Below are positions 1-37,995 of a stretch of DNA of 37,995 nt, piece after piece. Both the position numbers and the translations under genes were made by a program. The notes under the pieces were generated by a model. The model made no database searches and was not told the origin of the DNA. It saw only the letters and a list, made by a program, of their open reading frames with translations. The stretch comes from an uncultured Gammaproteobacteria bacterium. GTDB lineage: Bacteria; Patescibacteriota; Microgenomatia; Levybacterales; GWA1-39-11. Positions within the stretch are counted from its first letter, which is position 1; every line of letters begins with the position of its first letter. Where the stretch lies: positions 1 through 37,995 of the forward strand of contig CAZFJW010000001.1 of NCBI GenBank assembly GCA_964519355.1, written 5' to 3'.

Positions 1-10
1 CCACAATGGG

Positions 11-31
11 AAAATCCGCAGCGTCTGCGGA
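11..31 (-). terminator. Candidate intrinsic terminator downstream of the GC-rich ORF
   Basis: On the minus strand there is a 7-bp GC-rich stem TCCGCAG/CTGCGGA (15-21 with 25-31) and a 3-nt loop, followed by TTTT (complement of 11-14). It lies ~50 nt past the stop at 80-82. Confidence 0.4.
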
Positions 32-79
32 CCGACCATTATGAAAATGTCTGCAGAAAAACTCCTGCTGGGTTCGGGA

Positions 80-592
80 CTAGGCGGCCGTAAGCCGATC
101 GATTTCCTCGCGTGCGCGGGTCTCCCACAGCTTGGCTGCTTCGAGATCCTTCTCAAGCGACGGATCGTCAAGCTCTCGCCTGACGCACTCTGCAGCCCAA
201 ACAGCCTTGTTCTTGAGAGATTCGAGCGCGGCCTGAGCCGCTTCACCCTCATCCCTCCTTCGGGCGTAGACTTCAAGACGAACGGCGTCGATCCGATCTT
301 TGAGCGTGGCCTCAGGCTCGGGTGCGCTCTCGCGCAGCCGCTGTTCGGCAGCTTCGGCCTCGTCCGAGATGGACTGAATTACGGCCTCAAAGGGTCCCTT
401 CGCGGGATCATAGAGCGCATGCCAGGCGTCGCCAGACAATTGCTCAACCGCATCCCGATGAGAGCTGATGGCCAAATCGGCCGCGCGAACGGCCTTTCGG
501 GCTTCTGCCAGATCCATGATCGCCCTCACTCCGAGAGCTTGTGTGAGAATTCCCAGATCCAAGAGTAAATCTCCAGGTGATGTACCTAGCAA
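80..592 (-). CDS. Hypothetical helical protein encoded in the GC-rich segment
   Basis: This is the only frame in the first 600 nt with protein-like composition (A/E/L/R/D-rich, helical). The track start is TTG at 590-592; the first ATG at 515-517 (MDLAEARK...) is more likely. No family recognised. Confidence 0.5.
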   Translation of the reverse strand: MLGTSPGDLLLDLGILTQALGVRAIMDLAEARKAVRAADLAISSHRDAVEQLSGDAWHALYDPAKGPFEAVIQSISDEAEAAEQRLRESAPEPEATLKDRIDAVRLEVYARRRDEGEAAQAALESLKNKAVWAAECVRRELDDPSLEKDLEAAKLWETRAREEIDRLTAA

Positions 593-800
593 CTTTCGTT
601 GTCCAGGTCAAAATAAACTCAAAATTTTGAATTCATTTCAATCTGGACAAAATAGGTTTTTAACGTGCAGAACAATACCAACCGCACACTTTACCACATA
701 AAGAAATGCTTTTCAAATAATGCTGAAATAAGAATTTTCAAACGTAACCGGAGTGTATCAAATGTGAAACAATATGCTTGACAAAATACTGACTGAAGAT

Positions 801-1166
801 CTAACTGACTGAAAGTGCTGCGTTAACCTTGGCTATTAATTTTGAGGGAACAACTTCAATTTTTGACAAAACATCAAATGCGCCCTTGGCTATTATCTCA
901 TTTTTATCCACCACAAGACTCGTAACAATTATTATCTTTGTTTGAGCCAGGCTCGGGTCTTTTTTAACAAAATCCAAAACATCAATTCCCGTCATCTTAG
1001 GCATAACATAATCAGAAAGTATAAGATCAGGCTGAAAAATTTTTACTTTTTCCAGTCCTTCTTGTCCATCATGAGCAGTTAGCACATCATGCCCCTCCCC
1101 AACAAACGTATGCTGATATAGCTCACAGAGAGATTGATCGTCTTCAATAACTAATATTTTTGCCAT
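801..1166 (-). CDS. Stand-alone CheY-like response regulator receiver domain
   Basis: It has DD at aa 9-10, the acceptor Asp in LILSDYVMP, Thr in IIIVTS and Lys in AKGAFD. It is 121 aa with no output domain. Confidence 0.9.
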   Translation of the reverse strand: MAKILVIEDDQSLCELYQHTFVGEGHDVLTAHDGQEGLEKVKIFQPDLILSDYVMPKMTGIDVLDFVKKDPSLAQTKIIIVTSLVVDKNEIIAKGAFDVLSKIEVVPSKLIAKVNAALSVS

Positions 1167-1167
1167 A

Positions 1168-1866
1168 TTATTTAACTATACTTGTATTGTTTTTACTCCG
1201 CAAGCCTGCAATGGTCTTTTTAATAAAGAAATACATAAATGGAACAAGAAGCATCGTATAGTTAGTCAGTGCTACTTTCACAAAAAGCTCAGTTAAATTT
1301 GGAACGCGTGTTGCATATACATAAAGAATTAAAAAATACGGAATAGAACCAACTCCCGTAATAACGACGAATGCAGTAAATGAAACTCTCGTAAAACCAG
1401 CTGCGTAGGATATCCATTCGAACAAAAACCCCTGGAAAAGACGTGACAAAATGAGCACTTCTATTTCAAATTTAAGTGCGAGTTTGTCTATTTTCTCCAT
1501 TCCCTTTTTACCTACAAATCGTTCTACCGTATTTCTTCCAAATTTTCTTGCTATATAGAAATTAATTACAGCTCCAGCCATCGCTACTATGTATGTTAAC
1601 AACAAGGCTTGCACAGCACCAAATGCACCAATTCCAATAACTACAATTGGAAATCCGGTGAGAGGCGCAATTACAAAAGTTATGAGTAATACAGCAGAGA
1701 AAAGAATTGGCCCCCAAATTCCTGCATCTTTAATATATCTCTGAACGATATCACGCTCTAAAAAATCCCCCACATGACCCAGAACAAATCCCAAAAATAA
1801 AAATATCACCCCAATAACAATAATGTGGATAAGATTTTTTACTGTTAAGTTTTTCAGGAAATGCAT
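1168..1866 (-). CDS. TVP38/TMEM64 (VTT, DedA-related) family membrane protein
   Basis: Multi-TM protein with the central FGRNTVERF-type loop typical of the VTT domain. A 1-nt gap separates it from the response regulator gene, suggesting an operon. Confidence 0.7.
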   Translation of the reverse strand: MHFLKNLTVKNLIHIIVIGVIFLFLGFVLGHVGDFLERDIVQRYIKDAGIWGPILFSAVLLITFVIAPLTGFPIVVIGIGAFGAVQALLLTYIVAMAGAVINFYIARKFGRNTVERFVGKKGMEKIDKLALKFEIEVLILSRLFQGFLFEWISYAAGFTRVSFTAFVVITGVGSIPYFLILYVYATRVPNLTELFVKVALTNYTMLLVPFMYFFIKKTIAGLRSKNNTSIVK

Positions 1867-1927
1867 AGGTCAATTATTTATTATACTTCACCCCAGATCC
1901 TCATATCAAAACTCAAAATCTGGATGC

Positions 1928-1956
1928 TTGACAGAAGACTTTATTAGATGTATTCT
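1928..1956 (+). promoter_or_regulatory. Sigma70-like promoter TTGACA-17-TATTCT
   Basis: TTGACA at 1928-1933, a 17-nt spacer, then TATTCT at 1951-1956. The -10 box overlaps the track start ATG 1948, which favours ATG 1969 as the real start. Confidence 0.4.
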
Positions 1957-1968
1957 AACTTCAACAGT

Positions 1969-3144
1969 ATGAAAAAATTTCTTATCTTCATACTTGCCCC
2001 AGCACTTCTTCCTTTTGTCTTTCCATCGAGAATTTTAGCCGAAACTCCAAATAACATCAGACGGGACGAAAAAGTTGTTGTAGCAAGTGACGAAATCGTT
2101 AATGATGATTACTTTGCTGCAGGCGAAGGAGTAACTATTTCTGGAACAATCAATGGTGACGTCTTTATCTTCGGAGGCAAAACATACATAGATGGAACTG
2201 TAAATGGAGATGTCTTAGCAGCAGGTGGTCAAGTTACAATCGATGGTCCAGTCTCAGGAAATGTGCGTGTTGCAGGTGGCGACATTATTCTTTCTTCTGA
2301 AATAGGCGGGAATGTTACTGTTGCAGGTGGCAATGTGCTCATTGGCGACAGAGCTAAAATTAATGGATCTCTCAATGGTGCATTGGGGAATGGAAGGATA
2401 CTCTCTCCTATTGGAAAAAGTGTGCATATCACAGGGGGTCAAATTACCCTGGGCAGTGAGGTCGGGAAAAATTTCAAAGCAGCTGCTGGAAAATTGGCGC
2501 TTATAAACGGTGCTCATATTAAAGGCGATCTTGTGTATGTCTCAGATGAAGAATTAGATGTATCCGGAGGCGCAACTGTAGACGGTGCGCTGGTTAAAAA
2601 AATACTTCCAGAACAATTACAAAAAACCCAAGCCGAGAAAGAAACAAAGAATATATTTATGGGACTTGCTGGATTTGGAACAATTCTGGGAATTTTAAAT
2701 TCATTTTTCCTTGGAGTTCTTCTTCTTGCTCTTGCACCTAAATTCTCGGGGCAAATTATTCAGGGTATTTCAAAGAAATTCTGGGGAAGTCTTTTAGTCG
2801 GCTTCATTGCGCTCGTTACAATTCCAGTAATGGGAGTTGTCTTCTTTATGACACTTATTGGGATTCCAATAAGTATATTAATTTTAGTTGGGTACATCTT
2901 AGTCCTAGTCTTCGGGAAAATTGGATTCTCATATTATCTTGGAACTAAAATTCAGGAAATTCTCAAAATTACAAAAAATAGGTATGTAGGACTGCTCTTG
3001 GGGGTCATTGCATTCAGTCTTATCAGCATTTTGCCAGTTGTTGGATGGTTTGTCGAAATTATTGGAACACTTGCGGGAGTTGGAGCACTTCTTGTTGCAA
3101 AAAAAGAACTCTACTCAAATCTTCGAAGTAAAAAAATTATATAG
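1969..3144 (+). CDS. Secreted bactofilin-like beta-helix repeat protein with C-terminal polytopic membrane domain
   Basis: Signal peptide MKKFLIFILAPALLPFVFPSRILA. Many tandem G-[DN]-V-x-[IV]-x-G repeats follow (GDVFIFGG, GDVLAAGG, GNVRVAGG, GNVTVAGG, GNVLIGD). The last ~150 aa form several TM helices. Confidence 0.75.
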   Translation: MKKFLIFILAPALLPFVFPSRILAETPNNIRRDEKVVVASDEIVNDDYFAAGEGVTISGTINGDVFIFGGKTYIDGTVNGDVLAAGGQVTIDGPVSGNVRVAGGDIILSSEIGGNVTVAGGNVLIGDRAKINGSLNGALGNGRILSPIGKSVHITGGQITLGSEVGKNFKAAAGKLALINGAHIKGDLVYVSDEELDVSGGATVDGALVKKILPEQLQKTQAEKETKNIFMGLAGFGTILGILNSFFLGVLLLALAPKFSGQIIQGISKKFWGSLLVGFIALVTIPVMGVVFFMTLIGIPISILILVGYILVLVFGKIGFSYYLGTKIQEILKITKNRYVGLLLGVIAFSLISILPVVGWFVEIIGTLAGVGALLVAKKELYSNLRSKKII

Positions 3145-3715
3145 CCGAGCGTACTGACTCTTGCCACGCGCTGCTTGCGACCCACGAAACATATTCCCAA
3201 TAATTCACTCGTGTACGCCTGTCTACCGATAACTTTCTATCGTCTTGCACAGTAGAAAAAGCGCTTTTAAGTTCTTCTAGTCTTGTGGCACTAAATGAGG
3301 CCAGTGCTCCAAGTGTATACGCATCAAGAATTAGCTCTCTGGTCTGAAGTTCTTCATCTCCATATGGGATCCCATCTGGATTAGCAAGAGCATTCATCCG
3401 CCAGTCCCCAAATCCCGTAGTCAAATCACCAATAACCTCACCAACAGAACGAGTCTCAAAAGGACCAATATTCTCTTGTACACATTGATGAGAAATCTTT
3501 CTCAGTCCGAACTCTACCTGCTCAAGTGACAATTCATCTTGTAAAAGTCCGTGTCCTTTTGCTATTTCTTGATTTATAAATTTCTGAGACGCATGTACAA
3601 CAACACTCCAAACAGGGGGTATACGAAGAGAACTTTCTGTAACAAGAAAAGCATTCAAAGATCCACGAGCCGTATCACGTCCATCTCTGGGCAAGAATAT
3701 GCTTTGTTCTGCCAT
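3137..3715 (-). CDS. Hypothetical soluble protein (192 aa)
   Basis: Long ORF with balanced composition. Its 3' end overlaps the convergent gene by 8 nt. No family recognised; it shares weak motifs (LSLEQVEF, C-terminal W-x5-W) with neighbouring hypotheticals. Confidence 0.6.
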   Translation of the reverse strand: MAEQSIFLPRDGRDTARGSLNAFLVTESSLRIPPVWSVVVHASQKFINQEIAKGHGLLQDELSLEQVEFGLRKISHQCVQENIGPFETRSVGEVIGDLTTGFGDWRMNALANPDGIPYGDEELQTRELILDAYTLGALASFSATRLEELKSAFSTVQDDRKLSVDRRTRVNYWEYVSWVASSAWQESVRSAI

Positions 3716-3769
3716 ATTTTTTGAAATTCAAAAAAAAATATTTTGTATTTCCCTGGCATTATATCAAAA

Positions 3770-4249
3770 TTAAAGGGAATCAATTAAGGCTGCAACATAC
3801 GGGGGCACTCTGTTGCGCCATTCTTTTCCATCACGCATAAGTTCACGTATTTTCCACCCCTCAAGTTCAATACGATTATGGTAGCCTATCCTGACCACTG
3901 GAATTTCAGCACTTTCAAAAATCGTATTCACCCAATCATTATCTCCAAAACTAACGTCAAACTGACCTACTCTCTCACGTACAGTATCAAGCCACTCATC
4001 GTCACTGGGATGATCGGGTATTTCAACAATAGATGACACCCGCCTTTGAAGATTCTTGTCCTGAATAAATAATTCTATCATCTTCCTTCTCACTTGAGAC
4101 GAAAATGGATTGTCGTGGTCTTCTTTGTTGCTGCTTCCAATGCCAATTACTATCTCAAGGCATGACTCAAGTGCCTTTTGCATAAGATACAAATGCCCAT
4201 TGTGAAATGGCTGAAACCTCCCAATTACAAGTCCTCTTTCGTAGTGCAT
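3770..4249 (-). CDS. nadM: Nicotinamide-nucleotide adenylyltransferase (NadM/archaeal-type cytidylyltransferase fold)
   Basis: GRFQPFHNGHLYL nucleotidyltransferase motif near the N-terminus. The start is placed at Met16 (4247-4249) because a TATAAT box (4257-4262, minus strand) lies 7 nt upstream. Confidence 0.75.
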   Translation of the reverse strand: MHYERGLVIGRFQPFHNGHLYLMQKALESCLEIVIGIGSSNKEDHDNPFSSQVRRKMIELFIQDKNLQRRVSSIVEIPDHPSDDEWLDTVRERVGQFDVSFGDNDWVNTIFESAEIPVVRIGYHNRIELEGWKIRELMRDGKEWRNRVPPYVAALIDSL

Positions 4250-4341
4250 AGAGTTTATTATAAATACTTTTCTTAGAAAAAAAACAGAAATCAATAAATA
4301 GATGGTTGTTTTATTGAAATGGAGGACTATAATCCTTATTC

Positions 4342-4866
4342 ATGACCGAAAGATTACAGCCAGAACGAGAACACGAAGAGGCAAAAAAACTGGCAATAAA
4401 ATACCTAAAATCAGGAACAGAGCTTTCCGAAAATTCTGGTCTTCGTGACATCTTGGGACTAGAGGATGATTTTGGGCCATTACTTTTTTCTGCATGCGCC
4501 CAGAAAATGATTGACTACGACATGCAGGAAAAACTTGTAAAATTGCAGAAAAAAGCCAAACCCGCTTCTAACAGTCCTACACCAGCACGTCTAATTAGTT
4601 CTGTTGGGAAAAAAGAGCGGGAAGTTTTGATGCTTGCATTTGCAGCAGAAATTTTGGACCAGGTAGACAAAGTATATATAGGTGAGATGTTTGACCCGAA
4701 CAATATTCCTCCACAAGTACCCAAAATACCAGATGCTGTCCACGATCTGTTTGTAATGTTAGTCTATCAGACAACAACTCCCCAACAAACTCAAACTACT
4801 CGTGAAAGACTAGAAAGCTGGGGGACAGCATGGAGAACAAGACTCAACACCGCTCCCTCATCATAA
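4342..4866 (+). CDS. Hypothetical protein, paralog A of a local family
   Basis: 174 aa. It resembles ORF 5322-5843 at both ends (LK.G...LGL...F..S..A.Q; AV..LFV...WGT.W). TATAAT at 4328-4333 lies 8 nt before the ATG. Confidence 0.65.
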   Translation: MTERLQPEREHEEAKKLAIKYLKSGTELSENSGLRDILGLEDDFGPLLFSACAQKMIDYDMQEKLVKLQKKAKPASNSPTPARLISSVGKKEREVLMLAFAAEILDQVDKVYIGEMFDPNNIPPQVPKIPDAVHDLFVMLVYQTTTPQQTQTTRERLESWGTAWRTRLNTAPSS

Positions 4867-4910
4867 TAATTTTTCTGTCCTAAATCTTTTAATATGGTAT
4901 ACTCAAAAAC

Positions 4911-5255
4911 ATGACAAAAACTTTGGATATTAACGGCGTCACAGCAGAAATCCTCAAAGAAGGGAACGGCAATGCTGTAAAAGCAGGTGACACTGTGTCG
5001 ATTCACTACACTGGGTGGCTTACAGACGGAAAAAAGTTTGACTCATCAGTTGACAGAAATCAGCCTTTCGAAACCAAAATCGGCGTGGGTAGAGTTATTC
5101 AAGGATGGGACATGGGAGTCGTCGGCATGAAACCAGGCGAAAAAAGAAAACTGACAATACCTTCAAAATTTGCTTATAAAGAATTTGGGGCAGGTGCTGT
5201 TATTCCGCCGAATGCAGATCTTATATTTGATGTGGAATTACTCGAGATTCTTTAA
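4911..5255 (+). CDS. FKBP-type peptidyl-prolyl cis-trans isomerase (cytoplasmic, 114 aa)
   Basis: Contains FDSSVDRNQPF...GVGRVIQGWDMGVVGMKPGEKRKLTIP...LIFDVELLEI. An extended -10 box TGgTATACT (4895-4903) lies 7 nt before the ATG. Confidence 0.9.
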   Translation: MTKTLDINGVTAEILKEGNGNAVKAGDTVSIHYTGWLTDGKKFDSSVDRNQPFETKIGVGRVIQGWDMGVVGMKPGEKRKLTIPSKFAYKEFGAGAVIPPNADLIFDVELLEIL

Positions 5256-5321
5256 TTTTTCTTCCCTATAGCTATTCTAAATTCCCCTAGATTTGCGGAT
5301 TAAAAGGAATATAATGCAAGT

Positions 5322-5843
5322 ATGGGAGAACGAACCCCAATAGGAGATCCGACAGTTTTTGACGAATCACGTGACAAAGCCCAGACGTGCCTCAAAGACG
5401 GCAGAACATTTGCGCTCGGTCATGCAATGGATTTAAAACTAGGCCTTAGTCCTGCAGGCTTTGAACTAGCAGTATCATTCAGCGCATCCCAACTACTAAA
5501 AGACGATATTTTTGGTACTCAGGAAATGATTGGAAAGCTCAGTGGAATCCCCTTTTCGGGATTTGTAAGAAGAAAATTGGAGGGAAACTTACGAGCCCTC
5601 GAATTAGCCGAGGATTATTTAGGAAGGACAAGAGAAGATTTGACACATGAACAATTATCCGACAGACCCGAAGAATATACACTGACAGTACGTCAAGCCG
5701 TACAAAATCTTTTTGTACTAGAAAGAGGGAAAAATTCAATGAGTAAAGATCAATATAACGAACAAGTAGGAAATTGGGGCACACATTGGAAAGCCCAAAT
5801 TCAAAACATTCCCCCAATTACTTATACGCAGCAGCATCAGTAA
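5322..5843 (+). CDS. Hypothetical protein, paralog B of a local family
   Basis: 173 aa and similar to ORF 4342-4866. TATAAT at 5310-5315 lies 6 nt before the ATG. Its 3' end overlaps the convergent ORF by 26 nt. Confidence 0.65.
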   Translation: MGERTPIGDPTVFDESRDKAQTCLKDGRTFALGHAMDLKLGLSPAGFELAVSFSASQLLKDDIFGTQEMIGKLSGIPFSGFVRRKLEGNLRALELAEDYLGRTREDLTHEQLSDRPEEYTLTVRQAVQNLFVLERGKNSMSKDQYNEQVGNWGTHWKAQIQNIPPITYTQQHQ

Positions 5844-6300
5844 TCATCATTTCAGAAATAAGAGGAGTATTGGGAAGAGAAAGATGCCAGTCATTTAACA
5901 TCGTCCAGGCCCCCACACCGTGAGGGTCCTGAGTAGTAAGTCCTTCAAGATCGAACTTGTCAAACAATGATGGATGACTTTTGCCAATTTCCTCCCAAAA
6001 TATCGTACCACGCCCTTCATCATTTGGAGACCCAACACCCCCAACTAGACCTAACGAACCAGAAGAACCTGCAATAAACCCTTCGATTTGCTCAGGACTA
6101 AGCCCCAAAACTATTTTCATATATTCTCTTGCGACTGCAGCTTTTGCTTCAGGGTCAAGTCTTGCACCACCAGTTACCCATTTAATTCGTATTTTTTGTG
6201 CTTCACCAGAATCTAAGGGATTATCTCTAAGAACTGCAAGATAATCTTTTACCATTTCTGGAAGTGCTGCTCCCCAAGGACTTACTGTTTCACCTGCCAT
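5818..6300 (-). CDS. Hypothetical soluble protein (160 aa)
   Basis: ORF with ordinary composition. It has an LGLSPEQIEGF motif and a C-terminal W-x6-W, weakly reminiscent of the neighbouring hypotheticals. No family recognised. Confidence 0.55.
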   Translation of the reverse strand: MAGETVSPWGAALPEMVKDYLAVLRDNPLDSGEAQKIRIKWVTGGARLDPEAKAAVAREYMKIVLGLSPEQIEGFIAGSSGSLGLVGGVGSPNDEGRGTIFWEEIGKSHPSLFDKFDLEGLTTQDPHGVGAWTMLNDWHLSLPNTPLISEMMITDAAAYK

Positions 6301-6344
6301 AATACTTTTGGATATTACACCACTGGTTTATTTTTTTCAACTTT

Positions 6345-6620
6345 TTATGTTTTATTCTTAATCCAAAACTTTTTCAAAATCCCATAAGTCTGGGAAGACA
6401 ATAAATATCCAAGTGTTGCAAGAATTCCATTCAAAAGCGGCCGTCCATCGCCAATCAAGAGTAAAAATACAAAAACCATTAAGAATGTTACAAATCCTAT
6501 AAATCCTGTTCGAACATATGATAGTTCCCATGCCTTATCCGCTTCAACACGCCTGTTTCTTGCATGAATTTCATCAATTTCTTTCCGCAATTTCTGTACT
6601 TCAAGATCTAAATCTTTCAT
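6345..6620 (-). CDS. Small membrane protein (N-terminal coiled coil plus two TM helices)
   Basis: 91 aa. Charged helix MKDLDLEVQKLRKEIDEIHARNRR is followed by two hydrophobic helices. Its start overlaps the upstream gene's stop by 1 nt (ATAATG). Confidence 0.6.
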   Translation of the reverse strand: MKDLDLEVQKLRKEIDEIHARNRRVEADKAWELSYVRTGFIGFVTFLMVFVFLLLIGDGRPLLNGILATLGYLLSSQTYGILKKFWIKNKT

Positions 6621-7654
6621 TATTTTTCCAATGCTTTTTTCCTTTTCAAACGTTCTATCAAAAAATAATATCCTATTAGACCAAGACCTGCAGGAATAAT
6701 ATCATACGTTATGCGAAATAGTACTGAAATAAATATAGCGTCGTGAAGTGAAACTCCAAAGAGAACAAAAATTCCTATCATCGAAGTATCCTGCACGCCA
6801 ATTCCTCCTGGAATTGGCGCAAAAAGTCCTGCAAGTATTCCAAGTGAGAGTCCAACAACCAACACTCCAAACTGTGCATGAATCCCGAATGCCTCAAAAC
6901 ATAACCAGAGCACAACAACCGCAAGCGACCAGGAAAGAAATATACTAACAATAATCTGAAAAGAAATAGAAAGCCTCATCTGCAATCCCTTTGTTCCAAG
7001 AAGCAGTGCTTGATGGATCGGCTCAAGTCTATGATCAATCTCGCGCCTCGTTATAAAAAATATGATTCTTGAAAAAATATCGAGAATTTTTTCTCGAATT
7101 CTTGGAAAAAATACAATAATTGTTGCAATAAAAAATGTCCCAAGTGATATTTCCAAAATAAGCTTTGCAATCGACTCAAGTGCGGGAGTCAAAAGTCCTT
7201 CCAGAAAAAGCCACGCAAAACCAATTGGAACGAACGCTAAAATTCCAAGAAAAACACAATATGTATAGAAAAATGAAGATAAAACAATAGCATGCGTATT
7301 TTTTATTCCAAAATTACGAAGGTATGCCACGCGAATTGAATTCCCTACAATTCCCCCAACATCAAGAAGTTTTCCAACAGGAATCGTAATAGAACCTATA
7401 TAAAAAATTTCTTTACGGTGAATGTTAAGCGAAAAAATCGAGGCAACAAAAACATATGCAAATGTTGAAAAAAGATACGAAATAAATGCCACACCAACAC
7501 CTGCTGCGACATAGTACCATTTCGCATGACGTAAAATGTAATGTGCCTCCTGAGCTTGAAAATACACTACAATTCCAGCAATTATAATGAATACAAAAAA
7601 TAGCAGAGTTAAAAAGGTAAGGCTATCAAACTTTTTAGGTTTTTTTTGTTTCAT
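6620..7654 (-). CDS. Polytopic membrane protein, UPF0104 / lysyl-phosphatidylglycerol-synthase-TM (flippase-like) family candidate
   Basis: 344 aa with about 8 TM helices and a basic N-terminus. The architecture and Gly-rich GGIGVQD segment fit UPF0104. An ATGA overlap links it to the upstream TfoX-like gene. Confidence 0.5.
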   Translation of the reverse strand: MKQKKPKKFDSLTFLTLLFFVFIIIAGIVVYFQAQEAHYILRHAKWYYVAAGVGVAFISYLFSTFAYVFVASIFSLNIHRKEIFYIGSITIPVGKLLDVGGIVGNSIRVAYLRNFGIKNTHAIVLSSFFYTYCVFLGILAFVPIGFAWLFLEGLLTPALESIAKLILEISLGTFFIATIIVFFPRIREKILDIFSRIIFFITRREIDHRLEPIHQALLLGTKGLQMRLSISFQIIVSIFLSWSLAVVVLWLCFEAFGIHAQFGVLVVGLSLGILAGLFAPIPGGIGVQDTSMIGIFVLFGVSLHDAIFISVLFRITYDIIPAGLGLIGYYFLIERLKRKKALEK

Positions 7655-7980
7655 TTTTCCATATGGACAAGAATCGATTTCTCAATCCATTCGACAAGTT
7701 CTTCCTTGTTTTCAAAAAGTCGTTCTGGCAGTTCCCAATAATTTAATGTAACATCTTTATCCTTTGAACGATAGACAAAAGGATGCGAGCCTTCCTCCTC
7801 ATAGTCTTTTTTATTACTCTCCCCAACTTTGAAATATAACTTTCCGTCAGCAATGAGCCCAAACATCTTTCCATCTTTATAAAATCCATACCCCCCAAAC
7901 ATTGCCCGAGAATTTATCCCAAAAAATCCAGAAAAAACATCATGCAAAATGTAATCATGAAAATCTTTGTCTCTGGCCAT
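7651..7980 (-). CDS. TfoX N-terminal domain protein
   Basis: RAMFGGYGFYKDGKMFGLIADGKLYFKV matches the TfoX/Sxy N-terminal domain signature. Confidence 0.75.
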   Translation of the reverse strand: MARDKDFHDYILHDVFSGFFGINSRAMFGGYGFYKDGKMFGLIADGKLYFKVGESNKKDYEEEGSHPFVYRSKDKDVTLNYWELPERLFENKEELVEWIEKSILVHMEK

Positions 7981-8023
7981 ATTCTCTCATTCTATCACGT
8001 GATTTTTCTGATAACATGATGAC

Positions 8024-8893
8024 ATGTGGGCTATTTATGCAATATATTTTACGATAATAAAGGCTGTTAACTTTTACATCTTCAAAAGACTAACTCGCGA
8101 TTTTAACCCCCTCACGCAGCTGGTTAATACCTTTCTTTTTTCAATACCTTTTGCCCTCATAATTCTGCTTGTCTTTTTCCAAATTCCAACAGTTACACCA
8201 ATATTCTATTTTTTCGTGGCCTGCTCTGCAGTACTTGACCTTGTAGCATTTTTCCTAACCTTCAAAGCTTTTAAAATGGAAGACATATCACTTCTTGCCC
8301 CGTTATCTGCATTCATCCCGGTATTTTCACTTATTTTTGCTGCTCTTTTTCTTCATGAATATCCAGGTGTTTTAAAAATTATGGGAATTCTCCTGGTAGT
8401 TGTGGGCACTTATGTTCTCAACCTTTCTGACACAAAACGAGGAATTTTTAAACCGCTTACCCGACTTTTTTCTTCCCGTGCACTTATTTTTTTCCTGATA
8501 GCCAATTTTATTTGGTCTATCACTCCGCTCTTTCAAAAAAAAGCAATTCTTCAGACAACTCCGGTTACACCTCTGTATGTATCATTTGTCGGATTTTGCA
8601 TTATTACCGTTCTTTCTTTTGTGATCGCATTTTTAAAAAGGGAGAAAATATTTATAAATACCAGAAAAAATTGGAAAATTCTCTCAATTCATGGATTCAT
8701 TGGAACGACAAGCCAAATGGCTGCCTTTACTGCTTTTGCTCTTGCTCCTCTTGCATATTCACTTTCTCTATTTAATATCTCAACACTTGTAACAATTGGG
8801 ATAGGCGCGGTATTCTTGAAAGAACACAAAACCCGTGACAGATTTTTTGGAGCACTTATTATGATCGCGGGGTCAATTCTGATTATTTTTTAA
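8024..8893 (+). CDS. EamA/DMT superfamily transporter
   Basis: 289 aa with about 10 TM helices in two similar halves, typical of EamA duplication. Confidence 0.75.
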   Translation: MWAIYAIYFTIIKAVNFYIFKRLTRDFNPLTQLVNTFLFSIPFALIILLVFFQIPTVTPIFYFFVACSAVLDLVAFFLTFKAFKMEDISLLAPLSAFIPVFSLIFAALFLHEYPGVLKIMGILLVVVGTYVLNLSDTKRGIFKPLTRLFSSRALIFFLIANFIWSITPLFQKKAILQTTPVTPLYVSFVGFCIITVLSFVIAFLKREKIFINTRKNWKILSIHGFIGTTSQMAAFTAFALAPLAYSLSLFNISTLVTIGIGAVFLKEHKTRDRFFGALIMIAGSILIIF

Positions 8894-10053
8894 GACTTTT
8901 TGCTTGGTCTCCTCTTTTGTGCCGCAATTGCTATTGCAGCACCAGTTCCAACAGTCAGACCTGCTGCTGCCAGAAATTTCTTACTTCTGTAAATTGGTTT
9001 TTTACCCCCCGCACTATCAACAAACATATCTTGCGCAATTGCACGATCTCCCCCAATAAAATACATTATTCCACGACAATGTTCTGCAACGAGCGCATCC
9101 ATGTCTCTACCCAAAACTGGCATAATCGTTAAATCTCCAAATTCCTGCTCAATTTCATCAGCCGTTCTAAGAAAAGCTCTCCTTGTGTTTGCTACAACCA
9201 AACTCTTTGGATCCTCAAAATCAGTACTTCTAATCAAATCCCTAATTGGCTGGTCGGCAGGTTTCATATAACGCTCAATATGAAATGGTCCGCTTGACGC
9301 TTTGGACCTGATGGTTCGAATTCCATACTGCTCATATTCATCTGCTACTCCTTTTTGGAATGACTCAATTTCTGCGTTGGATCCTCCAAGAATTACCTGA
9401 TCAGGCGCTACATCAAGTGCTAACTCGACATTAAATTCCTTACGATTTTCTCGCAAATGAGTGATAAGATCTACTTGCTCAGGTGAAGCCTCTTCTCCTC
9501 TTTTTTTTCTAACTCCGACAACAACAAGTCCCCCGCCAACTGCGTCTGATGCTTCCTGCATGATAAGTCCGCGCTCTTTATAAAATCTAATCATTTTTTC
9601 AAATGATTTGAATTCATATGGATTCCCAAAGCTGCCTGCTTCATATGCAGCAATTCCAAAAGCCGCGCTTTGTCCAATATTCACAGCAGAAAATCTTCTA
9701 AAACGCAGCGGATTGTCCTCAACCAGCATCGCTTTGCATGCAACACTGTAAGTAGGAATTAAAACCTGAGCGTTTTCTGTACGGTTTAGAAGGTCCTCAG
9801 GACCTTCGAAACTTATCTCTGCAACTTTAATCCCAGATGCGCGCTCTGCACTGGTATATATTTCTCTCACGATAGAACTTTGCTCCCAAAGATCTTTTCC
9901 CATTCCAACTTTTTGAAGACCATGTCCAGTGTACACTTCAATTCTGCCTGTAATTGGCCTATCTTCTTCAACTTGATAACGCACGCGCTCCCATGGCTGG
10001 GGCTGGTGTTGATGAAAAATATTTCGCTCGACCCAATTTCTTCGTTCACTCAT
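8890..10053 (-). CDS. Divergent FabD-like (malonyl-CoA:ACP transacylase fold) acyltransferase with C-terminal membrane anchor
   Basis: It aligns by eye to FabD motifs: GHGLQKVGMGKDL (GQGSQ..GM), GQSAAFG (GHSLGE), KERGLIMQEA (MRGKFMQEA) and SGPFHIERYMKPA (SHCALMKPA). The C-terminus FLAAAGLTVGTGAAIAIAAQKRR is a TM helix. The start is placed at Met13 because TAGAAT (10061-10066, minus strand) lies 7 nt upstream. Confidence 0.65.
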   Translation of the reverse strand: MSERRNWVERNIFHQHQPQPWERVRYQVEEDRPITGRIEVYTGHGLQKVGMGKDLWEQSSIVREIYTSAERASGIKVAEISFEGPEDLLNRTENAQVLIPTYSVACKAMLVEDNPLRFRRFSAVNIGQSAAFGIAAYEAGSFGNPYEFKSFEKMIRFYKERGLIMQEASDAVGGGLVVVGVRKKRGEEASPEQVDLITHLRENRKEFNVELALDVAPDQVILGGSNAEIESFQKGVADEYEQYGIRTIRSKASSGPFHIERYMKPADQPIRDLIRSTDFEDPKSLVVANTRRAFLRTADEIEQEFGDLTIMPVLGRDMDALVAEHCRGIMYFIGGDRAIAQDMFVDSAGGKKPIYRSKKFLAAAGLTVGTGAAIAIAAQKRRPSKKS

Positions 10054-10129
10054 AGACAGAATTCTACGAAAAAAATTCGTACATAGCAACTATCTGTCTC
10101 CAATTTTTGTAACCTAGAACACACAAATC

Positions 10130-10158
10130 TTGTAATCCAAATTACCAAGGTGTAGAAT
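10130..10158 (+). promoter_or_regulatory. Sigma70-like promoter TTGTAA-17-TAGAAT
   Basis: TTGTAA at 10130-10135 and TAGAAT at 10153-10158, with the crp-like ATG 9 nt downstream. The leader would be about 2-3 nt. Confidence 0.4.
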
Positions 10159-10167
10159 GGAAAAATT

Positions 10168-10857
10168 ATGACAACAGCTCTCTCAAAAAGATTAGAAAAG
10201 ATCTGGCAGGAGCCTGATTTTCTCTCCTTTTTTGAACAATACTCTTCACGCCCAGTTCTAAAAATTAAAAAAGGGTCACTCATTTTTTATGAAGGCGACA
10301 AACCAGGTAAAGTTTTTTTTGTAAAAAGCGGCTATGTCAAACTCTTCCACTCTTCAGAATCAGGCAAGGATGCAATCATTTACCTTTATGGACCAGGAAC
10401 AGTCCTTGGTCTTAGAGCACTTACTTCCGAAGATGAACTTTTGAGACATTCTGCCGAAACCCTCACTGACACACAAGTTATTACCCTCTCTCGTGAAGAA
10501 TACATCAAGGCCCTTGGAGAGCACCCTGAATATATAGTTGACCTTCTGCATTTATTCATTGAGAGACTTAATTACACCGAACGCAAACTCTCAGGTTTTA
10601 TCCTTACAGATGTCACAGCACGAGTTGCTAATTTTCTTCTCAATGTTGGAAAAAGATTTGGAGAAAAGACTCCGCAAGGAATTGTTATTCCAATTCCTCT
10701 CACCCATCAGCGAATTGCAGAATTTGTTGGATCTTTTAGAGAAACCGTTACTGGATCTGTTCAAAAACTCGAAAAGGCAAAATGTATTTCATATACAGGA
10801 AAAACACTCACAATAACAAATCTTAAAACGCTAGAAGGATTTATCCACGAACGATAG
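10168..10857 (+). CDS. Crp/Fnr family transcriptional regulator
   Basis: N-terminal cNMP-binding beta-barrel (FYEGDKPGKVFFVKSGYVKL) and a C-terminal HTH (THQRIAEFVGSFRETVTGSVQKLEK). Confidence 0.85.
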   Translation: MTTALSKRLEKIWQEPDFLSFFEQYSSRPVLKIKKGSLIFYEGDKPGKVFFVKSGYVKLFHSSESGKDAIIYLYGPGTVLGLRALTSEDELLRHSAETLTDTQVITLSREEYIKALGEHPEYIVDLLHLFIERLNYTERKLSGFILTDVTARVANFLLNVGKRFGEKTPQGIVIPIPLTHQRIAEFVGSFRETVTGSVQKLEKAKCISYTGKTLTITNLKTLEGFIHER

Positions 10858-10927
10858 TTCTCAACCACGCTCACCAAAAAGTAATCCACGCTACACATGC
10901 ATTGTGATCAATACTACTGAACCAAAA

Positions 10928-10948
10928 AACTCTATACTCTACACTCTA
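10928..10948 (+). repeat. Tandem heptamer repeat (N-ACTCTA) x3
   Basis: AACTCTA TACTCTA CACTCTA end 7 nt before ATG 10956. The reverse complement reads TAGAGT(G/A/T), related to the GTAGNNN heptads elsewhere in the window. Confidence 0.7.
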
Positions 10949-10955
10949 ACTAAAC

Positions 10956-11231
10956 ATGAAACAAACCACCCTCACACCGAGCCCAATCTTTGAATGGCCA
11001 TCTATTTCTCTCCATGACTTTACTGATGTCGAGATTGAATTCAGGCCAGCAAAGATTTTCTATAACGCATTCTTTTCGCTTTTTGTGGTTCCCGGAAAAA
11101 TTATTGATTCGTTCAAAAGTGTATTTCTTTCAGATCAAACAATCGATCCCCATCATGTCGAAATTGGAGAGAAAATTGAAAAAGAACTAATTACACTTTT
11201 TGACAAGGCCTATTCACTTGAGGAAGATTAA
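10956..11231 (+). CDS. Hypothetical protein (91 aa)
   Basis: ORF only; no family recognised. It overlaps the convergent gene by 4 nt. Confidence 0.45.
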   Translation: MKQTTLTPSPIFEWPSISLHDFTDVEIEFRPAKIFYNAFFSLFVVPGKIIDSFKSVFLSDQTIDPHHVEIGEKIEKELITLFDKAYSLEED

Positions 11232-11938
11232 ATTGTACCAGTCAGATAATTTTGTCTCTTTTTTTCCTCAAACCGTTCAATCGCGTACCTGAGCATTGTA
11301 CGAGGCATTTTTTTGTAATGTTTTTTTAAAAAAACCTCTTCCTCTTCTTCAGAAATTCTTTTTCCAACCTCCCGCAGCATCCATCCAACAGCCTTATGTA
11401 TTAAGTCATGCTGGTCTGATATCAAAATCTCTGCAATGCGGAACGTGTCACGAAAATCTTTTTCATACACAATAAAATAGAGTGTTGAAAGTATTGAAAT
11501 TCTACGTTCCCAAAGACTTTCTGATTTGGCAAGTTTTTGCAATATGTCCCGGTCTTTTTTCCCTGACAAATATCTTCCAACAATTTGCGGTGCTGATAAA
11601 TCTACAAGATCCCAGTTATTAATGTTCTCTGTATTAGACAAATAAAGTCTATATATTTGCTCCTGCAAATCGATGTTATGCTTAAATTTTTCAACCAAAA
11701 TCAAAAGTGCAACAAGTCTTTCTTCATGAAATTGAGATTGAAGTAATTTTACTATTTCATCAAGCGGAAGCCCCTCATATCTTCGAGCAACGCTCCGAGA
11801 AACGGGAACTGTTAAACCCAAAAACATATCACCCTCTGCATATTCGCCTTTACCTGTTTTGAAAAAGTGAGATAAAAATTTTGCTTTTGAGGAATTCTTA
11901 AGACTTCGAAGTTCGCCTGACACTTCCTGGGCAATCAT
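11228..11938 (-). CDS. DNA alkylation repair protein (AlkD-like HEAT-repeat family)
   Basis: FFKTGKGEYAEGDMFLGLTVP and WDLVDLSAP...KAVGWMLREVGK patterns are typical of the DNA alkylation repair enzyme family. Confidence 0.7.
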   Translation of the reverse strand: MIAQEVSGELRSLKNSSKAKFLSHFFKTGKGEYAEGDMFLGLTVPVSRSVARRYEGLPLDEIVKLLQSQFHEERLVALLILVEKFKHNIDLQEQIYRLYLSNTENINNWDLVDLSAPQIVGRYLSGKKDRDILQKLAKSESLWERRISILSTLYFIVYEKDFRDTFRIAEILISDQHDLIHKAVGWMLREVGKRISEEEEEVFLKKHYKKMPRTMLRYAIERFEEKKRQNYLTGTI

Positions 11939-11943
11939 TTTTT

Positions 11944-12426
11944 CTATGGCTGAGGTTTTATTTCAAGTAATTCAACTTCAAAGATGAGGCCTGCGTGTGG
12001 AGGAATAAGTCGTCCGGCTCCTGTTTCACCATAACCAAGTTTTGATGGGATTGTAAGTTTTCTTTTTCCTCCCACTTTCATTCCGATCATTCCCTCATCC
12101 CAACCCTGTATCACTGCACCTACTCCAATTTTTGTAACAAATGGAACATTTCTGTCATATGATGAATCAAATTTAGTGCCATCAAGAAGTGTTCCCTTAT
12201 AATTTACAGTCACAATATCTTCCTTTTTCACAGCAGACCCAGTCCCTACTTTAATATCCTCAATAAGAAGCTTTTCGGCATCTTTGACTGGAGCTTGCGT
12301 TGGAGCTGTTGTTATGTCCGGCGTGCCCTGGCTCTCTGACGACTTTTTCGGCTCAGATTTGATAACAACAATAGCTATTACCACAAATACCAGAAGTAAT
12401 GAAATGATTCCAATAATTTTTCCCAT
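11944..12426 (-). CDS. Membrane-anchored FKBP-type peptidyl-prolyl isomerase
   Basis: The catalytic domain is about 75% identical by eye to the 4911-5255 FKBP. It has an N-terminal TM helix (MGKIIGIISLLLVFVVIAIVVI). The start is placed at Met22. Confidence 0.85.
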   Translation of the reverse strand: MGKIIGIISLLLVFVVIAIVVIKSEPKKSSESQGTPDITTAPTQAPVKDAEKLLIEDIKVGTGSAVKKEDIVTVNYKGTLLDGTKFDSSYDRNVPFVTKIGVGAVIQGWDEGMIGMKVGGKRKLTIPSKLGYGETGAGRLIPPHAGLIFEVELLEIKPQP

Positions 12427-12483
12427 GCAGGATACTCTAACCCAAATAGATTCGACTGTCAAGCCTTTGGTATAATAACTATT

Positions 12484-13233
12484 GTGCAAAAGCTATTCAT
12501 ATTCCTTCCTCTTCTTTTTATATTCTTTCTTTCAGCAAAAAACACATCAGCAGCGGGTTTTTTCTACCCAATAACGCATGCTCAAGAGCGAATTACACTC
12601 AAACCTTATGGGATCCTTGTTGATACAGCGTTTTATAAGAATAAAGAAGATCTCTTTAAATCAGCCCGCCCGCAAGGCTATCATGCGGGTACAGATTTTG
12701 AAATTTTGGAAGGCGAACAAGATAAACCCATACCTGTGTATGCTGTAGGTAATGGGAAAATCTTATACGCAGGAGAAGTTAACGGATATGGAGGTGTCAT
12801 TCTGCTTTCTCTTAAGGATAACTCCCAGACAGCGCTCTACGGACATATAAAAACAACTGGAATTAATATAAAAAAAGGAGACACTATTTCTGCTGGAGCA
12901 GTGCTGACATATCTTGGTAATGCTTTTTCAGATGAAACTGATGGAGAGCGCAAACATCTCCATTTTGGAATATACAACGGAACAGATATATATTTTACAG
13001 GTCATGAAAAAACGAAAGAAAACTTATTGAAAAAATGGGTAGATCCGATTCAATTCCTGCGCGAAAACAACGCACAAGAGCCAGGCAGCATGACAAATGA
13101 AACATTTAAGATGAAAGACACCTCTGTTATCGCAGAGCCCGTAACGCAAACCAAATCCAAACAAATCATGCCAGAAGAAGAACTTGGCCCGTTGAAAAAA
13201 ATCATTCGCTGGATACAAAATCTTTTTGTATGA
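12484..13233 (+). CDS. M23 (LytM) family metallopeptidase, secreted
   Basis: HAGTDFE (HxxxD) and HLHFGIY (HxH) motifs plus a signal peptide. The start is GTG. An extended -10 box TGgTATAAT (12468-12476) lies 7 nt upstream. Confidence 0.8.
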   Translation: MQKLFIFLPLLFIFFLSAKNTSAAGFFYPITHAQERITLKPYGILVDTAFYKNKEDLFKSARPQGYHAGTDFEILEGEQDKPIPVYAVGNGKILYAGEVNGYGGVILLSLKDNSQTALYGHIKTTGINIKKGDTISAGAVLTYLGNAFSDETDGERKHLHFGIYNGTDIYFTGHEKTKENLLKKWVDPIQFLRENNAQEPGSMTNETFKMKDTSVIAEPVTQTKSKQIMPEEELGPLKKIIRWIQNLFV

Positions 13234-13820
13234 AAAAAATTCCTAAAGTCCTTAATAAAATCTCATCAATCCTTGGATTATTTTCTGTAGGACTTGGCCT
13301 TCTTCTTTTTGTAACCAAACAAATGAGTCCTAAGAATCCGGAAAATATGCCTCCAGAAAATCTAGCGCAAAAAACAACAACTGCATCGAATGGCAAACAG
13401 CTTGCAACTCCCACCCCTAAAGTTATTGATTATAAGGCGCATTTTGCAATTTTTACGAATGGAACGTTCCGAATTTTTACCTCTTCTATGTATCACAATT
13501 TAGATGAAAACATTTATATTTCATCCAAAAATCCAAATACTGTTCAGGTTAAAAAAGAAAACCTAACATGGCAATATTTTTTCAATACTCTCCCAATAAA
13601 ACTTAACACGCAATGTCTTACAACCGGGACTGGTCAGGAATTCTGTACAAAGGATAAAAATGTTTTACGATTCTTCTTGAACGGAAATGAAGATCCAGAG
13701 GCACTTTCTAAAATTATCCAAGAAGACAGCACGCTGCTTGTCACATTTGGCAATTTAACTGAAAATCAAATAAAAACCCAACTTGAAAAACTACAAGAAA
13801 TACAAATGAAGCAAAACTAA
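13230..13820 (+). CDS. Hypothetical membrane-anchored protein
   Basis: N-terminal TM helix then a soluble domain. An ATGA overlap links it to the M23 peptidase stop, suggesting translational coupling. Confidence 0.6.
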   Translation: MKKIPKVLNKISSILGLFSVGLGLLLFVTKQMSPKNPENMPPENLAQKTTTASNGKQLATPTPKVIDYKAHFAIFTNGTFRIFTSSMYHNLDENIYISSKNPNTVQVKKENLTWQYFFNTLPIKLNTQCLTTGTGQEFCTKDKNVLRFFLNGNEDPEALSKIIQEDSTLLVTFGNLTENQIKTQLEKLQEIQMKQN

Positions 13821-13823
13821 AAT

Positions 13824-14576
13824 TTAGTGGCTTCCTTCAAGAAGCAGTACTGCAATATACATCACAACTATTCCTAAAATAAGCAATACGCTTTCAAAAA
13901 CAGCAAAGCCTTTTTTATTCTCCTCATGAATATCAGGGATAATATCGGAAGTTGCTATATATATAAAAAATCCAGCGGTTATTGCAACAAGAAATGGAAT
14001 GTATTGCTCTAAAATTCCACCCAAAGAGAATGCTAAAATTGCACCTAAAAATGCAGTAAATGCACTGAAGACATTGAACAGCAATATTTTTGAACGTTTG
14101 ACTCCAGCCTTGAGCATAAGGCCAAAATCACCAATTTCTTGCGGAATTTCATGTGCAGCAACAGCAAAAGTTGTAAGCATTCCAAGATGCGGGTCAGTCA
14201 TAAAAGTAATGGCAATTATGACCCCATCGATGAAATTATGCATTGAGTCTCCAAAGATAATAAGCGGAACGACTGGCTTGGTTACCTTTTCATCAGTGTC
14301 ATGGTGATGCCGATGGGTCCAATGCAAAAACCGCTCAGCAAAGAAAAAAATAATAATCCCCAGAAGCGCAAAAAGAAGAACATTATGCATATCGCCGCCC
14401 TCCAAGGCTTCGGGCAAGAGGTCGAAAAACGCAGTACCTAAGAGCACGCCCCCGGCAAGCGCTGCCAAACCATGTATCATTCTATGTGAAACTTTATTAT
14501 TTAGAAGAAGAACGATTCCCCCAACAAGAGAAATAATACTCCCAATCGCTGTATACAATAAAATTTGAAATAACAT
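13824..14576 (-). CDS. ZIP family divalent-metal (zinc) transporter
   Basis: Polytopic protein with a His-rich loop (WTHRHHHDTDEK) and the HEIPQEIGDF motif. The track start is TTG; ATG at 14574-14576 is preferred. Confidence 0.8.
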   Translation of the reverse strand: MLFQILLYTAIGSIISLVGGIVLLLNNKVSHRMIHGLAALAGGVLLGTAFFDLLPEALEGGDMHNVLLFALLGIIIFFFAERFLHWTHRHHHDTDEKVTKPVVPLIIFGDSMHNFIDGVIIAITFMTDPHLGMLTTFAVAAHEIPQEIGDFGLMLKAGVKRSKILLFNVFSAFTAFLGAILAFSLGGILEQYIPFLVAITAGFFIYIATSDIIPDIHEENKKGFAVFESVLLILGIVVMYIAVLLLEGSH

Positions 14577-14683
14577 TTTCAAATCGTATCATATATGCAA
14601 CTCACTTGCAACACGCAATATGTCTCTTCCATTACTCTTTGCAAAATTTATAGTTTTTCTGGTAAGATAATCTTTATTCTAAA

Positions 14684-15778
14684 ATGATTGATCAAAATAA
14701 AGAGAATGAAAAACTTATTGTAATCGCAGAAAAACTTATCTCTCTACGAAAAAAAGTAGGCCTCAATTCTTTTCTTGTGCCAGTTAATTTTGAGGAAGAA
14801 CGAGAGAAATTCTTTGACTCTCCGAATTATCAACCCCAGTTCAGGTATAACACTAAAGAAATACCTGAAAATATAGAGGATGAAATTGCCCAGCTTAAAA
14901 TTGACGTTGTTCATCTTCAAGTTCACCCCCAACTCAATTTACATCTCCAAAATTATATTGTAGATCTTGAGATGCTCCTTGGCACATTAAGATCCATTGG
15001 AACAGAAGCATTTACCGACTACGCATGTGATCTTTTCTCAGAGGAACTCGAGGACGCAACTCGAGAACATTTTCTTGATTCTGAATTTAGATTTGAAAAC
15101 GAAGAAAAAGGTGAACTTCACAACGCACAGCAAATAAAGGAAGCATTTGACAAAGAACTTGAGTTTTATAATTTAAAAAACTATTCAGTTCAGATCATTG
15201 CAAATGGTCCAATAATCGTTGCGGGGCCCACTAGAATTATTTTAGGAGAGGATATCAAAAGATACTCCAACAATGTACGAAGACTTATCATCCATGAAGT
15301 TGAATCCCATGCCATACAGGAATACAACATAGAAAACGCCCTTTCCCCCTTTCTTTCTCTTATCCCGTATGCCAAAATGCGGCTTTGGAGTGAAGGACTT
15401 GCAGTATTTAATGAAGTTCACACCAACACAATAACCCGCTCATCATATCTCAATTATACAAAGCGTTTTGAGGCTGTAAAAATGATGAATAATTCGTTCC
15501 GAGAAATATTTGACTATCTTAATGAATCACTCCACGAAAAAGAAGCATACAAGATTGCATTTAGAGTTAAAAGGGGTCTTTCAGATACGAGTCGTCCCGG
15601 AGGCTTTCCAAAAGATATCGCGTACGCTATCGGCTACTTAAAAGTAAAAAGATACGTCGAAAAAGGAAATTCAAGGTCATTTTTATACAGAATTCCAGAA
15701 CCTGAATTTGGCTCACTTCTCAAATCCCTGAATCTTCTTCCTGAAGATCAAATTGTACTCCCTAAGTTTATCGATTAA
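14684..15778 (+). CDS. DUF1704 / MATCAP-like metallocarboxypeptidase (QEGLA-motif family)
   Basis: HEVESH (HExxH) followed by WSEGLAVFNE, a variant of the family QEGLA motif. 364 aa. Confidence 0.7.
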   Translation: MIDQNKENEKLIVIAEKLISLRKKVGLNSFLVPVNFEEEREKFFDSPNYQPQFRYNTKEIPENIEDEIAQLKIDVVHLQVHPQLNLHLQNYIVDLEMLLGTLRSIGTEAFTDYACDLFSEELEDATREHFLDSEFRFENEEKGELHNAQQIKEAFDKELEFYNLKNYSVQIIANGPIIVAGPTRIILGEDIKRYSNNVRRLIIHEVESHAIQEYNIENALSPFLSLIPYAKMRLWSEGLAVFNEVHTNTITRSSYLNYTKRFEAVKMMNNSFREIFDYLNESLHEKEAYKIAFRVKRGLSDTSRPGGFPKDIAYAIGYLKVKRYVEKGNSRSFLYRIPEPEFGSLLKSLNLLPEDQIVLPKFID

Positions 15779-15805
15779 TCTATTTGGTATAATACGATTT
15801 AGATA

Positions 15806-16579
15806 ATGCAATTTTTGATCCCAAATAGTGTTAGATGGATCACCTCGACTTTGCTGCCAAAAAATGAGGCGTTTTACCCTTCTCTTTCAAGAAGAATTGA
15901 GCATTCAGACCAACATTTCATAGACAACTTTTATATACAACGCTCTGAAATTGATGAAAAGGATTTTCTTGAAAAAATTTTTCCACTCTATGAAAAAGAA
16001 ATAGTAATTCGAGAAAACTATATTTTCGAACCAGCTGAATTAAAAAATAAATATCTTGAGAGAATTCGAGATGGAAGAAAATATTTTCTGTACGGATTTT
16101 ATCAAAAAGAAACAGAAAGTCTTGTTGGTGGGTTTTTATACAGCATCCCGCATGAAATAATCTCAGTCGCAATGAGATTTTTTGACAGATCTATTAATAA
16201 GAATACAAAAACTCAAGCAACTTTGGATTATTGGGGAGAATGGAAATTTTATGATTTTGTAAAAAATGAAGGGCATAACGCCTATTCTTTAGGGATTGAT
16301 CATTATCCAAATATAGATCGTGCTGGCCTACCGTTGTATAAATTAAAAGTTGGATCACTGCCATGCGTGAATATTAAGTCAGAATCAATTACAATACATC
16401 CTGACCCAAAAAAAATCACAGACCATATGATTTTTTTTACCGATGAGGATAAAAGCGGACATTACAGAAAGTTGAATTGTCTATATAAGAACTACATCCA
16501 AGGAGGAGTTCTTGATGAGCTTGAAAAGGTTACAAAGTGGGCTGGATTGGAATTTTACAAAGAAGAAATAAAATTATGA
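15806..16579 (+). CDS. Hypothetical protein, possibly FemAB/GNAT-like acyl- or aminoacyl-transferase fold
   Basis: 257-aa ORF. The fold suggestion is weak and rests only on a C-terminal G-x-D...GL.LYKLKVG pattern. Its stop overlaps the next gene's ATG (ATGA at 16576-16579). Confidence 0.5.
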   Translation: MQFLIPNSVRWITSTLLPKNEAFYPSLSRRIEHSDQHFIDNFYIQRSEIDEKDFLEKIFPLYEKEIVIRENYIFEPAELKNKYLERIRDGRKYFLYGFYQKETESLVGGFLYSIPHEIISVAMRFFDRSINKNTKTQATLDYWGEWKFYDFVKNEGHNAYSLGIDHYPNIDRAGLPLYKLKVGSLPCVNIKSESITIHPDPKKITDHMIFFTDEDKSGHYRKLNCLYKNYIQGGVLDELEKVTKWAGLEFYKEEIKL

Positions 16580-17328
16580 AAATCAATGGAATAAAAACTC
16601 ATACGATTACAAAAAAAGATACTGACATTACAAAAGTTATATCTAAATATGTAACCCGCTTGGAAGAGAAATCAATTCTCATTATTACTTCAAAAATAGT
16701 TTCTATTTGTGAAGGAAATATGGTATCAACCAGCTCTACTGATAAAGACACGCTTATTCAGAATGAGGCCGAATACTATATTCCAAGGACCAAAAGTCAC
16801 TATAACGTATGTCTTACTATCAACAATGGAATTCTTGCACCATCAGCTGGTATTGACGAATCAAACGCAGACGGCAACTATATACTTTGGCCAAAGGATT
16901 CACAAAAATCGGCCAATTCAATTCGTGAATTTATAACAAATTACTATAAAGTCCAGCATGCAGGAGTTCTTATTATCGATAGTAAAACTACTCCACTTAG
17001 GTGGGGAACTACTGGGATTGCACTTTCATGGAGTGGATTTTTGCCATTGAAAGACTACATCGGCGCACCAGATTTGTTTGGCAGGATTATGAAAATGACC
17101 AATCAAAGTCTTATTGATGGACTAGCCTCTGCTGCCAATCTTGTTATGGGCGAAGGAAATGAAGCAACTCCTATCGCTATTGCTCAAGATCTCTCATTTA
17201 TTGAGTTCGTTGATAGTAATCCAACCCAAGAAGAAATCAACAACCTTATGATAAATCCAAAGGACGACCTGTATGAACCGATCCTTTCACATGCTCCATG
17301 GAAAAAGCGTGTTGACACGAAGCCCTAA
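16576..17328 (+). CDS. CofE-like (F420-0:gamma-glutamyl ligase family) protein
   Basis: ITSKIVSICEG, SAGIDESN, LIIDSKTTPLRWGTTGIALSWSG and KDYIG..DLFGR...ANLVMGEGNEATPIA align with CofE motifs. The start is at Met14 of the track ORF. Confidence 0.8.
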   Translation: MKINGIKTHTITKKDTDITKVISKYVTRLEEKSILIITSKIVSICEGNMVSTSSTDKDTLIQNEAEYYIPRTKSHYNVCLTINNGILAPSAGIDESNADGNYILWPKDSQKSANSIREFITNYYKVQHAGVLIIDSKTTPLRWGTTGIALSWSGFLPLKDYIGAPDLFGRIMKMTNQSLIDGLASAANLVMGEGNEATPIAIAQDLSFIEFVDSNPTQEEINNLMINPKDDLYEPILSHAPWKKRVDTKP

Positions 17329-17348
17329 TTCACATATCCTTATTAAAC

Positions 17349-18140
17349 ATGGAAAATTCAGAAAGCTCCCCAACGTCCGGTTCTATTGCCCCAGAACTTA
17401 TTAACCCAAGTCCTGTACCAGAAATTGTGATGCCTTCAGGCAATCAACCCGCAGAGATCCATCGTTCAATTCGCTATCGCCTGACACATCTCTTCTCACG
17501 AGGTGAAAAATTAAAACCCCACGAATTACAAAAACAAAGAGATGACTTAAAAAATGCTGCTAGCCAAGGAACAGAAACACAAAACTCTACTCCTTCTCCA
17601 GTCCCCGAGACGGCTCCTAGTCAAATTTCAGGAACTACAGTAGAAACTACCGCCCCTCTCCCTCAAGGATTACAAGAAATTGGCACAACCCAAGAAGGCA
17701 GTGCATCAAATGTTGACTCAATGATCCAGGAACTTGCAGAAAAAGAACACACAGCAGCAGGTGCACAAGAAGCCCCTCCTGCTTCCCCACCACAAAAAGA
17801 CCCAATATCATCTGATACTTCAGGAGCAATGGACGCAATGACAGCAAGAATGGCACAGATGCCCGATACAGCATCCTCCACCGCTCAACCAGGAGAAAAT
17901 TCGAATACAGCTGCAGCAAGACCCGATCTTCCGCCAGCAGAGTCGTCTTCCACACCTCCACCTGTTGAGGCTCAACCAAATCAAAACACACAAATTATTG
18001 ATTTCCAAACAGCAGCCGCACGAGTTCAAGAATCAAAAGCAGTTCAACCTGGCGCCATATCATCCGAAGTCCCCCCGGCCCCACCAGTACAGACTTCAGA
18101 AGTATCGCAAAATCCTCAGCCGCTTGTTAAAGCAGCATAA
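17349..18140 (+). CDS. Low-complexity P/S/T/A/Q-rich (probably disordered) protein
   Basis: 263-aa ORF with a short basic segment (RSIRYRLTHLFSRGEKLK), otherwise compositionally biased. The overlapping antisense ORFs are typical artefacts of such bias. Confidence 0.55.
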   Translation: MENSESSPTSGSIAPELINPSPVPEIVMPSGNQPAEIHRSIRYRLTHLFSRGEKLKPHELQKQRDDLKNAASQGTETQNSTPSPVPETAPSQISGTTVETTAPLPQGLQEIGTTQEGSASNVDSMIQELAEKEHTAAGAQEAPPASPPQKDPISSDTSGAMDAMTARMAQMPDTASSTAQPGENSNTAAARPDLPPAESSSTPPPVEAQPNQNTQIIDFQTAAARVQESKAVQPGAISSEVPPAPPVQTSEVSQNPQPLVKAA

Positions 18141-18220
18141 TACATTTCAATAAAAATCCACGAAAATTATTTACCTTATTATTTTTGGGGAAATTACCTC
18201 AATGAAACTATATACCTAAT

Positions 18221-18844
18221 CTAAAATTCGCGTCTGCCTTCCATCGCTCTATGAATCGTCGTCTCATCGGCATACTCAAGATCCGCTCCAATTGGCAAAC
18301 CTCTTCCGATGCGTGTCAGAATAAGCTGAGTATCAGTCGGATTATTTATGCTTTGAGTTTTGAGCTTTTGAACAATATACATTGCAGTTGCTTCACCTTC
18401 CATAGTTGGGTTGGTTGCAAGAATTATTTCTTTTATTTTTGGATTATTCCCGACCCGTTTTACAAGCTGCGGAACATAAATATCATCAGGACCAATATTG
18501 CTCATTGGATCAATAACTCCATGCAGGACATGGTATACACCCTTGTAAGTACCGCTTCGCTCTACAGCCAGAACATCAAGCGCATCCTCCACTACACAAA
18601 TCATTTCCTGATCACGAGATTCATCTGAGCAAATCCAGCATGGATCTTCTTCTCCAACATTATGACATGTACTGCAAAGCACAGTATTCTTTTTAAGTTC
18701 TGAGAGTGCTTCTCCAAATGAATCCAGCTGGCTCTGTGGTACATGAAGTAGATAAAATCCAAGACGCTGCGCGCTCTTAGGACCAACGCCGGGAAGCTTT
18801 TCAAACTCTTCAATAACTCGAGATAATGCTTTTGGAAGTTTCAT
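18221..18844 (-). CDS. recR: Recombination protein RecR
   Basis: HhH motif (LPGVGPKSAQRL), zinc finger CSTCHN...CWIC and a Toprim domain. Confidence 0.95.
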   Translation of the reverse strand: MKLPKALSRVIEEFEKLPGVGPKSAQRLGFYLLHVPQSQLDSFGEALSELKKNTVLCSTCHNVGEEDPCWICSDESRDQEMICVVEDALDVLAVERSGTYKGVYHVLHGVIDPMSNIGPDDIYVPQLVKRVGNNPKIKEIILATNPTMEGEATAMYIVQKLKTQSINNPTDTQLILTRIGRGLPIGADLEYADETTIHRAMEGRREF

Positions 18845-18898
18845 TTTGAAATTTTCAATTGATGAGTTATGAGAATTGAGGAAAATAACACAAAGGAT

Positions 18899-19453
18899 TT
18901 AGAGTGTCATTAAATCTTTTTCTTTCTGTTCTCGAATTTCATCAATCTTCTTCATAAAATCATCGGTAAGTTTTTGAATTTCTTTTTCAAGTCGTGATGT
19001 CTCATCCTCCCCAATAGTGTCTTTTTGTTTCTTGATCTCTTCATTGGCGTCATGTCTCATTTGTCTGATCATAATCCGTCCGCTTTCTGCTTTCTGGTGA
19101 ATTAATTTTATAAATTCTTGTCTTCGCTCTTGTGTAAGTGGAGGAATAGAGAGTCTGACAATGCTCTCATCAACAACCGGATTCATACCAAGATTTGCAT
19201 CAGAAAGTCCTTTTTCTATGTCACGCAAAATACTTTTATCAAAAGGTGTTACGACTAAGGTTGAAGTGTCCTGTGCGTGAATCGTTGCAAGCTCCATAAG
19301 CTTCATTGGAGCTGTTCCGCCATATGCTGGGATGATAACTGTTTCGATAAGTGCTGGATTGGCTTTCCCTGTGCGCACTGTGCCAAAATCAGCAATCATG
19401 ACATCTACTGATTTTTGCATTCGGTCGCGTGTTTCTTGAATTATTGTTTCCAT
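18899..19453 (-). CDS. frr: Ribosome recycling factor
   Basis: 184 aa with a typical Frr sequence (VRTGKANPALIE..., LTQERRQEF). Confidence 0.95.
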   Translation of the reverse strand: METIIQETRDRMQKSVDVMIADFGTVRTGKANPALIETVIIPAYGGTAPMKLMELATIHAQDTSTLVVTPFDKSILRDIEKGLSDANLGMNPVVDESIVRLSIPPLTQERRQEFIKLIHQKAESGRIMIRQMRHDANEEIKKQKDTIGEDETSRLEKEIQKLTDDFMKKIDEIREQKEKDLMTL

Positions 19454-19498
19454 GTGTAGTTAAAATATCAGAAATTCCTCTTCATCACAAGTGGAACT

Positions 19499-20608
19499 TT
19501 ACATATTTGGAAGAAGACTCTTCCCGCTTATAAGGCGTGCGATATCAACAATTGTAACAACCGCCATTAATCCCAGAAGAAGCGCAAGGCCTACCATGTG
19601 AGCATACGATTCATATTTCGGATTAACTTTTTTCCTGGTAACAACTTCTATCAAAATAAAGAACAATCTTCCTCCGTCAAGTGCTGGGATAGGCAGAATA
19701 TTAAGAACTGCCAAGTTCAAAGATAATAACGCCATGAACCAAAGTACTGCATCAATTCCAAATGATACTGCCTCACCCGTAAGCTGTGCGACTCCAAGAG
19801 GACCAGCAACTCCTTCTGGTTTTTGGCCATGAATTACACCCTCATATACCATGCTTCCAAGTCCATGCACAATAACCCAAGAAAACTTTAGAGCTTCCCA
19901 TGTACCATAAACTGGCGCCTCCAGAAGCGAATATTTACGGACTTCTATTGCACTAATACCGATACCAATTGGACCTTCTCCCTTTGGAAAGTCTTTTCTT
20001 GGAACAAGGGTTACTTCGTTTTGCTTACCATCACTCACGTACACAATCTTCGTAGGCTTACCCAAATGTTTTCTTGTCTCTTTTACAAATTCTTCTGTTT
20101 TTACTATTTTTACCCCATCAACAGATATAATTTGATCATCAATTTGGAGGCCCGAAACGGCAGCCGGACTATTCGGAAGAATTTCTGTGACCCTGATGTG
20201 ATCAGATGGAACTGCAACTCCTCGAGCAGCAAAAAGATAAGAAATAAGACATACTGCGAGGAGAAAATTCATAACAACTCCCGCAATTACAACTGAAAGG
20301 CGCTGCCATGAAGGACGTGCAAAAAATGCACGTTTAAGATCTCCGCCCTTCGCCTCATCCTTTTTATGAGTTATCTTACCTCCCCCAGCATCATCTTCTC
20401 CAAATAATTTTACAAATCCTCCGATTGGCAAGAGATTAATAGAATACAGAGTTTCACCAATTCTTTTGCCCCAAATACGCGGTGGAAATCCATATCCGAA
20501 TTCTTCAACTTTTATTCCGAGTTTTTTGGCTACAATAAAATGTCCGAATTCATGGATAAGAACAAGAACAGAAAGAATGAGAATAAAAACAAGTGCAGTT
20601 ACAAGCAT
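19499..20608 (-). CDS. rseP: Site-2 (M50) zinc metalloprotease RseP
   Basis: HEFGHF motif in TM1, a central PDZ domain and a C-terminal LPIPALDGG motif. TGtTATACT (-10 at 20615-20620, minus strand) lies 6 nt upstream. Confidence 0.9.
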   Translation of the reverse strand: MLVTALVFILILSVLVLIHEFGHFIVAKKLGIKVEEFGYGFPPRIWGKRIGETLYSINLLPIGGFVKLFGEDDAGGGKITHKKDEAKGGDLKRAFFARPSWQRLSVVIAGVVMNFLLAVCLISYLFAARGVAVPSDHIRVTEILPNSPAAVSGLQIDDQIISVDGVKIVKTEEFVKETRKHLGKPTKIVYVSDGKQNEVTLVPRKDFPKGEGPIGIGISAIEVRKYSLLEAPVYGTWEALKFSWVIVHGLGSMVYEGVIHGQKPEGVAGPLGVAQLTGEAVSFGIDAVLWFMALLSLNLAVLNILPIPALDGGRLFFILIEVVTRKKVNPKYESYAHMVGLALLLGLMAVVTIVDIARLISGKSLLPNM

Positions 20609-20629
20609 TTAGATAGTATAACAAAATGA

Positions 20630-20718
20630 GTAGTGTGTAGAAAGTAGTATGTACTATGAGCACGCAAGAAGGACCGTCGTACTGCTATTGCATGCTTATG
20701 CTGCATGATGCAGTACTA
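20630..20718 (+). repeat. ORF-less miniature copy A of the heptad-repeat inverted element
   Basis: Left arm is GTAGTGT GTAGAAA GTAGTAT GTACTAT (20630-20657). Right arm is ATGCTGC ATGATGC AGTACTA (to 20718), resembling the right arm at 30934-30961. It fills the rseP-tsf intergenic space and overlaps the tsf stop codon. Confidence 0.6.
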
Positions 20719-21174
20719 TTCTCTTCCAAGTTCAAGTCTGGTTATTCTTCCAAGAACAATATTCTCACCGAGCTTGGCGATTGTTTCTTTTAAGAGCATT
20801 TCGATCGTCTTTGATGAATCCCTTATATATTCTTGTTTCAATAGTTCCTCAGCATCTTTCGGATTCATTGAAGCCACCTGCATTGCAACTTCATGTGCTA
20901 AAGTTTTAAATTCATCAGTTCTTGCAACAAAATCAGTCTCACACAATATTTCAACTAGTGATGCAACTCTTCCACCATGAACATAGCTTTCAATAAGCCC
21001 AGCATTCGTTGCTCTATCTCCCTTTTTTGCTGCTCTCTCAAATCCCTTTTTCTTCAAAATTTCTTTTGCCTGCTTTAAATCTCCCTTTGCTTCTTCCAAT
21101 GCAGCACGGCAATCAGCAACACCGGCTTGGGTTTCTTCTCTGAGTTGTTTGATAAATGATACGTCAATTGCCAT
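20716..21174 (-). CDS. tsf: Elongation factor Ts (short form, 152 aa)
   Basis: N-terminal UBA-like domain (IKQLREETQAGVADCRAALEE) and part of the core. It sits directly downstream of rpsB. Confidence 0.9.
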   Translation of the reverse strand: MAIDVSFIKQLREETQAGVADCRAALEEAKGDLKQAKEILKKKGFERAAKKGDRATNAGLIESYVHGGRVASLVEILCETDFVARTDEFKTLAHEVAMQVASMNPKDAEELLKQEYIRDSSKTIEMLLKETIAKLGENIVLGRITRLELGRE

Positions 21175-21185
21175 ATGTGTGAAAA

Positions 21186-22067
21186 TTATGAACTTTTAGC
21201 AGGTTTTGTCTCTTTTTTAACTGTTGTCTTTTTTGGCTCTTTGGATTTTGCTATCTTTGCAGCAGCTTTTTCTGCTTCCTTTTCAACTCTTTTATTCTCT
21301 GCATCAACGGCTGCTTTTTCTGCTTTTACACTATCCTCTTGTGCTTTTTGTTTGTTCTTTTCACCCTGAATCTGTCCCTCTTCAAAAGCCTCAACAAGAT
21401 AAGTCGTGATCAGTTCAATTGCACCAACTGCATCATCATTTGAAGGAATTGCCCAGTCAACGTCTCGTGGATCAGAGTTAGTATCGACAATTCCTACAGT
21501 ATCGAGTCCCATTTTATGAGCCTCATCGACCGCTGTTCTCTCATGGTGAGTACCGATAATAACAAGTGCTGATGGAAGACCAGGAAGATCTGCAATTCCC
21601 TCATAAAAATTCAATAATTTTTCCCGTTCTCGCCCAAAAAGAAGCACTTCTCTTTTTGTATATCCTTTTTGTTTTTCAGGAACATTGATAAATTCAGTAA
21701 GATCTTTTAGTTTTTTGAAATTCTTTGAAACTTCCTGGTAATTTGTGAGCGTTCCACCGATCCATCGCGCATTGACATAATAAATATTTCGAACACCCTT
21801 GCCCCATGCTTTTGCAACTGCATCTTTTACAACATTTTGTGCCTGTCTTTTGGTTCCAACAACTACAATTGAACCACCTTCACTTGCAATATTTGATAAA
21901 TGCTTACCAGCCTCCTGTAGTCCTTCGAGGGTTTTTTCGAGATTGATAATGTGAATATTGTCACGTTCTTCAAAAATAAAACTGGCGGCTCGTGGATTAG
22001 CACGATTTACCTGATGTCCGAAATGACAACCAGCTTCCAATAATTCTTCTAATGTTACTTCTTTCAT
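21186..22067 (-). CDS. rpsB: 30S ribosomal protein S2 with K/E/A-rich C-terminal tail
   Basis: LLEAGCHFGHQ and other S2 motifs. The last ~55 aa are Lys/Glu/Ala-rich. Confidence 0.95.
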   Translation of the reverse strand: MKEVTLEELLEAGCHFGHQVNRANPRAASFIFEERDNIHIINLEKTLEGLQEAGKHLSNIASEGGSIVVVGTKRQAQNVVKDAVAKAWGKGVRNIYYVNARWIGGTLTNYQEVSKNFKKLKDLTEFINVPEKQKGYTKREVLLFGREREKLLNFYEGIADLPGLPSALVIIGTHHERTAVDEAHKMGLDTVGIVDTNSDPRDVDWAIPSNDDAVGAIELITTYLVEAFEEGQIQGEKNKQKAQEDSVKAEKAAVDAENKRVEKEAEKAAAKIAKSKEPKKTTVKKETKPAKSS

Positions 22068-22073
22068 AATTGT

Positions 22074-22127
22074 ATGTCCTTATCCGTCCGCTGAGACTGT
22101 AGGTTTCAGGACATGTAGCCTTCAGCG
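22074..22127 (-). promoter_or_regulatory. Structured rpsB 5' leader (two interleaved stems, SD-sequestering)
   Basis: A 7-bp stem pairs 22074-22080 with 22108-22114, and a 6-bp stem pairs 22089-22094 with 22122-22127. The arm order a-b-a'-b' gives pseudoknot topology. The first stem covers AGGA, which lies 9 nt before the ATG. Confidence 0.35.
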
Positions 22128-22142
22128 TGTGTAATGTTCAAT

Positions 22143-22171
22143 ATTATAGTAGTATCTGGATAAAAATTCAA
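22143..22171 (-). promoter_or_regulatory. Sigma70-like promoter TTGAAT-17-TATAAT for rpsB-tsf
   Basis: On the minus strand, TTGAAT is at 22171-22166 and TATAAT at 22148-22143. The predicted leader is about 69 nt. Confidence 0.55.
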
Positions 22172-22197
22172 GAGGATACTAAAAAAGAACCGTATTC

Positions 22198-22226
22198 TTG
22201 CAATATATGCAACAATTTCGTATTCT
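22198..22226 (+). promoter_or_regulatory. Sigma70-like promoter TTGCAA-17-TATTCT
   Basis: TTGCAA at 22198-22203 and TATTCT at 22221-22226, 16 nt before ATG 22243. Confidence 0.4.
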
Positions 22227-22242
22227 ATAAAGTACTAATAGC

Positions 22243-22887
22243 ATGGACGAATCAAAATCTTCTCGGAATAAAAGCCTACTTCTTCTGTCATGTGGAATAC
22301 TCATACTCTTGTTGTCTGCTGTCTCTGTTCTTGTTATCTCCAAGTTATCTAATAATAATTCTTCAACAGCAAAAAATGAACAATCAGGCAAAAAAACGGC
22401 AAAAAATAACTCTAGTTCTTCTCTTTCCACAGATGAGTCAGGCCCAACTATCTCAAACCAGCATGTCTCTCTTAATTTCTCACAAAAATTTATTGATGCA
22501 TCAAAGAATAATGAAAAAGTAAATGTGGATATCATCCTAGACACTGAATCCGCAAAAACAGACGGAGCCATTGTGGAAGTTGTCTATGATCCAGAATCGA
22601 TTTCGGATGTAGATCTCTTCCCTGCCTTTGATACTGATTCTCTCTATGGGGAACAATCCGATGTAACAACCCTTTCCCATAGCCCAGAAGAAGGAAAATT
22701 CGTACTTGGGATCTCAACTTCAGCAGAGCAAGAAGGAGCCGGTAGAATCGCTACTCTATCTTTCAAACCACTCAAATCATCTTCAAAAGATAAAACCCAA
22801 ATTACATTTTCCACCCTTTCCGAAGGCTATTCAGGGTCTGAAAAATACCCAGCCGACCCGGGCTCTCTTGAAGTAAAGATTAAGTAA
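22243..22887 (+). CDS. Membrane-anchored cohesin-like domain protein 1
   Basis: N-terminal TM helix, an N/S/K-rich linker, then a beta domain with VEVVYDPESISDV...GAGRIATLSFKP, a pattern typical of cohesin modules. It is a paralog of 27142-27750. Confidence 0.55.
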   Translation: MDESKSSRNKSLLLLSCGILILLLSAVSVLVISKLSNNNSSTAKNEQSGKKTAKNNSSSSLSTDESGPTISNQHVSLNFSQKFIDASKNNEKVNVDIILDTESAKTDGAIVEVVYDPESISDVDLFPAFDTDSLYGEQSDVTTLSHSPEEGKFVLGISTSAEQEGAGRIATLSFKPLKSSSKDKTQITFSTLSEGYSGSEKYPADPGSLEVKIK

Positions 22888-22944
22888 ATTCCAAACACGC
22901 GTTAAATTCTTCTTTTTCTCAATTCGTAGTCTGAGCGTGAAAAA

Positions 22945-23069
22945 TCAAGTCTTGAACGTTAAGAACTGTAAGGCGTAGTCCGGAGTTTTAGTGAAAGAGG
23001 CAGATTTTGAACGCATCAGGCAAGACTTGAGAAGAGTTTTGTATACTTTTGCGGAAAAAGTATACAAAA
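22945..23069. other. Structured segment inside a 525-nt non-coding gap
   Basis: A 10-bp long-range complement pairs TCAAGTCTTG (22945-22954) with CAAGACTTGA (23021-23030). A perfect 14-bp hairpin follows: TTTTGTATACTTTT (23037-23050), loop GCGGA, AAAAGTATACAAAA (23056-23069). Confidence 0.5.
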
Positions 23070-23375
23070 ATTAATTACCTCGTATTTCTTCTTGCTCTGT
23101 GATTTACTGTTCCAATACCGAACACACATATATCAATTTTTGCAATTCAACAAAGGACAATTACACTTTTGCAAATGAGTGCATCAGGGGATTCCTCACA
23201 AACTTGTTGAGGAGGGGGTAAAATCACCCGATAAATGAATGAGCAAAATGCGTCCGATTTGACTTGCAAGGAGCTTTCGTTCTTTCTCGGAAGAAAAAAC
23301 AGTAAATAATACTCATAAGTACGTCTTGACAAAATTCTGCGTACTTTTAAGAATTACAAATATTTTTTGTACTTC

Positions 23376-23405
23376 TTGCTATTCTAAAACTTCTTATACT
23401 ATAGT
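23376..23405 (+). promoter_or_regulatory. Sigma70-like promoter TTGCTA-18-TATAGT
   Basis: The -10 box ends 7 nt before ATG 23413, giving a leaderless configuration. Confidence 0.4.
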
Positions 23406-23412
23406 AAAAGAT

Positions 23413-23649
23413 ATGATCGGCGGTCGAGGCTCTAGCTATATTTATTTAGTTCTTCTTGCTATTATTGGAGGTTTTCTTATGGCTGGCGGGTCCCGCATGG
23501 AAAATGCGAATTATCTTACAAAATATGATAATTCGAAGCTAACTCCGACACCTGGGGTCGGTGCATCAATCGCAACTCCGACACCTGGTGTAGTCGGAAT
23601 TCCCGGTGCAGCAACTGCCACACCCACACCAACACCCACAGGACCATAA
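23413..23649 (+). CDS. Small anchored PT-repeat protein (78 aa)
   Basis: MIGGRGSSYIYLVLLAIIGGFLMAGG anchor followed by TPTPG repeats, including a 15-nt perfect DNA repeat at 23541-23555 and 23574-23588. The track start at 23326 is a TTG that coincides with a TTGACA -35-like box. Confidence 0.55.
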   Translation: MIGGRGSSYIYLVLLAIIGGFLMAGGSRMENANYLTKYDNSKLTPTPGVGASIATPTPGVVGIPGAATATPTPTPTGP

Positions 23650-23690
23650 AAATTATAGCGCCTTAGAAAAATAAGATCATGAATATAGAA

Positions 23691-24233
23691 CTAAGCTGCT
23701 TGCGGTAATGGAGTAAAAGTGGAAAGTGCATCAGTAATTTTTGCAATTTGACTGTCATAGCGTGCAACGGCCAGCTCTGCTCCACCTCTAGTAGTGTTGC
23801 CTAGCGCTCTTGTTGACTCTTGAATTTTTTTATCGATCCACTTTTGCGCTGCCTCATCGGCGACTTGAGCACGAACATCCATACCCTGCTGAATATCATT
23901 CTTTAAATCTTTATAATTAGCATCATCTGCGTACTCCTGAGGGGATTCAGCCTTATCTTTGTCACGCAGACGAAACTTTTCAAGGTTATCTTTTTCTTTT
24001 TGGTACTCAGCAATTACACCTGCAGCATTTCCATCTTCAGCTTCTTTTCTTATTTGTTGAAGACGTGCAATCTCTGCCTCAAATCCTCCGCTTGGCATTA
24101 TTACTGCGTGCCCTAATTCTGAATGCTTAAGACCTGTTTGGGCATTTGTAATTTTTGCGTCTATAAGGAAAAATTTATCACCTGAAGTAACAGGCGCTTC
24201 ACCTGTCGACTGAACTTGAGCTTCTAAATCCAT
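23691..24233 (-). CDS. Hypothetical soluble, charged helical protein (180 aa)
   Basis: ORF on the opposite strand inside the surface island. It has no signal sequence and no recognised family. Confidence 0.55.
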   Translation of the reverse strand: MDLEAQVQSTGEAPVTSGDKFFLIDAKITNAQTGLKHSELGHAVIMPSGGFEAEIARLQQIRKEAEDGNAAGVIAEYQKEKDNLEKFRLRDKDKAESPQEYADDANYKDLKNDIQQGMDVRAQVADEAAQKWIDKKIQESTRALGNTTRGGAELAVARYDSQIAKITDALSTFTPLPQAA

Positions 24234-24307
24234 AATTTGAAATAGTTAATAATATATATTGTTATAAGTCAATATAGTCTCTAAAACGATTTATCCAGAT
24301 TTACTTG

Positions 24308-24336
24308 TTGAATAACAAGGACTCTGATACTATAAA
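24308..24336 (+). promoter_or_regulatory. Sigma70-like promoter TTGAAT-17-TATAAA
   Basis: TTGAAT at 24308-24313 and TATAAA at 24331-24336. The predicted leader to ATG 24397 is about 54 nt. Confidence 0.35.
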
Positions 24337-24396
24337 AATATTATTACAAGCCAAAATATCAAACATTATCTTCTCTCACAAAAGGGAGACGCTACA

Positions 24397-24987
24397 ATGA
24401 GTCTCCTGCTTCTTATCATCTTGGTATCGGGAGTCTTTCTCGTAGGTGGGGTTACACCAAAAATGCATGACGACACGCTCGACATGAAGACAACCGGAAC
24501 TGTACAAGGCGTCCAATCCGGAAGTACTGGATCATCTTTTGCCGGAGCGCCCGGCACGAGCAACGGCTCCAAAAAGTCTCTACAGATGAAACAACTTATT
24601 CTAACCACTACAACTCCAACCCCTATTGGCCCTGCTCCTACAAAAACCCCCACACCCACAACGACCAGTCCATCTTCTGAATGGAAAATTACATATAAAT
24701 TTGTCGAGTGCAGAGAAGATGCATCTGCTGGGAATTTAGAACTAACTGGATCCACTTCTGGATACACCATTACTGAAGTAAAATATTCTGGAGAACCCGA
24801 TTGGACATTTGCAGATAGTGAAAAATTTGATGGAGCCAAAACCAAAAATGCAATCATTCTGTTCCCTCAGGAAAAACCATTTATTTGGAGAGTGACGCTT
24901 TTTTCTGGTGGAACATTTACCACCAGAGGCAGCGGTGGAACTTTAAGAGCAACATATGACGGCGCACTTTTTACGAAATGCACGTAG
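24397..24987 (+). CDS. Anchored surface protein: shared N-terminal module, PT linker and unknown beta domain
   Basis: MSLLLLIILVSGVFLVGGVTP...DDTLD anchor, a TTTTPTPIGPAPTKTPTPTTTSP linker, and a C-terminal ~110-aa domain with 2 Cys. AAGGGAG lies 8 nt upstream of the ATG. Confidence 0.7.
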   Translation: MSLLLLIILVSGVFLVGGVTPKMHDDTLDMKTTGTVQGVQSGSTGSSFAGAPGTSNGSKKSLQMKQLILTTTTPTPIGPAPTKTPTPTTTSPSSEWKITYKFVECREDASAGNLELTGSTSGYTITEVKYSGEPDWTFADSEKFDGAKTKNAIILFPQEKPFIWRVTLFSGGTFTTRGSGGTLRATYDGALFTKCT

Positions 24988-25034
24988 TTGATTTAAAATA
25001 TTTTTTGATATATACCTAATACTAGTCATACCAT

Positions 25035-27140
25035 ATGCGTAAAAATATACTTCTCATTTGTGTTATTTTTTTAGCACTATTTACTATTAAAATTAGTGCA
25101 GGACCTACAGAAGCTATTTCTTCATCAACTAATAAGACTCTCCTCGCTCAGTCTGCAACATGCAATGAATCAACATGCTATGGAGTAAAAGTATGTACTG
25201 ATAGAGGCTGTAAAAAGAGAACTGGATACAACTGTACTGGTGTTGATGGAATAAATGACAATGATCGATGCGCCTCAGGAATCTGCATTAATGGTGAGTG
25301 TGTCGATTATAAAAATGAACCACCAGATGGCTACTGCGGAGAACCTGAGGACTGTACAACGGGAATATGTATTAAGAACAAATGCCGATCGGGCCTTCTT
25401 GCACCATATGAGGACTGTGACAATAACTCACAGTGCCTGTCAGGAGTGTGTGTAGATGAATGTAAGCCAACCAAACTTCCGCAAGACTCAAAGTGTGATG
25501 CGAATGATAACGCAGATTGTCTTTCAGGCCAATGTTCTAGATGTGAAGTAAATGGATGTAAGGGAAATTGGACCTGTCAAGGCCGGGATCCGACACCTAT
25601 TCCTACAACCGTTCCCCCAAATTGCGGTACCGAAACCTGTGTCGGGACAGAAATTTGTCTGCAAGTAAATGGATCCCCCCCGCTTCAATGTTTTGCGCGC
25701 AATTCAAGAATAAATGGGTACACTTGTAAAGGCCAGTATGGCACCAGAGAACATGATGTGTGCAGTTATCCTGCACCATGGTGTAACGAAAATTTTAGAT
25801 GCGGACTCACAAATTCCCCTGCTGAGACAGATCCCACAGCAATTCCGGAACCAACTGAAGAACCAGGAGCGGCAACACCTACTAGAACTCCTACTACTCA
25901 ACCTACTGACACTACATCCTGCGAAAATCCTGCAACATGGAGTCCGGGAACTAGCTATTCATGCCAGTTATCAGGATGTCCTGAAGGTGGATCTTTCTAT
26001 GATGGACCAGATAGCGGCTGCCCTGCCTCCAGGCCAACCTGCTGCAAGACTATCATTATTCCCCCTCCTGGTGCTCCAGAAGTCCTAGACTATGAGAGAA
26101 GTTGTACAGATGGTCAAATTTCTTACAAATTTAATTTCACTCCAGGCGAAGATGCAACCTATCATAAATTACAATATGTCGGAGTCGCCAAAGGCGACAC
26201 TACGACTGTACCTGTCGATCAGTACAATAACTATACCTCTGGCATGATTATCCCTCCATCAGGAGGAAATGGATTTGCACCCGATATTCAGGTTAATTAC
26301 GACATTCTCGCATGCAACTCTGCGGGATGTACTCCTGATCCTATGCACTGGTGGTCAATTGGAGACACAGGAAACGCATGCACAGCAGGAGGAGCAACAC
26401 CGACTGGTCCTTGTAGTACTCACGGCGGAGTTAAGGCTGGAACAACTGCAGATGGAGTCTGTGATAGAAAAGTGTTTAACGATACTAATGCCAAAAAAAC
26501 AGTCGCAGAAGGAAATCCTTACTACGGCAAAACATATGAACTCAGATACACGTGTAACGATCCAGGAACATACGATTATATAAATCCAGATACGACCACA
26601 TGCAGCTCCAAAGTATGGTTTGATCCGCCCGCAGGAGGAGGATCAACACCCGGCGGCACAAAGACGTGCTACAAAGACGCCGATAATGACGGCTATGGAT
26701 CAGCAACTGGTGGAACACAGGCCAATCAAACCTCATGCACCGCAGGCTGGTCAGAAAGCATGAGCGATTGCGATGACACCAATGCGTCCGCCAATCCTGG
26801 TCAAAGTGGTGACTTCTATCATCCCCTGGCAAATGGCACTTTTGACTATAACTGTAACGGACAAAATGATAAAAAATATGCAACTCATGGATTTGGCTCA
26901 CTGCCAAAAGAAACATGCCTAGCTGATATGCCGTCTGGGACTGTCGGATTTACAGATGACATGCAATGCGGAACTTCGGGCACATTCAGACTTTGCTATA
27001 AATTTAAAAATACCGCCTGTGGTGGCACTTCAGATTCAGACGCAGTCTCTGATACTATCGGCAAGCCCTGTCCCGCTGGTGCTGCCGGAAGCGGATGGGC
27101 ACTTGTAGACCTGGCAAGCGTCCCGCAGAATTGTAAGTAA
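25035..27140 (+). CDS. Secreted cysteine-rich multidomain protein (701 aa, about 55 Cys)
   Basis: Sec signal peptide. Four C-x-[ST]-G-x-C-x2-4-C modules occupy aa ~66-175, with PT linkers between regions. CYKDADNDGYG...DCDDTNASANPG...DYNCNG at aa 545-612 resembles the putative metal-binding (MopE-type) motif. Confidence 0.8.
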   Translation: MRKNILLICVIFLALFTIKISAGPTEAISSSTNKTLLAQSATCNESTCYGVKVCTDRGCKKRTGYNCTGVDGINDNDRCASGICINGECVDYKNEPPDGYCGEPEDCTTGICIKNKCRSGLLAPYEDCDNNSQCLSGVCVDECKPTKLPQDSKCDANDNADCLSGQCSRCEVNGCKGNWTCQGRDPTPIPTTVPPNCGTETCVGTEICLQVNGSPPLQCFARNSRINGYTCKGQYGTREHDVCSYPAPWCNENFRCGLTNSPAETDPTAIPEPTEEPGAATPTRTPTTQPTDTTSCENPATWSPGTSYSCQLSGCPEGGSFYDGPDSGCPASRPTCCKTIIIPPPGAPEVLDYERSCTDGQISYKFNFTPGEDATYHKLQYVGVAKGDTTTVPVDQYNNYTSGMIIPPSGGNGFAPDIQVNYDILACNSAGCTPDPMHWWSIGDTGNACTAGGATPTGPCSTHGGVKAGTTADGVCDRKVFNDTNAKKTVAEGNPYYGKTYELRYTCNDPGTYDYINPDTTTCSSKVWFDPPAGGGSTPGGTKTCYKDADNDGYGSATGGTQANQTSCTAGWSESMSDCDDTNASANPGQSGDFYHPLANGTFDYNCNGQNDKKYATHGFGSLPKETCLADMPSGTVGFTDDMQCGTSGTFRLCYKFKNTACGGTSDSDAVSDTIGKPCPAGAAGSGWALVDLASVPQNCK

Positions 27141-27141
27141 T

Positions 27142-27750
27142 ATGGAAAAAATTAAAAGTATTATTGTTGGAATTAAAATGTCAAAAAAGAAGTTACTGAT
27201 TGTAATTTCAGTCACAATTATCATTCTTCTCTTGCTTATTGCAGCTCTATTAGGAGTTCGGTCAAAAAATACAAAAACGAAAAACCAAGTACAAGTCCAG
27301 CCTATTGAGACCAAAAAATATTACGCCTCATTAAAGTTTGACAAAGAAACAATTTCACAGAATGAGTCACCGGTTTCAATAACTCTTGATATGGGAGCAA
27401 ATTCTGTAAAAAGCGTTTCATTTACAGTTGAATACGACCCGACACTCCTGACAGTGGACATCGAGCAGGAACTTGACAGCACCTCCGCCCTTTCTTATTC
27501 TCTTGTTCCAGCGGGTAAAATTGCATCACCCAGCACAGCCAAAAAAGGAACAATTCAATATATTCTATCTTTAAAAAATGAGGCTGTAGAACAAAATGGA
27601 AAGGGCAAAATTGCAAAGTTTATATTTAAAACAAAACCTGAATTCACAGGCACTGCTGTTGTAAAGATTGCAGATGTCAAAATTACCTCAGACAAACTTG
27701 GCATAACCGAAGAATTTCTTCCACAAACCAACTCTCTTATAATTCAATAA
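27142..27750 (+). CDS. Membrane-anchored cohesin-like domain protein 2
   Basis: TM anchor, a K/N-rich linker, then SVSFTVEYDPTLLTV...GKGKIAKFIFKTKP. It starts 1 nt after the previous stop; an alternative start is Met13 at 27178. Confidence 0.55.
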   Translation: MEKIKSIIVGIKMSKKKLLIVISVTIIILLLLIAALLGVRSKNTKTKNQVQVQPIETKKYYASLKFDKETISQNESPVSITLDMGANSVKSVSFTVEYDPTLLTVDIEQELDSTSALSYSLVPAGKIASPSTAKKGTIQYILSLKNEAVEQNGKGKIAKFIFKTKPEFTGTAVVKIADVKITSDKLGITEEFLPQTNSLIIQ

Positions 27751-27773
27751 GATATGGTGTGACGAGTGACTAT

Positions 27774-27803
27774 TTGACACATGCATTGATATTCTCATAA
27801 GAT
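27774..27803 (+). promoter_or_regulatory. Sigma70-like promoter TTGACA-18-TAAGAT (leaderless configuration)
   Basis: The -10 box ends 6 nt before ATG 27810. Confidence 0.5.
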
Positions 27804-27809
27804 ATCTGT

Positions 27810-28667
27810 ATGAAGAAAAAATCCGCAAGAAAAGTAACACGCAGAGAGCAGAATAAATTCCTCCACTCCGTACGCCTCTTTAGAGGAGACGCAATGGTGA
27901 CATTACTACTTGCAATAGTTGTCATTTCAGCAGTTTTTTTCGTGGGAGGCGCACTTCCCCAGCAATCCCGTGACACTCAAGATCTTTCAAATGAAGGCGT
28001 TATTGACGAAGACTCGCTCTCCTCTTCAACCAACGGCAATCAACTGCAGCTTAAGACCTTAAAATTCAAAAAATGTTCATCAATTGCCGCAGTCAGCATG
28101 ATGCTCGATCGCTCAGGATCTATGGGCAATGATGGAAAAATCACCAAACTCAAATCAGCAACCCTGTCATTTGCATCAAATTTTGCAGACGACTCGGTTA
28201 TTGGAATTCAGTCTTTTGACTCAAATGACATACGTGAAGACGTTCCTATATCCTACTATAAAGATGTAAAAGATTTGGTCGTAACAAAAGTTAATGCACT
28301 CACCCCAGGCGACAAAACCCCCACGTATCGAGCCCTGCAATTCTCTCGCGATATTTTAATACCCGCAATACCAAAGTTCAGTGACCGAACTTTTAATTTT
28401 ATCTTCCTCTCAGACGGCCTCCCCGTTCCGCCCCAGACAGAAGACCCACGAGGATACTCACCCAATCCTGCTGATGAAATTAAGGCTCTTGGAGTAACTG
28501 TGTACACTATTGGAATCTTCGGACCTGCAGATGCTGTTGCAGGAGCTGAGCTGCTAAAAAGCATTGCATCATCTCCTGATAATTATTTTGCTACGCCAAC
28601 GGGTGACGATTTATCAAGTATTTATGCTGCAATTGGAACAAAAATTTGCAGCAAGGCAACAAAGTAG
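27810..28667 (+). CDS. Anchored von Willebrand factor A domain protein 1
   Basis: Basic leader ...LFRG then DAMVTLLLAIVVISAVFFVGG. MIDAS residues are DRSGSMG, GDKTPT and FLSDG. Confidence 0.8.
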   Translation: MKKKSARKVTRREQNKFLHSVRLFRGDAMVTLLLAIVVISAVFFVGGALPQQSRDTQDLSNEGVIDEDSLSSSTNGNQLQLKTLKFKKCSSIAAVSMMLDRSGSMGNDGKITKLKSATLSFASNFADDSVIGIQSFDSNDIREDVPISYYKDVKDLVVTKVNALTPGDKTPTYRALQFSRDILIPAIPKFSDRTFNFIFLSDGLPVPPQTEDPRGYSPNPADEIKALGVTVYTIGIFGPADAVAGAELLKSIASSPDNYFATPTGDDLSSIYAAIGTKICSKATK

Positions 28668-28762
28668 TTTGTATAGTGTAGTATGTGGAATGGAGAATGT
28701 ATGATGCGCAATCTTTTTCAGATCAAGCATAATTCCTAATACATAATTCATTGTACAAAACC
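28664..28762 (+). repeat. ORF-less miniature copy B of the heptad-repeat inverted element
   Basis: Seven in-phase heptads GTAGTTT GTATAGT GTAGTAT GTGGAAT GGAGAAT GTATGAT GCGCAAT span 28664-28712, with G1 and T7 invariant. Right arm is CATAATT CCTAATA CATAATT CATTGTA CAAAACC (28728-28762). The left arm overlaps the vWA-1 stop codon. Confidence 0.7.
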
Positions 28763-28769
28763 CCAAATA

Positions 28770-28799
28770 TTGACAACCCCGACACATACTATCTAGAAT
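28770..28799 (+). promoter_or_regulatory. Sigma70-like promoter TTGACA-18-TAGAAT (leaderless configuration)
   Basis: The -10 box ends 5 nt before ATG 28805. Confidence 0.5.
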
Positions 28800-28804
28800 G
28801 ATGT

Positions 28805-29791
28805 ATGCCCGCTAAATCTTCTCGTATTCGGAGAAAAACAAAAACTGTCAAGAAAAAAACATCAGTAAAAAAACCCGCTTCATCGCTTTGGTTTTTTCCA
28901 AATTCTCTTAAAGTTCTTAAGGGTGATGCCTCAATCTTTATATTATTTGGAATAATACTTATCGGCGGACTCTTTATGGCTGGTGGCTTTTTCCCTAGAG
29001 TCTCAACTGACACACTTAACACTGACGCTGGAGAATCACAAATTGATCCAGATTCTCTCCCAAAGGGCGACTCAAAAGAAGCACTGCAGCTCAAGACCCT
29101 CAAATTTAAAAGCTGTACCCAGGTCTCCGCAGTTGAATTTTTACTGGATAATTCAGGATCTATGGGAGGGTCAGGATTTGATCCTGCCAAAATGACCAAC
29201 CTCAAAGCGGGTGTTACAACGTTTTCAGAAAAATTATCTGACACATCGGTTATAGGACTGAGAACTTTTTCTGACTATACAACCCTAGACGTTCCTTTCG
29301 GATATTACAAAGACAATAAGTCCTCCTTTGCTACAGCAATTGCTGGAATGACTCCTGATGGATCTACGCATCAAAAGTCAGCTTTTGAGGCAGCCAAAAC
29401 AGATCTCGAAGGTGCAGTCACAAAATATCCAAAGTACGATTTTAATCTCATATTCTTTTCTGATGGAATTCCAGAAACTGCAGCGGGAAATAGAACTTGT
29501 ACAGGCACCGTGTGTGATCCATCAAATCCTGCAGGATGTAGATGCATGGCACCATCCCAAGACCCAAGAGCAGTTGCAGAAGAAATCAAAGCAATTAAAA
29601 ACTCATCAGGCAGCAATATAAGAATATTCTCAATTTTGCTGTACGATCCAGTTCGTGATAGTTTTGCCGAAACCGAATTTAAGGCTCTTATGAAAAGTGT
29701 TGCAACGGATTCTTCAACATACTTTGAAACAACCGATCCAGATGATTTAAAGAGTCTTTTTGATTCTGTTATCAAAAAAGTTTGTGGATAA
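28805..29791 (+). CDS. Anchored von Willebrand factor A domain protein 2
   Basis: A 40-aa basic leader ...LKVLKG then DASIFILFGIILIGGLFMAGG. MIDAS residues are DNSGSMG, PDGST and FFSDG. It has a Cys-rich insert CTGTVCDPSNPAGCRC and is a tandem paralog of 27810-28667. Confidence 0.8.
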   Translation: MPAKSSRIRRKTKTVKKKTSVKKPASSLWFFPNSLKVLKGDASIFILFGIILIGGLFMAGGFFPRVSTDTLNTDAGESQIDPDSLPKGDSKEALQLKTLKFKSCTQVSAVEFLLDNSGSMGGSGFDPAKMTNLKAGVTTFSEKLSDTSVIGLRTFSDYTTLDVPFGYYKDNKSSFATAIAGMTPDGSTHQKSAFEAAKTDLEGAVTKYPKYDFNLIFFSDGIPETAAGNRTCTGTVCDPSNPAGCRCMAPSQDPRAVAEEIKAIKNSSGSNIRIFSILLYDPVRDSFAETEFKALMKSVATDSSTYFETTDPDDLKSLFDSVIKKVCG

Positions 29792-29820
29792 GAACAATTC
29801 CTCCCTAAAAATACGACTTT

Positions 29821-29829
29821 TGATATAAT
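29821..29829 (+). promoter_or_regulatory. Extended -10 element TGaTATAAT
   Basis: It ends 6 nt before the uppS ATG at 29836. No convincing -35 box was seen. Confidence 0.4.
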
Positions 29830-29835
29830 ATCCCT

Positions 29836-30546
29836 ATGCCAAAAAAGGACGAATCAATTTTATTGCCCAAACACGTCGCTATTATTCCCGATGGGAACAG
29901 ACGCTGGGCAAAGGAACACAACCTGCCCTCACTCCAAGGACACAGAAAGGGTTTTCAAGTTGCACAGGTTTTGGCGCGTAAAATTCGTGCATCAGGAGTT
30001 CCCACGCTTACTTTTTGGGCTTTTTCGACGGAAAATTGGAAAAGAGACAGTAAAGAAGTTGGATACCTCATGCAATTTTACAGTAAGTTTCTTGAAAAAA
30101 ATCTTCTCAGCATGGATGATGAAAAGGTTAGGTATATCCACCTTGGAAGAAAAGACAGAATTCCTGAAAAATTACTGGCAAAGATTGAAAACATCGAAGA
30201 AAAAACCAAAAAATTCAAAAAATACTACCTTAATTTTGCACTCGACTACGGAGGTCATGATGAAATTTTAAGAGCAGTTAAAAAAATAGTCGGCAAAGGC
30301 CTTAAAAGCGATGAGGTAACCGAGCAGCTTATTGCAGAAAATCTTGATACAGCGCAAGAACCTTATCCAAACCCAGATCTTGTCATCCGCACCAGTGGCG
30401 AAAATAGAACCTCAGGATTTATGCCATGGCAGGCAGCATACGCAGAGTACATTTTTATAGATAAATATTTTCCCGAGTTAACTGAGGGAGATATAGACTG
30501 GGCACTGGCTGAATACTCAAGAAGGCAAAGAAGATTTGGTAAGTAA
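29836..30546 (+). CDS. uppS: Undecaprenyl-diphosphate synthase (cis-prenyltransferase)
   Basis: HVAIIPDGNRRWAK, FAFSTENWKR-like and IRTSGE.R.S.F motifs. Confidence 0.9.
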   Translation: MPKKDESILLPKHVAIIPDGNRRWAKEHNLPSLQGHRKGFQVAQVLARKIRASGVPTLTFWAFSTENWKRDSKEVGYLMQFYSKFLEKNLLSMDDEKVRYIHLGRKDRIPEKLLAKIENIEEKTKKFKKYYLNFALDYGGHDEILRAVKKIVGKGLKSDEVTEQLIAENLDTAQEPYPNPDLVIRTSGENRTSGFMPWQAAYAEYIFIDKYFPELTEGDIDWALAEYSRRQRRFGK

Positions 30547-30550
30547 AATT

Positions 30551-30585
30551 GCAGGATGTAGCATGTAGAACGCAGTATGCAAAAA
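30551..30585 (+). repeat. Left heptad-repeat arm flanking the four-helix-bundle gene
   Basis: GCAGGAT GTAGCAT GTAGAAC GCAGTAT GCAAAAA. The ATG at 30577-30579 lies inside the fourth heptad. Confidence 0.7.
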
Positions 30586-30945
30586 ATCCAGTCATTTACA
30601 GACTTAAACGCCTGGAAAGAAGCGCACGTCCTCGTTCTCAATATCTACAAAGAAACGAAAAAATTTCCCGATGATGAAAAATTTGGACTTACCAACCAGA
30701 TGCGAAGATCTGCCGTCTCAATAACTTCAAATATTGCAGAAGGTTTCTCAAGAAAGGGAACGAAGGAAAAAATCCAATATTGTTATTTGGCTCTTGGGTC
30801 TCTAGCCGAACTACAAAATCAACTTGTAATTTCAAGAGATATTGGTTATATTTCTAATACAGATTTTCAATTACTCGCAGAGAAATCAATTATAGTTAGC
30901 AAATTAATTAATGGGCTTATTAAATCAAAATCGCATACAACATAA
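30577..30945 (+). CDS. Four-helix-bundle protein (23S rRNA intervening-sequence protein / Avd family)
   Basis: FTDLNAWKEAH...FPDDEKFGLTNQMRRSAVSITSNIAEG...LGSLAELQNQL is characteristic of this family. Confidence 0.85.
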   Translation: MQKIQSFTDLNAWKEAHVLVLNIYKETKKFPDDEKFGLTNQMRRSAVSITSNIAEGFSRKGTKEKIQYCYLALGSLAELQNQLVISRDIGYISNTDFQLLAEKSIIVSKLINGLIKSKSHTT

Positions 30946-30968
30946 TTCATACTACATTCTTCAATTAT
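30934..30968 (+). repeat. Right heptad-repeat arm flanking the four-helix-bundle gene
   Basis: CATACAA CATAATT CATACTA CATTCTT CAATTAT. Its reverse complement matches the left arm at 20 of 30 positions plus one G-U, with blocks of 12 and 6 bp. It contains the stop TAA (30943-30945) and abuts the glyA ATG. Confidence 0.7.
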
Positions 30969-32286
30969 GAACCTAAAACAAACCGACCCCCAAATCTTCC
31001 AACTCATAAAAGATGAGGAAAAAAGACAGCGCGATGTGCTTGAGATGATACCGTCTGAGAATTACACATCAAGCGCTGTGCTAGAAGCTTTGGGATCAGT
31101 TCTAAACAATAAATATTCTGAGGGCTACCCCAAAAAAAGATATTATCAGGGAAATGCCGTAGCTGACAGCGTTGAAATACTTGCACAAGAACGGGCAAAA
31201 AAACTTTTTAATGTTCCTTACGTTAATGTCCAGGCACTATCAGGAAGTCCGGCAAATTTGGCAGTATACACTGCGCTTCTGGAACCGATGAAGGGTAAAA
31301 TTATGGGTCTATCTCTTGCATTTGGAGGTCATTTGACTCACGGACAGCCTCAATCATCTACTGGAAAATTTTTTCGCTCCACCCTTTTTGAATTAGGAAA
31401 AGATGCGCATCTTGATTATGCCGCAATAGAAAAACAAGCACTAGCTGAAAAACCCGATATTATTGTCTGTGGATTTACCGCGTATCCTCGTGAAATTGAC
31501 TTTGCAAAATTCGGCAAAATTGCTGATAAAGTCGGATGCTATCTCATGGCAGACATTTCCCATATTGCAGGGCTTGTTGCCTCAGGTGTCCATCCCTCTC
31601 CAGTTCCTTATGCACATATCATAACCACAACAACTCACAAAACACTTCGAGGCCCAAGAGGAGCCCTCATTATGGTGACGGCAAAGGGCCTAGAAAAAAA
31701 TGCTGACCTTCCTAAGAAAATCGATACAGCGATTATCCCTGGACTCCAAGGTGGACCGCACGACAACCAAACAGCAGCAATTGCTGTTGCACTAAAAGAA
31801 GCTGATACAAAAGAGTTCAAAAAATATTCACTACAAATTGTAAAGAATGCAAAGGCTTTATCTGAAGAACTTATCAAGCGTGGTTTTGATCTGGTAAGCG
31901 GTGGGACGGATAACCATCTTTTGTTGATAGATCTCCGAAATAAAAAAGTAAATGGTGCGGTTGCTGCATATGCGCTCGAGAAAGCAGGAATAGTTCTCAA
32001 TAAAAATGGTGTACCATTTGATACCAATCCGCCATTTTATCCCTCGGGAATTCGGCTTGGAACTCCCGCAATAACTACTCGCGGCATGAATGAACGTGAC
32101 ATGAAAAAAGTTGCTGAGTGGATTGATAGAACACTGCAAGCAGTTGGTGAAGCTGTAATTCCAAAAATTCAGGAAGAAAGAAATCCTTGGATGCGGGATC
32201 AGAAAAAGCGCATAAATTCTAATGGTGAAATTAAGAAAATTGAAAAAGAAGTGAGGAGTTTTGCAACTAAATTTCCGTTGCCTTAA
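30967..32286 (+). CDS. glyA: Serine hydroxymethyltransferase
   Basis: 439 aa with TTTTHKTLRGPRG (PLP-lysine motif) and other SHMT motifs. Confidence 0.95.
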   Translation: MNLKQTDPQIFQLIKDEEKRQRDVLEMIPSENYTSSAVLEALGSVLNNKYSEGYPKKRYYQGNAVADSVEILAQERAKKLFNVPYVNVQALSGSPANLAVYTALLEPMKGKIMGLSLAFGGHLTHGQPQSSTGKFFRSTLFELGKDAHLDYAAIEKQALAEKPDIIVCGFTAYPREIDFAKFGKIADKVGCYLMADISHIAGLVASGVHPSPVPYAHIITTTTHKTLRGPRGALIMVTAKGLEKNADLPKKIDTAIIPGLQGGPHDNQTAAIAVALKEADTKEFKKYSLQIVKNAKALSEELIKRGFDLVSGGTDNHLLLIDLRNKKVNGAVAAYALEKAGIVLNKNGVPFDTNPPFYPSGIRLGTPAITTRGMNERDMKKVAEWIDRTLQAVGEAVIPKIQEERNPWMRDQKKRINSNGEIKKIEKEVRSFATKFPLP

Positions 32287-33326
32287 GCTGCAATTCCAGC
32301 AGCTGATTTATATTCTTCAATAGCTTCATTTCGTAATTCTACAGTTTCAAAAACACCGAACAACGGTACTGTTTCTTTGCTAAGACTTTTCTGAGGATCA
32401 AACCTATAATCAGACCATTCAGCTGTTTCTAAATTTATTTCGCCTATTTGATACCCTGCTGCTTTGGCAAATGCGACATATGGATCTACTTCTCCTCTTG
32501 GCTCATCAAACATGAAGTATTCACTTATTCCATGATTTGCAAAATAAGGTCCCAGGTGCGCCCCGCCCTTTCCGTGCAGAGTGCTTTTCTCATGCCTATC
32601 CTCTTCAAACATCTTTCTAAAATATCTATTCATTGCGACTACATATTGTCTTCTCCCCATGTATGTTGCAAGGGTAAATTCTCGTTGTCGCACGGTTGTT
32701 ACTTTGTCACGCCTCAGGGGTTCAATCTCAGTCAGTGTATTTTTATTGGGGTTGTAGGTAAAATTCCTTCCATCGCGACAAATTGTTATGTGCCGAGTGA
32801 ATAAGTTAATATCTACCGCAGCAAGTGGCTGTTTGTCTAAACTATAAAGTCCGAGTGCCACATGCGGTGGCGTATCCAGACCCCTATTATACTCATCTGA
32901 ATTATCTATTGGATCCAAAGCCCCGTATATTTGAACATTACTCTTGTCCCCTACAAAAAAGTGCCCCTCTCCATGCTCTGTTAACACCTCCATTGATATT
33001 CCATATCTATCTCCCATTTTTTTAAGACTTTCTTCTGCTATGGTTTGGGCTACGTGATCTAATTGGATTGAACTGTCTTCATCTCTACCTGGAACACTTG
33101 ATACAATTCTTCTTCCGAATCCAAAATCTACCAAATCTGCAACGGGAGTAGCAACATCTGCAGCAAAATTTACGACAACAAGGTTTGCAATATCAGGAAC
33201 CAGCAGTCCTTCAGGATTTGCAAGTTTCCAATTCTGTGGGAATTCTTGAGAACGAGACGGGTCTATGGCGAACTGATATCCGTCTTTTTGTAGCTGGGCA
33301 GCTATTGGAGACTCTATTAAGGTCAT
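32283..33326 (-). CDS. Divergent inositol-monophosphatase/FBPase-like (FIG superfamily) protein
   Basis: ALDPIDNSDEYNR resembles the IMPase motif (DPIDG[ST]xx[FY]). Other motifs are weak. 347 aa. Confidence 0.4.
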   Translation of the reverse strand: MTLIESPIAAQLQKDGYQFAIDPSRSQEFPQNWKLANPEGLLVPDIANLVVVNFAADVATPVADLVDFGFGRRIVSSVPGRDEDSSIQLDHVAQTIAEESLKKMGDRYGISMEVLTEHGEGHFFVGDKSNVQIYGALDPIDNSDEYNRGLDTPPHVALGLYSLDKQPLAAVDINLFTRHITICRDGRNFTYNPNKNTLTEIEPLRRDKVTTVRQREFTLATYMGRRQYVVAMNRYFRKMFEEDRHEKSTLHGKGGAHLGPYFANHGISEYFMFDEPRGEVDPYVAFAKAAGYQIGEINLETAEWSDYRFDPQKSLSKETVPLFGVFETVELRNEAIEEYKSAAGIAA

Positions 33327-33439
33327 CTTATAAAATTTGGGGAAATTTTAACGATTCTAACACATACCCTTGATCTTTTGCAACACTCGTGGTAGTATTC
33401 ATAAGGGTAACTTGCCCTCCACACCTTGACAGTTGAACT

Positions 33440-34699
33440 ATGAAAGTACAAGACGTAATGTCGCGTGAGGTAGATTTTGTAAAACCGAATGACCCGGTTG
33501 AACGGGCAGCTCTTCTCATTTTTGGACACAACATACACAGCCTTCCTGTATGTGAAGGAAAAAAGGTAATCGGAATGATTACTGAAAAAGATATTCTTCA
33601 AAGATTTTTCCCTTCAGTGCAGGAATTTATGGAAGACTTTGTTCATTCCTCTGATTTTGAATCCATGGAAGAAAAAGCCTCTGTTATCCTTTCCCTTCCC
33701 GTGAGCAAGATTATGAGCAAAACTATCCACACAGTTCACGCAGACTCTCCAATCCTAAAGGCTCATTCCATGATGAGCATCAAACAAATTGGAAGACTCC
33801 CGGTCGTTGATGATGAGAATAACCTTATCGGAGTACTCACAAAAGGAGATGTTTTCAGGTCTCTTATTGGAGACAAACTTCTGTTTACAGAAAATGAAGA
33901 CTACAATGATTTTCTCTCAAAAACATATTACCAGTCAGTTGATTCTAAAAATCGCCTCGCATTCGAAATGCCGGATCTGGAAAACGAATTTAAAAAACAT
34001 TCTGTCAAAACAGTTTTGGATATAGGATGCGGCACAGGAGATCATTCAATCGAGATGGCAAAAAGAGGATATGTTGTTTTTGGAATTGACAGAAGTCAGG
34101 CAATGATTGATGAGGCCAACAGACGCAAACAGGGTCTTGATCCAAAATTCGCAAAGAACTTGCATTTTTATCACAAAGATGCCGAAGAATTATTCGACGA
34201 ATTAAAAGTAGATTTTGATGCAATTCTTATTCTTGGAAATACTCTCTCACACAATCCTACCAATTTTAAACGGGTAATTATGAAATCATCAGAATATCTA
34301 GCCAAGGGGGGGGTTTTTATAATTCAAAACACAAATTTTGTAAAAATTATTGAAACCAAAAAAAGACTACAGAATTTTTCAATTGTTCCACAATCAGAAA
34401 AATTGATAAAAGAATATGCATTCTTGGAATTTTATGACCAGCCAGAAGACAAAAAAACAATTCTTAAAACCTTTGCAATTCTTGCACACGACAAAAACCG
34501 ATGGCGATGGTCTGGAATTAGAAATAGTCTTATGGCCTACATAGATCACGCGACACTTCCACCACTCTTGAAAAAAGCTGGATTCAAAAATGTAAAGTCC
34601 TATGGATCGAGCTTTGATGGAAGAACTTGGGATTATCTTTTCAGAAAACCTTTCGACCCAAAGAAAAGCGACTGGATGAATATTGTTGCTACTAAATAA
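33440..34699 (+). CDS. CBS-pair domain fused to class I SAM-dependent methyltransferase
   Basis: Two CBS motifs occupy aa 1-~140 (VMSREVDFV..., IGRLPVVDDENNLIGVLTKGDV). The SAM motif I VLDIGCGTGDH and FGIDRSQAMI follow. Confidence 0.8.
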   Translation: MKVQDVMSREVDFVKPNDPVERAALLIFGHNIHSLPVCEGKKVIGMITEKDILQRFFPSVQEFMEDFVHSSDFESMEEKASVILSLPVSKIMSKTIHTVHADSPILKAHSMMSIKQIGRLPVVDDENNLIGVLTKGDVFRSLIGDKLLFTENEDYNDFLSKTYYQSVDSKNRLAFEMPDLENEFKKHSVKTVLDIGCGTGDHSIEMAKRGYVVFGIDRSQAMIDEANRRKQGLDPKFAKNLHFYHKDAEELFDELKVDFDAILILGNTLSHNPTNFKRVIMKSSEYLAKGGVFIIQNTNFVKIIETKKRLQNFSIVPQSEKLIKEYAFLEFYDQPEDKKTILKTFAILAHDKNRWRWSGIRNSLMAYIDHATLPPLLKKAGFKNVKSYGSSFDGRTWDYLFRKPFDPKKSDWMNIVATK

Positions 34700-34706
34700 T
34701 TCTTTC

Positions 34707-36362
34707 CTATTTCTTTTTTAATCCTTCAAGAAGTTTTTTCTCTTTTTCTTTAATTTTCTCAGCAGTTCCTCGTCTGGCAAAATGATAGTCATTCATATCT
34801 ACTTGCAAAAATGATCCAATCAAAGGATACACTTTTTTTACAAGATCAGCCTTTTTTTGTTCTACTTTTCTATAATCTGGATGACCCTGAGGAATAGTTC
34901 TCAGCTCTATTTCCCAGAAGAGACTCCTCAAATTCTGTCTTTGCACAAAACGAACTCTATGCGACATTGTAACAACATATTGTGCCAGAACCGGATCTTT
35001 TTTTTCAATTTTATAGAATAGTTCCTCTGCCTGATCAAGTGCTGATTCATACATTTTCTGGAATCTTGTTCCTTCGAATTCAGGCGGAAGTGTCCTCCCA
35101 TGCACAACAGTAAACAGTTCTTTTTGCTGTGTAAGAATCCTATGACGATGCAAATCGCGCCAAGATCCGATACTCATACAAATATCAAAAGCAACAGTTG
35201 CATGCTCAAAAGCGCGAGGAACTTTATACCAGCGAGCGCGCCTTTTTGAAAGAACTTTCTCAAGTAATTTCTTTTTTTGTGTATCACTCATTTTTTTAAC
35301 ATGACCAACTATCTCATCAAATCCCTCATGCGCTGCAGGGAAAATAAGTCCCGCAAGAATTGCATCCTCACCATTCTTGTCATAAGAAATAAGTCTGACA
35401 TCCTCTTTTGATCCGGCACTCTTTTTTGGAATAAATTCTTTTGGGATTTCTTTTTGCGAATTAAGATAATCCCGATATTCTATTGCAGCTTCCCCATGTG
35501 CTCGTCGTAAAAAGGAAGGAATTATTTTCTCAAGTTCCACAAGCCCAGCTTCAGCAGCCCATCGAATTTCTCCAAGTCTGTGATCCAGAGATCTTGCAAC
35601 TAGATATTCAAATGCCTGACCATTCCCAAAAAATGCAACTTGGGACAGCGTTGCCATTGGCAAAAGCCCGCGAACTGTATCATATGCTTTTGCTTTTAAA
35701 ACAAGAACATTTTCTTCAGGAAAATGAGATTTTAATTCTTCAAAATATTCCCCCACCATTTTTGTATATGTATCAAAAAGGTTGTCCATTACCCTTTTGT
35801 ATTCCTTCTCAAGACCTATTTTCTCCAGATCCGGATCTATGTAATACCTATATTTTCCTTTTATTTTTGATGAGTAATCTACATATCTCGTTGATTTCTC
35901 AATTGGAGCAAGTCCGAGCCTCATATCCTCAAAGTGTTTTATTGCAATTTGTGAAAGCGAAGAATATATAAGATGTGCTCCCGCCATTTGTGCAATCGAA
36001 TCATCTCCGTATTGAGCAAGCCACTTCACATAAAATTCCCTCCCTTTGGGATTGGAGAAAATAAGCTCTACTGGATACCTATGAAAAAAGGAGATAAGTC
36101 TTTTTAATGATGTTCCATACCTGCTTTTTTCCTCAATAAACGGGCCGATAAATTCTCTTAAAAATATTGCTCTCAGGTCATCTTTTGCACGTGAAGTCCT
36201 AGAACATAATGCGCCAATTACTTCAGGTGGAAGAAATGAGACTGCAAATGCGTTTTTATCACTGTTTGTAAAGAATGGCTCGATGAGAAATTTTTCTTTT
36301 TTTGAAAACTCAGGCCTATCAAAAAGTGGAGAGAAAGAATTAAGAGTATTATTTTTTTTCAT
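34707..36362 (-). CDS. thyX: Long (551-aa) ThyX-like FAD-dependent thymidylate synthase
   Basis: ThyX-type RHR motif (WRDLHRHRILTQQ) in the C-terminal half and a second ThyX-like half at the N-terminus. It sits in an operon with dut and tmk. Confidence 0.65.
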   Translation of the reverse strand: MKKNNTLNSFSPLFDRPEFSKKEKFLIEPFFTNSDKNAFAVSFLPPEVIGALCSRTSRAKDDLRAIFLREFIGPFIEEKSRYGTSLKRLISFFHRYPVELIFSNPKGREFYVKWLAQYGDDSIAQMAGAHLIYSSLSQIAIKHFEDMRLGLAPIEKSTRYVDYSSKIKGKYRYYIDPDLEKIGLEKEYKRVMDNLFDTYTKMVGEYFEELKSHFPEENVLVLKAKAYDTVRGLLPMATLSQVAFFGNGQAFEYLVARSLDHRLGEIRWAAEAGLVELEKIIPSFLRRAHGEAAIEYRDYLNSQKEIPKEFIPKKSAGSKEDVRLISYDKNGEDAILAGLIFPAAHEGFDEIVGHVKKMSDTQKKKLLEKVLSKRRARWYKVPRAFEHATVAFDICMSIGSWRDLHRHRILTQQKELFTVVHGRTLPPEFEGTRFQKMYESALDQAEELFYKIEKKDPVLAQYVVTMSHRVRFVQRQNLRSLFWEIELRTIPQGHPDYRKVEQKKADLVKKVYPLIGSFLQVDMNDYHFARRGTAEKIKEKEKKLLEGLKKK

Positions 36363-36413
36363 ATCCTGCCAAGGAAATTTTAAACCAGTTTTAAGATGTC
36401 GTCAACTACAAAG

Positions 36414-36845
36414 CTACCCAGTGGAGCCAAATCCACCCCTGGATTTTTCCGACATTTTTTCAATTCCCAAAAGCTGGCTCTGATCAATTTTTACAATGAC
36501 ACATTGTGCTATTCTTTCCCCACGCTCTACCAATACTTCTTTTTTTGAAAAATTAAGAACTTGAAGTTTCAATTCATCTTCTTCCCCGCAATAGTCCTGA
36601 TCAATAATTCCCACCCCGTTTGGGATAAGCAGCTGTTTTTTAATTGGAGTCGAACTTCTCGGAAGTAAAAAGAGCCCATACCCATCTGGAATTTTTACGA
36701 CTAAATTCAATGGGATAAGTTTCACCTCAAATGAGGGAATCACTGTTTCGACACGTGCCACCAAATCAAATCCGATTGATCCCTCAGTTTTATATTCTGG
36801 ATCCGGGAGGTCTTTTTCTATTTTTTTGTATATGAGACTTGCCAT
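36414..36845 (-). CDS. dut: dUTP diphosphatase
   Basis: GFDL, PRSS, GIIDQDYCGE, RIAQ and C-terminal RGGFGSTG motifs. Confidence 0.9.
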   Translation of the reverse strand: MASLIYKKIEKDLPDPEYKTEGSIGFDLVARVETVIPSFEVKLIPLNLVVKIPDGYGLFLLPRSSTPIKKQLLIPNGVGIIDQDYCGEEDELKLQVLNFSKKEVLVERGERIAQCVIVKIDQSQLLGIEKMSEKSRGGFGSTG

Positions 36846-36846
36846 A

Positions 36847-37569
36847 TTAAATAATCTTCTTTTTCTTTAAAACCGATACTACTTCATTGTGAATTTCTTC
36901 AATTGATAAGAGCTTTCCCTCTTTCACACAATCAATTTTAACCCAATGAGAGAATCTTTCCAAGAGGCCAAGATATGCCTTTTCACTATTTTTCAAATAC
37001 GCAACATTTCCTTCTACAATATCTTTTGTTTTGCCCTTGGTGTATGCCCTTCCCGCTCTGTCTGTATTTTGCATGAGCCTTTGTGCATATTTGTACGGTA
37101 CATATAGGAAAACAACCAAATCCTCAGGAGGAAGTTTATTTTCTTTGTATTCCAATTCCAAAGACCATTTTAAATACTCCTCTCGTTCCTTTTTCTCAAG
37201 ACGTGATGACTGATGAGCAAGGTTTGAGGGTGTATAGCGATTCAAAAGAACTATTTTTCCAGATTTGAGCCATGAATAAATTTTCTTTGCAGCAGCTAGA
37301 CGATCAAGGGCATATGGAAAAGAAATAAGATATGGATTAACAGTTGCCAAATCACCAAATTCCCCTCGTAGATACCTGGCTATGAATTTCCCATAGAATG
37401 AGTCGTAATACTGAGGAAAATCTACAGTTTGTGTCTTTATTTTTTTCTCATCAATGTATTTTTTCAAAAGCTGCAGCTGAGTCGTTTTCCCTGATCCATC
37501 GCTTCCTTCTATAACAATAAGTTTTCCTGGATAATTGTTCTTTGGTATATACGAGTCTAATTTTTGCAT
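36847..37569 (-). CDS. tmk: Thymidylate (dTMP) kinase
   Basis: P-loop IVIEGSDGSGKTTQ. The start is placed at Met28 of the track ORF to avoid a 50-nt overlap with the upstream acyltransferase gene. Confidence 0.8.
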   Translation of the reverse strand: MQKLDSYIPKNNYPGKLIVIEGSDGSGKTTQLQLLKKYIDEKKIKTQTVDFPQYYDSFYGKFIARYLRGEFGDLATVNPYLISFPYALDRLAAAKKIYSWLKSGKIVLLNRYTPSNLAHQSSRLEKKEREEYLKWSLELEYKENKLPPEDLVVFLYVPYKYAQRLMQNTDRAGRAYTKGKTKDIVEGNVAYLKNSEKAYLGLLERFSHWVKIDCVKEGKLLSIEEIHNEVVSVLKKKKII

Positions 37570-37600
37570 TAGTCTTTTTGAATTTTTAACACATGGTTTT

Positions 37601-37995
37601 TCATCTATTTGAGTAAACTCCTCTATACTCTGCGGGCAGAAGGCCTGCAACGAGTTTCATTGTACGATCCATAAGTTCCTTTTGTCCACTGGTGCTTTCC
37701 ATATCAATTCCGGCACCAAGAAGTGAAACAGGTGTGCTCTTGCCAACTGCAACTTGCGCATTTGTACCTCTTTTTGGGAGTGCTCTATCGACCGGAAAAA
37801 CAATTTCCGTGTTCCAAATACCAAGGGGCAGCACGCGCGTTTCGGGGTGCATCAGCATGTATCGAGACACTTTGGGATTGGCTTCTTTCAATTGCGCAGA
37901 TCTGCTTCTCGTACCTTCTGGAAACACAACTAAGGGATGTCCCGCCTCAAGTACCATTTTGCTTGCCTGAGCTGCTCTTGCATTTACTTGTGATT
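37601..37995 (-). CDS. plsC: 1-acyl-sn-glycerol-3-phosphate acyltransferase-like protein, C-terminal part (5' end outside window)
   Basis: FPEGTRS motif. The reading frame stays open upstream of Met 37957 to the window edge (...NARAAQASKMVLEAGHPLVVFPEGTRS). Confidence 0.65.
   Translation of the reverse strand, partial: SQVNARAAQASKMVLEAGHPLVVFPEGTRSRSAQLKEANPKVSRYMLMHPETRVLPLGIWNTEIVFPVDRALPKRGTNAQVAVGKSTPVSLLGAGIDMESTSGQKELMDRTMKLVAGLLPAEYRGVYSNR

Follow-up and report, generated by a model that had tools for sequence, protein, structure and literature searches.

Several described systems invite comparison with the locus analysed here. RloABC of Pseudomonas aeruginosa, considered together with RimK/RimB (PMC11957051), combines an ATP-grasp enzyme resembling glutamate ligases with a 7TM protein of the inactive-transglutaminase family and an antagonistic peptidase, a secreted retropepsin. 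In eukaryotes, the tubulin tail cycle involves the ATP-grasp ligases TTL/TTLL and the peptidases MATCAP/TMCP1-2, whose HExxxH motif has an unusual spacing typical of this group and is accompanied by an EEG(LA) motif (PMC10499314). The CofE superfamily includes CofE itself, the F420-0:gamma-glutamyl ligase, and FolC2 (CT611) of Chlamydia (COG1478, TIGR04132), which is encoded by a host lacking both F420 genes and FolC and complements an E. coli folC mutant (PMC1971073). Finally, the GNAT-fold aminoacyl-tRNA transferases, including FemX, MprF/aaPGS, ATE1, L/F-transferase and Sbb17/Sba18, lack the CoA P-loop.

The window, i.e., the whole stretch of 37,995 nucleotides that was analysed, contains three adjacent genes that can be compared with these systems, along with the following associated features:

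14565..14592, + strand: promoter candidate upstream of gene 1, sigma-70-like, TTGAAA-16-TATCAT (consensus scan, 10/12 matches; weak)
14684..15778, + strand: gene 1, 364 aa, a soluble gluzincin metallopeptidase of the MATCAP/DUF1704 type
15293..15310, + strand: HEVESH, the HExxxH metal-binding/catalytic motif of gene 1 (aa 204-209)
15389..15403, + strand: SEGLA, the 'EEG/QEGLA' motif of gene 1, presumed third metal ligand (aa 236-240)
15806..16579, + strand: gene 2, GNAT/Fem-like fold, 257 aa, founding member of an unannotated family
16325..16354, + strand: GLPLYKLKVG, the motif with the highest conservation in the gene 2 family (alignment of 44 sequences)
16576..17328, + strand: gene 3, 250 aa, a FolC2-type (CT611) gamma-glutamyl ligase of the CofE superfamily
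17349..18140, + strand: gene 4, downstream low-complexity ORF rich in P/S/T/A/Q, 263 aa, probably outside the module
30967..32286, + strand: glyA, serine hydroxymethyltransferase (PF00464 at 3.5e-159)

Every sequence detail given in the original prediction, which presented genes 1-3 as one operon, is correct: the three ORFs are co-directional, genes 1 and 2 are separated by 27 nt, and the stop of gene 2 and the start of gene 3 share an ATGA overlap (16576-16579). The ATG at 16576 is favoured over an upstream GTG at 16537 as the start of gene 3 because the TIGR04132 alignment begins at residue 1 of the ATG-start protein. All three products are soluble, with TM-like segments absent in a sequence scan, and terminator-like sites were found neither at the two gene junctions nor 3' of gene 3, the sole match (15047-15065) lying within gene 1. 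The ATGA overlap that ties gene 3 to genes 1-2 implies that they are expressed together; they need not act on a common substrate, and tight operon structure of this kind should not be taken as proof of one. We favour, with moderate confidence, a two-module composite in which a FolC2-type folate ligase (gene 3) is joined to genes 1-2 of an Rlo-like ligase/peptidase system. This reading builds on the families to which the proteins belong, their motifs and the gene 2 fold, together with gene neighbourhoods and phyletic patterns, all of which were established directly.

The assignment of gene 1 to the MATCAP/DUF1704 family, made initially from HEVESH and SEGLA, is borne out by a match to Pfam PF08014 (MATCAP; 107.9 bits, threshold 27, E 7.3e-31), with both motifs intact. 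The NCBIfam model TIGR02421 (QEGLA, a hypothetical equivalog) scores 119 bits, below its cut-off of 338.65, and the motif of gene 1 reads SEGLA rather than the QEGLA of that model. The human MATCAP structures 7Z5G/7Z6S are matched at 3e-8, although the similarity is limited to the catalytic core; SEGLA aligns to EEGLA of human KIAA0895L, and an RVKRG...PGGF block is common to gene 1 and human MATCAP. With all MATCAP active-site motifs present, the gene 1 product is probably a metal-dependent peptidase removing C-terminal acidic or aromatic residues. Our literature search found no paper on the function of bacterial DUF1704 proteins.

The resemblance of gene 3 to CofE, noted from the outset, holds at the superfamily level: PF01996 is matched at E 3.3e-40 and the solved CofE structures 2G9I/2PHN at 1.5e-19, in keeping with a shared fold. 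An identification as CofE proper does not hold, given that both CofE models score below their cut-offs (TIGR01916, 131.8 against 180.65; NF009809, 130.1 against 274), whereas the FolC2 model TIGR04132 fits far better, aligning end to end with 286.4 bits. This is the best model for gene 3, even though the score falls below the equivalog cut-off of 350, a value that no genome in the phylum sample reaches. A genome profile search confirmed the expectation that the F420 pathway is absent: in an assembly that is 98% complete, the best CofD score is 24.7 bits, compared with 257, and CofH and CofC have no match. Thus, with cofC, cofD and cofH missing, F420 is not the substrate of gene 3, and an F420 role for this gene, the only PF01996 gene of the genome, was rejected. 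Canonical folC was not found in the genome either, the best match (26 bits) coming from Mur ligases.

The substrate of the ligase, left unspecified in the original prediction, can be narrowed down, in that gene 3 is an orthologue of FolC2-type folate glutamyl ligases, as indicated by folate neighbours, near-exclusivity with FolC and the lack of a separate MATCAP-linked clade. The orthologues occur in the arrangements Vut_1-gene 3, Vut_1-DHFR-gene 3, gene 3-DHFR and gene 3/ThyA, also in genomes of the same family, and in a tree the MATCAP-linked and folate-linked copies, one per genome, are interspersed. (A further 'gene 3' candidate, at locus L050, was discarded as a non-homologue, its branch in the tree having a length of 10.) Among 401 phylum genomes, 47 encode a strong TIGR04132-like gene and 68 encode FolC, but only 1 encodes both, compared with 8 expected (P ~0.001), in a test that ignores phylogenetic non-independence and in a sample where ~70% of the genomes have neither enzyme. 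The GlyA, Vut_1 and DHFR-like genes are all present in the genome of the window, and the presence of glyA, which encodes a folate-dependent enzyme, in the window itself indicates that the organism uses tetrahydrofolate; no de novo folate signature was found, and we take the organism to be a folate scavenger. In these respects gene 3 mirrors FolC2/CT611, including the full-length TIGR04132 alignment, the clustering of orthologues with DHFR and ThyA, and a host without F420 genes and FolC. It differs in its sub-cut-off score and in the neighbours of its relatives (Vut_1 and DHFR rather than folBKPA, with folate being salvaged); moreover, gene 3 is not clustered with folate genes in the window but is translationally coupled to non-folate genes. 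Gene 3 would then encode a FolC2-type glutamate-adding enzyme that replaces the missing canonical FolC: folate imported by the vitamin transporter Vut_1 and processed by the DHFR-like reductase would feed gene 3, whose product probably appends glutamates in gamma linkage and thereby retains the cofactor for use by GlyA and similar enzymes. FolC2-type folate glutamylation within Vut_1/DHFR salvage is thus the likely function of a gene strongly found in ~12% of the sampled candidate-phyla genomes and helps to explain how folate cofactors may be retained without FolC in these reduced bacteria.

Gene 2, which was originally left unannotated with a possible Fem/GNAT-like fold, indeed matches nothing by sequence in Pfam, NCBIfam or the PDB, and the predicted structure (AF2 model, pLDDT 96) bears out the guess about the fold. 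The top Foldseek matches are Sbb17/Sba18 (Sbb17, E 7.5e-7), L-PGS/MprF (2e-5), FemX (5e-5), ATE1 (1e-4) and LFTR, with TM scores of 0.45-0.51, and the best nineteen are aminoacyl-tRNA-dependent enzymes. The structural matches of gene 2 are remote (TM ~0.5). Homologues fall into 68 clusters, and pattern scans with the family alignment hit 1 locus in genome contigs and 4 in metagenome contigs. Across the alignment of 44 sequences, G174, L175, K179 and G183 are invariant; a Pfam scan of the 44 members yielded no significant family, and a PDB profile search with the family nothing significant. Hence gene 2 founds a small, previously unannotated family whose confident model most resembles aminoacyl-tRNA-dependent transferases, and its product is probably a transferase that moves an aminoacyl group from its tRNA carrier onto an amine. 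We consider it unlikely that gene 2 is instead an ordinary GNAT, an acyl-CoA-dependent N-acyltransferase that would cap or acylate an amine on the substrate of the system. Acetyl-CoA-using tandem GNATs (2WPW, VipF 6WQB, 3N7Z and 2HV2) do appear among the structural matches, with E-values of ~3e-4 to 1e-3, but they rank behind the nineteen aminoacyl-tRNA-dependent ones, and the Q/RxxGxG/A motif for CoA was not found between strand 4 and helix 3 of gene 2, this pyrophosphate-binding loop being missing from the aligned family. Also at odds with an ordinary GNAT are weak single-member profile hints to Acetyltransf_6 (0.051) and ATE_C (0.07), and the invariant aromatic-Lys dyad in GL.L[FY]KLK.G, which may resemble the Fem/MprF-type motif. 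Gene 2 thus shares with the GNAT-fold aminoacyl-tRNA transferases both structural similarity and the missing CoA P-loop but differs from them in having no detectable sequence-profile membership, in being smaller than the FemX/aaPGS domains, and in its MATCAP and ATP-grasp gene context, a setting described for none of them.

That context is informative. In ~13 of 14 independent contexts, relatives of gene 2 adjoin genes for MATCAP-like proteins, for ATP-grasp ligases accompanied by a 7TM partner, or for both: MATCAP lies directly beside the relative in L025, L027, L028, L056, L060, the P0016 contig and genus g328, ATP-grasp partners are found in L023, L029, L030 and L057, and in L058 a full cluster of 7TM, ATPgrasp_ST, MATCAP and a second ATP-grasp is convergent with gene 2. 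A 359-aa ORF of genome G201, for which BLASTP to MATCAP was not significant, matches a broader profile at 2.4e-9 and has HEIVVH...EEGLA; it was accepted as divergent MATCAP-like. In many phylum genomes, MATCAP is fused or adjacent to ATPgrasp_ST beside 7TM_transglut, with fusions in L031/L032. Thus, the proposed pairing of a MATCAP-type peptidase with an amide ligase is a real and recurrent theme, but the CofE-like enzyme is not the recurrent partner: both MATCAP-like and gene-2-like genes recur with ATP-grasp enzymes.

The genome of the window encodes such a pair on another contig (C71), where 7TM_transglut (645-1586; PF14402, 73 bits) overlaps ATPgrasp_ST (1576-2916; PF14397, 214 bits), and the latter bears a retropepsin-like C-terminal domain. 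As in RloABC, a 7TM protein and an ATP-grasp enzyme are paired with a presumed antagonistic peptidase; the differences are that the peptidase is a cytoplasmic MATCAP-type metalloenzyme rather than a secreted retropepsin, that in this family its gene lies apart from the ligase pair, and that two further proteins are present, the Fem-like product of gene 2 and another ATP-grasp (on contig C108). We propose a widespread Rlo-like system whose core joins a 7TM membrane protein with an amino-acid ligase of the ATPgrasp_ST type (RimK/RloC-like) and a metallopeptidase of the MATCAP type. In this system, gene 1 would be the eraser and gene 2 an accessory writer, probably using aminoacyl-tRNA to attach an aminoacyl group to an amine of the substrate that gene 1 acts on. 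The enzymatic activities and substrates in this scheme are predicted, as is the action of genes 1-2 in trans with the 7TM/ATP-grasp pair on C71. ATPgrasp_ST is present in all 9 family genomes in which gene 1 (gene 2 in G417) lies beside gene 3 and in 9 of the 19 remaining family members. However, in none of the 18 family genomes with the pair does MATCAP follow 7TM/ATPgrasp_ST within the ~1 kb of flank examined, unlike in other lineages (L058 and the L031/L032 fusions), and the 7TM protein ends in ...RHGSK or similar in all 18, compared with EE in L058, L031 and L032. Given this unlinking and the altered tail, the Rlo-like system may have lost its presumed substrate in this family or may act on a different one; a Glu-Glu tail of the 7TM protein was rejected as the substrate here. 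Among prokaryotic systems, the MATCAP/ATP-grasp/7TM system is the nearest counterpart to the enzymes that edit tubulin tails, with which it shares the peptidase family, the HExxxH and EEG(LA) motifs and, elsewhere in the phylum, ATP-grasp partner ligases like TTL/TTLL; in this organism, by contrast, tubulin is absent, and the 'ligases' closest to the peptidase gene are of GNAT fold and of CofE type. The link to the gene 2 family, with its aminoacyl-tRNA-transferase-like fold, leads to the prediction that the system uses tRNA-borne amino acids in addition to ATP-grasp chemistry.

Against this two-module composite stands the possibility that all three proteins act on one substrate in a reversible tail cycle, with gene 3 (and gene 2) adding residues that gene 1 removes, the CofE-type ligase having replaced or joined the ATP-grasp writer. 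Such an add-and-remove cycle is possible, but we regard it as a minority reading and rather improbable. The co-occurrence of MATCAP and CofE-like genes across genomes, on which it depends, is found in part: gene 1 (or gene 2) adjoins gene 3 in nine genomes from four genera of one Levybacteria family, that of the window, as well as in L056, and the adjacency has outlasted gene 2 and the RecR flank (genera g325 and g326), a persistence that exceeds simple synteny inertia and hints at functional coupling. The ATGA coupling of genes 2 and 3 is likewise kept in relatives, as overlaps of 4-11 nt, and both the departure of MATCAP from the 7TM/ATP-grasp pair and the loss of the Glu-Glu tail would fit a new partnership. 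Elsewhere, however, the two are neither adjacent (0 of the other 400 phylum genomes sampled) nor enriched for joint presence (6 genomes compared with 8.9 expected), gene 3 copies are single and orthologous to those in folate operons, and gene 2 and MATCAP occur without an adjacent gene 3 in G201 (where gene 3 is wholly absent), in L058 and on the P0016 contig (none within the sequenced flank). Furthermore, CofE/FolC2 products are gamma-linked, whereas the characterised MATCAP/TMCP enzymes were not observed to cleave off the branch-point glutamate of polyglutamylated tubulin, which is likewise gamma-linked (PMC10499314).

The adjacency of genes 1 and 3 in four genera, in a folate scavenger that has Vut_1 and a DHFR-like gene but lacks FolC, could also mean that gene 1 opposes gene 3 on folate itself, as a folylpolyglutamate (or p-aminobenzoyl-glutamate) hydrolase that trims scavenged host folate tails or sets tail length. 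This we consider quite improbable. Gene 1 is cytoplasmic and would therefore be of no help in uptake, MATCAP-family genes elsewhere pair with ATP-grasp enzymes resembling alpha-glutamate ligases, and the Vut_1-DHFR-gene 3 operons of other genomes never include MATCAP; we also know of no gamma-glutamyl hydrolase activity in the MATCAP family. A related and rather improbable scenario is that the MATCAP-type eraser has been re-partnered in the Levybacteria family, leaving the 7TM/ATP-grasp writer for the CofE/FolC2-type ligase and the Fem-like transferase. Should this be true, the trio would edit a tail of glutamyl residues carried by folate or by a protein, and would provide either the first bacterial folate-tail hydrolase of the MATCAP family or the first case of a CofE-type enzyme taking part in a writer/eraser cycle.

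The disordered product of gene 4 was also considered as a substrate or scaffold and was rejected as a conserved part of the locus, being poorly conserved and undetected outside the lineage. The gene is absent from genus g328 and has no blastp match in the same-genus genome G401, where ~440 nt lie between gene 3 and RecR; where present, it diverges fast, at 26-34% identity.

The three co-directional genes lie in a 98%-complete genome of 1.23 Mb in 121 contigs:

14684-15778, plus strand: gene 1, ORF for a MATCAP/DUF1704-type metallopeptidase
15806-16579, plus strand: gene 2, ORF for a 257-aa Fem-like protein
16576-17328, plus strand: gene 3, ORF for a ligase of the CofE superfamily

Genes 1 and 2 are separated by 27 nt, the stop codon of gene 2 overlaps the start codon of gene 3 (ATGA), and a scan of the window found a promoter-like site 5′ of gene 1 and no terminator-like site at any junction of genes 1–3. 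The ORF positions, the spacer, the overlap and the HEVESH and SEGLA motifs of gene 1 are all exactly as described in the original prediction. On the 3′ side of gene 3, positions 17349-18140 encode a low-complexity protein that ends, like its relatives, in ...KAA, ...QAA or ...QAAA; blastp found no match to it in G401, a genome of the window's genus, or in genus g328.

Gene 3 had been aligned with CofE, and this identity does not hold. The protein matches Pfam F420_ligase (3e-40), but by far the best NCBIfam curated model is TIGR04132 ("putative folate metabolism gamma-glutamate ligase"; 286 bits, positions 1-241 of 241), compared with ~130 bits for each of the CofE models, under their cut-offs. 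Gene 3 is the sole PF01996 gene in the genome, and the lack of F420 biosynthesis genes already remarked upon extends genome-wide, with no CofD, CofH or CofC found in the 98%-complete assembly. Canonical FolC is absent from this genome as well, the top match (26 bits) coming from Mur ligases. GlyA is encoded within the window, and the genome also carries genes for a Vut_1 vitamin transporter and a DHFR-like protein. Across a sample of 401 genomes of the phylum, a strong TIGR04132-like gene occurs in 47 and FolC in 68, the two coinciding in a single genome against 8 expected (P about 0.001, uncorrected for phylogeny). Vut_1 is located directly 5′ of the gene 3 orthologue in 4 of 14 sampled loci, and probably in a fifth, DHFR directly 3′ in two same-class genomes, and ThyA adjoins the orthologue in one same-order genome; genus g324, from the window's own family, carries Vut_1–DHFR–gene 3 operons. 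The relevant loci (L-numbers) and contig (C-number) are:

L042, L046, L040, L048: Vut_1 5′ of the gene 3 orthologue
L069, L073: Vut_1–DHFR–gene 3
C23:18113-18748 (window's genome): Vut_1

These neighbourhoods point to folate metabolism. In a maximum-likelihood tree of gene 3 orthologues, one copy per genome, the MATCAP-linked copies are mixed among the folate-linked ones and form no separate clade. Furthermore, CT611 of Chlamydia, a member of COG1478, complements an E. coli folC mutant (PMC1971073; PMC4161248). Gene 3 is thus probably a FolC2-type folate ligase, neither CofE nor an orphan. Such an enzyme would add gamma-linked glutamates, with GTP or ATP, to imported, reduced folate; folate glutamylation is supported by homology, context and phyletic pattern, and the activity itself is a prediction. 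FolC2 is already known, and gene 3 would represent a new member with a putative role, alongside Vut_1 and DHFR, in folate salvage in candidate phyla. In candidate-phyla genomes, operons that combine Vut_1 (PF02592, YhhQ-like) with DHFR and the FolC2-like ligase recur, which suggests that this Vut_1 subgroup takes up a folate and not a queuosine precursor. One genome has a tandem duplication of the FolC2-like gene (L051, G117:C12, 6049-7490), and in another two such genes share a contig (G155:C7).

Gene 1 matches PF08014 (7e-31) and carries HEVESH at aa 204-209 and SEGLA at aa 236-240, where the TMCP/MATCAP enzymes are defined by HExxxH and EEG-type motifs (PMC10499314). It shares an RVKRG...PGGF block with human KIAA0895L and scores under the QEGLA equivalog cut-off. 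Judged by these features, the product is a bona fide MATCAP-family metallopeptidase. The family is present in 76 of the 401 phylum genomes, where many copies are ~800-aa fusions of an N-terminal ATPgrasp_ST domain and a C-terminal MATCAP domain, encoded beside a 7TM_transglut protein; the remainder include stand-alone genes adjoining an ATPgrasp_ST gene. The Pseudomonas rlo operon comprises a 7TM inactive transglutaminase, an ATP-grasp enzyme and a protease, and the phylum fusions have the same architecture except that MATCAP replaces the retropepsin (PMC11957051). A further MATCAP-like protein encoded by the window's genome (C57:147-1850; 568 aa) matches PF08014 weakly, at 2.6e-11 and over the central region only. 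Several MATCAP matches in phylum genomes, e.g., G024, G147 and G322, contain in-frame TGA, TAA or TAG codons; some of these may be due to alternative genetic codes in those lineages and not mark pseudogenes.

Gene 2 has no sequence match in Pfam, NCBIfam or PDB. An exhaustive search delineated a family of 68 clusters of proteins of about 250-275 aa, with invariant Y62, G163, G174, L175, K179 and G183 in the alignment and the signature GL.L[FY]KLK.G..P; it is rare in the phylum sample (3/401 genomes). The AF2 model (pLDDT 96, pTM 0.92) most closely matches Sbb17/Sba18, L-PGS/A-PGS/MprF, FemX, ATE1 and L/F-transferase in PDB (E down to 7.5e-7, TM about 0.5), acetyl-CoA GNATs rank below these aminoacyl-tRNA transferases, and the CoA pyrophosphate motif is absent from the strand 4-helix 3 loop. 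The Fem/GNAT-like fold guessed for the middle ORF is therefore borne out in the model, which shows an aminoacyl-tRNA-transferase-like fold; the donor would be aminoacyl-tRNA.

Contexts were recovered for divergent gene 2 members (21-38% identity), many on short contigs:

L025/L026, L027, L028, L056, L060/L061: MATCAP directly 5′ of gene 2, often overlapping
P0016 contig: MATCAP convergent with gene 2, ends overlapping
L058: full cluster of 7TM_transglut, ATPgrasp_ST, MATCAP and second ATP-grasp, convergent with gene 2
L030, L057: ATPgrasp_ST or second ATP-grasp directly 5′ of gene 2
L029: ATPgrasp_ST and 7TM convergent with gene 2
L023 (G201:C7), 4578-9375: two tandem gene 2 paralogues, adjoining RecR
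L024 (G073:C20), 7480-9402, minus strand: 640-aa protein with no Pfam match, containing HEMTH

The paralogues in genome G201 are flanked by two ATP-grasp genes (one L-amino-acid-ligase-like, the other RimK/Ddl-like) and by a divergent MATCAP-like ORF with HEIVVH...EEGLA. This locus is a CofE-free, multi-ligase form. In genome G073, the only gene 2 context lacking a recognisable MATCAP or ATP-grasp gene, the 640-aa protein is translationally coupled 5′ of the gene 2 homologue. The recurrent companions of gene 2 are MATCAP and ATP-grasp ligases rather than CofE. In the window's genome, contig C71 encodes 7TM_transglut and an ATPgrasp_ST whose C-terminal domain is retropepsin-like, and contig C108 encodes the second ATP-grasp. 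As a gene neighbourhood, the MATCAP/ATP-grasp/7TM system is already known; what is new, to judge from the literature searched, is the gene 2 family and its association with that system.

From family, fold and context, we propose that gene 1 is an eraser and gene 2 an accessory writer of an Rlo-like ligase/peptidase system, in which the ATP-grasp enzymes, probably joined by gene 2 acting through aminoacyl-tRNA, would assemble a short peptide or peptide tail and the MATCAP-type enzyme would trim it from the C-terminus. The 7TM partners compared were:

C71:645-1586: 7TM_transglut of the window's own genome
L091-L108: 7TM partners
L058:8645-9694, L031:1275-2816, L032:1204-2808: 7TM_transglut ending in Glu-Glu, other lineages

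In the window's family, the C-terminus reads ...RHGSK, ...HHGN or ...RYVSQ in 18/18 genomes (tail peptide ...FRFSDIRNHGSK). Because the Glu-Glu-tailed 7TM candidate is altered there, the substrate of the system may differ in this family. In the same 18 genomes, MATCAP is unlinked from the 7TM/ATPgrasp_ST pair, and no MATCAP was seen 3′ of that pair in the examined flanks across the family.

The original prediction instead paired the gene 3 ligase with the gene 1 carboxypeptidase in a reversible peptide-tail modification cycle. Among 46 relatives, the order gene 1–gene 2–gene 3–RecR occurs in two genera, the window's own and g328, and in the latter gene 2 is just 32-35% identical to the window's; genera g325 and g326 retain gene 1–gene 3 without gene 2 or RecR; in other genera of the family, gene 3 resides in folate operons or other contexts. 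ATPgrasp_ST is present in 9/9 family genomes where gene 1 (or gene 2) adjoins gene 3 and in 9 of the 19 remaining members. In the phylum sample, MATCAP–gene 3 adjacency occurs in the window's genome only (n=401), and co-occurrence of the two is not enriched (6 genomes vs 8.9 expected; n=401, not phylogeny-corrected). The adjacency thus characterises the family and persists somewhat better than plain synteny, as g325 and g326 attest, and this keeps the idea of a single cycle alive, unlikely as we consider it.

At L056, a metagenome contig, an opposite-strand adenylosuccinate-lyase gene (1039-2361, minus strand) sits between MATCAP–gene 2 and the FolC2-like gene, so that the trio there is not one transcript. 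At L014 (CAZBEA010000019.1), labelled "uncultured Gammaproteobacteria", the Zip / MATCAP–gene 2–gene 3–disordered-protein synteny is the same as in the window, and gene 2 is 54% identical; an error in the label or in the binning is probable.

Follow-up and report, generated by a model that had tools for sequence, protein, structure and literature searches.

A candidate lineage-restricted cell-surface display locus with a strain-exchanged cassette in an uncultured member of the Patescibacteriota

The stretch of DNA analyzed here (the window; 37,995 nucleotides) harbors, between positions 22243 and 29791, an island of eight consecutive open reading frames (A to H), flanked by housekeeping genes. 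All eight were recovered at the coordinates of the initial annotation, which had described seven of the products as carrying an N-terminal signal peptide or anchor; a single N-terminal hydrophobic stretch is indeed present in each protein except C. Pfam and NCBIfam searches recover no enzyme, transporter or ATPase in the island, in line with that first description, and pilus, secretion, sortase, defence and phage genes are absent from the whole 38-kb window. No counterpart to the locus was found in Pfam, NCBIfam, PADLOC, PHROGs or a literature search.

G (27810..28667, plus strand) and H (28805..29791, plus strand) are vWA paralogues (34% identity, E=1e-44), an assignment that proved solid for both proteins. 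Among the vWA families tested (PF00092/PF13519), G matches Pfam VWA (1.3e-10; 42.2 bits vs. a cut-off of 23.8) and H matches VWA_2 (8.5e-12; 46.1 bits vs. a cut-off of 27). The MIDAS motifs begin at the nucleotides originally given (DRSGSMG at 28107, DNSGSMG at 29147); that of G is complete (DRSGS, T, D), and in an alignment of 19 sequences (A1) the H residues D115, T188 and D220 are invariant, with S117 and S119 at least 90% conserved. H also contains a long basic leader, a Cys-rich insert and a Cys104/Cys327 pair, conserved in A1, that brackets the vWA domain. The AF2 model of H has a Rossmann-like alpha/beta fold (core pLDDT >90), for which Foldseek returned 398 PDB matches at E≤1e-3, the top 50 all being vWA folds and the best being SpaC, PilB and Mfa5; a PDB profile search with the vWA domain matched Mfa5, integrin I domains and TRAP. 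The closest structural matches are adhesins, comprising pilus-tip adhesins, a toxin receptor and integrin I domains. G and H each tether a vWA domain, with a complete predicted MIDAS site, to the membrane in an N-in/C-out orientation.

Along with D, these two proteins share a homologous N-terminal module of 65–80 amino acids (the ‘N-module’), an undescribed anchor family that had gone unnoticed in the initial annotation and that matches no Pfam or PDB entry. The module consists of [KR]-G, a hydrophobic helix with glycines at +14 and +21, a proline at +24, a linker, and an ‘LQLK’ strand; in alignment A7, G3, G24 and P27 are invariant, and the D and H modules are 33% identical. The A7 HMM detects the module in G (1e-27) and, with upstream codons included, in D (E=3e-24), where an in-frame ‘QKGDAT’ lies upstream of the ATG at 24397. 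A search of 1.84 billion proteins yielded only 56 true clusters, in which the module is joined to four types of cargo (vWA, Ig-like, Pro-rich, and an unknown domain of 200 amino acids). Glycine precedes the helix in 52 of the 56 clusters; among these 52 glycine-bearing members, lysine or arginine occupies position -2 in 40, and proline is found at +24 in 31, while only four have Glu/Asp at +3 to +6. The basic leaders that precede the TM helix point to an extracytoplasmic location for the remainder of these proteins.

D (24397–24987, plus strand) couples its N-module (24379..24681, with TM helix, linker, LQMKQL strand and PT linker) to a hypervariable head (24682..24987) predicted to form a 7-strand Ig/Fn3-like beta-sandwich. 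The head is modeled by AF2 with pLDDT >90 for residues 97–188, is bracketed by Cys105 and Cys195, and retrieves only generic Fn3/Ig matches in Foldseek; as modeled, D would hold an Ig/Fn3-like head on a membrane-tethered Pro/Thr stalk. E (25035–27140, plus strand) contains exactly 55 cysteines, where about 55 had been counted, and the PT linkers noted earlier are present. Its strain-variable N-terminal half (25035..25904) carries a Sec signal peptide and contains the PT linkers together with four cysteine repeats of the form C-x-[ST]-G-x-C; its C-terminal half (25905..27140) is Cys-rich, conserved, without an anchor signal, and has only three homologues among 5.8 billion proteins. The sequence features of E are those of an anchorless secreted cysteine-rich protein. 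PF11617, one of the families that the initial annotation listed for profile searches, is seen only as a sub-threshold hint, in the E C-terminus (E=0.03).

Bitopic membrane proteins, each with a putative cohesin-like beta-sandwich, are encoded by A (22243..22887, plus strand; TM at approximately residues 9–38) and F (27142..27750, plus strand, starting 1 nt after the end of E). The YDP...G-x-G-[RK]-IA-x-[LF]-x-FK sequence described originally occurs in both, and they are distantly related paralogues (29% identical over 108 amino acids, E=3e-4). The cohesin label is marginal: F passes the Pfam Cohesin (PF00963) cut-off of 24.1 bits with 25.9, but A falls below it with 18.5. Five of the six members of the A/F family match PF00963 at E<0.1, and a PDB profile search with the family returned SdbA cohesins at a non-significant E=0.57. 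The family HMM finds matches in the related loci L018, L027 and L030, and a weak one in L031; the orthologue of A in L030 is 31% identical (E=3.7e-21).

B (23413..23649, plus strand) encodes, from its ATG, the 78-amino acid PT-rich anchor protein initially annotated, in which R-G leads into a hydrophobic helix that closes with GG, followed by a tail rich in Pro/Thr; an alternative TTG start at 23326 would extend it to 107 amino acids. The A7 HMM did not reach E≤0.01 on B, which by its sequence appears to be a degenerate representative of this class of modules, without a globular domain, and a looser match than D, G and H. Clearer B-like genes, combining the module with a Pro-rich tail, adjoin a vWA gene in L018, L020, L028 and L030. 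Upstream, the 525-nt gap between A and B (22888..23412) is confirmed as non-coding by two 1-nt indels relative to L022, to which it is otherwise 97–99% identical, a conservation exceeding that of the adjoining coding sequence. No Rfam match was detected in this spacer even at E≤1; its plus strand folds with z=-2.7 and a 14-bp hairpin, and a promoter-like TTGACA-17-AAGAAT lies at 23326–23354, upstream of B. C (23691..24233, minus strand; 180 amino acids) is, as described before, a soluble charged protein on the opposite strand; it is acidic, lacks a TM stretch and has no significant family in Pfam or NCBIfam. It is 90% identical at the amino acid level in L004 and L007, is absent from L018, L030 and L031, and is restricted to the close clade; C is probably not a surface component. 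Neither C nor the conserved spacer is explained by an adhesion reading of the island.

In L018, L030 and L031 (73%, 48% and 41% identity in H, respectively), D-like, Cys-rich, cohesin-like, vWA and B-like genes are retained next to rpsB or glyA, while the L009/L010 and P0027 contigs contain only the vWA genes, at the same rpsB-glyA position. The initial annotation had held that its reading would fail if homologs were scattered in related genomes; instead, they lie together in relatives whose H is as little as ∼41% identical. Only the vWA genes make up the old core that keeps its position, and since the accessory genes are missing in distant relatives, the eight genes need not constitute one obligate machine.

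Comparison with L004 reveals a sharply bounded pattern of variation. G, H, uppS and IVP are 100% identical (G also at the nucleotide level), F is 96% identical, and the C-terminal half of E is 82% identical (amino acids; dS ∼1.2, dN/dS 0.10), whereas neither the N-terminal half of E nor the D head has any nucleotide match. In P0002/L004 the N-terminal half of E is a non-homologous replacement module. The D N-module retains 75% nucleotide and 84% amino acid identity to L004 (pS=0.86), and synonymous sites next to the replaced D and E segments are saturated. In L007 the mosaic is reversed relative to L004, and each haplotype is present in at least three independent assemblies. Across nine D alleles, mean pairwise identity is 81% for the N-module and 32% for the head. 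Together, the head of D and the N-terminal half of E form a single cassette that is swapped between strains that are otherwise identical. As dN/dS in the D head is 0.42, and not >1, the data document extreme divergence and allele replacement rather than positive selection. No RVT match indicative of a diversity-generating retroelement (DGR) was found in the window, and no TR/VR pair; no direct repeat is longer than 41 nt, and D and E are not involved in any. A bAvd/IVP-like gene at 30577–30945 is the sole DGR-associated element.

We consider it reasonably probable that the island is a lineage-restricted cell-surface display or adhesion module with an exchangeable specificity cassette. An extracytoplasmic location is indicated by the basic leaders, the Cys104/Cys327 pair around the vWA domain, the cysteine content of E and the PT linkers. 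The surface-adhesion function originally proposed stands insofar as the island encodes extracytoplasmic binding modules without an enzyme, and adhesin-like vWA domains. LPXTG-type sortase anchoring finds no foothold, as none of the eight island proteins has a C-terminal hydrophobic segment. This sets G and H apart from the vWA tip adhesins SpaC of L. rhamnosus (6M48), Mfa5 of P. gingivalis (6TNJ) and the GBS pilus adhesins (3TXA), which are among the top Foldseek and PDB-profile matches and likewise expose an extracellular MIDAS vWA domain: these are either linked by sortase (LPXTG) or belong to the type V lipoprotein pilins, whereas G and H bear neither signal and use an N-terminal TM anchor.

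How might such a module work? The invariant vWA pair G/H, possibly with A and F, would form a constant platform, which might conceivably keep E, itself without an anchor, on the cell surface, for instance through an acidic residue coordinated at a MIDAS. The N-module would serve as a common signal-anchor and stalk, setting all cargo domains at one height, and may bring them into one complex. Specificity would be set by the variable head of D and the N-terminal module of E, which would contact the external target, whether a partner cell, a host surface or a matrix. Old, divergent alleles could be maintained by diversifying or frequency-dependent selection, driven by partner range or by phage or predator recognition, and could spread by homologous recombination through the conserved flanks.

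An alternative, which we regard as possible although rather unlikely, is that the N-module is a class III (prepilin-type) signal, such that B, D, G and H are cut after the glycine by a peptidase encoded elsewhere and assembled, as minor or modular pilins in a type IV pilus tip or as a short bindosome-like structure, with the vWA and Ig heads as displayed adhesins and A/F as platform proteins. Type IVa pilins carry G14/P22, of which Gly +14 and Pro +24 of the module are reminiscent, and the 40 members with [KR]-G have it directly before a hydrophobic stretch of ∼22 residues, in the variants KG|F, KG|QIE and RG|AVEF. Archaeal proteins with class III signals, among them the sugar-binding proteins of the Sulfolobus bindosome, similarly place one module, [KR]-[GA] followed by a hydrophobic domain and often lacking Glu5, on diverse, unrelated, non-pilin cargo (PMC4371748, PMC2910488), and the bindosome proteins are thought to form a surface assembly; the archaeal system uses BasEF/PibD, whereas neither machinery nor peptidase is seen in the window. 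The second Foldseek match of H is PilB of S. sanguinis (7B7P), a minor pilin whose C-terminal vWA domain with MIDAS is structurally matched by H. Like PilB and the Saccharibacteria adhesin pilins PilX1/PilX2, which also have non-canonical signal peptides (PMC11623550), the island proteins have a basic leader ending in glycine ahead of a hydrophobic segment, and as in those modular type IV pilins the genes for several such proteins lie next to one another. Unlike them, however, the island lacks an alpha1-beta module, Glu5, an N_methyl motif and adjacent machinery. No Pfam match to N_methyl (PF07963), TadE or Tad was obtained at E≤10 on the seven N-termini, the module profile retrieved no pilin from the PDB at E≤10, and an acidic residue at +3 to +6 is confined to the four members noted above. 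AF2 predicts a short helix that runs into a disordered linker (in H, helix at residues 42–58 only and disorder at 59–102; in D, low confidence for residues 1–91), a long disordered or PT stalk in place of the pilin fold. PilB/C/D/M/N/O and Tad genes are absent from the 38-kb window and from every related locus, and D in the window's clade may start at an ATG downstream of the would-be cleavage site. By analogy, we can tentatively picture an undescribed bacterial display or assembly system, akin in its logic to type IV filaments and defined by the N-module. In it, unrelated adhesion domains (vWA, Ig-like, Pro-rich stalks and the unknown domain of 200 amino acids) would bear a Glu5-less class III-like signal and might join cohesin-like membrane platform proteins in a short, bindosome-like surface structure, whose recognition end (D head and E N-terminus) would pass between strains as a recombination cassette, though the odds appear to be against it.

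Two further readings are very improbable. In a cellulosome-like scaffold, A and F would anchor dockerin-bearing proteins on the surface, much as some membrane-anchored scaffoldins do; this would accommodate the Pfam score of F, the matches across its family and the SdbA cohesins among the weak PDB hits. Compared with cellulosomal and non-cellulosomal cohesins (PF00963), however, A and F have a single small domain scoring at or below threshold, and Pfam identifies neither Dockerin_1 (PF00404) among island or window proteins nor an enzyme in either; the only Ca-loop-like motif is the sub-threshold PF11617 segment of E. With no dockerin-like partner in the window, there is no basis for a cohesin-dockerin mechanism. 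It is equally hard to see the island as a vWA system with an intracellular or stress-related role, such as a BatA/BatB-type aerotolerance operon or a MoxR-vWA conflict system, or as the remnant of a defence system or prophage: the tandem TM-vWA genes resemble BatA/BatB, the adjacent membrane-anchored vWA proteins of the Bacteroides aerotolerance operon, and the large protein beside the vWA pair in L009/L010 could by eye be a beta-propeller, but Pfam found no such domain in the L010 protein and neither MoxR AAA+ nor DUF58 in the window or related loci (BatC and BatD are lacking as well), the island has no NCBIfam, PADLOC or meaningful PHROG match nor any relatives in phage genomes or viral contigs, the disulfide-type cysteine pairs and PT stalks indicate the outside of the cell, and the flanking housekeeping genes are positionally conserved.

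The surface display reading thus remains the one we favor. The locus adds three families that Pfam lacks: that of the N-terminal module, which is new, and those of two other domains. Uncultured small-genome bacteria are mostly assumed to live attached to partners, and to our knowledge partner recognition is almost uncharacterized apart from the type IV pili of Saccharibacteria; this locus is a compact candidate for such a function. A vWA platform that is 100% conserved, next to a ∼1.4-kb cassette that is wholly different between co-occurring strains, is what would be expected of a partner-recognition device, and the cassette makes strain-specific partner range, or evasion of phage or predators, directly testable.

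The island, in which the initial annotation had seen a surface-assembly or adhesion system, encodes membrane-tethered proteins whose binding domains lie outside the cytoplasm on PT stalks, together with one secreted, cysteine-rich protein that lacks an anchor. All eight open reading frames first proposed are present: A (22243-22887), B (23413-23649), C (23691-24233, minus strand), D (24397-24987), E (25035-27140), F (27142-27750), G (27810-28667) and H (28805-29791), with a non-coding gap of 525 nt between A and B, as claimed, and a spacing of 1 nt between E and F. Housekeeping genes flank the island, with frr, rseP, tsf and rpsB at one side and uppS, a 23S-IVP-like gene, glyA, thyX, dut and tmk at the other. 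N-terminal signal peptides or anchors had been claimed for seven of the eight products, and a hydropathy scan located a single N-terminal hydrophobic stretch in every product except C, which has none. The sequence features listed in the same annotation also hold: the MIDAS motifs begin exactly at nt 28107 (DRSGSMG) and nt 29147 (DNSGSMG), PT-rich runs occur in B, D and E, A and F have the motif YDP...G-x-G-[RK]-IA-x-[LF]-x-FK in common, and E, credited with about 55 cysteines, contains 55, among them four C-x-[ST]-G-x-C repeats. Pfam profiles support the von Willebrand factor A (vWA) assignment of G (1.3e-10) and H (8.5e-12), which are clear paralogues (34% identity, 1e-44). An NCBIfam search of the island proteins added nothing to Pfam, Pfam scans of the window's other ORFs revealed no pilus, secretion, sortase or ATPase genes, and no tRNA or Rfam family was found in the window.

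D, G and H have an N-terminal module in common. Throughout the H family, the N-terminus consists of a basic leader that varies, a glycine that is almost invariant and a hydrophobic helix with GG-x-x-P at its end, followed by a linker of ~30 residues and a strand with the consensus LQLKTLKF. The D family is built alike, some alleles carrying a leader '...KGDAT' before MSLLLL and the D orthologue of contig L018 the leader 'RSSRGDATISV...'; aligned alone (alignment A7), the D, G and H modules share 33-44% identity, with G3, G24 and P27 invariant. In the window, B is a short and degenerate member, with R-G, a helix ending in GG and a PT tail. A 67-position profile of the module, run against 1.84 billion cluster representatives, retrieved 57 proteins at E<=1e-3 (25 at E<=1e-10), one of which (P0087, a 1735-aa eukaryote-like NLR/LRR protein) was rejected as a false positive driven by repeats. 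In 52 of the remaining 56 a glycine immediately precedes the helix; these 52 have K/R at -2 in 40 cases, glycine at +14 in 26 and at +21 in 40, and the first proline at +24 in 29. An acidic residue at +3 to +6 occurs in only four members. The module has no match in Pfam or among PDB sequences, even at E<=10. Its cargo is of four types: vWA in the majority of members, the D-type Ig-like head, the Pro-rich tails of B-like proteins, and a domain of ~200 aa ending in GFT.VEWGG. This last C-terminal domain ('...YLYP...GL...E..EFL.YW...ISP.PDT...GFT.VEWGG') occurs in L030 (4673-5986), L010 (2108-4273, C-terminal part), P0125, P0127, P0128 and P0131, both behind the module and at the close of the 721-aa protein upstream of the vWA pair in L009 and L010, and is unannotated, with no Pfam match.

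We consider the module to be, more likely than not, a plain signal-anchor. Its [KR]-G site (in the variants KG|F, KG|QIE and RG|AVEF) and the positions of its Gly and Pro residues would also suit a class III, prepilin-like signal, for which there are precedents: archaeal class III signals occur without Glu5 on non-pilin cargo (PMC4371748, PMC2910488), and the adhesin pilins of Saccharibacteria bear non-canonical signals (PMC11623550). This pilin-like reading is nevertheless rather unlikely, as profile similarity to pilins is nil, AF2 models are without a pilin fold, machinery genes are absent from every locus examined, and D of the window's clade may start downstream of the presumed point of cleavage. 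The conserved leader end 'SQKGDAT' is encoded (24325-24399) immediately ahead of the D ATG (24397) and in frame with it, as it also is in L004, L007 and L022, with no ATG, GTG or TTG start before it; D either uses a rare start codon (ATT or ATA) or has lost its leader, and AAGGGAGA upstream of the ATG could also serve as a Shine-Dalgarno sequence.

In an AF2 model of H made from 12 sequences, a short transmembrane helix (residues 42-58) and a disordered stretch (59-102) precede a vWA core with pLDDT above 90. The best Foldseek matches of the model are adhesins; among those of pilus tips are SpaC, Mfa5 and PilB, which is a minor pilin of S. sanguinis, and ANTXR2 and integrin I domains come next. 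Searching PDB sequences with a profile gave a concordant result. Across 19 family members, MIDAS residues D115, T188 and D220 are invariant and S117 and S119 at least 90% conserved, as is the cysteine pair C104/C327 that brackets the domain, which we read as a probable extracellular disulfide. For D, the last 100 residues are modelled as a seven-strand beta-sandwich (pLDDT above 90), for which PDB and BFVD yielded only generic Fn3/Ig-like neighbours. E, searched whole and in five pieces, has no sequence relatives in Pfam, NCBIfam or PDB, the sole hint from profile searches being a sub-threshold PF11617 motif. The cohesin assignment of A and F stands in part: F passes the Pfam gathering score (25.9 vs 24.1 bits), and A, at 18.5 bits, falls below it. 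The two are distant paralogues (29% identity, 3e-4); five of six A/F relatives reach PF00963 at E<0.1, and the family profile finds SdbA cohesins in PDB at E=0.57 only. The cohesin signal is weak, and we regard a cohesin-dockerin scaffold as unlikely.

The family is rare: among 5.8 billion proteins, homologous clusters numbered 24 for H, nine for D and three for E. Relatives of H were located in five JGI metagenome contigs and in a single GTDB species representative; L014 (CAZBEA010000065.1) is the only such representative whose H homologue is close (73%). Few loci are available for synteny comparison, given how rare the lineage is. The gene neighbourhood is conserved, with gene calls in three related loci confirmed by HMMs from our own alignments. 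L018 (H identity 73%) encodes, in order and with lengths in amino acids, a D-like (226), a Cys-rich (599) and a cohesin-like protein (233) and two vWA proteins (286 and 325), followed by a B-like ORF, uppS, IVP and glyA. L030 (48%) has a D-like (165), a Cys-rich (591, with 50 Cys), a cohesin-like (222; E=3.7e-21 to A), a vWA (317) and a B-like protein (141), a 437-aa module-bearing protein and glyA. In L031 (41%), a single strand carries a B-like (172), a TM-beta (206, weakly matching A/F), a Cys-rich (607, with 58 Cys) and a D-like gene (183; 2e-23 to the HMM of alignment A3), and thereafter come vWA genes of 328 and 281, rpsB and tsf. The set stays together in all three, contrary to the possibility, raised in the initial annotation, that homologues would never be co-localised. 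In more distant relatives, the position between rpsB and glyA keeps vWA genes alone: a pair in L009 and L010 (37% H identity), with an unrelated 721-aa anchored protein ahead of it, and a single gene in the P0027 contigs (31%). The vWA genes are thus an old, positionally conserved core; D, E and the cohesin-like genes form a conserved accessory set inside a sub-lineage. In L020 (7186-11186), a relative of 38% identity, module-vWA and B-like Pro-rich genes adjoin a T4SS_pilin (PF18895) gene and one for a multi-TM protein of 704 aa whose TrbL/VirB6 match is weak, which hints that in some lineages the adhesin family may be linked to a conjugation-type T4SS.

The variable centre of the island recombines. 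The window haplotype was found again in three further assemblies (L001-L003), and contigs from other samples (L004, L005, L006 and L022) carry a second one. Between the window and L004 or L022, nucleotide identity is 100% across G, H, the G-H spacer and IVP, 99.9% in uppS, 97% in A, 97-99% in the A-B gap, 96% in F, 94% in C, 90% in B, 82% in the C-terminal half of E and 75% in the D N-module, with no nucleotide match in the D head or the N-terminal half of E; at the protein level, a non-homologous, cysteine-poor module takes the place of the N-terminal ~290 aa of E. Synonymous sites of the D N-module are saturated (pS=0.86) and its amino acids 84% identical, and the C-terminal half of E has a dS of ~1.2 and a dN/dS of 0.10. 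The D/E alleles are either old or acquired from a lineage that had diverged, and they sit in a background that is clonal in other respects. The mosaic is reversed in L007, which matches the window in the D head (96%) and E N-terminus (88%) and is only ~80% identical to it in F and the E C-terminus. Pairwise comparison of nine D alleles gives a mean identity of 81% for the N-module and of 32% for the head. The dN/dS of the D head is 0.42, so that positive selection is not demonstrated; the variation shows allele replacement and extreme divergence. Some samples, for example ERZ27258485 and SRR14932689, contain both haplotypes. Contigs of many samples (L001-L013, L021-L024) break off within E or the A-B spacer, consistent with assembly breaks from D/E haplotypes that co-exist within samples. 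Hypervariation driven by a diversity-generating retroelement (DGR) was rejected, as the window holds neither a reverse transcriptase nor a TR/VR pair, despite a nearby gene (30577-30945, between uppS and glyA) for a 122-aa, 23S-rRNA-IVP/bAvd-like four-helix protein, which is kept in L004, L011 and L018.

The A-B spacer (22888-23412) is non-coding, as two 1-nt indels relative to L022 show, and it is 97-99% identical between haplotypes whose adjoining B is only 90% identical. It contains a perfect 14-bp hairpin near 23036-23070 and may be a regulatory RNA or leader; a search for a known ncRNA gave no Rfam match at E<=1, and the folding z-score is modest (-2.7). Elsewhere in the window, EF-Ts (20716-21174) is just 152 aa (151 aa in relatives) and ribosomal protein S2 (21186-22067) has a Lys/Ala/Glu-rich C-terminal tail of ~50 aa, unusual housekeeping traits that might aid lineage placement. 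The product of the ThyX (PF02511) ORF (34707-36362), 551 aa here and 557 aa in L018, has roughly double the normal length and may be a tandem or fused ThyX. Unrelated to the island, a MATCAP-like (PF08014) gene (14684-15778) is conserved upstream of the rpsB block, and in L009 (1035-3917) it adjoins two RimK-type ligase genes.

Other readings were rejected as unlikely: a Bat/MoxR system, whose partner genes are absent from the window and related loci; a defence system, with no PADLOC match; and a phage or prophage origin, with no meaningful PHROG matches, no tblastn match when E was compared with 50,697 phage records, and no relatives of H in IMG/VR. The literature searched on Patescibacteria pili, adhesins and T4SS describes neither the locus nor the module, and neither is described in Pfam, NCBIfam, PADLOC or PHROGs. 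While vWA adhesins, Ig-like heads and PT stalks are familiar components, the module common to D, G and H, the set of genes and the cassette that is swapped are so far undescribed. We propose that G and H would form a constant platform retaining E, to which A and F may also belong, and that the D head and the N-terminal module of E would provide the specificity end.

Follow-up and report, generated by a model that had tools for sequence, protein, structure and literature searches.

A conserved N-terminal stem, tentatively a degenerate prepilin-type signal, carries different heads at a variable locus of Levybacteria

Four surface proteins (P1–P4), encoded by neighbouring genes in the window, the 37,995-nucleotide stretch of Levybacteria (CPR) DNA (38 kb) that was analysed as a whole, start with a homologous module that is specific to the Levybacteria lineage and that precedes different adhesin-like heads. 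The module consists of a basic leader with a terminal Gly and a mostly hydrophobic tract that ends in Gly-Gly. Because of this architecture and because one relative has a canonical prepilin motif, we tentatively read the stem as a degenerate prepilin-type signal-anchor plus stalk that displays variable heads, a reading that we prefer to several others without much confidence.

The hydrophobic tract is 21 residues long in P2–P4 and 20 in P1, and the spacing between the Gly and the GG amounts to 19 residues in P2, P3 and P4 and to 18 in P1. Beyond the GG, P2–P4 continue with x-x-Pro-Lys/Arg/Gln and a polar spacer that is disordered, and then share the motif LQ[LM]K[TQ]L (SLQMKQLIL in P2, QLQLKTLKF in P3, ALQLKTLKF in P4). 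Coordinates, sequences, the 19-residue spacing of P2–P4 and the LQ motifs, as given in a first-pass annotation of this DNA, all agree with the sequence. P1 (23413..23649, + strand) is a headless module protein of 78 residues that starts MIGGRG/SSYIYLVLLAIIGGFLMAGG with its ATG at 23413; the leader MIGGRG comprises residues 1-6 and the hydrophobic 20-mer with the GG end residues 7-26 (nt 23431-23490), after which a Pro/Thr-rich tail without LQ motif follows. A promoter-like TTGCTA-18-TATAGT (23376..23405, +) ends 7 nt before this ATG, a leaderless-type layout. P3 (27810..28667, +; 285 residues; ...RLFRG/DAMVTLLLAIVVISAVFFVGG, ATG at 27810) has a basic leader M1-G26 (nt 27810-27887), a hydrophobic 21-mer D27-G47 (nt 27888-27950) with P50 beyond it and a disordered spacer next, LQLKTLKF at residues 79-86 (nt 28044-28067) and a vWA domain with the MIDAS motif DRSGSM (residues 93-283); Cys residues stand at C89 and C280. 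The AlphaFold model of P3 shows an 18-residue helix (28-45), disorder from residue 46 to 92 and a vWA domain standing alone, and contains neither alpha1C nor a pilin head, i.e. no pilin fold. P4 (28805..29791, +; 328 residues; ...KVLKG/DASIFILFGIILIGGLFMAGG, ATG at 28805) is built likewise, with the leader M1-G40 (nt 28805-28924), the 21-mer D41-G61 (nt 28925-28987) followed by FFPR, LQLKTLKF at residues 94-101 (nt 29084-29107) and a vWA head with DNSGSM. Promoter-like elements end 6 nt before the ATG of P3 (TTGACA-18-TAAGAT, 27774..27803, +) and 5 nt before that of P4 (TTGACA-18-TAGAAT, 11/12 matches, 28770..28799, +).

In P2 (24340..24987, +; annotated ATG at 24397, 196 residues) the tract extends up to G18 and is followed by PK, LQMKQLIL (nt 24580-24603), a Pro/Thr linker and the head (Cys105...Cys195), a generic all-beta, hypervariable Ig-like sandwich. 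Directly upstream of the annotated ATG the frame reads KGDAT (24382-24396). The [KR]GDA codons are AAG GGA GAC GCT here and CGC GGG GAT GCC in strain L034, and since the residues [KR]GDA are kept although 6 of the 12 bases differ, KGDA(T) appears to be translated and, judged from these codons, is under selection at the protein level. Between the stop TGA (24325-27) and 24397 there is no ATG, GTG or TTG start; the upstream part of the frame contains a conserved ATT ATT (24340-45).

By sequence comparison the likeness of the four stems is homology. A 29-column profile that covers the stretch from Gly to Pro-Lys, trained on relatives from outside the 38-kb window only, gave 44.7 bits for P2, 39.9 for P3, 28.6 for P4 and 14.1 for P1 (E 7.7e-4) among the 433 six-frame ORFs of the window, while the next-best ORF reached 4.8 bits and the cohesin-like membrane proteins and the numerous transporters of the window scored below zero. 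Furthermore, P3 and P4 are paralogous over their full length (34% identity, E 1e-44), in an alignment that sets in 10 residues ahead of the conserved Gly and extends over the hydrophobic stem as far as the C-terminus. Short hydrophobic stretches frequently resemble each other and P1 overlaps with P2–P4 over only ~26 residues, but a chance resemblance of the four N-termini is hardly conceivable given that the profile singles out P1–P4, that P3 and P4 align through the stem and that the family recurs in about 20 genomes; for P2–P4 these findings refute it, for P1 it is weakly possible. P1 is the weakest member, yet the gene is conserved: its 90% cluster comprises 18 members, and from strain to strain it is 92-95% identical.

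How far does the module reach beyond these four genes? Among 1.84 billion proteins, a search with a profile recovered 121 cluster representatives, in every one of which the module is N-terminal, and the named sources are Levybacteria, Microgenomates or Patescibacteria. About 20 Levybacteria/Microgenomates genomes contain 1–5 module genes in a single locus adjoining rpsB, usually before glyA, and "island", the word originally used, is a misleading label for a locus that is conserved in Levybacteria, variable and fixed in position. The heads are vWA, Ig-like β-sandwich, Cys-rich and CHAP domains or headless Pro/Thr tails, which bears out the proposal of different heads on one common stem, and they follow either straight after the LQ motif or behind a Pro/Thr linker. 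The motif (family consensus L-Q-[LM]-x-[TS]-[LIF]-x-[FL]) is conserved across unrelated heads, outside the head folds, and is separated from the Pro-Lys by 25-45 disordered, acidic/polar residues. Gly fills position -1 in 121 of the 129 occupied alignment cells (94%), so that only one position in the stem is more conserved, and position -2 is K/R or P; Gly21 is kept in 76 of 77 aligned sequences and Pro24 in 72 of 77, and an extra Gly lies near the middle of the 21-residue segment. Confinement to the four genes and a [KR]G junction without conservation, two of the observations that the first-pass annotation had named as speaking against its idea, are thus the reverse of what was found in this widespread family.

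Other proteins of the locus are built differently. Upstream of P1 lies the gene of a cohesin-like membrane protein with a single pass (22243..22887, +), which matches PF00963 with E 0.0024 and so misses the curated cut-off; its membrane segment is unlike the module type, with a negative 29-column score. A second single-pass membrane protein (27142..27750, +), encoded 60 nt upstream of P3, has a cohesin domain that clears the curated cut-off of PF00963 (E 1.2e-5). A Cys-rich secreted protein of 701 residues (25035..27140, +) offers an internal contrast: by eye, its N-terminus (MRKNILLICVIFLALFTIKISA/G) appears to be an ordinary signal peptide of the Sec type and not a module. Neither this signal peptide nor the plain anchors adjoining module genes have the module features, the latter lacking Gly(-1), Gly21, Pro24 and LQLKT.

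What kind of signal could the stem be? Class III signals are defined by a hydrophilic leader with a Gly/Ala end followed by 21 mainly hydrophobic residues (PMC8179133), and the stem, as had been proposed, conforms to this formal definition with Gly(-1) in 94% and the 21-residue tract thereafter. Moreover, a short syntenic relative (L021:16586-16909) contains the canonical EKG/FSMIEV with Gly21 in register, passes TIGR02532 (18.4 bits vs. a cut-off of 16.3), just misses PF07963 (21.1 vs. 21.2) and matches the module profile (E 8.5e-7). This GFxxxE member is confined to a single species-level lineage and its motif could be convergent; some gene callers place its start downstream of the motif. 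The canonical +5 Glu is absent, as first noted, none of the 162 aligned members having an acidic residue (Glu/Asp) at this position, and the companion claim that the +1 Phe is absent holds for most members, where this position is S/G/T/D and not F/M, but not for several with F or Y, nor for the L021 relative with F. The suggested comparison with PF07811, PF13400 and TIGR02532 turned out negative, as these profiles and PF07963 matched no window protein at E<=1; TIGR02532 matched none of 45 module segments at E<=10, prepilin, TadE/G, archaellin or SipW-type profiles matched neither the window proteins nor these segments, and a profile search of the PDB with the module hit only random membrane helices. 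The 38-kb window contains neither an A24 peptidase nor a pilus assembly gene, and A24 peptidase and pilus genes are likewise missing within ±10 kb in those relatives that had Pfam gene tables. The prepilin reading is weakened by this lack of Glu5, profile matches, a pilin fold and nearby pilus or A24 genes.

A degenerate class III signal has precedent in several known systems. The tip pilins PilA of Streptococcus sanguinis and GspK of the T2SS have degenerate class III signals in which, as in the stem, Glu5 is lacking, and neither PilFind nor profile tools recognise them; PilA, a pilin found in pili, was missed by all tools, and both proteins are placed at the filament tip (PMC9934059). Unlike the module proteins they have a full pilin fold and genes in pilus loci. 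Modular pilins with vWA modules exist, CPR included (PMC8179133), and PilB of S. sanguinis, a pilin module plus vWA, shares with the stem the Gly-ended leader and 21 hydrophobic residues (Raynaud et al. 2021, PMC8179133). Both modular type IV pilins and module proteins present vWA/MIDAS adhesin or other effector modules on a common carrier, occur in CPR and come as several paralogues with different heads per genome, whereas the module proteins lack the IPR012902/TIGR02532 signature, Glu5, the alpha1C/beta-sheet module and linkage to pilus genes, have Gly-Gly, Pro and a disordered spacer directly after the hydrophobic segment and contain the extra conserved LQLKT motif. Archaeal substrate-binding proteins also carry class III signals (PMC2910488), and the Sulfolobus bindosome sugar-binding proteins and FlaFind positives (PMC2910488, PMC4371748) resemble the stem in the [KR]-G/A junction and in often having no acidic +5. 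Such archaeal non-pilins further share a polar/small +1, one stem type for unrelated globular heads and genes often away from assembly genes, but they are archaeal, PibD-processed and without LQLKT motif, and no relationship to the stem in sequence was detected, TIGR02537 giving no significant match. PilD is widespread in CPR and was found in a complete Microgenomates genome (PMC6744442, PMC7143001).

Nearly as likely, the stem is a plain uncleaved type II signal-anchor, only a membrane tether and stalk, in which the inner Gly and the outer Gly-Gly/Pro would be inherited helix caps or hinges and the class III likeness superficial. Ordinary surface proteins of this type have the same basic N-tail, ~20-residue membrane helix, extracellular stalk and head, and the uninterrupted hydrophobic segment of 19-21 residues with its strongly basic N-flank, the isolated helix and disordered stalk of the AlphaFold model and the missing Glu5, profile matches and neighbouring pilus genes fit this explanation; as all members are homologous, shared positions can moreover be inherited. 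However, Gly(-1) stays conserved while residues of leader and membrane segment diverge to ~30% identity, and, as in prepilins, the Gly keeps its place at the boundary whether the leader has 3 residues or up to 45. In ordinary anchors Gly(-1), Gly21 and Pro24 are not almost invariant, nor is LQLKT kept across unrelated heads, the other signal-anchors of the locus lack Gly(-1), and one relative is a canonical GFxxxE protein.

Alternatively, signal peptidase I could cut the stem, as a long signal peptide for Sec, after Gly21 ([VSTA]-[GR]-G/), with the released protein held otherwise at the surface, e.g. through binding of the LQLKT motif by the cohesin-like membrane proteins encoded alongside. 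The -3/-1 rule is satisfied by V/S/T/A at -3 and G at -1, and the LQ motif, though outside the head folds, is conserved. In 7 of 11 in-locus cases a gene for a cohesin-like membrane protein has a module gene as its next neighbour downstream, in the same orientation. This is nonetheless improbable, as the hydrophobic region (19-21 residues) is longer than the core of a typical signal peptide, 76 of 77 sequences have Gly at -1 and none has Ala while apparent ordinary signal peptides of the organism (by eye) end A-x-A-like (ISA/G, AFA/Q), the conserved Pro +3 and Lys +4 are unexpected past such a site, three members have Pro at +1 and the SipW-type profile does not match. TadG N-termini are known to be paired with vWA, and like TadE/TadG-type pseudopilins of a Tad/Flp pilus P3 and P4 place a short Gly-hydrophobic segment ([KR]G-[S/D/G]-x-x at its start) before a vWA head, but membership in this group is very unlikely, since PF07811 and PF13400 match neither the window proteins (E<=1) nor 50 further members (E<=0.01), Glu is missing at +5/+6 and there are no tad genes in the window or in relatives with Pfam gene tables returned.

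The stem most likely inserts N-in/C-out through Sec, and if it is a degenerate prepilin-type signal-anchor, the leader would probably be removed after the conserved Gly by the prepilin peptidase of the cell. After the predicted cleavage the hydrophobic 21-mer could stay in the membrane as anchor or stem a tip- or pseudopilus-type assembly; a place in the filament body is disfavoured because Glu5 is absent. Outside the cell membrane the stem most likely presents interchangeable heads on a flexible stalk: P3 and P4 would display vWA adhesin domains, P2 a hypervariable Ig-like sandwich and P1 nothing but a Pro/Thr tail.

The four neighbouring proteins P1 to P4 of the window share an N-terminal stem with a leader ending in Gly(-1) and a hydrophobic tract from +1 to Gly21, to which P2 to P4 add x-x-Pro24, a polar spacer and a motif of the type LQLKT (LQ motif). 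Re-reading of the sequence reproduced the four N-termini as written in the first-pass annotation, with 19 residues between the Gly and the Gly-Gly in P2, P3 and P4 and 18 in P1, and with P2 to P4 continuing as x-x-Pro-(K/R/Q) and, after a polar spacer, LQ[LM]K[TQ]L. P3 (27810–28667) and P4 (28805–29791), both encoded on the plus strand, are paralogues from end to end (34% identity, E 1e-44), and as their alignment starts 10 residues ahead of the conserved Gly it spans the hydrophobic stem. Similarity by chance was assessed with a 29-column profile of the Gly-to-Pro-Lys segment, built from relatives outside the window and scored against all 433 six-frame window ORFs of at least 40 aa. P2 (44.7 bits), P3 (39.9 bits), P4 (28.6 bits) and P1 (14.1 bits, E 7.7e-4) were followed by the next best ORF at 4.8 bits; by this profile other anchors of the same locus lack the stem features, both cohesin-like anchors and all transporters of the window scoring below 0. 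Because close relatives of P2 and P3 had gone into the training set, it is P4 and P1 that test the profile independently. P1 (23413–23649, plus strand, 78 aa) is a real gene, because its 90% cluster has 18 members and it is 92–95% identical between strains.

How far does this module extend beyond the window? A word-indexed protein search with the module alignment gave 7 short fragments only, and an exhaustive search of representatives was used instead, in which a 71-position whole-stem profile (alignment A1) matched just 121 of 1.84 billion cluster representatives at E<=1e-3, with the module N-terminal in every one. The module first described from four genes is thus present outside them. The 65 relatives of P3 (255–325 aa), those with names being Candidatus Levybacteria, have a common layout of a basic tail, [KR]G (replaced by GPG in a single clade), some 19 hydrophobic residues and [GR]G-x-x-P-[KR], followed by a variable acidic spacer, LQLKT[LI]KFKxC and a vWA domain; the hydrophobic segment aligns gaplessly, and Gly(-1) (60/66), Gly21 (76/77) and Pro24 (72/77) are conserved. 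In the nine relatives of P2 the first ~75 residues are nearly invariant and a Cys...Cys head of ~110 residues is highly variable. That one stem carries different heads, as had been proposed, holds across the relatives: vWA domains stand right behind the LQ motif or behind a Pro/Thr linker, several heads are Cys-rich, others start with CxGKPVIYLYPE or contain GG..G..I[KR]VWYNDE, one is a CHAP domain, some are of the P2 type, and headless members consist of the stem and a Pro/Thr tail alone. Three relatives (L010 7949–9247, L019 5826–7061 and L029 10923–12302) have a Cys-rich insert of ~170 residues (CCDxGxGDxCxP...) between membrane segment and LQ motif, and share with proteins P0128 and P0145 a head beginning C-K-P-[AV]-[VI]-Y-L-Y-P-E. 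The stem is covered by no Pfam or NCBIfam model and no paper describing it was found. The general concepts, modular pilins and class III signals carried by non-pilins, are already known; the Glu5-less stem with its LQLKT motif, the restriction to Levybacteria, the fixed locus and the cohesin neighbours are new.

The loci of relatives were gathered with a 10-sequence stem alignment, and a profile scan of 35 fetched loci revealed ~20 genomes with one to five module genes at a single locus, which adjoins rpsB, usually lies before glyA and has all module genes on the strand divergent from rpsB. The named sources are Levybacteria, Levyibacteriota, Microgenomates or Patescibacteria. Several TPA records titled 'uncultured Gammaproteobacteria bacterium' (L013, L016, L021–L023, L025–L028, L030 and L031) also carry a Levybacteria-type locus, with rpsB, module genes and, if the contig extends so far, glyA; the title is probably a placeholder or mislabel.

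In the window, the locus is bounded by rpsB (21186–22067, minus strand) and uppS (29836–30546). Besides P1, P3 and P4 it holds, on the plus strand, a cohesin-like single-pass membrane protein (22243–22887), P2 (24397–24987, 196 aa, stem and beta-sandwich head), a Cys-rich secreted protein of 701 aa whose N-terminus looks by eye like an ordinary Sec signal peptide (25035–27140) and a second cohesin membrane protein (27142–27750; PF00963, E 1.2e-5), and, on the minus strand, an acidic 180-aa ORF, helical by eye, without family match and 76–90% identical between strains (23691–24233). The four proteins had been placed on an "island", a label that did not hold up as an indication of foreign DNA: the GC content is undistinctive and synteny of the locus extends across the lineage. 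It is a surface-protein locus that is conserved yet variable. Linkage of the module to the site-2 protease gene rseP (19499–20608) was dismissed, as the order rpsB-tsf-frr-uppS-rseP is a housekeeping arrangement common in many genomes. No pilus, Tad or A24-peptidase gene is found in the 38-kb window, the remainder of which is housekeeping. It includes a TfoX N-terminal domain protein (7651–7980, E 1e-29), TfoX being in other bacteria a regulator of competence and type IV pilus genes. Genes for dUTPase and thymidylate kinase adjoin another (34707–36362) whose 551-aa product has two stretches of ThyX (Thy1) and is apparently a flavin-dependent thymidylate synthase that was duplicated or fused.

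The start of P2 deserves comment. No ATG, GTG or TTG lies between the in-frame stop TGA (24325–24327) and the annotated ATG (24397), and [KR]GDAT directly upstream of this ATG is kept as amino acids in strain L034 although 6 of the 12 bases differ, RGDA there being encoded by CGCGGGGATGCC as compared to AAGGGAGACGCT here. ATT ATT at 24340–24345 is conserved, with TATAAA just before it. This suggests that the P2 start is non-canonical (ATT?) or leaderless. Relatives (P0074, P0077 and L013) have an upstream ATG, and in two of the nine relatives of P2 the called start lies upstream, taking in SKGDATM or NRGDATM. That KGDA of P2 and P3 is a mere Shine-Dalgarno sequence (AAGGGAGAC and AGAGGAGAC ahead of ATG) was rejected, since P4 encodes KGDA by AAGGGTGATGCC without a following ATG; the peptide kept in L034 equally speaks against it. 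In addition, strong -35/-10-like boxes end 5–7 nt before the starts of P1, P3 and P4 (23376–23405, 27774–27803 and 28770–28799) and of a short relative in locus L021 (~16550–16585), in which a -10-like TACAAT lies 6 nt ahead of the GTG start in the same layout. Because the boxes end so close to the start codons, these four genes may yield leaderless mRNAs.

The AlphaFold model of P3 (44-sequence alignment, mean pLDDT 84) contains a helix at residues 28–45 only and a separate vWA domain with pLDDT >93, while residues 46–92, including LQLKTLKF, have pLDDT <60. The heads of P3 (PF00092, E 1.3e-10; MIDAS DRSGSM) and P4 (PF00092, E 9.9e-10; PF13519, E 8.5e-12; MIDAS DNSGSM) qualify as vWA domains by PF00092/PF13519, the MIDAS DxSxS and a Rossmann-like fold, and the Foldseek matches of the P3 domain include integrin I domains as well as Mfa5 and SpaC, which are pilus-tip adhesins (E ~1e-10 to 4e-9). 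The P2 model covers the head, which is confidently predicted as a seven-strand beta-sandwich with generic Ig/FnIII-like matches only. Between strains with 100% identical P3, P4 and uppS proteins (window versus L032 and L034), the P2 head is 37% and the P2 stem 93% identical, the Cys-rich protein is 66% identical, and the second cohesin is 39% identical to that of L034. Such a pattern, read from sequence comparison, suggests that selected surface genes are exchanged in a cassette-like manner or diversify very rapidly. A diversity-generating retroelement was considered for the P2 head on account of a 23S rRNA-intervening-sequence protein/bAvd-like four-helix-bundle gene between uppS and glyA, adjoining the hypervariable locus (30577–30945), and was rejected as no reverse transcriptase was seen in the window and the divergence spans the whole head.

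The LQ motif, L-Q-[LM]-x-[TS]-[LIF]-x-[FL] with an invariant Gln in alignment A1, belongs to the stem and not to the heads, because in the P3 model it falls in a disordered stretch, Pro/Thr linkers lie between it and many heads, and headless members retain it. In the L010 protein it lies ~170 residues past the membrane segment. It could putatively serve as a docking strand, for example for cohesin-like partners, or as a processing or cross-linking site. A module gene is the next same-strand gene after 7 of 11 in-locus cohesin-like genes. Cohesin-like single-pass membrane proteins are usually encoded directly upstream of a module gene, as at 22243–22887 and 27142–27750 of the window and in L013, L021, L022, L023 and L027, and dockerin-bearing secreted proteins occur in related genomes (L007 19178–20803; by eye, L009 18707–20164). 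A surface network of the cohesin-dockerin type in Levybacteria is suggested.

What kind of signal is the stem? Tentatively, a degenerate class III signal-anchor is favoured. Judged by its residues, the stem fits exactly the class III signal as published (PMC8179133), in which a hydrophilic leader with Gly/Ala at its end precedes 21 residues that are mainly hydrophobic. The leader is 3–45 residues long with Gly constant at the boundary (an example of a leader sequence is MKKKSARKVTRREQNKFLHSVR), and the conservation of the [KR]G junction noted earlier was confirmed, with Gly(-1) in 121 of 129 occupied cells for 162 unique sequences and K/R or P at -2; in the window the junctions read RG/S (P1), KG/D (P2), RG/D (P3) and KG/D (P4). 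The tract is a gapless 21 residues from +1 to the invariant Gly21 in P2 to P4 and the family, and 20 in P1. Equally, the canonical +1 Phe and +5 Glu are missing as first observed: +1 is mostly S/G/T/D, with F or Y in several members, +5 is L/I/F/Y/V/T/S, and no E/D is found at +4 to +6 in the 162 aligned members. Degenerate class III signals without Glu5, unseen by all tools, are known for tip pilins (PMC9934059), and class III signals of archaea frequently have no acidic residue at +5 and are found on globular proteins unrelated to one another (PMC4371748, PMC2910488). PilD is reported to be widespread across CPR (PMC6744442), and a complete Microgenomates genome encodes it (PMC7143001).

The sole relative with the class III Glu/Asp at +5 is the syntenic, headless 107-aa protein of locus L021 (16586–16909), whose gene has a cohesin-like gene on one side and glyA on the other. 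The protein reads EKG/FSMIEVIFVVVLMLSVLVWSG-IFSPPK...NLQITDLKL with Gly21 in register, matches the stem profile with E 8.5e-7, exceeds, alone among the relatives, the cut-off of TIGR02532 (18.4 versus 16.3 bits) and lies just under that of PF07963 (21.1 versus 21.2). Only one species-level lineage has this member, whose start some gene callers place downstream of its GFSMIE motif. Since a metagenome scan for its relatives gave one near-identical copy only, the bridge to canonical prepilins rests on one lineage.

Of the class III architecture, the leader ending in Gly and the 21 hydrophobic residues are present; Glu5, prepilin profile matches and a pilin fold are absent. TIGR02532 and PF07963 (IPR012902) have no match at E<=1 in P1 to P4, TIGR02532 none at E<=10 among 45 module segments and PF07963 none at E<=0.01 among 50 further members. 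No prepilin, TadE/TadG, archaellin or SipW-type profile matches window proteins or the 45 stem segments, the SipW-cognate signal peptide TIGR04088 giving no NCBIfam match at either E<=1 or E<=10; three weak sortase B-target matches (E 0.028) among these segments were judged hydrophobic noise. A PDB sequence profile search returned sodium-channel and other random membrane helices only. The P3 model contains no alpha1C, no pilin head and no ~50-residue alpha1 helix packed on one. Modular pilins likewise carry an extra functional module, but they contain IPR012902 and a pilin module, which P1 to P4 lack (Raynaud et al., 2021). Pilus assembly genes (PilB/PilC/PilM...) are absent from the window and from ±10 kb in L007, L009, L010 and L012, the loci with Pfam gene tables. 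As pilin genes can be unlinked from assembly genes, this missing linkage is weak evidence.

A plain uncleaved signal-anchor is only slightly less likely. It accounts for the topology, the isolated helix and the absent Glu5, but poorly explains the near-invariant Gly(-1) and the existence of a canonical GFxxxE member. In either case the display function would be the same, a flexible stalk that is in part rich in Pro/Thr keeping the heads outside the membrane. Cleavage by signal peptidase I after Gly21, where [VSTA]-[GR]-G obeys the -3/-1 rule, agrees poorly with a hydrophobic core of 19–21 residues, too long compared to about 7–15, with a -1 position that is never Ala, while ordinary-looking signal peptides of these organisms (by eye) end in ISA/G or AFA/Q, and with the conserved Pro+3/Lys+4. 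A TadE/TadG pseudopilin, also raised in the first-pass annotation, was rejected, as PF07811 and PF13400 match neither the window proteins at E<=1 nor 50 further members at E<=0.01.

Going beyond the degenerate class III signal-anchor, the Glu5-less, prepilin-like stem, its invariant LQLKT motif and the cohesin-like membrane proteins encoded alongside could together constitute a new surface-display or fibre system of Levybacteria, which we consider unlikely. Stems would be processed by a prepilin peptidase and then assembled or docked, the LQLKT strand being captured, for example, by a cohesin-like partner or neighbouring subunits, and rapidly exchangeable heads would be presented for host-cell attachment.

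CPR bacteria presumably live attached to other cells, and little is known of the ways in which they recognize and hold their hosts. The locus would be a lineage-wide solution, a fixed chromosomal site encoding up to five surface proteins on a common stem, with some heads being exchanged or diverging very rapidly. Should the stem be no more than an anchor, this is a useful but ordinary family definition. If it is a prepilin-peptidase substrate, the "modular pilin" idea would extend to proteins unseen by IPR012902 and PilFind and without a pilin fold, and would provide a testable sorting signal for CPR surface proteomes. A display or fibre system, if true, would amount either to a bacterial analogue of the bindosome of archaea or to a filament of a new type.

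Follow-up and report, generated by a model that had tools for sequence, protein, structure and literature searches.

The spacer between two surface-protein genes of a tiny uncultured CPR bacterium (genome 1.23 Mb, labelled G000) is 137 bases long and contains two facing arrays of 7-nt units, and it raises the question of what such a gene-less segment is and whether it is retained for a function. The window, i.e., the whole stretch of DNA that was analysed, comprises 37,995 nt. In the preliminary description, the segment at 28664-28762 was regarded as an ORF-less miniature of an element at 30551-30968 in the same window. The features of the spacer and its borders are as follows.

27810-28667, forward strand: vWA-1 gene, 285 aa (ORF list; PF00092 VWA, E=1.3e-10)
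28664-28712, forward strand: left arm, seven 7-nt units (sequence; G.....T run; period-7 z; comparison with the cassette register)
28665-28667, forward strand: vWA-1 stop codon TAG, inside the first heptad of the left arm
28668-28759, forward strand: predicted imperfect, G-U-dependent RNA stem-loop (sense-strand fold, -25.3 kcal/mol)
28701-28739, forward strand: 12-codon frame MMRNLFQIKHNS ending in a stop codon (read from the sequence; at the position of the 4HB ORF)
28713-28727, forward strand: loop CTTTTTCAGATCAAG, 15 nt between the arms
28728-28762, forward strand: right arm, five 7-nt units (sequence; period-7 z=4.25; TRF)
28763-28804, forward strand: conserved block CCCAAATA and vWA-2 promoter (promoter scan)
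28805-29791, forward strand: vWA-2 gene, 328 aa (ORF list; domain search)

The left arm is composed of the heptads GTAGTTT, GTATAGT, GTAGTAT, GTGGAAT, GGAGAAT, GTATGAT and GCGCAAT, all seven beginning with G and ending with T, of which the first five (28664-28698) are of the GTAKNAW type and the sixth, GTATGAT (28699-28705), occupies the place of the GT-ATG with the start codon in gene-bearing cassettes. The letters and coordinates of these heptads, the stop codon of vWA-1 within the first of them and the 15-nt gap before the right arm were all as originally reported. The loop core TCTTTTTCA(G/A)AT recurs in the ortholog L114 and in this genome's own copy at ybeY-dnaX. The right arm, CATAATT, CCTAATA, CATAATT, CATTGTA and CAAAACC, is the reverse complement of GTANNAT units, and the element has terminal inverted repeats (28664-28712 and 28728-28762); the best register of the right arm (28729-28756) is shifted by one base from that given at first, and its unit CCTAATA holds a TAA (28737-28739) at the place of the cassette stop. 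TRF returned 28728-28751 (period 7, score 34) and did not detect the left arm. The vWA-2 promoter, TTGACA (28770-28775)-N18-TAGAAT (28794-28799), matched at 11 of 12 positions in the promoter scan and starts 8 nt past the element as had been noted, and the ATG of vWA-2 (28805) lies 5 nt past the end of TAGAAT, a leaderless-type start.

No ORF of at least 60 aa was found in the spacer, in agreement with the view that the 369-nt ORF of the larger element is missing. The sole frame of the spacer, 12 codons from ATG to TAA at 28701-28739, is a positional relic or a product of chance and not a gene, because it is not conserved in L114, where GTATCAA stands for GTATGAT.

The significance of the 7-nt period in the spacer was evaluated by a column score against 1000 dinucleotide-preserving shuffles. 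The score was 37/49 compared with 27.0 +/- 1.5 for shuffled sequences (z=6.6), and 0/1000 shuffles scored as high; the right arm alone gave z=4.25 (p=0.001, dinucleotide shuffles), and no signal was obtained in the spacer for periods 5, 6, 8 and 9 (z from -1.8 to 0.4). In the whole genome, 7 consecutive (G.....T) units are found at a single place, 28664-28712, and runs of at least 5 units occur three times, one of them being the right arm of the cassette. The string ACATAATTCAT, pointed out earlier as common to both right arms, was indeed found in the right arms of element and cassette, and has 3 occurrences in the 1.23-Mb genome. Further copies, the existence of which had been predicted, were detected by a scan for (GTANNAT)x4 at 17 or more of 20 matches (10 genome matches vs 0-1 in shuffled genomes), and the same loci were returned by a motif-free period-7 scan (8 vs 0-2). 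Inverted GTAKNAW arrays are present at about 7 loci in the genome, compared with an expectation of about 0.4, and the copies are divergent from one another. One of the further copies lies in the window.

20630-20657, forward strand: further copy, half-degenerate, between tsf and rseP (GTANNAT scan)

Its units are GTAGTGT, GTAGAAA, GTAGTAT and GTACTAT, and downstream of the array on the rseP sense strand comes TGTTATACT-N6-ATG. An origin of the arrays by chance, or by simple slippage during replication of an AT-rich spacer with no relation to the cassette, is scarcely credible and is disfavoured: heptanucleotide repeats are the commonest longer simple-repeat class in many bacteria (PMC4679880), and the orthologs differ by 7-nt indels, but the period-7 z, the matched arms in inverted order, the same unit type at about 7 loci including the cassette, position-specific features of the units (e.g., an inner unit GTATGAA/GTATAAA) and the coupling of arrays to 4HB genes all speak against it.

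The larger element, or cassette, is located 1.8 kb downstream of the gene-less element and consists of the following.

30551-30968, forward strand: ORF-bearing relative (cassette)
30577-30945, forward strand: four-helix-bundle (4HB) gene, 122 aa, PF05635 (23S-rRNA-IVS/Avd-type; E=5.6e-37)

This PF05635 gene is the sole copy in the genome. The left arm of the cassette reads GCAGGAT, GTAGCAT, GTAGAAC and GCAGTAT (30551-30578), and the right arm (30935-30962) reads GAAGAAT, GTAGTAT, GAATTAT and GTTGTAT on the minus strand; the two arms pair with each other at z of about -7. The gene-less element is of the same GTAKNAW unit type (28664; 30551/30935) and has landmarks in common with cassettes, namely five units followed by a GT-ATG unit, and a TAA-bearing unit opposite. 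Among array pairs in relatives up to about 370 nt apart, the gaps between arms fall mainly into two classes, with 16 pairs at 51 nt or less (0-51) and 5 pairs at 352-368 nt, and all 5 of the latter enclose PF05635 4HB ORFs of 124-127 aa. Arms in relatives most often have 5 units, and positions 1-3 and 6 are kept in more than 80% of units. Period 7 was found to flank the ORF at either side in 29 cassettes, each taken from a different genome (mean z of 2.4 and 2.6), with no signal for other periods in these cassettes or in controls 400 nt away. The unit type is variable: GGGCACA, AGCGACT and TTAGGGA also occur, different types replace one another at the same sites, and in the sister species G001 the type AAATCTA/TTTAGAA is used both at the cassette and at the gene-less ybeY-dnaX copy. 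Unit type, landmarks, the two size classes in relatives and the insertion described below support the miniature as first proposed, and 28664-28762 is very probably a member of a family of heptad-armed 4HB elements. It may have originated by loss of the ORF from a cassette or as an empty module; when the loops of four copies were aligned locally to the 4HB ORF in search of remnants, the result was no better than shuffles.

The vWA-1/vWA-2 spacers of related genomes were compared as the preliminary description had recommended. In G023, G002 and G027, the spacer without the element consists of the stop codon, TTGACT-N17/18, a -10 hexamer (TACTAT in G023 and G002, TATACT in G027), N6 and the start codon, so that the layout of stop, promoter and ATG in G023 and G002 corresponds to that of the host with the element taken out, and in G009 the vWA genes are only a few bases apart. 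These four represent other genera, whereas the element is present in G000, G001 and L114, three species of the same genus-level group. As judged from this distribution, the element was inserted specifically in this lineage and added about 95 nt between the stop codon of vWA-1 and the promoter of vWA-2. No target-site duplication was visible at the borders (AAAGTAG / CCCAAATA), filled and empty sites being too diverged to compare.

The spacer of L114 is 84% identical to that of the host over 128 nt, part of this identity being contributed by the promoter and the upstream block, and vWA-2 itself is 70% identical. Outside the promoter, the left arm and loop are about 81-93% identical to L114, compared with 32-33% at the 4-fold sites of vWA-1, vWA-2 and uppS, a value that is saturated (random expectation 28%), and the next spacer downstream (vWA-2/uppS) cannot be aligned with that of L114 apart from its -10 region. 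By this comparison, the element is under purifying selection in two of the three species carrying it, and it is probably functional rather than inert. It is quite unlikely to be an inert relic, i.e., the MITE-like remains of a 4HB cassette, or a selfish palindrome, inserted once and not yet decayed, and conserved by virtue of the neighbouring promoter or of exchange among copies. Lineage-specific insertion, the small number of copies (about 7, all divergent), the replacement of unit types at the same sites and the lack of conservation of the 28701-28739 frame would fit a relic, as would the G001 copy, which has diverged much further and whose fold is not better than that of shuffled sequences. 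On the other hand, the identity of left arm and loop to L114 over a distance at which 4-fold sites are saturated, the retention of just the -10 region in the vWA-2/uppS spacer over the same distance and the identity of the spacer in ten independent assemblies argue against decay. These ten were contigs with an identical vWA-1 protein, a strain-level sample in which no presence/absence variation was found, and a metagenome scan gave only 3 loci, one of them usable. The notion that an orphaned copy decays, suggested by G001 (GTA-type cassette lost, copy diverged), was weakened by the L168 species, in which the neighbouring 4HB gene is frameshifted and the right arm lost while the vWA spacer element is well conserved, a finding that also counts against the interpretation preferred below; for L168 the comparison covered the neighbouring 4HB gene.

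A selected function could also reside in RNA. The element would then be an autonomous hairpin after the vWA-1 stop codon, acting at the 3' end, in stability, in IVS-like RNase III processing or as a terminator or attenuator site, with no role for the 4HB protein. Several observations are consistent with such a hairpin: the G-U-dependent sense-strand fold in the host is more stable than the antisense fold (-17.9 kcal/mol), compared with L114, both arms of the host have changed in such a way that the outer 11-bp helix is fully paired, z is -2.7 for the fold of the L114 ortholog, and the element sits between a stop codon and the next promoter. The genome also has an RNase III gene (rnc), and the stems of IVSs, which occur with and without an ORF, are RNase III substrates (PMC4990558). 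Nevertheless, the sense-strand fold is modest against dinucleotide shuffles (z=-1.8), the fold as single-stranded DNA is weak (-9.5 kcal/mol, z=-0.4), and the strand preference is inconsistent, the antisense strand being more stable in L114 and in 8/11 of the relatives' copies between co-directional genes; the sense-strand G-U bias, tried as evidence for RNA, holds in G000 and fails in relatives and L114. Covariation was absent across 15 copies of the family, mirror-register pairing amounting to 72.5% vs 73.9% in shuffles, and RNAalifold on the 15 copies gave no consensus structure (0 pairs). At positions 4 and 7, complementarity between facing units was not above that of random partners, so that the variable unit positions appear as periodic mismatches. 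No intrinsic terminator was found in a scan of 28660-28800, where the AT/GU-rich stem precedes CAAAACCCC and no T-run follows; Rfam gave no match at gathering score for the whole window, and the best hit of a permissive scan of 28500-28900 was to an unrelated miRNA model (E-value 1). Copies also lie between divergent and between convergent genes, and a hairpin leaves the 7-nt period unexplained. A hairpin of this kind is accordingly considered unlikely, and the conserved feature, as far as the alignments indicate, is the motif array and not the stem.

The array might alternatively be a promoter-type signal in which the units (CATAAT-A facing the gene) form arrays of -10-like hexamers or a UP-like AT-rich block for leaderless genes, the inverted layout being a by-product. 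The end of the right arm lies 4-9 nt ahead of the ATG in many relatives, where no further promoter is present, the -10 hexamers of the lineage sit 5-6 nt before the ATG, and the C13 copy fills a divergent spacer with one arm toward each start. Such a signal is nonetheless very improbable, given that at vWA-2 a separate near-consensus promoter follows the element, that no promoter is required at the end of vWA-1, toward which the left arm is directed, that one copy lies between convergent genes, and that unit types such as GGGCACA, AGCGACT and TTAGGGA do not resemble -10 boxes.

Gene-less arrays occur almost only in genomes that also carry the 4HB gene family. Array and 4HB counts were correlated over 61 genomes (Spearman 0.49, p=5e-5, with no phylogenetic correction), and in the conserved ybeY-dnaX spacer a period-7 z above 3 was found in 18/26 genomes with a 4HB gene vs 1/15 without (Fisher p=1e-4, uncorrected for phylogeny), with contrasts of this type also within the genera g2, g3 and g9. 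The exceptions are G031 (51 array matches, one weak 4HB match), G003 (5 matches, no 4HB) and G020 (one array, no 4HB). When gene-less copies were compared with resident cassettes by 6-mers, the result was clear for G039 and G040 only and was ambiguous elsewhere because the sequences are AT-rich.

We incline to the interpretation that the segment is a gene-less, non-autonomous member of this family of palindromic elements, retained by selection, and that its arms serve as recognition arrays, the reader probably being a pentameric 4HB protein. The arms would be read as units at a fixed 7-nt spacing and would not constitute a stem selected for pairing. Two relatives of the 4HB protein form pentamers associated with nucleic acids, S23p a toroidal one (PMC4990558) and Avd a barrel with positive charge, working with RNA (PMC6182149). 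By analogy, the most likely reader of the arms may be the cassette-encoded pentameric 4HB protein, with about five units per arm, an assignment that we put forward tentatively. Bound or unbound, the module would be placed to insulate vWA-1 from vWA-2, and in transcripts reading through from vWA-1 the arms could pair into a 92-nt imperfect stem right past the stop codon. A wider and rather doubtful proposal is that PF05635 4HB proteins in general (rRNA-IVS proteins and relatives of Avd) might be heptad readers, a pentamer sitting on five units, one per subunit, with an own unit type for each protein lineage and with gene-less arrays as targets in trans. If so, the constant period of 7, the vanishing of arrays from genomes without a 4HB gene and the joint change of unit type at the cassette and the gene-less copy in the sister species would be accounted for, and the gene-less arrays would together make up a small network of switches or insulators between cistrons, or would be sites for the protein to copy or move the element.

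Ring-shaped RNA-binding proteins that read spaced repeats include TRAP (GAG/UAG triplets) and HutP (UAG-N4 repeats, i.e., sites with a 7-nt period). They resemble the proposed mechanism by analogy only, in that one repeat unit is taken up per subunit of the oligomer, and their folds are unrelated to 4HB. Among intergenic heptamer repeats, the STRR heptamers of cyanobacteria form one class. TAACTGA arrays form another, described from intergenic spacers of Beggiatoaceae, Cyanobacteria and Bacteroidetes; like the present arrays, they are built of intergenic 7-nt units that often end a few bases before a start codon, and their function is open, a binding protein having been proposed (PMC4679880). 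In the descriptions of these arrays, a single unit is repeated directly and no gene family is associated, whereas the present arrays are inverted pairs of many unit types tied to PF05635 genes.

The IVSs of 23S rRNA, found with an S23p ORF in Coxiella and Leptospira or without one in Salmonella, are similar in having complementary termini around an S23p/PF05635 4HB gene or around a short loop only, and in their sporadic distribution, a mobile origin having been suspected since 1993 and the function of the protein being open (PMC4990558). They differ in location, the present element lying between protein-coding genes (the two VWA genes) and not in rRNA helix 9, 25 or 45, and in their arms, a near-perfect 28-bp stem as opposed to tandem 7-nt units with periodic mismatches; excision by RNase III, known for the IVS, would be hypothetical for the element. 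The 23S gene of the host itself (contig C14) has about 830 nt of extra sequence, in which no arrays of the element's type were found. With MITE, REP, BIME, Correia and RUP elements, the segment shares short length, absence of a gene, intergenic location, inverted arms and a longer gene-bearing form in the same genome. Unlike MITEs, its gene-bearing partner encodes PF05635 and no known transposase, and there are about 7 divergent copies, not many near-identical ones; unlike MITEs and palindromic repeats, its arms are arrays of repeated units, and the copy is orthologous and constrained across species.

No paper on the gene-less form or on its link to PF05635 was found in the literature. The function of rRNA-IVS four-helix-bundle proteins has been an open question since the early 1990s, as has the meaning of bacterial intergenic heptamer repeats. 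The 35-nt array offers a short, defined candidate target under measurable purifying selection, and natural controls exist in the empty sites, the different unit type of a sister species and the genomes with no 4HB gene; together with the coupling of arrays and 4HB genes at the genome level, these make the question testable. From these findings, such modules may be in use at gene boundaries in compact CPR genomes. Full cassettes adjoin vWA orthologs in six other genomes.

The preliminary description had placed a gene-less, heptad-armed element in the spacer between two paralogous VWA genes of contig C1 (genome G000, 1.23 Mb in 121 contigs, from a CPR/Patescibacteria-type organism). On re-reading, its letters were all correct: seven phased heptads with invariant G at position 1 and T at position 7, the first containing the TAG stop codon of vWA-1, are followed after a 15-nt gap by five more units, and the near-consensus promoter of vWA-2 (TTGACA-N18-TAGAAT) ends its -10 hexamer 5 nt before the ATG.

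Features of the vWA spacer
C1, between 27810-28667 (vWA-1) and 28805-29791 (vWA-2): 137-nt spacer between paralogous VWA genes, holding the gene-less element
C1:28664-28712: left arm, seven heptads
C1:28728-28762: right arm, five units

Leaderless-type starts (-35/-10 promoter, -10 hexamer 5-6 nt before the ATG, no Shine-Dalgarno sequence) were seen at 27774-27810, 28770-28805 and 20608-20630 (minus strand), and this layout is kept in relatives (loci L107-L110) at VWA genes and rseP.

Periodicity was measured as a period-7 column score against 1000 dinucleotide-preserving shuffles and was significant for the spacer (z=6.6) and for the right arm alone (z=4.25); periods 5, 6, 8 and 9 gave no signal in the spacer by the same test. 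The whole G000 genome contains a single (G.....T)x7 run, and (GTANNAT)x4 with up to three mismatches gave 10 matches versus 0-1 in shuffled genomes. Since the period is significant and further copies exist, the proposed element stands. The same loci were recovered by a motif-free period-7 scan, and a single unit type, GTAKNAW, was present at all of them.

Heptad loci of G000 from the period-7 scan
C1:20630: heptad locus
C1:28664/28729: gene-less element of the vWA spacer
C1:30551/30935: locus enclosing the sole PF05635 four-helix-bundle (4HB) gene of the genome, hereafter the cassette
C13:7059/7142: heptad locus
C15:16857/16939: gene-less copy between ybeY and dnaX (C15:16857-16959, L127:1398-1500; relatives at L128-L138 and L174-L202)
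C66:3508: heptad locus
C77 and C80: perhaps further loci

A period-7 run inside an ORF start at C66:3603-3650 (CTTCTTG/CTTCTTA), coding for a hydrophobic, signal-peptide-like stretch, scored as high as true elements in the motif-free scan. The 23S rRNA gene of G000 (C14:1079-4835, L126) is 3757 nt long against a 2925-position model and therefore carries about 830 nt of inserted sequence, in which, as in the rest of the gene, GTA-type heptad arrays were not found.

A pattern scan of 60 relatives detected the same arrays in many genomes. When each plus-strand array was joined to the next minus-strand array, 16 pairs had gaps of 0-51 nt, five had gaps of 352-368 nt, and a few were wider; all five pairs at 352-368 nt enclosed a 124-127-aa homologue of the 4HB protein of the window. 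Arms were mostly 4-6 units long (mode 5), with an innermost unit typically GTATGAA or GTATAAA, that is, the GT-ATG unit bearing the cassette start codon, and the cassette stop codon lies inside a right-arm C(C/T)TAATA unit. Both landmarks are present in the vWA spacer (GTATGAT at 28699, CCTAATA at 28735), and a 12-codon frame therefore stands exactly at the place of the 4HB ORF. By these matches the arms of the element are identified with those of the cassette. In L114, a metagenomic species, the orthologous spacer does not keep this frame, and alignment of the loop with the interior of the 4HB ORF gave no significant similarity; the element may be either an ORF-loss derivative of a cassette or an empty module.

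Period 7 was also examined independently of motif in 29 cassettes, taken from 29 genomes across the order, using 50 nt on each side of the ORF. Mean z was 2.4 before the ATG and 2.6 after the stop, exceeding 3 in 13 and 12 of the 29 cassettes, respectively, and neither other periods nor controls 400 nt away gave a signal. Unit sequence varied widely among cassettes (GGTTTCA, GGGCACA, TTAGGGA, AGCGACT, CATATCT and others), with both arms of any one cassette matching each other. The right arm downstream of the 4HB ORF in G056:C4 (L080) consists of seven perfect CATATCT units. Heptad arrays of the type seen in the vWA spacer were also found around ORFs outside the 4HB family (L034:2077-2641, L065:724-1243 and L025:920-1575), namely those of a 154-aa unknown protein, of rplK and of a gene resembling dCTP deaminase; in these cases two solo arrays may lie next to each other instead of forming a single element.

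The vWA-(vWA)-uppS-glyA neighbourhood is conserved across the family. In three relatives the vWA-vWA spacer consists only of the stop, TTGACT-N17/18 and a -10 hexamer (TACTAT in G023 and G002, TATACT in G027) 6 nt before the start codon, and in G009 the two VWA genes are only a few bases apart. In G000, its sister species G001 and the metagenomic species L114/L168, the stop and the -35 are separated by about 95 additional bases, which indicates that the element is an insertion. A complete 4HB cassette adjoins the VWA ortholog in six other genomes, in either orientation, ending a few bases before the -35 in G035 and G007. Gene-less copies in relatives typically fill the whole spacer, from about 4 nt past the upstream stop to 4-9 nt before the ATG, and are found between co-directional, divergent and convergent genes.

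The main alternative to reading by a protein is an autonomous RNA stem that would form 3' ends or be processed by RNase III, like the stems of rRNA intervening sequences (IVSs); an rnc gene is present in G000, and the sense strand of its copy is predicted to fold into a 92-nt imperfect stem (-25.3 kcal/mol; z=-1.8 against dinucleotide and -3.1 against simple shuffles), versus -17.9 for the antisense strand and -9.5 for single-stranded DNA. This strand asymmetry was no family trait in the relatives' copies, including L114. Among 17 gene-less copies, complementarity between facing units at positions 4 and 7 did not exceed that between units of unrelated copies, position 5 alone being higher (0.6 versus 0.33). 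RNAalifold predicted no structure for an alignment of 15 copies, and in mirror register 72.5% of cells were paired versus 73.9% in shuffles. Structural covariation is lacking, and we consider the autonomous stem unlikely. What selection or descent has kept is G1, T2, A3 and A6 of each unit, the fixed 7-nt spacing and the inverted arrays.

Protein identity between G000 and L114 is 70% for vWA-2, 78% for vWA-1 and 79% for uppS, and their 4-fold sites are 32-33% identical where chance would give 28%, so that silent sites are saturated. The spacer is 84% identical over 128 aligned bases (roughly left arm 81%, loop 93%, right arm 89%), with differences that include 7-nt indels in each arm; in the next spacer downstream (vWA-2/uppS) just the -10 region is kept. 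Among the three available orthologs of this spacer, the element is under constraint between G000 and L114. An inert relic would fit the far more diverged G001 spacer but not the conservation between G000 and L114, and is slightly less probable again than the RNA stem. An identical spacer was found in ten assemblies from different samples, all encoding identical vWA-1.

The arrays co-occur with the 4HB gene family. Of 61 related genomes, 46 contain PF05635 genes, with as many as 14 in a single genome, and array count follows 4HB gene count (Spearman 0.49, p=5e-5, ignoring kinship). At one conserved spacer, ybeY-dnaX, compared in 41 genomes, period-7 z exceeded 3 in 18 of the 26 genomes that carry the family and in one (G020) of the 15 that lack it (Fisher p=1e-4, kinship ignored), with contrasts also within genera g2, g3 and g9. 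Most PF05635-bearing genomes have a heptad-built palindrome there with a unit differing from genome to genome, and therefore either the site was repeatedly re-occupied or unit types turned over. At the uppS-glyA site of G001 (L152, G001:C65) stands a different 4HB subfamily (MSQSQNSKVYDLGDRT...) with arms (AAATCTA)n...(TTTAGAA)n, so that one cassette has taken the place of another while the site stayed the same; the ybeY-dnaX copy of G001 has the unit type of this cassette, and in G000 both sites have units of the GTA type. When 6-mers were used to match gene-less copies to resident cassettes, G039 and G040 gave a clear result and the other genomes an ambiguous one. Simple dependence on 4HB is opposed by L168:5753-6160. 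The 4HB gene located there, between uppS and glyA, carries a frameshift (the same 88-aa product being called in at least five assemblies) and lacks its right arm, with glyA beginning immediately downstream, yet the vWA spacer copy of this species is conserved.

That the period stays constant while the unit sequences are unrelated suggests a reader whose subunits are set at a fixed distance. The arms would then be arrays of recognition units, and the candidate reader is the 4HB protein, the sole constant partner of the arrays. Its relatives S23p, a toroidal pentamer (PMC4990558), and Avd, a pentameric barrel acting with RNA (PMC6182149), would accord with one unit per subunit in five-unit arms. 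We give a 4HB pentamer as putative reader somewhat less than an even chance; the full proposal, adding lineage-specific unit types and trans targets, is doubtful.

Among described objects the nearest are 23S rRNA IVSs, some of which carry the S23p ORF and some of which do not (PMC4990558), and PF05635 ORFs are known in CPR rRNA insertions (10.1101/2024.02.27.582315); unlike these IVSs, the element lies outside rRNA and has periodic arms. It is MITE-like in form but has neither a transposase parent nor high copy number, and no target-site duplication is visible at its borders. Intergenic heptamer arrays adjoining start codons in Beggiatoaceae, Cyanobacteria and Bacteroidetes are unexplained direct repeats (PMC4679880), for which no gene-family link was reported there, in contrast to the tie with 4HB genes. 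The gene-less form and its coupling to PF05635 were not found described in a literature search. The dnaX matches in G004, G005, G006 and G008 are split after residue ~65 by ~70 nt in one open frame, which is a lineage-specific insert of ~24 codons.

Follow-up and report, generated by a model that had tools for sequence, protein, structure and literature searches.

The spacer between uppS and glyA probably holds a member of a large family of gene cassettes that lack a promoter and carry hairpin arms, of the same kind as the ORF-bearing intervening sequences (IVSs) of 23S rRNA; we put the probability of this reading at roughly 0.6. The spacer belongs to a 37,995-nucleotide stretch of DNA (the window) from a bacterium of the candidate phyla radiation (CPR) and is fully occupied by the cassette (30547-30966), in which arrays of 7-nucleotide units (heptads) flank and overlap the gene for a four-helix-bundle protein. 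The evidence for this reading includes the anatomy of the window copy, the recurrence of the same arms throughout the family and in a true rRNA IVS, and a synonymous divergence far below that of the genes on either side.

Anatomy of the uppS-glyA cassette

A sequence-only reading of the window had reported five heptads in each arm, and both the arrays and their coordinates proved exact (Table 1). Within each arm, 18 of 28 positions match at a lag of 7, an excess over dinucleotide shuffles on the left (P = 0.0002) and on the right (P = 0.0018). The first heptad lies 4 nt past the uppS stop codon, and the glyA start codon takes its AT from the final two bases of the right arm. Both ends of the cassette's own ORF are embedded in the arms, the ATG (30577) in the inner left block and the TAA (30943-30945) between the right-arm blocks, just as had been described.

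Table 1. Features of the window discussed in the text, with positions counted from its first letter
Feature	Coordinates	Strand	Details
Solo right-arm-like array	10926..10950	+	ACTCTAT ACTCTAC ACTCTAA; 5 nt before the ATG of ORF 10956-11231
Degenerate ORF-less element, tsf-rseP spacer	20609..20716	-	Weak fold, z -1.25
ORF-less heptad hairpin between two VWA genes	28664..28761	+	Fold -25.3 kcal/mol (+ strand)
Host gene uppS, upstream, co-oriented	29836..30546	+	Pfam PF01255, E 2e-71
Left (5') arm	30547..30585	+	Heptads GCAGGAT GTAGCAT GTAGAAC GCAGTAT GCAAAAA at 30551-30585, in phase
Cassette gene, PF05635 (23S_rRNA_IVP) four-helix bundle	30577..30945	+	122 aa
Right (3') arm	30933..30968	+	Heptads CATACAA CATAATT CATACTA CATTCTT CAATTAT at 30934-30968
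Host gene glyA, downstream, co-oriented	30967..32286	+	PF00464, E 1.7e-158; start adjoins the right arm

The right arm is the reverse complement of the left, and the inverted repeat (30547-30580 with 30933-30966) extends over 34 nt at 74% complementarity. The two-arm duplex has a predicted energy of -24.7 kcal/mol, compared with -9.9 ± 2.3 kcal/mol for shuffled right arms (z = -6.4; 0 of 2000 equal), and only 0.3% of genomic 41-mers pair equally well. The long-range stem that was suggested to close off the ORF appears in the MFE fold of 30545-30975, and its pairing is far above chance. Against shuffled controls, then, the stem holds up as an arm duplex but much less so as a whole-region fold, for which the z-score is merely -1.85. 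Covariation lent it no support: among close orthologues of the window cassette we found no compensatory arm changes, only changes that break pairs or make wobbles, and three substitutions in the window copy are pair-breaking. The window cassette is a weak member of its family (arm score 27, family mean 37), and the arms of the cassette in the sister lineage pair better (-33.6 kcal/mol). As judged from these comparisons, the window stem is a decaying example.

The cassette protein matches PF05635 over profile positions 2-106 of 106 (E = 5.6e-37; 126.6 bits, cut-off 33.8) and PDB entry 2GSC (XCC0516) with E = 4.5e-21, which confirms its assignment to the IVS/Avd four-helix-bundle family. The protein collection holds 4766 homologues, and the protein core is highly conserved, at about 65-70% identity across CPR phyla. 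The protein may bind nucleic acid, as an analogy with its pentameric, Avd-like relatives suggests; its biochemical role is not established. No Shine-Dalgarno-like motif was seen upstream of the cassette gene, and a promoter scan returned no promoter-like site between uppS and the cassette, so that the cassette probably relies on host transcription. Searches of the window gave no Rfam match at the gathering threshold, rRNA included, and no tRNA by ARAGORN.

Heptad arms and ORF-less relatives

Throughout 73 homologous loci sampled from many CPR lineages, the flanks of the gene are periodic, with a lag-7 identity of 0.47 on the left and 0.49 on the right (controls, 0.29), a lag-14 identity of 0.43 and a lag-21 identity of 0.39-0.40. 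Within a locus the left arm is complementary to the right arm, though the heptad unit varies among loci: the mean complementarity score is 37 for cognate arms, 23.7 for non-cognate arms and 17.6 for shuffles. The median stem is 28 bp long and 83% Watson-Crick. Because both arms are arrays of one unit they can zip in several registers, and the Watson-Crick fraction, 0.61 in the best register, is 0.51-0.52 at shifts of ±7, 0.46-0.47 at ±14 and 0.23-0.34 at other shifts. Typically, the start and stop codons of the PF05635 gene are embedded in arrays of about four to five tandem heptads; in CPR genomes the sense strand of the 5' arm approximates G-W-A-K-T-A-W and is poor in C, and the 3' arm is its reverse complement. 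Just 5 of 74 family members have a Shine-Dalgarno-like motif. Gaps between the cassette gene and its neighbours are typically 6-50 nt, and gene pairs that include it are co-oriented in 92% of cases, compared with a background of 71% (Fisher P = 2e-6). The genomic contexts are varied and include rRNA, the site just upstream of a tRNA gene, and CRISPR-Cas operons.

Two family-wide tests bear on what the arms are for. Arm mismatches show no excess of G-U over A-C (56 vs 54), the sign that selection on RNA would be expected to leave, and arm complementarity could therefore be kept at the DNA level. Further, if the protein recognised its own repeat, heptad class should follow protein phylogeny; the association is weak, with core identities of 0.624 within a class and 0.613 between classes (14 of 1000 permutations as extreme).

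Outside the CPR, where we examined twelve plasmid-borne homologues, tandem-repeat arms also accompany cyanobacterial and Bacteroidota homologues. On an Azospirillum replicon the homologue sits inside a 23S rRNA gene as a helix-45 IVS (Rfam LSU rRNA, 1702 bits), and the arms of this IVS are heptad-periodic and complementary, of the GACAGAG/GACGGAG type. In the Coxiella IVS, tandem GACAGAT heptamers are reported to stand directly before the ATG of S23p, with an RNase III cut at the first repeat (PMC4990558). The parallel with 23S rRNA IVS topology that the sequence-only reading drew is thus matched by both. 23S_rRNA_IVP ORFs have also been found in CPR 16S and 23S rRNA insertions (PMC11270868). 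Taken across these homologues, 7-base-repeat arms are a mark of the cassette family in several bacterial phyla. Among open-access papers and bioRxiv preprints, we found no link between heptad arms and the PF05635 family beyond a passing remark on the Coxiella IVS.

Both ORF-less copies that had been proposed in the window exist, one of them with its arm misassigned. The first heptad of the VWA-VWA hairpin gives the TAG stop codon of the upstream gene, VWA1; the hairpin retains an in-frame mini-ORF of 12 codons (ATGATGCGC...TCCTAA), and a strong sigma-70-like promoter follows it at 28770-28799. It aligns with the collapsed cassette with a score of 47 (shuffled maximum 34) and with allele B of the same spacer with a score of 73 (shuffled maximum 38), and allele B aligns with the collapsed cassette with a score of 88 (shuffled maximum 41). 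Of the ORF, allele B preserves 10 nt at the start and about 15 nt at the end; because both ORF ends are retained, this allele arose by internal deletion. Alleles A and B are 72% identical to each other within flanks that are 99.8-100% identical.

The 20.6-kb element lies within a minus-strand operon (rpsB-tsf-element-rseP-frr), so the heptads that had been read as a left arm on the plus strand form the right arm of an element on the minus strand. On that strand, 20630-20657 reads as right-arm-type CATAGTA CATACTA CTTTCTA CACACTA, and units of the GCAGCAT/GCATCAT type occupy 20680-20716. Because its fold is weak, this is the least certain copy. Going by their arms and alignments, the window's ORF-less copies are members of the cassette's hairpin family. 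The solo array at 10926-10950, for which no partner arm was found, may be a remnant. About 20 further ORF-less heptad hairpins occur in the 0.5 Mb of flanks that we fetched; their orientation relative to flanking genes shows a trend only (6 vs 2 strict cases). In apparent cases of cargo other than the four-helix-bundle gene, the supposed cargo proved to be host genes located between two adjacent elements.

Exchange between lineages, mechanism and alternatives

Comparison with the sister lineage shows, as far as sequences can, that the cassette has been exchanged between lineages as an arm-bounded unit. The synonymous divergence (dS) of the cassette gene is 0.08, compared with 1.05 for uppS and 2.1 for glyA, so that the arm-bounded unit falls about 13-fold below its flanks. 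Nucleotide identity, drawn from eight independent assemblies, is 97% for the cassette, 85% for uppS and 75% for glyA, and the step in identity sits at or near the arms. The low dS could nonetheless reflect a short homologous-recombination tract that ends by chance near the arms. An exact 39-mer from inside the cassette occurs in two JGI-derived loci (L119 and L122) and had no match in a metagenome DNA collection that lacks those records. Among the relatives compared at the uppS-glyA slot, whose uppS proteins are 81-83% identical throughout, different cassettes occupy the same site: one (L094) carries a 65%-identical cassette with GTATNNN arms and has its glyA start codon within the right arm, and another (L095) carries a PF05635 gene of 24% identity, whose arms have the opposite polarity. 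The proposal that the spacer is a cassette is upheld by the dS contrast, by these other occupants of the slot and by the ORF-less allele that retains the ends of the ORF. We found no empty uppS-glyA site; synteny is gone at about 64% uppS identity, and the one locus at 72% (L097) is uninformative. A scan of viral contigs returned no relatives.

How such a cassette might operate can be inferred in part. Read-through from the host operon would transcribe it, and its arms would pair in alternative registers into a stem of about 25-35 bp. If the analogy with rRNA IVSs holds, this stem would be a substrate for RNase III, whose cut would free the cassette RNA and split the host RNAs on either side from one another; cleavage has not been shown, and neither co-transcription nor processing has direct RNA evidence. 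Since 7 is not a multiple of 3, the arms hold stop codons and ATGs in all frames. They are seen to end the upstream gene, and in some relatives the start codon of the downstream gene also comes from an arm; arms so rich in stops and starts would let the cassette lie among closely spaced genes at little polar cost. As the sequences show, other cassettes can replace the resident at the same slot, and internal deletion has produced an ORF-less allele in the VWA-VWA spacer.

A wider synthesis is possible, at rather less than even odds. Heptad-armed PF05635 cassettes and their ORF-less derivatives might together constitute one class of promoter-less mobile cassettes that spans the bacteria, of which the classical 23S IVSs would be the subset that landed in rRNA. 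The intergenic heptameric repeats of Xanthomonas, cyanobacteria and others would then be arms or relics, and the Avd-like pentamer would be a factor by which the cassette moves or maintains itself through its arms, possibly via an RNA intermediate.

The arms could instead belong to a mobile element at the DNA level, as terminal inverted repeats or single-stranded DNA hairpin sites for a recombinase acting in trans, on the analogy of IS200/IS605, RAYT/REP or integron attC systems; its MITEs would be the ORF-less hairpins, with any RNA stem a by-product. Such an element would accommodate the lack of a G-U excess among arm mismatches, the swapping of different cassettes at one slot, the ORF-less derivatives, the replacement of one hairpin allele by another in a near-identical background, and the movement of the cassette as a unit. 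Yet no gene of the window codes for a transposase, an integrase or a reverse transcriptase, and no target-site duplication is evident by eye, although few junctions were inspected and there are no empty sites for a systematic search. Moreover, the arms vary among copies in the same genome and pair by their repeat unit rather than as unique termini, and both the co-orientation with host transcription and the occurrence of the architecture in rRNA, with documented RNase III excision, point to the RNA level. We consider this account unlikely, while recognising that DNA-level and RNA-level readings are not mutually exclusive. It is distinctly improbable that the elements are domesticated host modules, with hairpins that act as RNA processing or stability sites, coupling spacers or insulators and a protein that is an ordinary host factor. 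Elements are indeed kept at orthologous sites (the VWA-VWA spacer and the uppS-glyA slot) across lineages with uppS about 81-83% identical, a persistence that would also fit a domesticated function, as would the survival of periodicity and complementarity after ORF loss, the supply of host stop and start codons by the arms, and the conservation of the protein core. But a host module does not sit well with the 13-fold deficit in dS, with a different family member in the same slot of relatives, with two divergent hairpin alleles in one species, or with contexts as varied as rRNA, the neighbourhood of a tRNA gene and CRISPR-Cas operons, all of which are selfish or exchangeable behaviour.

Two further readings can be set aside. 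An ordinary gene amid slippage-prone simple-sequence repeats, with inverted symmetry by coincidence, might be argued from the commonness of heptameric repeats in some bacteria (PMC4692102, PMC4679880) and from the modest whole-region fold; it is contradicted by the cognate complementarity of the arms and the duplex z-score of -6.4. Periodicity and cognate pairing recur on both flanks of nearly all 73 loci with differing units, and such arms accompany homologues from other phyla as well as an rRNA IVS, which leaves coincidence very little room. Scarcely credible is the idea that the gene is the Avd accessory of a diversity-generating retroelement. Avd and IVP proteins are related four-helix bundles and the bAvd profile PF22296 gives a weak match, but that match (27 bits) is under the 40-bit cut-off and the window has neither a reverse transcriptase nor a template/variable repeat pair, so that we reject it for this locus.

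Significance and relation to known systems

The origin, mobility and function of rRNA IVSs, and of their conserved ORF, have been unresolved since the early 1990s. All three are still called unclear in the Coxiella study (PMC4990558). In CPR bacteria, cassettes of this build are plentiful in the spaces between ordinary genes. Tandem-repeat arms are found again in cyanobacteria, in Bacteroidota and in a true IVS, and the genes that flank a cassette can be an order of magnitude older than it. Together, these observations offer a concrete, countable model for the spread and decay of IVS-type elements, and they supply many natural variants for testing the roles of the arms and of the four-helix-bundle protein. 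Such cassettes may also explain many of the unannotated intergenic hairpins of CPR genomes, their odd start or stop codons, and why "four helix bundle protein" genes turn up within CRISPR-Cas operons.

With the Avd genes of diversity-generating retroelements the cassette shares a related four-helix-bundle fold, and Avd and XCC0516 (2GSC) are both pentamers; the adjacent reverse transcriptase, the template/variable repeats and the above-threshold bAvd match that define such genes are absent from the window. The resemblance to integron cassettes extends to a promoter-less single gene, co-oriented, interchangeable at one slot and bounded by imperfect inverted repeats. An integron, however, requires an attC site and an IntI integrase with attI, and there are no attI or attC sites and no integrase domain among the window ORFs; the cassette ORF has an arm at each end, and the slots are scattered among housekeeping genes. 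As in MITE and REP families, short ORF-less palindromic elements are related to a longer ORF-bearing one and several occur per region. The arms differ in being tandem repeats that pair in several registers, where a MITE would have unique terminal inverted repeats. Copies in a single genome fall short of near-identity, neither a transposase nor a RAYT was found, and target-site duplication was not evident by eye. Of the earlier suggestion of an IVS-like or MITE-like cassette, the former part is retained; a MITE in the strict sense, with near-identical dispersed copies and a transposase partner, is not supported in the 38 kb of genome examined.

Heptameric repeats between genes are well known, the cyanobacterial STRR family among them. 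Others are GGGGAYT in Nostoc and GGGAATC, in convergent pairs, in Xanthomonas (PMC4692102), and TAACTGA in Beggiatoa and cyanobacteria (PMC4679880). These resemble the arms as tandem 7-nt intergenic units; those of Xanthomonas often form convergent pairs capable of a stem-loop and are stable in position between related species. Here, the arrays are the arms of a gene cassette or of its deletion derivatives; neither paper mentions S23p, 23S, intervening sequences or four-helix-bundle genes (PMC4692102, PMC4679880).

The closest counterparts are the ORF-bearing 23S IVSs of the S23p type in Leptospira, Coxiella, Brucella and Xanthomonas. The window copy departs from these in position, as it lies not inside a 23S rRNA helix (9, 25 or 45) but in an mRNA operon between two protein genes, where RNase III cleavage would part cistrons; in IVSs, the same cleavage fragments an rRNA that the ribosome holds together. 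Its stem is AU-rich and imperfect (74%), and excision by RNase III has not been shown. Two other hallmarks are present: complementary termini enclose the element (34-nt arms, -24.7 kcal/mol), and an S23p/IVP ORF follows tandem heptamers as in Coxiella. A length of about 420-440 nt, complementary termini around an ORF, tandem heptamers right before the ATG and a PF05635 protein are thus common to the window cassette and the 23S rRNA IVSs.

The cassette gene and its setting between uppS and glyA

The gap between uppS and glyA measures 420 nt and is taken up almost wholly by one ORF, whose product is also similar to XCC0516 (PDB 2GSC; E 4.5e-21), a four-helix-bundle protein that forms pentamers. 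The sequence-only reading had described this gene as enclosed by heptad arrays that hold its start and stop codons, and our measurements confirm that description in coordinates, periodicity and complementarity: lag-7 matches number 18 of 28 in each array (P = 0.0002 left, P = 0.0018 right), and the 34-nt arms are 74% complementary. The stem it had proposed between them withstands comparison with shuffled controls, as the arm duplex reaches −24.7 kcal/mol against −9.9 ± 2.3 for dinucleotide-shuffled right arms (0 of 2000 shuffles as good), and a mere 0.3% of genomic 41-mers match its pairing strength. Folding of the whole unit supports the same stem only in part: it is present in the minimum free energy structure, but the whole-region z-score is a modest −1.85. 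The window copy is a weak member of its family, with an arm score of 27; arms of a sister lineage reach −33.6 kcal/mol.

Features of the uppS-glyA region (window positions)
Feature	Position	Strand	Remarks
uppS	29836-30546	+	PF01255
Left array, five in-phase heptads	30551-30585	+	Cassette ATG inside
Cassette ORF	30577-30945	+	122 aa; PF05635 (23S_rRNA_IVP), E 5.6e-37 (Pfam)
Right array, five heptads	30934-30968	+	Cassette TAA inside; final two bases double as the AT that begins glyA
glyA	30967-32286	+	PF00464

Cassette genes are co-oriented with their neighbours in 123 of 134 pairs (92%), compared with 71% of other adjacent pairs at the same loci (Fisher P = 2e-6). Typically the upstream gene ends 6-50 nt before the cassette ATG and the next gene starts 3-60 nt past the cassette stop, so the arms abut or overlap adjacent genes. 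A promoter scan of the window region found nothing promoter-like between uppS and the cassette. The region's best promoter-like site lies at 28770-28799, directly past an ORF-less heptad hairpin at 28.6 kb and ahead of the second VWA gene, and is a near-consensus sigma-70-type promoter (TTGACA, 18-nt spacer, TAGAAT; 11 of 12 matches). This hairpin, whose first heptad contains the TAG of the upstream VWA gene, is thus placed between gene end and promoter. Only 5 of 74 cassette genes have an SD-like motif ahead of them, and the genes of the window include no transposase, integrase or reverse transcriptase.

At one related locus, L094, the sole in-frame start of glyA is a right-arm ATG that overlaps the cassette stop (TAATG; L094:2545-2620). 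There glyA has no ATG at the usual position, and the arm-encoded start adds about 14 residues to the protein; in this lineage, glyA relies on the cassette to supply its start codon. Since 7 is not divisible by 3, an ATG or TAA repeated in every unit is offered in all three frames, a property that follows from the sequence; use of these codons by the cell is inferred.

Heptad arms across the protein family

Homologues of the cassette protein with about 60-75% identity number in the thousands, and their sources, where named, are nearly all CPR (Patescibacteria) lineages; the window itself is Levybacteria-like. We took 80 homologous loci from species-representative genomes and inspected the sequence around each start and stop codon. 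If the unit is a cassette, as the sequence-only reading suggested, other four-helix-bundle genes should carry such flanks, and nearly every one does: tandem heptads reach or include the ATG at the left and the stop codon at the right. The unit varies by locus (GTAGTAT, GTATTAA, GAATTAT, GAATCAT, GGAAGTA and others), and each right arm is nonetheless the reverse complement of its own left arm.

In 73 of these loci, lag-7 identity is 0.47 in left and 0.49 in right arms, compared with 0.29 within the ORF or 700 nt away, and declines to 0.43 at lag 14 and 0.39-0.40 at lag 21. Arm scores average 37 for cognate pairs, 23.7 for non-cognate pairs and 17.6 for shuffles, and the median stem is 28 bp long and 83% Watson-Crick. 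In the register of the ATG, the sense-strand unit is roughly G-W-A-K-T-A-W, with only 6% C in left arms and 9% G in right arms. The Watson-Crick fraction is 0.61 in register, 0.52 and 0.47 when the arms are slid by 7 and 14 nt, and 0.23-0.34 at other offsets. The arms are not unique palindromes; they are repeat arrays complementary to each other, a zipper with several registers. The association between heptad class and protein core sequence is only weak, which argues against each protein recognising the unit of its own cassette sequence-specifically.

Annotated plasmids searched with tblastn yielded homologues in Nostocales, other cyanobacteria, Riemerella, Azospirillum and Gemmatirosa. Among the twelve that we examined, the best lag is 7 on both flanks in eight and on one flank in a ninth, and the remaining three peak at lag 8 or 11. 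Their arm units follow the composition of the genome: AGTCAGG in Nostoc and Aulosira, GGGTGTA in Calothrix, GGAGATA-type in Picosynechococcus (measured best lag 8), AAAAGCT in a more complex arrangement in Pseudanabaena, AAGGTTT in Riemerella, GGGAAGA in Geminocystis, GGTGACA in Anabaena sp. 90 and an 8-mer in Gemmatirosa. Several lie within CRISPR-Cas operons, in the cas10-cmr3 or cas6-cas4 gap; on three cyanobacterial plasmids (L108, L109, L114) the PF05635 genes and their arrays are co-directional inside such operons, and the two arrays of L109 are direct, not inverted, repeats. Cassettes wedged in this way may explain earlier reports of 'cas-associated' 23S_rRNA_IVP genes.

In Azospirillum, the homologue (L111) is located within a 23S rRNA gene (Rfam LSU rRNA, 1702 bits), after a ...CCGAAGCUGCGGAU... 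segment that we take to be the helix-45 region. Its left arm reads CAGAGGA CGGATGA CAGAGGA CGGAGGA and its right arm TCCGTCC TCTGTCT TCTGTCA TCCGTCT. The IVS of Coxiella is reported to carry two to three tandem GACAGAT heptamers directly 5' of the S23p ATG, in copy numbers that differ between strains, with RNase III cutting where the first repeat begins (PMC4990558); 23S_rRNA_IVP ORFs have also been reported from insertions in CPR 16S and 23S rRNA (PMC11270868). The likeness to IVS topology, first proposed from the sequence alone, thus holds in a stronger sense, since the heptad arms themselves are common to both.

Exchange of cassettes and ORF-less derivatives

A sister lineage, found in eight independent assemblies (L091-L093, L116-L122), has this cassette in the same place. 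Compared with the window, nucleotide identity is 97% in the cassette gene, 85-86% in uppS and about 75% in glyA, with dS values (NG86) of 0.08, 1.05 and 2.1. On the right, the step in identity coincides with the arm; on the left, it comes within about 40 nt of the arm. On this evidence the cassette appears to be younger than its flanks. In lineages with 81-83% identical uppS proteins, this slot is occupied by other cassettes: in L094 by a four-helix-bundle gene that is 65% identical and has GTATNNN arms, and in L095 and L096 by a 24%-identical PF05635 gene whose arms have the opposite strand polarity (TCTAAAN left, TTTAGAA right). No empty uppS-glyA site was found among the relatives examined. 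The L095 gene (L095:3212-3680, 119 aa) represents a divergent PF05635 subfamily with a G-poor 5' arm and a C-poor 3' arm; its opposite polarity is common to some AT-only ORF-less hairpins (L038, L050, L073).

Elsewhere, a PF05635 cassette (L098-L100:680-1130) follows a promoter-like sequence and ends up about 35 nt 5' of a tRNA-like sequence, both recognized by eye and the latter assigned to tRNA-Pro without a tRNA finder; in the related Levybacteria locus L101 (1619-1700), both sequences are present and the cassette is absent. A search for viral carriers of the cassette found none.

Within one species, the VWA-VWA spacer hairpin comes in two alleles, A in the window and L001 and B in L005-L007, which are 72% identical inside flanking genes that are 99.8-100% identical; the sister lineage (L091) carries B as well. 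In B, both ends of the cassette ORF are preserved, as ATGCAAAAAA and AATCAAA-CGCATAA, and the allele aligns to a collapsed cassette with a score of 88 (shuffled maximum 41); it is an internal-deletion derivative. The window's own allele A matches a collapsed cassette more weakly (score 47, shuffled maximum 34) and is homologous to B (score 73). A third window element sits at about 20.6 kb within the rpsB-tsf-rseP-frr operon of the minus strand and has the usual polarity when read on that strand, and about 20 further ORF-less heptad hairpins occur in 0.5 Mb of flanks of the fetched loci. A solo array (ACTCTAT ACTCTAC ACTCTAA, 10926-10950), right-arm-like without a partner and perhaps an element relic, lies 5 nt 5' of the ATG of a 91-aa ORF (10956-11231) that is not annotated and follows a Crp-family regulator gene. 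In two relatives (L091:2004-2500, L095:2023-2500), uppS is about 490 nt away from the second VWA gene, compared with 44 nt in the window (29792-29835), and the longer stretch encodes Ser/Tyr/Gln-rich low-complexity sequence not called as a gene.

Level of action and relation to known systems

Our data establish the architecture and how general it is, the co-orientation and close spacing with neighbouring genes, exchange as a unit and an ORF-less allele that retains the ORF ends. Beyond this, we infer that the cassette would be transcribed along with its host operon and that the arms would zip into a stem of ~25-35 bp; by analogy with rRNA IVS, RNase III would cut this stem, free the cassette RNA and part the host RNAs. 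The main rival is that the arms work primarily as DNA, as TIR or hairpin sites. Arm mismatches include 56 G-U and 54 A-C, and this lack of G-U bias, which favors the rival, provides no sign that an RNA helix in particular is under selection; the orientation bias of cassette genes and the precedent of rRNA IVS speak against the rival. Close orthologues of the window cassette show no compensatory arm changes. Of six arm differences among them, three cost the window copy a pair, one replaces a mismatch by a wobble and two fall at positions mismatched in both lineages, and a polymorphism within the sister lineage converts an arm C-G pair to U-G. A domesticated host function is a further possibility, with which the persistence of elements at orthologous sites would agree.

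The stops and starts that the arms offer in all frames could make insertion among tightly packed genes tolerable. Movement might proceed by recombination after DNA uptake, by a trans-acting hairpin recombinase or by an RNA-mediated route, all candidates only. The window encodes a TfoX_N-domain protein (7651-7980); TfoX is a competence regulator in other bacteria, and this protein is possibly relevant if cassettes spread by DNA uptake and recombination.

Heptameric intergenic repeats have been described in Xanthomonas and Nostoc (PMC4692102) and in Beggiatoa, cyanobacteria and Bacteroidetes (PMC4679880), in papers that make no mention of S23p, 23S or four-helix-bundle genes. In open-access and bioRxiv full text, the only published link between heptamer repeats and S23p that we found is a descriptive Coxiella note (PMC4990558); a description elsewhere is not excluded. 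The closest known system is the S23p-encoding 23S rRNA IVS, with which the uppS-glyA cassette shares the protein family, complementary termini and heptamers before the ATG. It differs in the defining location, as it is not in rRNA; with three IVS features met and RNase III excision inferred only, it is IVS-like and by definition no IVS. Of real interest are the generalisation that the cassette family as a whole is defined by its tandem-repeat arms and the direct evidence for unit-wise exchange.
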